A stretch of DNA of 27,216 nt from Antechinus flavipes (taxonomy: Eukaryota), in the NCBI RefSeq assembly GCF_016432865.1. It is one part of the record NC_067403.1 of this genome. The stretch is one strand, 5' to 3'. The notes beneath the pieces were generated by a model. That model was given only the letters and a program-made list of their open reading frames with translations, had not been told where the DNA came from and made no database searches. Each line of letters opens with the position of its first letter. Position 1 is the stretch's first letter. This document shows, piece after piece, positions 1 through 27,216 of this stretch. A program made the translations under genes and the position numbers.

Positions 1-430
1 TCACTCTGCTATAAGAAATGATGGATATGAAGGATTCAGATCAATATGAACTTATCTGAACTAATGAAGAGAAAATAATTAGGATTAAGAAAGCAACATC
101 AGTGTCTACAACGAGATAAACAGAAAGAACAAAAGGGTTAAGGTGTCATTTTAATGACCACTATTGATTGGTCCTAGAAGAAGGTTGGAAAAAACGCACC
201 TCCCTCTTTGTCTTTGCAGAGGTGGAGGACTAGGGATACGTGACGTTGCATTTACTGTTAAAAATCGATATTCTGGTTGGTTTGCTGAATTATTTTTTCC
301 CCTTCTTTAAAAAAAAAAAACATTTGTTATAAAGGATGGCTCATTGGGTAGGGCGAGGGAGCGAGAGATTTGGCAACGCAAGAAATCTACCGATAGGTAA
401 GTAAAAGTATGGGAAATGTTTTTAAAAACA
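1..430 (+). mobile_element. Old marsupial LINE-1 3' end/3'UTR fragment
   Basis: Resembles marsupial L1 3'UTR (ctttgcagaggtggaggactaggg...tttgttataaaggatggctcattggg...). Recognised by eye; boundaries approximate. Confidence 0.55.
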
Positions 431-469
431 AAGAACAGGCTACACTAGACTAACCTTACTTTTTTATTC

Positions 470-720
470 ATATGATTTCTAGCCAATCATGTTTAGCAAA
501 GCATTTGAGAAAGTCTATTGGGCAGAAAATTAAATGAAGTGGGCTGGACAATAATAAAATTGTCAAAACTGGTGGAATAGACACTCTCAAGGTGGCTCGA
601 TGTTAACTTGGAAAGAAGTCTACAGAGGGGCGTCTTGGAGATCTTTATGGCTTGGAAAAAAGCATCAACTTATCAAATTTCAGATGTCTTGGCCTAGATT
701 TGGAGGGGGAAATTCAATCA
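470..720 (+). mobile_element. L3/CR1 LINE fragment (RT region)
   Basis: Degenerate match to CR1/L3 (aaatgaagtgggctggac...ttaacttggaaagaagtctac...cttatcaaatttcagatg). Confidence 0.55.
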
Positions 721-1174
721 TCTTATGAATAAGGTCAATGGATTATTAAATTAAAAAGGATGGGCATTTGGCCGTCTCTTTTAGATCAAAGACAAACACT
801 TCATTAAGGGTTTTTGATGAAGTAGATTTTTTTCTTTTCTTAGGGATCATGCTTTGAGCCCAAATCGCTCTGGCTCTCATCGATTGCCCCGCAATAGGTC
901 CCAGGCCAAGCCCCACTTGGTCATTGTGCAGGCTCTCACTTATTGTTTCTGTTTTCACTAGAGCATCTTCTCTCCCAGATTGATTTTTTTTTGAGTATAA
1001 AAGACACCATCCTCTGCCTCATTTCTTTTTTTTAAGGAAACATTTTTATTTTCAAATAAAACCGCTCCAGAATCTTTGCCAGGAAAACCACAAGTGGGAT
1101 CACAAAGAAAAAGAAAAAAAAATGAAGAAAAACAACAGAAAACAGAAACCAAAAGTCTTGGCAGCCAAAGCCGT

Positions 1175-1430
1175 GCAAATGTGAAGTTTGTTAGGGATAA
1201 ATGTAAAGTCTCTGACTCGGGTCCAAAAAATCAGCTGCACAGATAGAAGAGGGGAGCACAAGTTCCATAGTAAAGTGTCCATGAGAAACACCCGGGGATT
1301 TTGTGGATTGTAAAGTCACTCTCAGGAGTTAGGACTGTGGCCACTGGCAAAGGCTCAGGGATTGTAGATCGCATCAAAAGGCGGAGGATGTTGGACCGGG
1401 AGAATAACTATCCCTGTATTTAGAAGCGTT
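1175..1430 (+). mobile_element. L3/CR1 LINE fragment
   Basis: gataaatgtaaagtctctgactcgggtccaaaaaatcagctgcacag resembles the L3 consensus and continues the 470-720 fragment. Confidence 0.6.
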
Positions 1431-1990
1431 TCTTAATGTCCACTGTCCCAGAACAATGCTGGGCCCTGGGGACAGAAAAGGTAAAAGGGAGTAGCTGCCA
1501 TCTTGGTGAGTGATGGGTCTAGTCGGCAGAGACAACAATGACAGGTACAGAAAGAGGCAGAAACAAATACAAAAGGTGGAGTGTGATGGGGGGGAACCCC
1601 GGAAGCCTCTGCTTTGGGAGAAGGCTCCATCTCCTCTCATTTTGGGGAGGGGCCTGGGCTCCCCAACTTTTATGCCCCCTGAGACTCCTTCACTGTGGGT
1701 TCCTTCCTTGCCTGGTTTGATGAGGTGCCAGAGGGCGAGAGCTGGAGTCGTCCCCCAATGCCTTGACCAAGTTCCCAGTTCCCTCCGGGGCTCAGCTGCT
1801 TGGCAGCATAAAGTGGGACTCAGGCAGCCTCCGTGGGCCTCTTGGGGCCCAAAGGGGACACATCCCTAAACCGAGGGGACTGGCATTGGATTGGGCATCA
1901 CAAAGGTCCCTCCCCCCTCCGCCTTCGGGAATTCTACATGTGTCCTGTTCTCCCCTAGCCCGGACATCCTAAGCTCCGCGTCCGGGGCGC

Positions 1991-2148
1991 CTCCTTGCCC
2001 TGACATTCCACATTCTGGGTTCTAGGCCCTGAGGTTCCAGGCTCCAGGTCCCTCCTTGCCCTGAGGTTCCACATCTCTCCTTGCCCTGACATTCCAGTTC
2101 TGGGTTCTAAGCCCTGAGGTTCCAGGCTCCGCGTCCCAGGTCCCTCCC
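1991..2148. repeat. Local mosaic duplication of a ~55 bp unit
   Basis: ctccttgccctgacattcca...ctgggttcta(g/a)gccctgaggttccaggctcc at 1991-2045 and 2077-2130; a partial copy starts at 2052. Confidence 0.85.
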
Positions 2149-2720
2149 AGCGCTCGCGCCGCCCGCCTCCCCCCTTTCTCTGCGGCGCTGGCGGCCCGGC
2201 GCTCCCCCCTCCCCGATCCCGGCGGGCGGGGGAGGGGTCCCAGTGACGTCACGCTCCTCCCCGCTCTCTCCCCCTCCCGCGGGCTCGCGACGCTTCTTGC
2301 CTATTTTGGAAGCGGAGCCGCAGCCGCGCCGCCGAGCGCGCGCCGAGCCGCCTTTTAAAGGCAACGGGCCTCGCGGCTCCCCCGCCCTCGCTGGCGCCGG
2401 GCCTCGGCCGTGCCAGGCGAGGGGAGAGGAGCTGGGGAGCCGGGCGTCCTCCCGCGGGAGGCCAGCGCCCCGGCCCCGCGCCGCCCCCTCCCCTCCCTCA
2501 CGGGCGCCCCAGCTTCTCGCTCCCGAGGCTCCTGAGGCACGCGGAGACCCTCAGTGCGCTTGGAGATCCCTCGGGGACGAACCAAAGCGCGCCAGCAGGT
2601 GAGGAGAGAACGCCGCCCGGTGCCTCACGCCCTTTGGCGCCCCTGCAAGCCCCATCCCGACCCCCCCCCGACCCCCGCCGCTCTAGCGCAGCCTAGAACC
2701 CGTGACCTTTTCTAGAGCCC
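2130..2720. promoter_or_regulatory. Orphan CpG island with CRE, CArG and GC boxes
   Basis: Very CpG-dense. GTGACGTCAC at 2243-2252, CCTATTTTGG at 2300-2309, GGGCGG boxes, and donor-like CAG|GTGAGG at 2598/2599. Confidence 0.75.
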
Positions 2721-3355
2721 GTCTCAGGTGACTTTCTGGAGCTTCAGGGGCTCGTATACTCAGAGCTAGAAGGGACTTCGGGGACCCTCAGAGCAGCCCC
2801 CCATCTGACCCCCGAGAAGGAAAGGCCGGGGCTGCGGGCTCTGTCACGGCCCGGAATTCTGCCCCAGGATGCCTTGGAGCCAGGGTTCCAGCGACATTTC
2901 CCCTCAGGGAGTCTCAGTTTCCCTTCCTAAAAAGACCCACATCACAGGGCTAGGAGGGAAGGTGCCCTTCGGCCCTTAACTGAACCGCTCCACCCTCAGG
3001 CCGTTAATGTTGTTCCCAGTTTTCTCCCCACTGATCTCTCCCCGGGGTGAGACGCCACCCATTGGCTAGCACTGCTCTCCAGGGTGCCTCGGAACCCCAC
3101 CAGCCCCGAAAAGAGCATTATGCAAATTACTGCAGATTCCTCCATTTTACAGGGAGATAAACTGATTCCCAGATAAGGCATGTGACTTGCGTCAGGGAGT
3201 AAGAGGGAAGGCCAGGCCCAGAAGCCAGATCTCCCAGTTCCCATTGGAGGGCTCCTTCTGCTGCCCTCGGCCTTTAGAGCAAGATTCTGGGGTCCCGGAG
3301 CTTGCTTCTTGAAACTTTTGATCATTGTATTGCAGCATAATTTGTGTCCTTCCAG

Positions 3356-3510
3356 TTTTGTTTTGTTTTGTTTGGCTGAGGCAGTTGGGGTTAAGTGACT
3401 TGCCCAGGGTCACAGAGCCAGGAAGTGTGAAGTGTCTGAGAACAGATTTGAACTCAGGCCCTCCTCACTTCAGGACTGGTGCTCTCACCACTGGGCCACC
3501 CAGCTGCCCC
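3356..3510 (-). mobile_element. WSINE1-like tRNA-derived CORE-SINE
   Basis: Reverse strand reads ggggcagctgggtggcccagtggtgagagcacc...gagttcaaatc...gtgaccctgggcaagtcacttaacccc, then an (AAAAC)n tail. Confidence 0.85.
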
Positions 3511-3559
3511 GGTCCATTTGTTTTTATAGCTAGCTCTCGTATGATGCTCTAAGACAGGC

Positions 3560-3725
3560 AACGTGCTTTACCAACATTATCTCCCCAAAGTACCCAGCGC
3601 GGTAGGTGCTGGTATCGTCCCCATTTTACAGATGAGGAAACCCAAGGTCACACAGCCAGCAAATGTCTGCGCCTGGATCTGACTTTAGGTCAGAACTCTA
3701 TTCACTGCCCCAGCCAGTTGCCTAG
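3560..3725 (-). mobile_element. MIR/MAR1 CORE-SINE fragment
   Basis: CORE motif ccccattttacagatgaggaaac...ggtcacacagc. Confidence 0.7.
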
Positions 3726-4234
3726 GATTAAAATGCAAATTTTGTCCCTTAAGAAAAATAAAATAAATCGACTTAAATGTGATGCCTTTAAAACAGTATC
3801 CTGAGAAGGAATTAATAGGTTGCCCCAGACTCAGTGTCCAAGCAGTTCAGTTTGCAGAAAAGGTCGAGGCCTCCTGACATAGAGAGAAACAAGTGGAGCT
3901 GGAGCTCTCTGGAGGGAAAAGGGAAAAGCAGAACGGCCTCTAAGCCTCTTTAGTGATTGCTACGGCCTCTGCTTTCCTGTAGTCTTCCCTTCCCTAAAAG
4001 GCTCTGCTCAGTCTCATCTTCTCTGGACACTTCCCATGATCCTCTCCTTCTTGGATTTTCCCAGAACAACCTGCTGGATCTTCCCCACTTCCTGTCTGTT
4101 AGCCCCTAATCCACACGATCCCAGAATCCTAGAGCAGAAAGGAACTGTCGTTGCTTCAAAAATCTGCCTTGTACCTGAAGGGCAAACATCTGTGTGGAGC
4201 ATCACTTCCCAAAATCTAGCCTTGTTTCAAGCAG

Positions 4235-4400
4235 GGGTGGGAGCCCTGGCCCAGAGGTCAGAGGGTGTGGGTTCAAATCTCTACACCCCCCCTCCCCCAT
4301 CTTATAAACAGTTGGAACTCTGGACCTCAGTGTCTTCATTTGTGAAAATCAGGAGGTTCATCTAAATGGCCTGGCAGGGCCCCTGGTGCTCTAGATCTGT
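4235..4400 (+). mobile_element. MIR3-like SINE
   Basis: B-box gggttcaaatc, core ctcagtgtcttcatttgtgaaaat, MIR3-like tail. Confidence 0.55.
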
Positions 4401-4676
4401 GTGTCCCTCACTTCCCCCTCCCCCCAGTTTCCTGAGCCCAGATACTGTCATTCTGGGGCTTTTGTCCCCCTGTGGGGCAGGGTCTGCACACGGTGGGTAC
4501 TAACATTGAACTCAAGCCACGGCAGCCCAAGTTTGTCTTGTATATTCTGTCCAGAGAGGTGATGGGCCTTTGCTGAATTAGGACCTGGGGAAGAAGAGGG
4601 CAGTGGGTGTGGTTTTGCCTTCAGGAGCAGGGGATGGTGGACTCATTCATCTGGGAGGTGAGAAAGGCCAGGACGC

Positions 4677-4717
4677 GGAGCCACGGAGCCACGGAGCCAC
4701 GGACCACGTTCCACGGA
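4677..4717. repeat. 8-bp tandem repeat (GGAGCCAC)x3 plus two degenerate units
   Basis: ggagccac ggagccac ggagccac ggaccac gttccac gga. Confidence 0.9.
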
Positions 4718-5756
4718 CTGGCCGGAAAGTGCCGTCTCTGGAGTCGTTCTAGCCAGCCTTTAGCTCGGGGCTTTGCTCCGCGCCCTTTCCATCCATCCTC
4801 CCCTAGGCAGCAGTGCTCAGGCCCTGGGTCAAAGAAGGGCAGTGTCCCACAGCGCCCTCGAAGCTGCCATCACCGTCACGGCCCTCTGGAGCCCCCTCGT
4901 TACCCCAGGACGTCCGAGGAGACTAGGCCTGGGCCACACTCTCAAGCTGGACCCCAGGGATCACGAATCACGGCGGAGTGTCTGTAGCGGTCCAAAGGTT
5001 TCCCAAGCGTTTGCTTCCCAGCGGCCCTGGAAAGTAGGGAATCCATTGGGTGGTCACTGAAGCACTGAGAGGGGAAAGGAAGGAAAGAAGAAAGCAGCTT
5101 TCCATCCCTCCCCTTCCTGCCCTGGCTCTTGTTTGCTTCAAACAAACAGGAAGTCAGGTAGATGGCAGCGAGCTGCTGCTTCCCTACGCTGTAGAGAAGA
5201 AGAAATATGTTCAGGGGACGCCCAAAGCTCAGAAGGAGCCTCGGCGGCTACAGGCCCAACCTTATTATCTCCGCTGTCCTCCCACGGTCTGTCCCTTGTC
5301 GGAGCCCACCCTTGCCCGGGCAGCTCCCTCAGCTTCGGACAGGTCTTGGGGTTGAAGAGAAAAAAGCCCCTGAGTCCGGGCCATCCCGGGATGGCGCCAT
5401 TTTGGATTCAGCCCCAGGCCGGCACCTGCACAGGGGGGTGTTGGACTCTCATCACAAACAAAGGGGATCTGGGCCTGGCTGTGGTGGGGGAAGAGAGAGA
5501 AAGGAGCCAGTCAAAGGAAGGGCTGTGACTTAAACATATCCATTCGGGCAATTTTCCGTGAGCCAGTTGCTCGGTGGTTACCAACTCTGAGAAATATGAA
5601 GTTGAATCACCGCAGTTCGTAATTTTTTACCCAGAAATCTTGCTTGCTGGGCATCTAGCCCAGGTCTAGGACCGAGAAGCCCCATTTATGCACAGATATT
5701 CACCTCGCCATTTTTTTTGTTAATCAACAAGCATTTATGAAGCATATTTCTGGACA

Positions 5757-5970
5757 ATAATAACTAGAATTGCTATGGCGCGTTAGTGTTTACAAATCGC
5801 TTTAGTTACAAGATTAGCTCGTTTCATCCTCCATGTTGGGGGTGGGCGCCATTGTTACTCCGATTTTTACAAACGAGGAAACCGAGGGAGATAGGAGTGG
5901 AGTGCCTTGCTCAGGATCACACGGCTCCTAAGTTTCTGAGGTCAGATTTGAATTCAGGTCCCCCTGACTT
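5757..5970 (-). mobile_element. MIR/MAR1 CORE-SINE
   Basis: tttacaaacgaggaaaccgagg...gccttgctcaggatcacac...gatttgaattcaggtc. Confidence 0.7.
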
Positions 5971-6220
5971 GGGGGCAGTTAGATGGATGGCACATTGGAT
6001 ACAGTGCCAATGTGTCCAAACACACAACCTCAGAGTCCACTGCAGTCTCAGACCTTTCTAACTGTGTGACCCTGGACAAGTCATTTAATCCTTGTGCCTC
6101 AGTTTCCTCATCTGTCAAATGAGCTGGAGAAGGGAATGGTCAATCACCCCAGTATCTTTACAAAGAAAACCCCAACGGGGTCATGAAAAGTTGGCCATCG
6201 CTGAAATGAACAAGAACAAT
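5971..6220 (+). mobile_element. MAR1 SINE (CORE plus BovB/RTE-like tail)
   Basis: ctgtgtgaccctggacaagtcattt...cctcagtttcctcatctgtcaaatgagctggagaagggaatgg...ccagtatctttacaaagaaaacccc. Confidence 0.8.
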
Positions 6221-6390
6221 ATGGGTCTCCAGGACAGATTTTTTACTGTCAGATTTAGGATCATAGATTTAGGTCTAGAAAGGACATAGAATAGGACATC
6301 TAGTCCAGGCCCTTCGTTTTACAGTTAAGGAAACTAAGATCTTTACAGATTTCTCTTCTAAGCATCTGCTAGATCCTCCCTGCCCCAATT

Positions 6391-6412
6391 TACATAGACA
6401 TACACATATATG

Positions 6413-6446
<34 letters not shown>

Positions 6447-6450
6447 TGTA
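6391..6450. repeat. (TA)n/(CA)n microsatellite
   Basis: Seen directly in the sequence. Confidence 0.95.
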
Positions 6451-6469
6451 AATTATATGTATCCATGTT

Positions 6470-6562
6470 TCCCTTGATAGAATGTAAGCTCTTTGTGGGC
6501 GTTCAAGAACAGTTATTTTGTCCAGTAGTTTGTGACACATAGTAGGTGCTTTGTAAATGTTT
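6470..6562 (+). mobile_element. L2 LINE 3' end
   Basis: agaatgtaagctcttt...acatagtaggtgctttgtaaatgttt. Confidence 0.7.
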
Positions 6563-7164
6563 CTAAATTAAGCAACTTTCCCAAGACCACATAGGTAGTA
6601 AGTGACCGAGCTGGGATTTCCAACCCAGCTCGCCTTCCCAGTGCCCCTCCCTGGAGCAGCTGGTTTTGTTCTTTGGTATGCTAGGGCTCCGTGGGGTTGG
6701 GCTCCTCAGGAAATGATGCTGTAAAAAGTCAACAGAACCAACAGGAGGTTTATATTAAACATGCTCCTCGTACCCACATGGTCTAGGTCTAGTCTTGAAC
6801 ATCTCCGATCCCCCCAAGGCCTTGCTGGGAAACGTTCCAGGGAAGGGGACCGTTCTCGAGAATTTCAGCAAAAGTCACCGTCCCAGAAAACCCTGGGGTT
6901 GAGGCGACGGGCGGCTGGCCTTTGAAATGGGCTGAAATAGTTATAGGACCACAACGATCGGGACAAGAGCGCCTTCACACCCAGCCCACAGAGGGAAAGC
7001 GATCTCGTTTTAATTCAGATCTCCAGGATCCAGACATGGTGCCGGTCCTCGGAGATCAGAGAGTCCCAGAGGACCCTCAAGGAGGGCGTGCCCAGGTAAA
7101 GTGGGAATAGGATCATTCCAAGAGACAAAGCTCAGTCAGGTCTTTGTTCCTGTCTCGCACAAGA

Positions 7165-7310
7165 CCCATGTTTGAATCCCGACTCTGCACTTTCTACCCG
7201 TGTGATCTTGGGCAAGTCCCTCTGTTGCTCTCAGTTTCCCCCTGTGTAAAATGAGCAGGGTTGGGCCAGAAGGCCTCTGAAGCCTCTTCTGGTTCTCCAT
7301 TTCTGATGCT
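7165..7310 (+). mobile_element. MIR3-like SINE
   Basis: tttgaatcccgactctg...tgtgatcttgggcaagtc...ctcagtttccccctgtgtaaaatga. Confidence 0.7.
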
Positions 7311-8037
7311 TTCCTCCTGAGCACACACAGAAATAGCTAGAATTCCTAACTTGGCAGATCAGAGAGAGGTTCGAACATGGGAGCCACGTGAACTCTGGGG
7401 GAAGACTTGTTTCAGCTGACAGGGGTTCGGGACGTTTCTTGGAGGAGGTGGACTGGAAAGATCGGGTAGGACTTTGACAGGTGAAGAGGGGGAGGAAAGA
7501 CATGGGAAGAGCGTGAGCAAGGGCGCGGAGGCGGGATTACACGATCCTATTTAAAGACTGGAGACATCCCGGCTTTCCTAGGAAACTCAGCCCAGTGTTT
7601 ACTGCCTTTGCAGTCTGGAGGGGGTTCCTTCCACAAACCCAATCCCTCCTCCACAAATCTCAGTCTGTGTCCTCTCCTGCCATCTAAGGTAGGGATGGAA
7701 GACTGGCCGTCATCACCGGTGGAGCTGCTTCTACAGCGAGCCCTTAAAAGTAGTTTAAAAGTGGTAAAGCTAGTACCGTCAGCCCCCGGCCAGCTAGGAA
7801 ACTGAGGCCCAGAGGTGGAGGAGCGGCTTGCTGGTCAGTGTTGCCAGCAGGATTCTCCTCTCCTCTCCTCGGTCCAGTTTCAGAACCATCATCCTGCCCT
7901 CTCTCTGGTCTCCAGGCTTCTGGACAAGCTTTTCCCTCTGTGTGGGATTCACTTCCCCCCCACGTCCCCCCGGCGTTGCCTGATCGCCTTCCCCCTCCCA
8001 GGGTTATTTGGTTCATGTTGTGTGTGTATTTACCTCA

Positions 8038-8128
8038 GTAGAATGTAAGCTCCTTGAGGGCAGGAATCGCTGCTGGTCTCAGCTTTATGTCCCCAATGCC
8101 CAGATGGTTGAATAAATGAATGAATGAG
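8038..8128 (+). mobile_element. L2 LINE 3' end
   Basis: gaatgtaagctccttgagggcagg...ttgaataaatgaatgaatga. Confidence 0.75.
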
Positions 8129-8961
8129 CAGATGGCCCACTTTTAATGCTTTTCATTTCCCCCCAGAATGACTGCTGCTTGAGCCCTGTGGCTGTCTCCT
8201 TGGCTCGTGTGGCCTGCTATGGGTTCTCCTGATCTTGTTTCCTGCCATCCTCGAGTCCCGGTAACTGTTTCTCAGTCTAGGTTTGGGGTCAGAGGTCTCC
8301 CTCTGGGAAAGGGCATGCTATAGAGAGCCCATTTCTCCGACATCACGGGAAGCCCGGCCTCCAAGGCCGCCCACCCACCCCAGGCTCAGAATCAACTCCA
8401 GGCCATCCTCAAAGCCCAAGAAGGGAATCAATAAAATAAGGAATCCAGACCTAGTCTCTGATGGACCAAGAGGGACAAAATCTCAGCGCCCATCTGTTCG
8501 CGATTGCCCCCCAAACCCTCCTCTAAGTTAATGTGGCTACCTGACTGTTGCTTGGAACCCTCCAATGGTCAGGCTTTCTCTCTCCTTCCTTCCTCGCCTT
8601 CTGAGCCAGTTCATTGTATTTTAGAACAGTTTGGATTAGTAGGAAGGTTTTCCAGAATCCAATCTCAGTCTGGTTGCCTGCAAGCTCCCCATTTCTCCTT
8701 ATTCTGCTCTCTGGGGCCTAGCAGAACAAGTCTGATCTCTTTTGTATGATGCTCGTGGCCACAACCCCACCAGCCAGATCCCCTCCTTCCCCCGCTGTAT
8801 AAACATGTCCGATCCTCGTGATGACTGGAGACCAGCCACGTCACGTTCCTCTTTACCTGCAGCTTTTCATTGTCTTTTCTAAAACGTGAGTCTCACTGGA
8901 CCCAGGACCGCATGGCCTGACAACAGGGCCATCTCCTCTATGATGCACTTCTAAAATCTGA

Positions 8962-9165
8962 TTTTTTTGGACATCCTTTGTTTTTCCGTTGCCTTCATCT
9001 CCGAATATACACCTTCCTGTCTCCTTTATGCAATAATAGCCATGCCTTGTAATAAAGATTTCAAAAGAAAAAGGAAACAAAAACAACTCAGCCGAAATAA
9101 TTCCCATATTGACTGCCTTACAGTAGATGCAATATTCCAACCCACCCCTTTCCGCCCCTTCCTGT
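8962..9165 (-). mobile_element. Old marsupial LINE-1 3' end
   Basis: Reverse complement of the same L1 3'UTR type as 1-430 (agccatgccttgtaataaaga...gatgcaatattcca). Confidence 0.55.
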
Positions 9166-10059
9166 GCCTCCCACTGCAGCCTCAGTTCTTGGGGAAAGAA
9201 GGGACTTGCAGCTCAAACCTAATTCCTTATGATTTACTTGGCTCCTCACTTCTCCAGGAAGCCTCCTCTGAAGATCTCATCGACTGCCTTTCTTTGCTCT
9301 CCTTTAGTTCCATGCACTCTGACCCTTAGAAACACACCTATTCTCAGTCTTGCCTCTTCCAACCTCCAGGCTTCCTACGGGCATAGCTATTGCTGACACT
9401 TCTGCCTCACTAGGCCCAGGAGGATTATTTGGACTCATTCTTGCCCCCCTATTTGGGTGGGAAGGCTGTCCAGTCAGACTTCTCTGTGTGACTTGTATCT
9501 GGTGGGGGTGATGGGAAAAACATGGCGTCTGAAGTCCGAGAACCTGATTTACCCGTCCATTTCTCACCTGAAAACTGTGGGGTGAGACTTCATTGCAGCT
9601 TTCAGCCCATTTCTCAGACCTAGAAAGTCCTTTCTCTGCCCCAATCCACTGACTGCCTCTTCCTCCTTTGGAATTTAGCCCCTAGCTCGCCTCCAAGCCT
9701 TGCCCGGTCAACGGCCAGCCAAGTCTTCATCTGTAGGTGTTTGAAGTCAGTGGAGGAAGTGCTTGTGTGTTTGTTAACCCATTTTGTGAGCCCGTCTTCT
9801 CCCCCCAGTTAAACTATAAGCTCACTGAGGGCAGAAAGCCTCCCATTCTGCATTTCCGCTTTTCCAGAACAGCCATCTGGCTCTGTCCACAGCAGGCGTT
9901 ATCTGTCTGACCCTGTCCTCTTGAGGAAATTTGTTTTCTCATCTAAAAATCAACCCCAAATCCCCAAGTCATGGACCAGAAGATAACAAGTCCAAATCTC
10001 CCTCCCTCCAGAGGGGTGGACCAGGGTATGGTGGCTGTTCATTGGCCGAGCCTGTGCAT

Positions 10060-10073
10060 GTTGCCATGGAAAC
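10060..10073. promoter_or_regulatory. RFX X-box
   Basis: GTTGCCATGGAAAC, a 14-bp consensus match. Confidence 0.65.
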
Positions 10074-10439
10074 AGGAGGCGGAGAAACCCTCCTGCAGAG
10101 AGATGCTGCTGAGCATCTCCCTGCGCCTCGGAAGGCCCTGGCCTGTATACGGTTTGTGAGGGGAGCACTGCATGAGAAGTAGAGGAGAGAAAGTTGCCAC
10201 CTCTGTTTATCTGTCCTTCCCATGCTGCAGCTTTCAGAGAGGTCTTGAGATGCTGGGGGAAGAAATGTCTCTTCCTCACCCCGCCCTCAACCAGAGCAAG
10301 GAAGCTGAGAGAAGGTATGGCCTGGCAACAGCCAAAGCATCGGCTGACAGACAGTGCCCTTCTATTTGTGAGGAAGAGGAAACGATGGGAGAAATCCCCA
10401 TGTGATGAATTATACACAACTTTCCCACGGGAAAAGTCC

Positions 10440-10910
10440 TTAGAACCTAAAACATAAAATGCCAGAATGGAAGGGACGTTACAAGACATAATGTAAAGTG
10501 GGAGAGCTGGGAAGGACCTCAAAACACAGACCCTAAGAACGTTTTGTGTAGACTTTCAGACTTAGGAGGTGCCTTAGAACATAGAGCATAAGATGCTATG
10601 GTGGGAACACCCAATACAGAATGCTACAGAGCCGGGAGAACGGACCCTGACAGAGCTGGAAGGGTCTTTATACCATAGAAGAGCAGAGCTTGAAGGAGCC
10701 TTGAAGGACAAAGTATGAGGCACTCTAGAATAAATACCATAGAGCTGAAGGGATCTTAGAAATGATGTAGCCCGACACCCTTCATTTACAGAGCAGGAAA
10801 CTGAAGACCCCGAGAGCCATAGCGCCTTCTTAAGGTACCCTGGTGAGTTTGTGGCTGGTAGGACCAAAATCCAGGTCTCCAGGACATTGCTCTTTCCATT
10901 AGTCTACAAT
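10440..10910 (-). mobile_element. MIR3/L3-tail-like element with about 5 degenerate tail-motif copies
   Basis: Repeated agagctggaagggaccttaga-like units, then core catttacagagcaggaaactga. Confidence 0.55.
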
Positions 10911-11971
10911 TTTGCTAAAAGGCAACTGACCCACATCAGTCACCCTGGTGGCCACCTCTAGGCAGAGATGGCTAATCCCTTGGGTCATTGTATTTCCCTG
11001 GCTGTCTTCATCTCTGTACTTGGGACAAGTTGTCTTGAAAGCTACCCGGCCTCAGAAGCGCGCTCTCCCCAGCATATCCTGGAGCGATGGAGCTGTCCAG
11101 TTGGCTATTCGTGGCCAGAGCTACAATAGGATTCTCTGGGTTCCAGTCCAGGGTGATCCCATTTCTGTAGTGAGCCAAGACCAGGAGCAAAGCAGGGATT
11201 TCGAGCCATCAAAGCATTTGGCAGGAAAAGCTGAGCTCACACTTGAAAGTGATGTGGATTCAGTGGCTCCCAGCCAGCTTTGGTCTAGAGCTTTCTGGGT
11301 ATTGGGGTTAGCTTTGGCCCTCTCGAGAGCCGTCACCTACATTCAGAGCTGCCCTGGGTCTTGAGGTGAACCACACGGCCAGTAGTGGACCGACCTTCTA
11401 GCTCTGGCCCGGCCTCATTTGCAGGGAGTTCAAGGTATGGCGGCTCTTTCTGGAGCCTTCCAGTCTGCCATCTGCCCCATCTCAAATCTCAGTCTGAGCT
11501 GGGCCTCTTGGACTTATGTTCAGTTTGTTGTGGATGCCAAAGGATGCCAGGAGGTTAACCCCCCCCAGGAGGGGCACAGCTAGCCAGGCTCTAATACCTC
11601 CCCAGGGATGTTTTGATTCTTCAAGACTCCAGGAAGCTTTAAGGCTTCCATAGAGAGATCATCGCTCTCTAGAGAAGAAGACTACCGCCCTACCTCCATT
11701 TCTCCCCAGAGAGGGTCTGCCTGGCCGATGCCCCTGAAAGTGATTGGCCCCCGTTCTTCCCTCCTTCCTGATAAGGTGGTCAGGGAGAGATGGGGAGGTC
11801 TTCCCCCAGGAACCCTCTAAAACCATTCAAGGCAGGAGCCAGGCACTGCATGGCCTGTTCTGGCTATAAAAAGCCCTTTTTGGGGAAAAAAATCATAAAG
11901 GAAGAAACCAGCCAATCCCTCCGCGATGCCATCACCTCTTCTTGGTGAATTTTCGGGGAAGGAGTGGGCGG

Positions 11972-11985
11972 GTTGCCATGGCAAC
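11972..11985. promoter_or_regulatory. RFX X-box, perfect palindrome
   Basis: GTTGCCATGGCAAC. Confidence 0.75.
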
Positions 11986-12049
11986 AGATGCGAGCTCGGC
12001 TCCGTAAAGAAGGAACCTTGATATTTTTTTTCTTTCTCTCTCTTGGTTT

Positions 12050-12080
12050 TGTGTATGTGTGTGTGTATGTGTGTGCACAC
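12050..12080. repeat. (TG)n microsatellite
   Basis: Seen directly in the sequence. Confidence 0.9.
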
Positions 12081-12131
12081 TCCACGGATTTTTTTTAGAT
12101 CTAAAGAAACCCCTCCTCTCCCTGCAGCACC

Positions 12132-12141
12132 CCAAATATGG
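12132..12141. promoter_or_regulatory. CArG box (SRF)
   Basis: CCAAATATGG matches CC(W)6GG. Confidence 0.55.
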
Positions 12142-13079
12142 AGTGGTGGAAAACCACTCACTCCTGAAGGCCAGAGAACATTCGGGAGGGCTCCAGAAGG
12201 GAGGGAAGCCCCCTTCCTAGCGTGGGGGGGCCCTCCCCCCAAAGGGGTGCATGCACTGGGGAATGGGCACTTCCCAGAGGGCAGACGGCTAATTGTAGAA
12301 ATGGGATGGGGGGAGAGTGGAGCTGGGGAAGGGGCTGAAGGAAAGGCCTGGTGTGCAGGGGTGGGGTGATCAAGGAACACGGAAGACTGAGCCGGGGGGA
12401 GGGGGGCGAGAGAAACCGGGCTTGGTACTGCAAGGGCACGTTACATAAACAGAGTCAGACCGACAGAGCCAGCCAGACAGACAGACAGGCAGATCCACAT
12501 ATGCAGAAGCACACACAGCTCCCCACACAGCTAGCTGCAGGTCTGCGGAGACAGACCAGACCCTGGAGAAGAAACACAGAGACACAGGCAGGCCCACGGA
12601 AAACTACAGAGTTCCACGCACACAGACGCGGCCCCCCACAAAGAGAGCAGGCAGACCCACACGCAGACATGGACACACATGGAGTCCCCAAAGTGGATGC
12701 ACAGAGACACATGTAAACAAACGCAGGCGCCCAAAATGGCTCCGTGCACGGCCGAGCACACATTCACATGCGTGCCCCCGTCGCCCAGCTCCCACATCTC
12801 CGTGGCATATACATATTCCCCTATGTCAGCACTAAGAGGCTTGGTGGGTACGTGCAGACGTGTTTGTTTGTGCTATTTGTGTCTGCAGCTCAAGCACTGA
12901 GCCTTCCTTCCTCCTGGATCTCGTTTTTCCAGTCTCTCGTTCCCTTCTCCTAAGAGCTTCCTTTCCTACTGGTCTCACCCCTTTTTTCCCCGAAAAACTG
13001 GGGTCCCCGCTCCTCCAGCTCGCCTAGACCGAAGGCTTCCATCCCTCAGTCCATCCAGCGCTCTCCCTCCCAGCCCAGG

Positions 13080-13280
13080 AACGGGGGTGACTCAGCTGGG
13101 GCCAGGATGACTCACTGCGACAGTATTTTTAGCCCCGGCCAGGAGCTCTCTAGCAGTGCCAGCCGCCCCCCTCCTCCTGCCTGCTATTTCTGAACCGTCA
13201 CTGGTGATATAAATAGCTCCTCTCCCACGGCCTGAAGCTGCTTCCAGGTTATTTTTGGTTCTCAGAAGTTAAAAATAACT
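13080..13280. promoter_or_regulatory. NPAS4 upstream activity-type enhancer (AP-1 x2, MEF2-like x5, half-CRE, TATA-like)
   Basis: TGACTCA at 13088 and 13108. MEF2-like sites at 13123, 13184, 13207, 13249 and 13269 (TTAAAAATAA, perfect). CGTCA at 13196. About 3.1 kb upstream of the TATA box. Confidence 0.8.
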
Positions 13281-13396
13281 CGATGAAGGTGGGAGGCCGG
13301 GGGGCTGGGGGCCAGCCTGGGAAGGAGGGAGCTTGGGGTAACTAGATCTTCTTGCCTTGAACTAAAGTTGACTAGGTTGGTTCTACCTCTCCCCCC

Positions 13397-13397
<1 letters not shown>

Positions 13398-13431
<34 letters not shown>
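13398..13431. repeat. (CA)17 microsatellite
   Basis: Seen directly in the sequence. Confidence 0.95.
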
Positions 13432-13434
<3 letters not shown>

Positions 13435-13771
13435 TCTCTCAGGACCTATTGCCCTCCCAGACTCGGACATCCCACTCTCCCAATCCCACTTCCTTATTTC
13501 CCTTCCAGAATCCAGATAACCTGCCCCCCCCCCCAGTCCCCAAGTTTGACAGGCTGCAGAGGGAGATTCCCTGAAGGTGGTGGATTTCCTAGTGTTTACA
13601 AGGTGGTGTGGGGGAAGGAGGCAGAGGCAGGAGACTTGAATGGGGGCAGCCAGGAGGGGGAGCTGCACAGACAGAAAGGCAAGTACATAAATACAGAGAA
13701 ATAGGTAGAAATGTAGCAGGAGAGGGGCACTGGCTATTCACACTGGTTTCCTCAGAGAGAGCCGAGGGATC

Positions 13772-13792
13772 TTCAGCACCATGGAGAGTGGC
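13772..13792 (+). promoter_or_regulatory. RE1/NRSE (REST site)
   Basis: TTCAGCACCATGGAGAGTGGC versus consensus TTCAGCACCnnGGACAGCGCC. Confidence 0.8.
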
Positions 13793-15245
13793 AATGAGTC
13801 TCCTTCAGTGATCCTGCCAAACAACGCTGATGGGAAATCTGGGGGTTGAGGAACATTTCCTTCCGCCATGAAACAAGTCCTAGACTGCCCCCCCACTTCT
13901 CCCATCGTGTTTCTAGGCACATCTGGAGGGGAAAACAGGACAAAAAGGGGCCAGTGAGATCAGTTGGGAGAAGAGGCTGAGGCTGACAGAGGTCATGCAG
14001 AAAGATGGAGATGGAGGGGGCAAAAATGGTTGGGGTCACAGAGACACCAAATTTGCAGCGAACCTCCCACCTTCCATCCAAACACTGAGACGGAGAGCAG
14101 AGACAAAAAGACAGAAGTATCACACCTCCCCCTCCCCTCCCCAGTGGCCTTCCACCACTGACAGCCCCTGACAGCACCACTGGAGAAGAAAGAGGGACAG
14201 AGGTACCGATGAAGGCCTCAGAGAAAATGTAGAAAAGGATAAGAAACTTTCATTGGAACCCAGGATTCCTTAGTCCACCCATAGGTGGCCCCTGCTTCTT
14301 TGTACAACCCCTTCCCCCAGTACATGCTCTTCCCATGGGGCAGTACTGAGCGATACTCTTGCCTCAGTCCACTCCCCTAATTCCTGTCTTCAGAATGGGC
14401 ATCCAGATGATTGGATTTGCTCTTCACCAAACATCAGAGTTTACATCCCACCGCCTCCCCTTCCAAAAAAGGGGAGTGCAAAGAGAAAAAAAAGCTTCCT
14501 ATGTCTAGACTCTCGGACTACTTCCTCTTCCCCCACTTCCCAGGGAAAGGGTCTGCATTCAGCATCCTGACCTCCTCTTCCTTTCCAGATCTAGGGGACC
14601 CTACACCTTCACCCTCCCAGGCCCCTGGGGACAGAACCAATTTCACCTTGAGTGGGAGATACTGTGGTCTTCCTCATTCACCTCCACCCGGGACAGGGTC
14701 TTGCAGGGAGGGACAGAGATGGAGACAAAGCAAAGCTAAGACAGAGAGGTAGAAGGAGAGACCCAGACAAGAAAAAAAAGAGTCAGAAAAAATAAATAGA
14801 ATATGACAGGTACCAATTAATACAGAGAAACTGAGTGAGAAAAGGCCCAAAGAAGAGACAGAATGATCTCTCAAGAAAGACAGAGACATTACTGGGGGGA
14901 GGGGGTGGCTTGAGAAAGAAATGGAAGACAAAGACAGAGCCAGAGACTCAGACAGGCCAAGGGGATGAGATCAGAAGAGATTGGGAGACTGAGACAAGTG
15001 AGCTGGAGAGAGCTGGGAAAAGCTTGAGGGTTGGGGGGCTGTCTGGAAGCCAGTCGGACAGACAGACAGAGAGGAGAGGGACAAGCTGCGAGCAGGGAGA
15101 GCTCCCAGAGAGAACGGGGGCTCTTTTCTTTGCGCCTCGCCCCCAGAGGCCCAGCCGCTTGGGAAAGGGGGCGGGGGAGCCTTTAAAAGCAGAGAGCTGA
15201 AGCACACAGGCCCCGCCCCGCCTGCCGCGCCAGGAGGTTTCCTGC

Positions 15246-15255
15246 CCTAATATGG
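15246..15255. promoter_or_regulatory. CArG box / serum response element
   Basis: CCTAATATGG (reverse complement CCATATTAGG), next to an Ets core TTTCCTG. Confidence 0.7.
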
Positions 15256-15666
15256 AGTTGGGATTCCCCCAGCCCCGCCCCCGCCCCCCGCCCCCGGCCC
15301 AGTGAGGCAAGGGGAGGGTGAGGGAGGGGAGGAGAAGGGCGCAAAGATGCCAAGATTGAAGCTGGGGGAAGGGGGGGATTCCTCCGGGTGGGGGAGGAGG
15401 AGCCAGCACGGACTGGAGGCAGGGATGCTTGGGTCCCATTTCTGAACCTCTAGGGTTTCTTTCTTGTGCCTCAGTTTCCATTTTTCCTCCATACCCCCGG
15501 GAACTTGTTTCGCTCTGTCCAAGGTCTGGGGACCCTCTGCGTCCAGGGGGCCGGAGAAAATCGGGGGAAGGGGAGTGCAAAGAGAAACAATCCCATCCGT
15601 CAATCAGTGCATGGGCCCCCTTGGGGGAGGGGCCTAGGGAAGAGGGACAGGGGCTCTGAAAAGCGG

Positions 15667-15680
15667 CCTACAGGGGGCGC
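15667..15680 (+). promoter_or_regulatory. Candidate CTCF site
   Basis: CCTACAGGGGGCGC, two mismatches to CCASYAGRKGGCRS. Confidence 0.45.
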
Positions 15681-16099
15681 CAGAGAACAGGTGGGAATTC
15701 CTGCTCTGGGCAAGCGAGACCCCTGCATTCCCCCATCCCCTTCCCCTCCCGGGACACTGCTTGGGGCTAGGCAGGGGCTATGGGGTCGCCGCGCAGACTC
15801 TGGGATCTGGGAGACCGTCCCCTGGCCCACGAGGCCGAGAGCAGCAGAAGCCTGGACTGGAGCGTGGGATCAGAATCGGCGTTGGGTGGGGGGGGGGAGG
15901 CCAGGGGCCCGAGGGGGCCTCGCGCAACTGCCAGAATGGCCCTTCTTCGGTTTTCCGCAGGCCCTGCACTCCAGAGCCCCCAGTCTGGCTCCTGCACGGC
16001 GGCGCTGCGCCTTGGCTCGGTCCCCTCCAGGCTCGGCCCCCTCCTTTGCTTCTCTTCTCCCCCTGCACCACCCCCCGCAATCCCCCCTCCCTCTCTCGT

Positions 16100-16262
16100 T
16101 CTACGTCATGCGGATGACGTCGGAGGCTGGGGAGGGAGGAGGAGCGGGGGCCCCCCCAGCCGGCAGCTCCCCGTGCAGCCTGCTTGGCCCGGCCCCCCGC
16201 TCCTCCCGCCCCCCTCCCCGTCCCTGAATCGAGCCCCCCACGCCCGGCTGGGGCTATATAAA
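16100..16262 (+). promoter_or_regulatory. NPAS4: NPAS4 core promoter (two CREs, GC boxes, TATA)
   Basis: TACGTCA at 16102-16108, TGACGTCG at 16115-16122, TATATAAA at 16255-16262. TSS inferred near 16287. Confidence 0.8.
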
Positions 16263-16436
16263 GCGGAGCGAGACGGGCGAGGGGGGCAGAGCTGCCAATC
16301 GGAGCCGAGAGAGGGAGAGAGAGAGAGAGACCGAGAGAGACGGGGGAGAGAGAGGAGGAAGAAGCCGAAGAAGGCGCGTCGGGGCGGGTACCCAGGTGGC
16401 CGAGGCGCCCGGGCGCGAGCTCCGCCGCCAACAGCC

Positions 16437-16611
16437 ATGTACCGCTCCACCAAGGGCGCTTCCAAGGCGCGGCGGGACCAGATCAACGCGGAGATCCGGA
16501 GCCTCAAGGAGCTGCTGCCGCTGGCCGAAGCGGACAAGGTGCGGCTCTCGTACCTGCACATCATGTCGCTAGCCTGCATCTACACCCGCAAGGGAGTCTT
16601 CTTCGCCGGAG
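16437..16611 (+). CDS. NPAS4: NPAS4 exon 1 (bHLH)
   Basis: Encodes [21 protein letters not shown]...RKGVFFAG. Kozak gccATG; donor G|GTGAGC; 175 nt. Confidence 0.98.
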
Positions 16612-16779
16612 GTGAGCGAGCCGGGGCTGGCGGAGACTGGGGGGCTCCGGGGCTGGCACTCCAGGGACCCCCCAGGCTGGGAGAGGAGGAGACCGTTCGG
16701 GAGGGAGCCGAGCAGGGAAGGCACCGGGAGCGCCAGACTTTCTCCTTGGCTCCCCGAGACCTTCCGAGCCTTCCTCGGT

Positions 16780-16800
16780 GTCAGCACCCTGGACAGGGAA
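16780..16800 (+). promoter_or_regulatory. RE1/NRSE in NPAS4 intron 1
   Basis: GTCAGCACCCTGGACAGGGAA. Confidence 0.8.
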
Positions 16801-16896
16801 GCGCCGCCGGTCTAAGCTCCCGGCCACGGGGGCGCATCCCGTCAGGAGCTCCCTTTGGCCGGGAAGCCCGAGCAGATAGAGCCGCTTGGGAGCCGG

Positions 16897-16917
16897 AGCT
16901 CTGTCCGAGGTTCTGAA
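16897..16917 (-). promoter_or_regulatory. RE1/NRSE in NPAS4 intron 1
   Basis: Minus strand TTCAGAACCTCGGACAGAGCT. Confidence 0.7.
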
Positions 16918-16977
16918 GCTGCCGACAGCGCTCGGTCTTTGGGGGGTCTGAGCGCGGAACCGGGAAGCTCGGCTGCG

Positions 16978-16998
16978 GTTGCTGTCCGCGGTCCTTAA
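16978..16998 (-). promoter_or_regulatory. Weaker RE1/NRSE in NPAS4 intron 1
   Basis: Minus strand TTAAGGACCGCGGACAGCAAC. Confidence 0.55.
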
Positions 16999-17239
16999 GC
17001 CTGCCCGGCCCGAGCTTGCTCTCCCTGGCTGGGGCATCCCCGGATCCAATCAACAGGTCCCTCGGCCAAGAGATCGGGGAGTGGGGTCAACAGGTGGGCG
17101 CGACTCCCGGGGCTGATCCACTGGGATCCCTATGGATTCCCAAAGATCAACAGCTCGCTTCTCCCTCCAGCTAGCGTCTCCTCGTCTCCCGTCTTCTGGA
17201 GCGTCCCTCCCGACTCACCCTCTTTCTCTCTCCCAGCAG

Positions 17240-17391
17240 GCGCCCCTCTGACTGGCCCAGCCGGGCTGCTCTCGGCGCAGGAGCTGGAAGACATCGTGGC
17301 GGCGCTGCCCGGGTTCCTGCTCATGTTTACGGCCGAGGGGAAGCTCCTCTATCTGTCCGACAGCGTGAGCGAGCACTTGGGCCATTCCATG
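17240..17391 (+). CDS. NPAS4: NPAS4 exon 2 (PAS-A)
   Basis: Encodes (G)[54 protein letters not shown] flanks; 152 nt. Confidence 0.97.
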
Positions 17392-17887
17392 GTGAGCGCC
17401 TTGGAGGACGGGGCGCAAGGAGGTCCCAGGGGAAAGCCCTTCCCGGGCCAGAGCCAGCCTAGGACAGCCGGGGCAGGGAAGCGAGGGAGCGTCCATTTGC
17501 AACGTTCAGAGACTGGGAAATGGGATAATGTAGCTGAGAGAGAAGGGGAGCTTGAGTCAGACAGCGGGGACTAGTTAGTGGTACGTGACTTTAGTGAATG
17601 CAGAACTCCCCCTCGCGGGGCCAGGGTATCCACACCTTTGGCCGGAAGGCTTGGGCTAACCGAGCCTGCGGTCCTTTAGTTGTAGCTCTCGCTCCATTCT
17701 GAGTGGTACCCATGGTAATTACGTGCATCCATGGGACATGGGGTCGAGTGCCGGGGCTTAAGGAACTGGGAAGCCATAGCCGGGCATCACAGAGGAGCTG
17801 AGGCTCCCGGCGGCCCCGAGTGGCTGGGGGCCGTGCTTAGACTCTTCCTCCATTCGCTGATGGTCTTTCCTCCCCCTTTCTTCACAG

Positions 17888-17990
17888 GTGGATCTGGTTG
17901 CCCAGGGTGACAGCATCTACGATATCATTGATCCCGCCGACCACCTCACTGTCCGCCAGCAGTTGACTCTGCCCTCCCTGCCTGACACCG
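17888..17990 (+). CDS. NPAS4: NPAS4 exon 3
   Basis: Encodes [34 protein letters not shown]; 103 nt. Confidence 0.97.
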
Positions 17991-18106
17991 GTGAGTACTT
18001 TGCTTCTTGTTCTTTGCCTTCTCTTTCCTTGGCTGAGACTTTTTCCTTAAGCATTTCCTCTACAATAACACCCACTCACCCCACGACTCCCTTCTCTCTC
18101 ACTCAG

Positions 18107-18374
18107 ATCGCCTTTTCCGATGCCGATTCAATACTTCCAAGTCCCTGAGGCGCCAGAGCGCGGGCAACAAGCTCGTGCTCATCCGGGGCCGTTTTCATCC
18201 CCACCCCCCTGGAGCCTACTGGGCGGGGAACCCCGTCTTCACGGCCTTCTGCGCCCCTCTCGATCCCCGAGCCCGTCCCGGACCAGGCTGCGGCCCCGGG
18301 CTGGCCTCCATCTTCTTGGCCGTGTTTCAGAGCCGCCACGCCAAGGACCTCGCCCTGCTGGATGTCTCCGAGAG
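18107..18374 (+). CDS. NPAS4: NPAS4 exon 4
   Basis: Encodes (D)[29 protein letters not shown]...[10 protein letters not shown]; 268 nt. Confidence 0.97.
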
Positions 18375-18608
18375 GTGAGTTTGCCCTGCTTGGGGCAGGA
18401 GAAGTAAAACAGAGCTTCTGCTCTTGGGGATGGCACGTCTGCCCTGCAGGGATCATGGGAGAAGCAGGGGCTCGAAGGAGTAGAAGGCTGGGCTGTAGCA
18501 AAAGGAGTTGGCGTCCGGGAGGGAGCAAGCCGGGGTTCAAGGGCTCAGGATGCTTGGGTGCCATGATGGGGGAGCAGAAAGCTGACCTCCTGCCTTTGCC
18601 CTCTCTAG

Positions 18609-18718
18609 TGTCCTAGTCTACCTGGGCTTTGAGCGCAGCGAGCTGGTCTGTAAATCATGGTATGGACTTCTGCACCCCGAGGACCTGGCCCACGCCTCGG
18701 CCCAGCACTACCGCCTGC
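18609..18718 (+). CDS. NPAS4: NPAS4 exon 5 (PAS-B)
   Basis: Encodes (S)[36 protein letters not shown]; 110 nt. Confidence 0.97.
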
Positions 18719-19226
18719 GTGAGTGTCCCAGTGCATCCGTGGGGCAGGAGCAGACACGAGGGAGGCAGGGCCAGGACCAATCAGGGATAAGCGTGAGAGG
18801 GGAGGACCAGGTCAAGGTCCCGGAGAGCCTAGCAGGGAGCCCCCGAGGAAAGGCAGCGTGGGGCAGTGGGGAGTGCCGGATTTGGAGTCAGAGGCTGGGA
18901 CCTGAGGTCCACGGCCTCCACTTGCACCCAGTGACTTCGGCCCGGTTATTCGGGACCTCGGCTCCCCCGCCTGCAGAATGAGACCTCGATTGGTGACTGC
19001 GAAGGTCTCCTCTGACTCCAAATCTGTCAGTCCAGGACCTCGCGTGGCCAGTTCCCGGCAACCCTGGGAGTTAGAATTCCAGGGATGGGGTGTGTGTAGG
19101 GGTGGGAGTTGAGTGCAACCCCCCGGAGAGGTAGGCGAGCTTTAGGGTTAGAGCGGGCTGTTAGGGCGCTGGGCACGGCGGTGGCCAGCGGGCACCGGGC
19201 TAACCCTCGGGCTCCTCTTCCCCTAG

Positions 19227-19362
19227 TGGCTGACGGTGGTGATGTTCAGGCGGAAATGGTAGTGAGGCTGCAGGCCAAGGCCGGAGGCTGGGTATGGATC
19301 TACTCCCTGATGCACCCCGAGGGCTCCGATGGCCCCATCACTGCCAACAACTACCCGATCAG
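19227..19362 (+). CDS. NPAS4: NPAS4 exon 6 (PAS-B/PAC)
   Basis: Encodes (L)[44 protein letters not shown]; 136 nt. Confidence 0.97.
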
Positions 19363-19387
19363 GTGAGCCGGAGTCCCAGATCCGAGG

Positions 19388-19438
19388 GGGCAGGGGGGCC
19401 GCCTGTTGTCAGGGCAGGGGGGCCGCCTGTTGTCAGGG
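19388..19438. repeat. Perfect 24-bp tandem duplication in NPAS4 intron 6
   Basis: (GGGCAGGGGGGCCGCCTGTTGTCA)x2 plus GGG. Confidence 0.95.
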
Positions 19439-19473
19439 TGGGCTCCTCACCCCGCTTCTCTCCTTCCCCCCAG

Positions 19474-20887
19474 CGACTCGGAAGCCTGGAGCCTTCGCCA
19501 GCAGCTCAGCTCCGAAGACGCCCACCTGGCGTATGTCCTGGGCACTGCGGCCGCGCCGGCTGCGTTCCCAGGCAGCCTCCTCTCCCCGGCCCAGTGTGCG
19601 AGCCCCGACCCGACCTTCCCCCCGGCCTTTGGGGGTCCCCGAAGCACCATCTTCCCCGCTGGCCCGGAACTGGCACCCATTCCCTCCGGAGAGCAGCTGT
19701 CGCAGCCCCCCAAGGAGATGGACTTCAATTACCTGGCCTTCCCCCCGCGCCCCGAGTCCACCTTCCAAGGGGACCTGTGCAAAGACTTTGTGTGCACCCC
19801 GCCGTACACGCCCCACCAGCCCGGGGGCTGCGCCTTCCTCTTCGGCCTCCAGGAGCCCTTCCAGCCCCACCTCCCCGCGCCTTCCGGCTCTGGCGCGGAG
19901 CAGCTGCCCCCCGGCGCCGGCATCTTCCCCGAGCAGCTGACCCCCAGCAGCGCCACGTTCCCCGAGCTGGCCGGCCCCGTTCCGGGCCAGCTGACGGACG
20001 CCCCGGCCCAGACCTACGAAGACCAGCTGCCTCCCTGCGGCCCGGCTTTCCCAGAGCAGTTGCTGCCCGGCGCCGCCACCTTCCAGGAGCAGCTGGCCAG
20101 CCCCGGCCAAGCCCAACTGACCCCGCCCAGCACGGCTTTCCCGGCTCACACGGCCAGCCCCGGCCGGACCTTCCCGGACCAGCCGAGCCCGACCCCCACC
20201 AAGCCCTACTTCCCCCAAGACGGCTGCAGTTTTCTCTATGAGAAGTTGCCTCCCAGCCCTAACAGTCCTGGTAATGGGGACTGCACTCTCCTGGCTCTGG
20301 CCCAGCTCCGGGGCCGCTCTCCGTGGACGTGCCCCTGGTGCCCGACGGCCTGCTCACCCCGGAGGCCTCCCCGGTCAAACAGAGTTTCTTCCATTACTCG
20401 GAAAAGGAGAGGAATGAGCTCGACCGCCTCATCCGGCAGATCAGCCAGCTGGCCCAGGGCCTGGACTGCCCCTTCCCGGCGGAGCCTGGGGCGGAGGGGC
20501 TCGAGCCCCTGGGCCAGGCTCTCTCCTTCCCGGGGGCTGGTCCCCCGCTGTTCGGCCTGGACCCCAAGTCCTGGAAGAGCCAGGACCTGGCTTTCTTGGA
20601 TGCCCCCGAGGCCCAGTTCCTGGAAGAGAAGTCCCCGGAAGACATCTTCATGGGCCTCTCCGCCCCGGCGCCCCAGGGGGACTGGGGCCCGGGGGGTCCT
20701 GAGACCTCGGGCCCAGGGGGGGCCCCGTCGCCCTGCACCGACCTGTCCCCGGAAGACCACAGCTTCCTGGAGGACCTGGCCGCCTACGAACCCGACTTTG
20801 AGACAGGTGTCTCAGCGTTCCCCTGTGATGGATGTACCGATGAGTTGTATCAACTCCAGAGTCAAGTTCAAGACAGCTTCCATGATG
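19474..20887 (+). CDS. NPAS4: NPAS4 exon 7 (transactivation region), with an apparent 1-nt deletion at ~20310-20315
   Basis: (S)[11 protein letters not shown]...LALAQLRG reads in one frame. [20 protein letters not shown]...QVQDSFHD reads in the -1 frame. Donor G|GTGAGC. Confidence 0.93.
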
Positions 20888-21186
20888 GTGAGCGGGAGCC
20901 GAGAGACCCCCGGGCCCTGGGAGCGGGAGGGGAGGGAAGATGGGGAAACCGAGGCTGGCGGCCCCGGCCCAAACGAACAGAACCCTCGGTGCGGGCCCTG
21001 GCGGCGGATCCTGGGTGGGGAGGGGTCTCCCGCCTTTCTCCGCCGGAGTTCTGGCTTGTCACTCGCGGGCAGCATGGGGGAGCCGGGCTCCACGAGTCCT
21101 TTTCAGCTTCTCGGGGCTCGCGGGGGCGGGAGGGGGCGGCCTGAGCCCGAGCTCTCTGACCCCGCGTCTCGTTTTCTCTTTCCCAG

Positions 21187-21215
21187 ATGGAAGTGGAGGG
21201 GAACCAACGTTCTGA
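21187..21215 (+). CDS. NPAS4: NPAS4 exon 8 coding part
   Basis: cccag|AT GGA AGT GGA GGG GAA CCA ACG TTC TGA encodes (D)GSGGEPTF*. Spliced CDS is 2387 nt, one short of 2388 (795 aa). Confidence 0.95.
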
Positions 21216-21928
21216 ATAAGTCTGTGACTTAACGTCGTCGAGTATGGCATATTGTCATCATGGAGTGGAGATGTTCTCCACCACCCCGGAACTTCCGTGC
21301 GCTCCTTGGGGGCTTGGAGGGGATGCGTCCGATCCCTCCCACCCTGAGGAGGGGAAGGGGGGAGGAGGGGTGGTGGGAAGAAGGGGAAGGGGATTTATTT
21401 TTAGAATCAAGAGACTTTGAGCAATCCTAGTTTCCATCTCAATCTGTATTCACTCGTAGTGAGTTTCCTTGAATGGGATTCCATACAGAGAATGGGGGAG
21501 TCACCGCTTCCCTTCCATGCTGCCCGAGGCCTGGGGGGACTTCTCCACCCCCGGGGCCGTCGGTCCCGGGCTTCCGTGGGGGAAAAGGCCGGCCCCGGGC
21601 TAGCCTGCGCCCCGTGGGGGCCCTTGACACTCACGTAGAATTGTCTACACTCCAGTAACAGGATTTCAATTCCTCTGCACTCGCCGCCAGCGCGGCTCTC
21701 CTGTGACTTTTGCGCCCTGCGCCTGGGGTGGGGGGCGTGAAGCGACTCTATCGTTTCTTTCCGATGCAGGAAGACAGATCTGCCGTCACGCCGTGTGTGA
21801 GTGCGTGTGCACGCGAGCATGCGTGTGTGTGTGCGCCCGAGCACGCCCGTGTGCGAGCGGGCAGGCGGGCCCCGGGCCCCCGTGCAGTGAATCTCGTGGT
21901 GCTGTGTCGACTTTGTAACCAACTTTAT

Positions 21929-21934
21929 AATAAA
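21929..21934 (+). terminator. NPAS4 polyadenylation signal
   Basis: AATAAA with downstream U/GU-rich tract (ccttttttgt...gtgttgtttg). Confidence 0.8.
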
Positions 21935-22018
21935 GTCCGGTTCGCCTTTTTTGTAGCCCTCGTGTTGTTTGCTGATGGAGAAGGGGGGGGGCCCAGGAGT
22001 CCTTCCCCAGGCTGGCGG

Positions 22019-22032
22019 GCACTAGGGGGCGG
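22019..22032 (+). promoter_or_regulatory. Candidate CTCF site between the convergent 3' ends
   Basis: GCACTAGGGGGCGG, one mismatch to the core. Confidence 0.55.
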
Positions 22033-23200
22033 GCAGCCGCGGACGAGAAGAGCTGAAGAGCCGGGGTCTGGCTCTCTTGCTCCCCTGACCTCGTGGCCCC
22101 GAAGCCCCCATCAGGGTCCCCAAATTCCCTCGGACACGTCCCCACCCTGAGTGAGGCTCGGCTGCCACCCGCCCCTGCGGGGGAAGGATTAGGACGCGCA
22201 GACGAGCTTTGGGGACCTTGGGGAGAGCTAAAGGTGCCCCAGCACTGGGCCCACAAGGGGCAAAGGGCCGGAGACGGACCCTCTCTCGGGACCTTCCAGC
22301 AGCCAAAGGCTGCTCAGCGCCCTCAGTCCAGGGGCCGAAGCCTGGGGACTTCCCCGTTCCAGAACACTCAGGATCTAAGGCCTCGGAGCAGGCGCCTTCA
22401 TTCCCTGAGCACCTGCTTGGGGGGGGGGGGATGGAGACTTTCCCAAACAGAGGCTACGACTCCAGGAGTCCGAGGCCTCCCTCTGGGCCCTACCCAGAAG
22501 CCTCCTCCCCGTGTCCAAGCCACCAAACGGGTGGAGAGGACCCGGGGCACCCCTGGAGACCACATCCTTTCTACCTCCTGGAAAGGGGAAGGATAGTCAC
22601 CAGGGGTGAGGGTGGGGGAGGCCACTCACCTTCCAGCTGGAGACAGCGCAGCTTGGCCCCGCCCCTGATCCTGGGGGGGAGGAAGAGAAGCCCCCAATTC
22701 ACAGCTGAGTCCCCTCAGTTCTAAACCCTTCTCAGAAGAAGCCCCCAGACTCTCCTATCCCCCCACGGCCCTCCAGCAGCTCCCAGATGCCAGGGTCCGG
22801 TGCTGGCAAAGCCAATGGGCATCTTAGGGGACCCCATCTGACCATCCACCTGCGCTCCGGGGGCTCCGGGGCCTCTGCGGCCCCTCCCTCAGCTCTGTCC
22901 GGCCACGTTCCTGGCACTGAAACACGAGGCCAGACCCCGCCGGGTCATCAGGGAGAAAGCATCGGAGAGATTTGAACCCAGGTCTCCCACCCAGGGCCAA
23001 TATTTTTTCTTTGTCCCTCAATGGGTCTTAGAGAAGAAGGCAAATGAGCCCTGGGGCCCAGCCAGAGGGGTGGGGAGCACAGCTGCCAGGGTCCCATCCC
23101 CCGGGGGATTTCCCGCGAGGGCCCTTTTCCCCACACCTTCGTCCCATCATCCCCTGAGCAGCAGACGGACAAGCAGAACAACGTGACAAACAATTTAATA

Positions 23201-23206
23201 TTTATT
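23201..23206 (-). terminator. MRPL11 polyadenylation signal
   Basis: Minus-strand AATAAA, directly followed by ATTAAA (23194-23199), about 120 nt after the stop. Confidence 0.8.
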
Positions 23207-23325
23207 GGGGTCTTCAGCCCTTTAAATTAGAGACGGACACGACACAGACAGGGCAGGGTCCGGGGCGCCCATTGGCCCCTCGGGTGCGGGCAGTCGCTGC
23301 CCGGGCGGAGCGGGGGAGGCCGGGC

Positions 23326-23434
23326 TCACTTCTTGGCCGCCTCCGCCTTGGCGGCTTCGGCGTCGGCGAGGGCCTGCGCGGCCAGGAACCGGGTCCGCTC
23401 CTCCTGGAAGGCCGCCAGCTGCTCGGCGCTGAGG
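23326..23434 (-). CDS. MRPL11: MRPL11 exon 5
   Basis: Encodes (D)LSAEQLAAFQEERTRFLAAQALADAEAAKAEAAKK*; 109 nt. Confidence 0.95.
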
Positions 23435-23586
23435 CTGCGGGGGGGAAGAGGAAGGTCAGGCCTCCGAGCCCGGCCCAGCCCCTGTCCCTGAAAGAACCGA
23501 GCCCCGGCCCGCTCACCCCGAGTCCTCCCAGGCTCCCTGCACAGTGCTCGCTCTCCCAGGATCCAGGGCCCCTCCCCCCCACTCAC

Positions 23587-23746
23587 TCCTTCACCACGCG
23601 GATGCCCAGCGAGCGGGCGCTCCCGAGGATGGAACGGACCACGGAGGACAGGGGGACGTCCTGCAGAGCGAAGGCCTTGTCCTGAGCCTTCACTCGGGCG
23701 ATCTCGTACACGTGCTTCAAGGAGATGAGCCCGGCCACCTCGTGCC
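23587..23746 (-). CDS. MRPL11: MRPL11 exon 4
   Basis: Encodes (G)[52 protein letters not shown]; 160 nt. Confidence 0.97.
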
Positions 23747-23826
23747 CTGGAAGGGAGGGAGCTGCCTCAGCCGCCGCCCCCAGGGGCCCGACCTCTCCCC
23801 CTCCCCAGATGCCTGCCCCCCCCCAC

Positions 23827-23920
23827 CTGTGCGCCTGGCCCCCTTTTCTATGCCGGCGGCCGCCTTCAGGAAGTAGGAGACGGTGGGCTGACTGATCTTG
23901 AGCTCGAAGGTGCGATCGGG
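23827..23920 (-). CDS. MRPL11: MRPL11 exon 3
   Basis: Encodes [31 protein letters not shown]; 94 nt. Confidence 0.97.
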
Positions 23921-24132
23921 CTGGAGAGAAGAGAAGGAGCCAGAGGGGGGTCACCCCCTGCTGGGGGGGGCAGGGACCCGGGGCCCAGGGGTGGGGGCAG
24001 GGACCCAGGGTGGGGAGGAAGCGGCCCCGGGAGGCCGGATTCCCCTCGGAGGGGAGGAGACACAGTCAGAGCCAGGGGCGGGGGGGAAAGGGCTGTACCA
24101 GAACACCCCTAAGCGGGCCCTGGGCCCCCCAC

Positions 24133-24228
24133 CTTCACGATGATCTTGGTGGGCAGGGGGATCCCCTCTTTGATGTCCTTGGTCTTCTCGTTGAACTCCT
24201 TGCAGAACTGGCTGATGGCCAGGCCTTG
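24133..24228 (-). CDS. MRPL11: MRPL11 exon 2
   Basis: Encodes [32 protein letters not shown]; 96 nt. Confidence 0.97.
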
Positions 24229-24800
24229 CTGCGGGAGAAGGGGCGTCTGAGTGGTCAGGGACCACTGACCCCCCTCTCACCCCAGGGCCCGGATAAGCCC
24301 CCCCCGGTCAGCAGACAGCCCCATCCCCAGCCATCCTGCCACAACTGCCAGGGCTTGGGGTCCACTGGCACCATGGGGTCATCCCCAATCCCCAAGGGAG
24401 TAGACGCCCCTTCCTATCAGCACAAGGAGGGGCTGGAAAACCCCACCTTGGGGTCCCTTCCAGCTCCAGACCTAGGAGCCTAAGGGGCTCACACAGAGCA
24501 GGAGACACCCTAGTGGCCGGGGGAGGTGGCGGCCTGGGAAGGACCTTATGCTGGAGTTCCCCTCTAAAGAGTTCTGCTTCTTTGGGGGCTTCAGTTTGCC
24601 GATCTGCAAAGTGGGCGCAATGCCCACCCCGGGTGCGTGACAATTTATCATGTCATTGTTGTTAAATGTCACGCCAGAGTGCCGCAAGTTATAGGTCGGA
24701 GGTGGTTCTCGAACTCGCGACCTCAGTCTCAGCTGGACCAGCGAGGGGAGGGGAGGGGAGGGAAGAGGAGTAAAGAGGGATTGCGAGAGTTCTTCCCCAG

Positions 24801-24912
24801 GGCGCACGCGTGGTGCCCTCCACAGGCAACACGCTCTCTCTGCGCTTGCGCAGCACCCCCTAACTCACATTAATTTCCCCCCCCACCCCGCATTCCCCGC
24901 TACGCATGCGCA
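24801..24912. promoter_or_regulatory. NRF1-like motif cluster in MRPL11 intron 1
   Basis: GGCGCACGCGTG at 24801, TGCGCTTGCGCA at 24841, TACGCATGCGCA at 24901. Confidence 0.6.
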
Positions 24913-24936
24913 CCCTAGCCTGACTCCCTCTCCTAC

Positions 24937-25059
24937 CTGACCCAAGATAGGTCCTAGAGGCGGCCCCGGCATCGCTTGGCCCGCGCGGACGATGGACCGG
25001 ATGACGCCGCTGCCCTCGAGCTTCCGAACGGAGCGCGTGGCCCGGCTGAGCTTCGACAT
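24937..25059 (-). CDS. MRPL11: MRPL11 exon 1 (mitochondrial ribosomal protein L11)
   Basis: Encodes [41 protein letters not shown]; donor CAG|GTAGGA. Total CDS is 582 nt, 193 aa, intact. Confidence 0.97.
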
Positions 25060-25632
25060 GGCGCGGGCTGTGGGGTGTGACCGAGTGCAGAAGAGGAAGG
25101 AAGAGCGGGAGTCTGGCCCCAAATCCGCCCGCTCTCACCGCTTTCACGAGCCGAACATGGGCGCCACCATATTGGGTTAAAGGTCACGGGTCCTCGCGGA
25201 GCTCTTTGGCTGCTTCCCTTTCAACCCAATCGGAAGAAAGGGATACTGAAAAGGGGAAGCAGACACATATCCGTGGAAGTCTAGGAGTTCCCGCCTCTTG
25301 TTCGCCATTCACAGACGAGGAAAGATTGCAAAAAAGTTCTCTTTTCCACAGGCTATAATGAAGGCAGCTGTGAGAGAGGGGCCTAATGTCTCGAAGAGCA
25401 TCTTGGAACATGTAGTTTCAAATCAAGCTCTTGTTTTTTGAGGCAGAAATTACGCCATGCTTTGGCGCCATCCTGTGGTGTCGAGGCAGCAGAACATATT
25501 TTTGCAGCTTTGAACTCCAATTCGGAGTCTGCGATTCTCCCCCCAAAAGTCACCACCTCCTAGATTGAAGCACCCTTAGCAAAAAATTATCTCCCTTGTA
25601 AAATGAGCTTAATTAGTGTTAACCCCAATCCA

Positions 25633-25760
25633 CGCAGTGGATGGAGCCCCGGTCCTGGAGTCAGGAGGACCTGAGTTCAAATCTGACCTCAGACACTTAA
25701 TACTTACAAGCTGTGTGACCCTGGGGAAGTCACTTAACCCCAGTTGTCTCCAAAAAAAAA
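25633..25760 (+). mobile_element. WSINE1-like SINE, slightly 5'-truncated
   Basis: cgcagtggatggagccccggtcctggagtcaggaggacctgagttcaaatc...cacttaaccccagttgtctcc plus poly(A). Confidence 0.85.
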
Positions 25761-26075
25761 GAATCATTATATATAAAGTACTTTACAAACCTTTAATAAT
25801 ATAAATGAATAAATAAATGACAATATAAGTAAATGAAATAAATAAATAAAAACAAGCATTTTATTTTACAAACTTTTAATAATATAAATAAATAAAATAA
25901 ACGATAATTAAATAAATGACATAAACAAATCACACAAATAAAAATAGAATCATTTATGTATTTTACAAACTTTTAATAATATAAATAAATAGAATAAATG
26001 ATAATTAAGTAAACGAAGTAAACAAATCATATAAATAAATAAAATTTAATATTATAAATAATATAAATAGAATTT
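25761..26075. repeat. AT-rich degenerate tandem repeat (~83-97 bp period, 3+ units)
   Basis: tttacaaac(c/t)tttaataatataaat begins at 25782, 25865 and 25962. Confidence 0.85.
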
Positions 26076-26454
26076 TCAGCTATTGCAATTCATAGAAACC
26101 TAGGAGGTAGAGCTGCAAGCTGATCTCAGAAATAACATTCATTTCCCGCTTCTGGGCCTTTGCACAAGCTGTTTCCTGTGCCTCTAATTCTCTTTCTTCT
26201 TTCCTCTGCCTCTTAGAATTCTGAGTTGGGCTCTACTGCCCCCCCCCATCTGACTTCTGGTTCCTTCCCTTCCAGGCCTCCACCTCAAAACTGCCTCCTT
26301 CCTCTGTATTTTGTTTGGGTTCTATGTGTGCATATCATATAGAGAGGAGAGGTTAAGGAAGATACTCATTCCCTTCTACTGGGTCCCAGTTATGTCTCCC
26401 CTTTTTTCTTTTTTCCCCCATCTTTTCTGCCCCTTTTCTCTAGAGAAGTAATTT

Positions 26455-26650
26455 GGGGCAACTCGGAGACACAGTGGATACTCCAATGAAATTAGGGAGA
26501 TCCAAATTCAAATTCAGCCGCAGACATTTACTCCCCGTGTCACTTGCCTGGCAAGTCATTTAGCCCCTGTTTGCCTCAGTTTCCCATCTGAAAAAATGGC
26601 TAGAAAACGACCTCTCCCTCCCAGGACTGTTATGAAATGCCACATGAAAA
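26455..26650 (+). mobile_element. MIR-like CORE-SINE
   Basis: ggcaagtcatttagcccctgtttgcctcagtttcccatctgaaaaaatgg. Confidence 0.7.
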
Positions 26651-26751
26651 TTAGTCATACCCTCTTATAACAATCATTTCTCTTTTAGGGACAACATAAT
26701 GGCCCTCACATTCCTGTGATGTTCTCTACAATTTTTATGCAGTTTATGTTT

Positions 26752-26880
26752 GTGTTTTTTTTTTCCCTGAGGCAATTAGGGTTAAGTGACTTGCACAGGG
26801 TCATACAGTCTCTGAGACTGGATTTGAACTCAGGATCTCCTGACCCCAGGGCTCTAGCCACTGCACCATCTAGCTGCCCC
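26752..26880 (-). mobile_element. WSINE1-like SINE with internal deletion
   Basis: Reverse strand ggggcagctagatggtgcagtggctagagccc...gagttcaaatcc...cacttaaccctaattgcctc plus poly(A). Confidence 0.85.
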
Positions 26881-26911
26881 TATGCATTTTTTAAAAATCT
26901 TGCAACAATTC

Positions 26912-27108
26912 CTTTTTTTAGCTTTTAATTTTCAAAAATAAATGCATATAGATAGTTTTCAACATTCACCCCTACAAAACCTTGTGTTCCAAAATTTTTC
27001 CCTCCTTTCCCCCCACCCTAGAAGCAAGCAATCCAGTATAGGTTTAACATGTGCAATTCTTCTAAATATATTTTCACATTTATCGTACTGCACAAGGAAA
27101 ATCAGATC
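26912..27108 (-). mobile_element. Marsupial LINE-1 3' end
   Basis: Reverse strand attgcacatgttaaacctatactggattgcttgc...gaatgttgaaaactatct...aaaattaaaagctaaaaaaa. Confidence 0.8.
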
Positions 27109-27216
27109 GGGGCAGCCAGGTGGTGCAGTGGCTAGAGCACCAGCCCTGAAGTCAGGAAGACTGGAGTTCAAATCTGGTCTCAGACACTTAACACTTCCTA
27201 GCTGTGTGACTGGGCA
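27109..27216 (+). mobile_element. WSINE1-like SINE (cut by the window edge), abutting or inserted in the L1
   Basis: ggggcagccaggtggtgcagtggctagagcacc (A box)...ggagttcaaatc (B box). Confidence 0.85.

What the first reader, a model, noticed from the sequence alone, without database searches (positions are those of the whole stretch)
20306..20325. One-base frameshift in NPAS4 exon 7 (LRG|PLSVDV)
Seen: CTC CGG GGC CGC TCT CCG TGG reads LRGRSPW, while the conserved [10 protein letters not shown] continues in the -1 frame (CCG CTC TCC GTG). One G or C is missing from GGGGCC at 20310-20315, at codon ~595. The spliced CDS is 2387 nt, not a multiple of 3. Both flanks look constrained, with no other lesions. 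Most likely a homopolymer or consensus error; if real, it is an allele or lineage lacking the acidic C-terminal activation region.
Basis: partly seen in the sequence, partly recalled or inferred. Interest (0 to 1): 0.8.

Follow-up and report, generated by a model that had tools for sequence, protein, structure and literature searches.

The report
One-base gap in NPAS4, likely error
The brain gene NPAS4 in this marsupial assembly lacks one G from a run of five, which breaks its reading frame; this is most likely a sequencing-consensus mistake, not a real loss, but the read-level test could not be run.

Summary
The window carries an eight-exon NPAS4 gene of a dasyurid marsupial. In exon 7 the frame changes after Gly595, and the CDS to the native stop is 2387 nt.

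Two Tasmanian devil assemblies, a dunnart and a brushtail possum all read a run of five G at this site. The window has four G (20310-20313). This is the only length difference in the 1415-nt exon. All seven introns have GT-AG boundaries.

Downstream in the old frame, the window's lineage shows 2 synonymous changes, no amino-acid changes and no stops over 177 codons. A real break would therefore be very young.

The pattern of sequencing runs fits the Antechinus flavipes reference. That assembly was built from PacBio continuous long reads with wtdbg2 and one Pilon round, a method known to leave homopolymer deletions. This scan's earlier, unchecked notes list a dozen or more similar one-base deletions in other conserved genes of the same genome, though not at this locus.

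My odds are about 0.87 consensus error, 0.09 real allele, and 0.03 fixed loss. The decisive test was not done.

If the break were real, the protein would lose its C-terminal activation region and a mapped nuclear export signal.

The parts
16437..16611 (+). NPAS4 exon 1 (ATG, bHLH)
   Evidence: 59/59 aa identical to devil NPAS4. Pfam bHLH_NPAS4 scores 113 bits against a cut-off of 27. Donor is GTGAGC.
17240..17391 (+). NPAS4 exon 2
   Evidence: tblastn to P0001; AG/GT borders.
17888..17990 (+). NPAS4 exon 3
   Evidence: tblastn to P0001; AG/GT borders.
18107..18374 (+). NPAS4 exon 4
   Evidence: tblastn to P0001, 96% identity; AG/GT borders.
18609..18718 (+). NPAS4 exon 5 (PAS)
   Evidence: 37/37 aa identical to devil. 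Weak PAS_3 and PAS_11 hits on this exon alone. Borders.
19227..19362 (+). NPAS4 exon 6
   Evidence: tblastn to P0001; borders.
19474..20887 (+). NPAS4 exon 7: 1414 nt here, 1415 nt in devil and dunnart
   Evidence: Three-way alignment shows one gap in the window and none in the others. Acceptor is CCCCCCAG and donor GTGAGC.
20310..20313 (+). Run of four G where relatives have five; this is the site of the frame break, in codon 595/596
   Evidence: Devil (two assemblies), dunnart and brushtail possum all read CGGGGGCC. The window reads CGGGGCC.
20297..20325 (+). Counterpart of the rat NPAS4 export signal LAQLRGPLSV, split by the break
   Evidence: Translations. In rat NPAS4, residues 591-600 are an active NES and residues 593-622 a putative NLS (PMC6065191).
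20314..20887 (+). Rest of exon 7 in the ancestral frame (C-terminal activation region), intact but out of frame
   Evidence: 173 of 176 compared codons are identical to devil, with no stops. On the window's lineage there are 2 synonymous and 0 nonsynonymous changes. Codons touching 20741-20783 were left out of the counts.
21187..21215 (+). NPAS4 exon 8 up to the native TGA (21213-21215)
   Evidence: Acceptor is TTCCCAG. The exon reads (D)GSGGEPTF-stop, as in all marsupial NPAS4.
21217..21219 (+). TAA that ends the literal (shifted) reading, 4 nt past the native stop and in the last exon
   Evidence: The literal spliced product is 796 aa: 595 native residues plus 201 shifted residues rich in R, S and P.

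Best explanation
The gene is an ordinary, functional NPAS4. The assembly's consensus dropped one G from a five-G run (CCGGGGGCC written as CCGGGGCC) in the very GC-rich exon 7. The animal's own DNA most likely has five G and encodes the usual 795-aa protein. Shown here: the lesion is a one-base homopolymer contraction, everything else in the gene is intact, and the downstream codons are still under constraint. Inferred: the window comes from the Antechinus flavipes reference, which was built from PacBio continuous long reads with wtdbg2 and polished once with 100-bp short reads, and this route left the deletion uncorrected.
For: (1) Two devil assemblies, the dunnart and the brushtail possum all have G5 at the site, and only the window has G4. 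The run has therefore been kept across roughly 60 My. (2) This is the only indel in the 1415-nt exon 7. All seven introns are GT-AG, and the start and stop are in place. (3) Over 177 downstream codons in the old frame, the window's lineage has 2 synonymous changes, 0 nonsynonymous changes and no stop or indel. About 6-13 nonsynonymous changes would be expected if the region had been unconstrained for the whole lineage, giving P(0) between 0.002 and 1.5e-6. (4) The C-terminal region is nearly invariant across marsupials. (5) The runs table fits the A. flavipes genome paper: two samples of the best-matching organism plus two sister species in one 2021 study, and a third sister species in a 2020 study. 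That assembly used 100x PacBio reads, canu correction, wtdbg2, and one Pilon round with 50x 100-bp BGISEQ reads. From general knowledge, this route leaves residual homopolymer deletions, most of all in GC-rich DNA, and GC here is 0.68. (6) As a lead only: this scan's notes on the same genome list apparent one-base deletions in many conserved genes, including PIAS3, TTC31 (three), AFTPH, STK36, ISOC2, CACNA1F, ZNF646, CRYBG1, ACP7 and omega-globin. That is far more than a wild animal should carry. (7) Precedent: another long-read devil assembly also has indels in this exon, and its NPAS4 is labelled LOW QUALITY PROTEIN.
Against: No read was seen at the site, so the claim rests on priors and indirect signs. 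One Pilon round with 50x reads should fix most isolated homopolymer errors, so an uncorrected one needs poor local short-read support, and I did not show that. Within this 10.5-kb locus, the window's lineage has no significant excess of one-base deletions over the devil lineage (15:5 against 16:11, Fisher p = 0.35). The species assignment is an inference from coded run tables. A rooted tree puts the window-devil split at about 0.6 of the dasyurid crown depth, which fits neither antechinus nor quoll cleanly. If the source were a HiFi assembly, the error prior would be much lower.
Confidence: 0.87

Rival explanations
1. A real, young loss-of-function allele carried by the sequenced individual (heterozygous or rare in the population) and picked into the collapsed assembly. 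Replication slippage on the G run removed one G. The mRNA would escape nonsense-mediated decay because the new stop lies in the last exon. The product would be a 796-aa protein with intact bHLH-PAS domains, a broken export signal and a basic R/S/P-rich tail in place of the acidic activation region.
For: Short G runs do mutate by slippage. The untouched downstream frame is what a very young allele would look like. The literal reading stays open to a stop in the last exon. Small dasyurids are reported to be much more heterozygous than the devil (PMC9290055).
Against: The C-terminal region is under strong constraint across marsupials. In human cell assays, truncated NPAS4 lost all transcriptional activity (PMC7987981). 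The prior for such an allele in one constrained gene is far below the per-gene rate of apparent one-base deletions noted in this genome.
Confidence: 0.09
2. A fixed, lineage-specific frameshift. This species, or its genus, makes an NPAS4 without the C-terminal activation region.
For: Only the letters of the assembly themselves.
Against: Zero amino-acid changes and no further indel or stop across 177 downstream codons limit any unconstrained period to less than about a quarter to a half of the lineage. The region is conserved from opossum to dasyurids. The gene is otherwise intact.
Confidence: 0.03
3. The four-G sequence is real, and the frame is recovered during expression by a -1 ribosomal shift or polymerase slippage on the G run.
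For: A -1 shift at CGG-GGC would give the conserved downstream frame.
Against: C CGG GGC is not a slippery heptamer of the X XXY YYZ kind. Four G is too short for known transcriptional slippage. All relatives encode the protein in one frame. This rests on general knowledge and the sequence; no structure test was run.
Confidence: 0.01

Closest known systems
NPAS4 of the Tasmanian devil (XP_003774131.1, P0001) and the fat-tailed dunnart (XP_074131488.1, P0115)
   Same: The eight-exon layout is the same, and MRPL11 lies downstream on the opposite strand. Exons 1 and 5 are identical in protein. Exon 7 matches devil at 268/279 residues upstream and 173/176 downstream of the break.
   Different: The window has one G fewer in the G5 run of exon 7, so the literal CDS is 2387 nt rather than 2388 nt and changes frame after Gly595.
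Assembly-derived frame breaks annotated as 'LOW QUALITY PROTEIN', for example devil NPAS4 KAM8967937.1 (P0116) from assembly GCA_048593225.1
   Same: Same gene and same GC-rich exon 7. Indels at G/C-rich spots appear in a long-read assembly while the species' other assembly is in frame.
   Different: That case has a 5-base and a 1-base insertion, which together add 6 bases. Here there is a single 1-base deletion, and no annotated protein of the window's genome turned up in the collections.
Truncating human NPAS4 variant 170X (PMC7987981)
   Same: [quoted passage not shown]
   Different: 170X also destroys the PAS domains and ARNT2 pairing. The break here, if real, would leave bHLH-PAS whole, so the product could still pair and might act as a dominant negative. 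That last point is inference.

Membership tests
NPAS4 (bHLH-PAS transcription factor) orthologue | NPAS4-type bHLH domain at the N-terminus | tested here: met
   Pfam PF23183 bHLH_NPAS4 scores 113 bits (cut-off 27) on exon 1. The exon is 59/59 identical to devil.
NPAS4 (bHLH-PAS transcription factor) orthologue | PAS domains in exons 2-6, collinear with known NPAS4 | tested here: met
   tblastn to devil NPAS4 gives 90-100% identity over residues 59-314. Single exons alone give only weak PAS_3/PAS_11 hits. The full devil protein carries PF08447 and PF14598.
NPAS4 (bHLH-PAS transcription factor) orthologue | Conserved gene neighbourhood (MRPL11 downstream, opposite strand) | tested here: met
   The window aligns end to end with the devil and dunnart loci, which hold the Ribosomal_L11 gene after NPAS4.
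NPAS4 (bHLH-PAS transcription factor) orthologue | C-terminal activation region read in the same frame as the N-terminal part | tested here: not met
   The literal sequence shifts frame after Gly595. I read this as an artefact, so the gene is still filed as NPAS4.
Unitary pseudogene | Several lesions and relaxed constraint (dN/dS near 1) after the first break | tested here: not met
   There is one lesion only. On this lineage, the 177 downstream codons show 0 nonsynonymous and 2 synonymous changes.
Long-read consensus (homopolymer) error | One-base length change in a homopolymer | tested here: met
   G5 in four other assemblies, G4 here.
Long-read consensus (homopolymer) error | Reads of the same individual disagree with the assembly | not testable with these tools
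No dasyurid ORFs from run assemblies are in the protein collection.
Long-read consensus (homopolymer) error | Source assembly made by an error-prone route | tested here: inconclusive
   The run pattern fits the A. flavipes project, whose assembly used PacBio CLR, wtdbg2 and one Pilon round. The species is inferred, not shown, and the tree depth is ambiguous.

The most novel reading that the evidence does not exclude
The four-G sequence is real in the animal. A carnivorous marsupial, probably an antechinus (a genus known for stress-driven male die-off), would then carry an NPAS4 allele that keeps DNA binding and ARNT pairing. The allele would lose the acidic activation region and split a mapped nuclear export signal. 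Such a product could act as a natural dominant-negative form of an activity-dependent brain transcription factor.
Probability: 0.12. Interest if true: 0.6.

Novelty: not a real feature. Interest (0 to 1): 0.12.

Why it matters
If this is an artefact, as I judge, the value is practical. The gene should be annotated as intact NPAS4. The site also adds to a growing list of one-base deletions suggesting that this assembly needs further polishing before anyone infers gene loss from it. If it were real, it would be a natural separation-of-function allele of a key activity-dependent neuronal transcription factor: bHLH-PAS intact, activation domain and export signal gone. That would be of interest for neurobiology and, in an antechinus, for stress physiology.

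Tried and rejected
I did not call it again.

(2) I looked for ORFs called on run assemblies of dasyurids that span the site. Searches with the exon-7 ORF and with devil residues 480-735 found none, so that route is closed. I left the third protein search unused because it was unlikely to help.

(3) I tested whether the window's lineage has an excess of one-base deletions at this locus. It does not, at 15:5 against 16:11, p = 0.35.

(4) I tried to place the species with a rooted tree. The relative depth was about 0.6, which is ambiguous between antechinus and quoll.

(5) No supplements of the genome paper are held. The paper gives no base-accuracy figure, only BUSCO 92.4%.

(7) I rejected programmed frameshifting and transcript slippage on sequence grounds.

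(8) Earlier notes gave no follow-up that checked a frameshift of this genome against reads.

Full report
**Observation.** The window reads CTC CGG GGC CGC TCT CCG TGG at 20306-20326.
- In the frame that carries the upstream part of exon 7, this gives ...[19 protein letters not shown]...
- The frame one base back gives [36 protein letters not shown]...
- tblastn with Tasmanian devil NPAS4 (P0001, 795 aa) follows one frame up to Gly595 and the other from Pro596.

**What the gene is.** The upstream half of the exon-7 ORF finds NPAS4 of the devil at 94% identity, then the brushtail possum at 79%, then eutherians.
- Exon 1 hits the Pfam NPAS4 bHLH model at 113 bits.
- I set all exon borders on canonical sites: exons at 16437-16611, 17240-17391, 17888-17990, 18107-18374, 18609-18718, 19227-19362, 19474-20887 and 21187-21215. 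Every intron is GT...AG.
- The CDS to the native TGA (21213-21215) is 2387 nt, against 2388 nt in the devil.
- The window aligns end to end with the devil locus L001 and the dunnart locus L002. Both have the mitochondrial ribosomal protein L11 gene after NPAS4 on the other strand.

**Which base is missing.**
- The dunnart reads CAG CTC CGG GGG CCG CTT. The devil (two assemblies) reads CAG CTG CGG GGG CCG CTC. The brushtail possum reads CAG CTC CGG GGG CCA CTC.
- The window reads CAG CTC CGG GG- CCG CTC.
- The lesion is therefore a contraction of a five-G run to four G (20310-20313). That run is conserved at the DNA level between dasyurids and a possum.
- Exon 7 is 1415 nt in devil and dunnart and 1414 nt here, with no other gap in any of the three.

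**Signature of selection.** I assigned changes to lineages using the dunnart as outgroup.
- Downstream of the break, in the ancestral frame, the window's lineage has 2 synonymous and 0 nonsynonymous changes over 177 codons. Codons touching 20741-20783 were left out. There is no stop and no further indel.
- Had the region been free of constraint for the whole lineage, 6-13 amino-acid changes would be expected, giving P(0) between 0.002 and 1.5e-6. The 95% bound on an unconstrained period is about a quarter to a half of the lineage.
- Across marsupials the C-terminal 200 residues are almost invariant.
- Only 1 of the 20 window-private one-base events in the 10.5-kb alignment falls in the 23% that is exon, against 4.5 expected. 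Exon indels are therefore normally removed here.

These results rule out an old pseudogene. They leave an artefact or a very young mutation.

**What the literal sequence would make.**
- The shifted frame has no stop in exon 7. After splicing it ends at a TAA (21217-21219), 4 nt past the native stop and in the last exon.
- The product would be 796 aa: 595 native residues plus 201 residues rich in Arg, Ser and Pro. No nonsense-mediated decay would be expected (general knowledge).
- The break lies inside the counterpart of rat NPAS4 591-LAQLRGPLSV-600, an experimentally active nuclear export signal. It also overlaps a putative import signal at residues 593-622 (PMC6065191).
- The break removes the C-terminal activation domain. 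Truncated human NPAS4 lost all reporter activity (PMC7987981).

**Where the window probably comes from.**
- The runs that hold the stretch best are two samples of one organism (share 0.96 and 0.92), in a 2021 study that also holds two related organisms (0.77 and 0.60).
- A third related organism (0.77-0.65) has several samples in a 2020 study. Three more distant organisms tie at 0.30-0.31.
- This matches the Antechinus flavipes genome project. That project sequenced two A. flavipes individuals plus A. argentus and A. arktos, and A. stuartii came from an earlier 2020 study. Its PacBio reads are at CNGB rather than SRA.
- That assembly has seven chromosomes, which matches the scan's seven pieces.
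- It was built from 100x PacBio reads corrected with canu and assembled with wtdbg2, then polished once with Pilon using 50x 100-bp BGISEQ reads.
- From general knowledge, that route leaves residual, deletion-biased homopolymer errors, above all where GC is high and short reads are thin. GC here is 0.68.

The species assignment remains an inference. A rooted tree places the window-devil split at about 0.6 of the dasyurid crown depth, which does not decide between antechinus and quoll. The quoll reference is a HiFi assembly, for which the error prior would be much lower.

**A lead on the base rate.** The scan's earlier notes on this same genome list apparent one-base deletions in coding exons of many conserved genes. 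Examples are PIAS3, TTC31 (three), AFTPH, STK36, ISOC2, CACNA1F, ZNF646, CRYBG1, ACP7 and omega-globin.
- None of these notes was checked against reads, and I did not test them.
- Even so, a dozen or more such hits in 624 windows is far above what a wild animal should carry, and it is what an under-polished long-read consensus gives.
- Taken at face value, a few per cent of genes of this size would be hit by error. That compares with roughly a tenth of a per cent or less for a real frameshift allele in a constrained gene. Both figures are my rough estimates, not measurements.
- The scan did not note this NPAS4 locus before.
- As a precedent, a second long-read devil assembly also carries indels in exon 7, and its NPAS4 is labelled LOW QUALITY PROTEIN.

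**The test that failed.** I did not call the tool again.
- The later protein query stopped at devil residue 735. The Rfam and Pfam calls skipped those places. The selection counts left them out.
- Look-ups of whole relatives' proteins were made by stored id.
- Local scripts aligned whole loci. One of them printed a short stretch of devil sequence from the homologous place.
- No ORFs from run assemblies of dasyurids exist in the protein collection, so there was no second route to read-level evidence.

**Verdict.**

| Explanation | Probability |
|---|---|
| Dropped G in the consensus | about 0.87 |
| Real young allele in the sequenced animal | about 0.09 |
| Fixed lineage change | about 0.03 |
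| Recoding during expression | about 0.01 |

The recoding figure is low because C CGG GGC is not a slippery heptamer and four G is too short for polymerase slippage.

The gene should be treated as intact NPAS4. The finding is of low interest unless reads show four G.

Noticed in passing
L003:5100-5215 (devil assembly GCA_048593225.1) against L001:7100-7215: A second Tasmanian devil assembly carries a 5-base and a 1-base insertion about 110 nt apart in NPAS4 exon 7, relative to mSarHar1.11. Its annotated protein is labelled LOW QUALITY PROTEIN.
   Followed up: partly
window 20314-21219, frame of the literal reading: The shifted frame stays open for 201 codons in this GC-rich exon and ends only 4 nt past the native stop. 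The literal product is therefore 796 aa, almost the normal length. Length checks and ORF finders would not flag the break.
   Followed up: yes
window 13416-23960: Using the dunnart as outgroup, the window's lineage has 15 one-base deletions and 5 insertions, and the devil lineage has 16 and 11. The deletion bias is not significant (p = 0.35). Several of the window's deletions are contractions of G or C runs (15562, 22004, 23052).
   Followed up: yes
window about 23250-27216, minus strand: By alignment with the devil and dunnart loci, the mitochondrial ribosomal protein L11 gene (MRPL11) starts just after NPAS4 on the opposite strand. I did not check its exons for frame breaks.
   Followed up: no
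window 1-13400: I did not study the upstream half of the window beyond a composition profile and an Rfam scan, which gave no match. There is a GC peak of 0.69 at 2001-3000.
   Followed up: no
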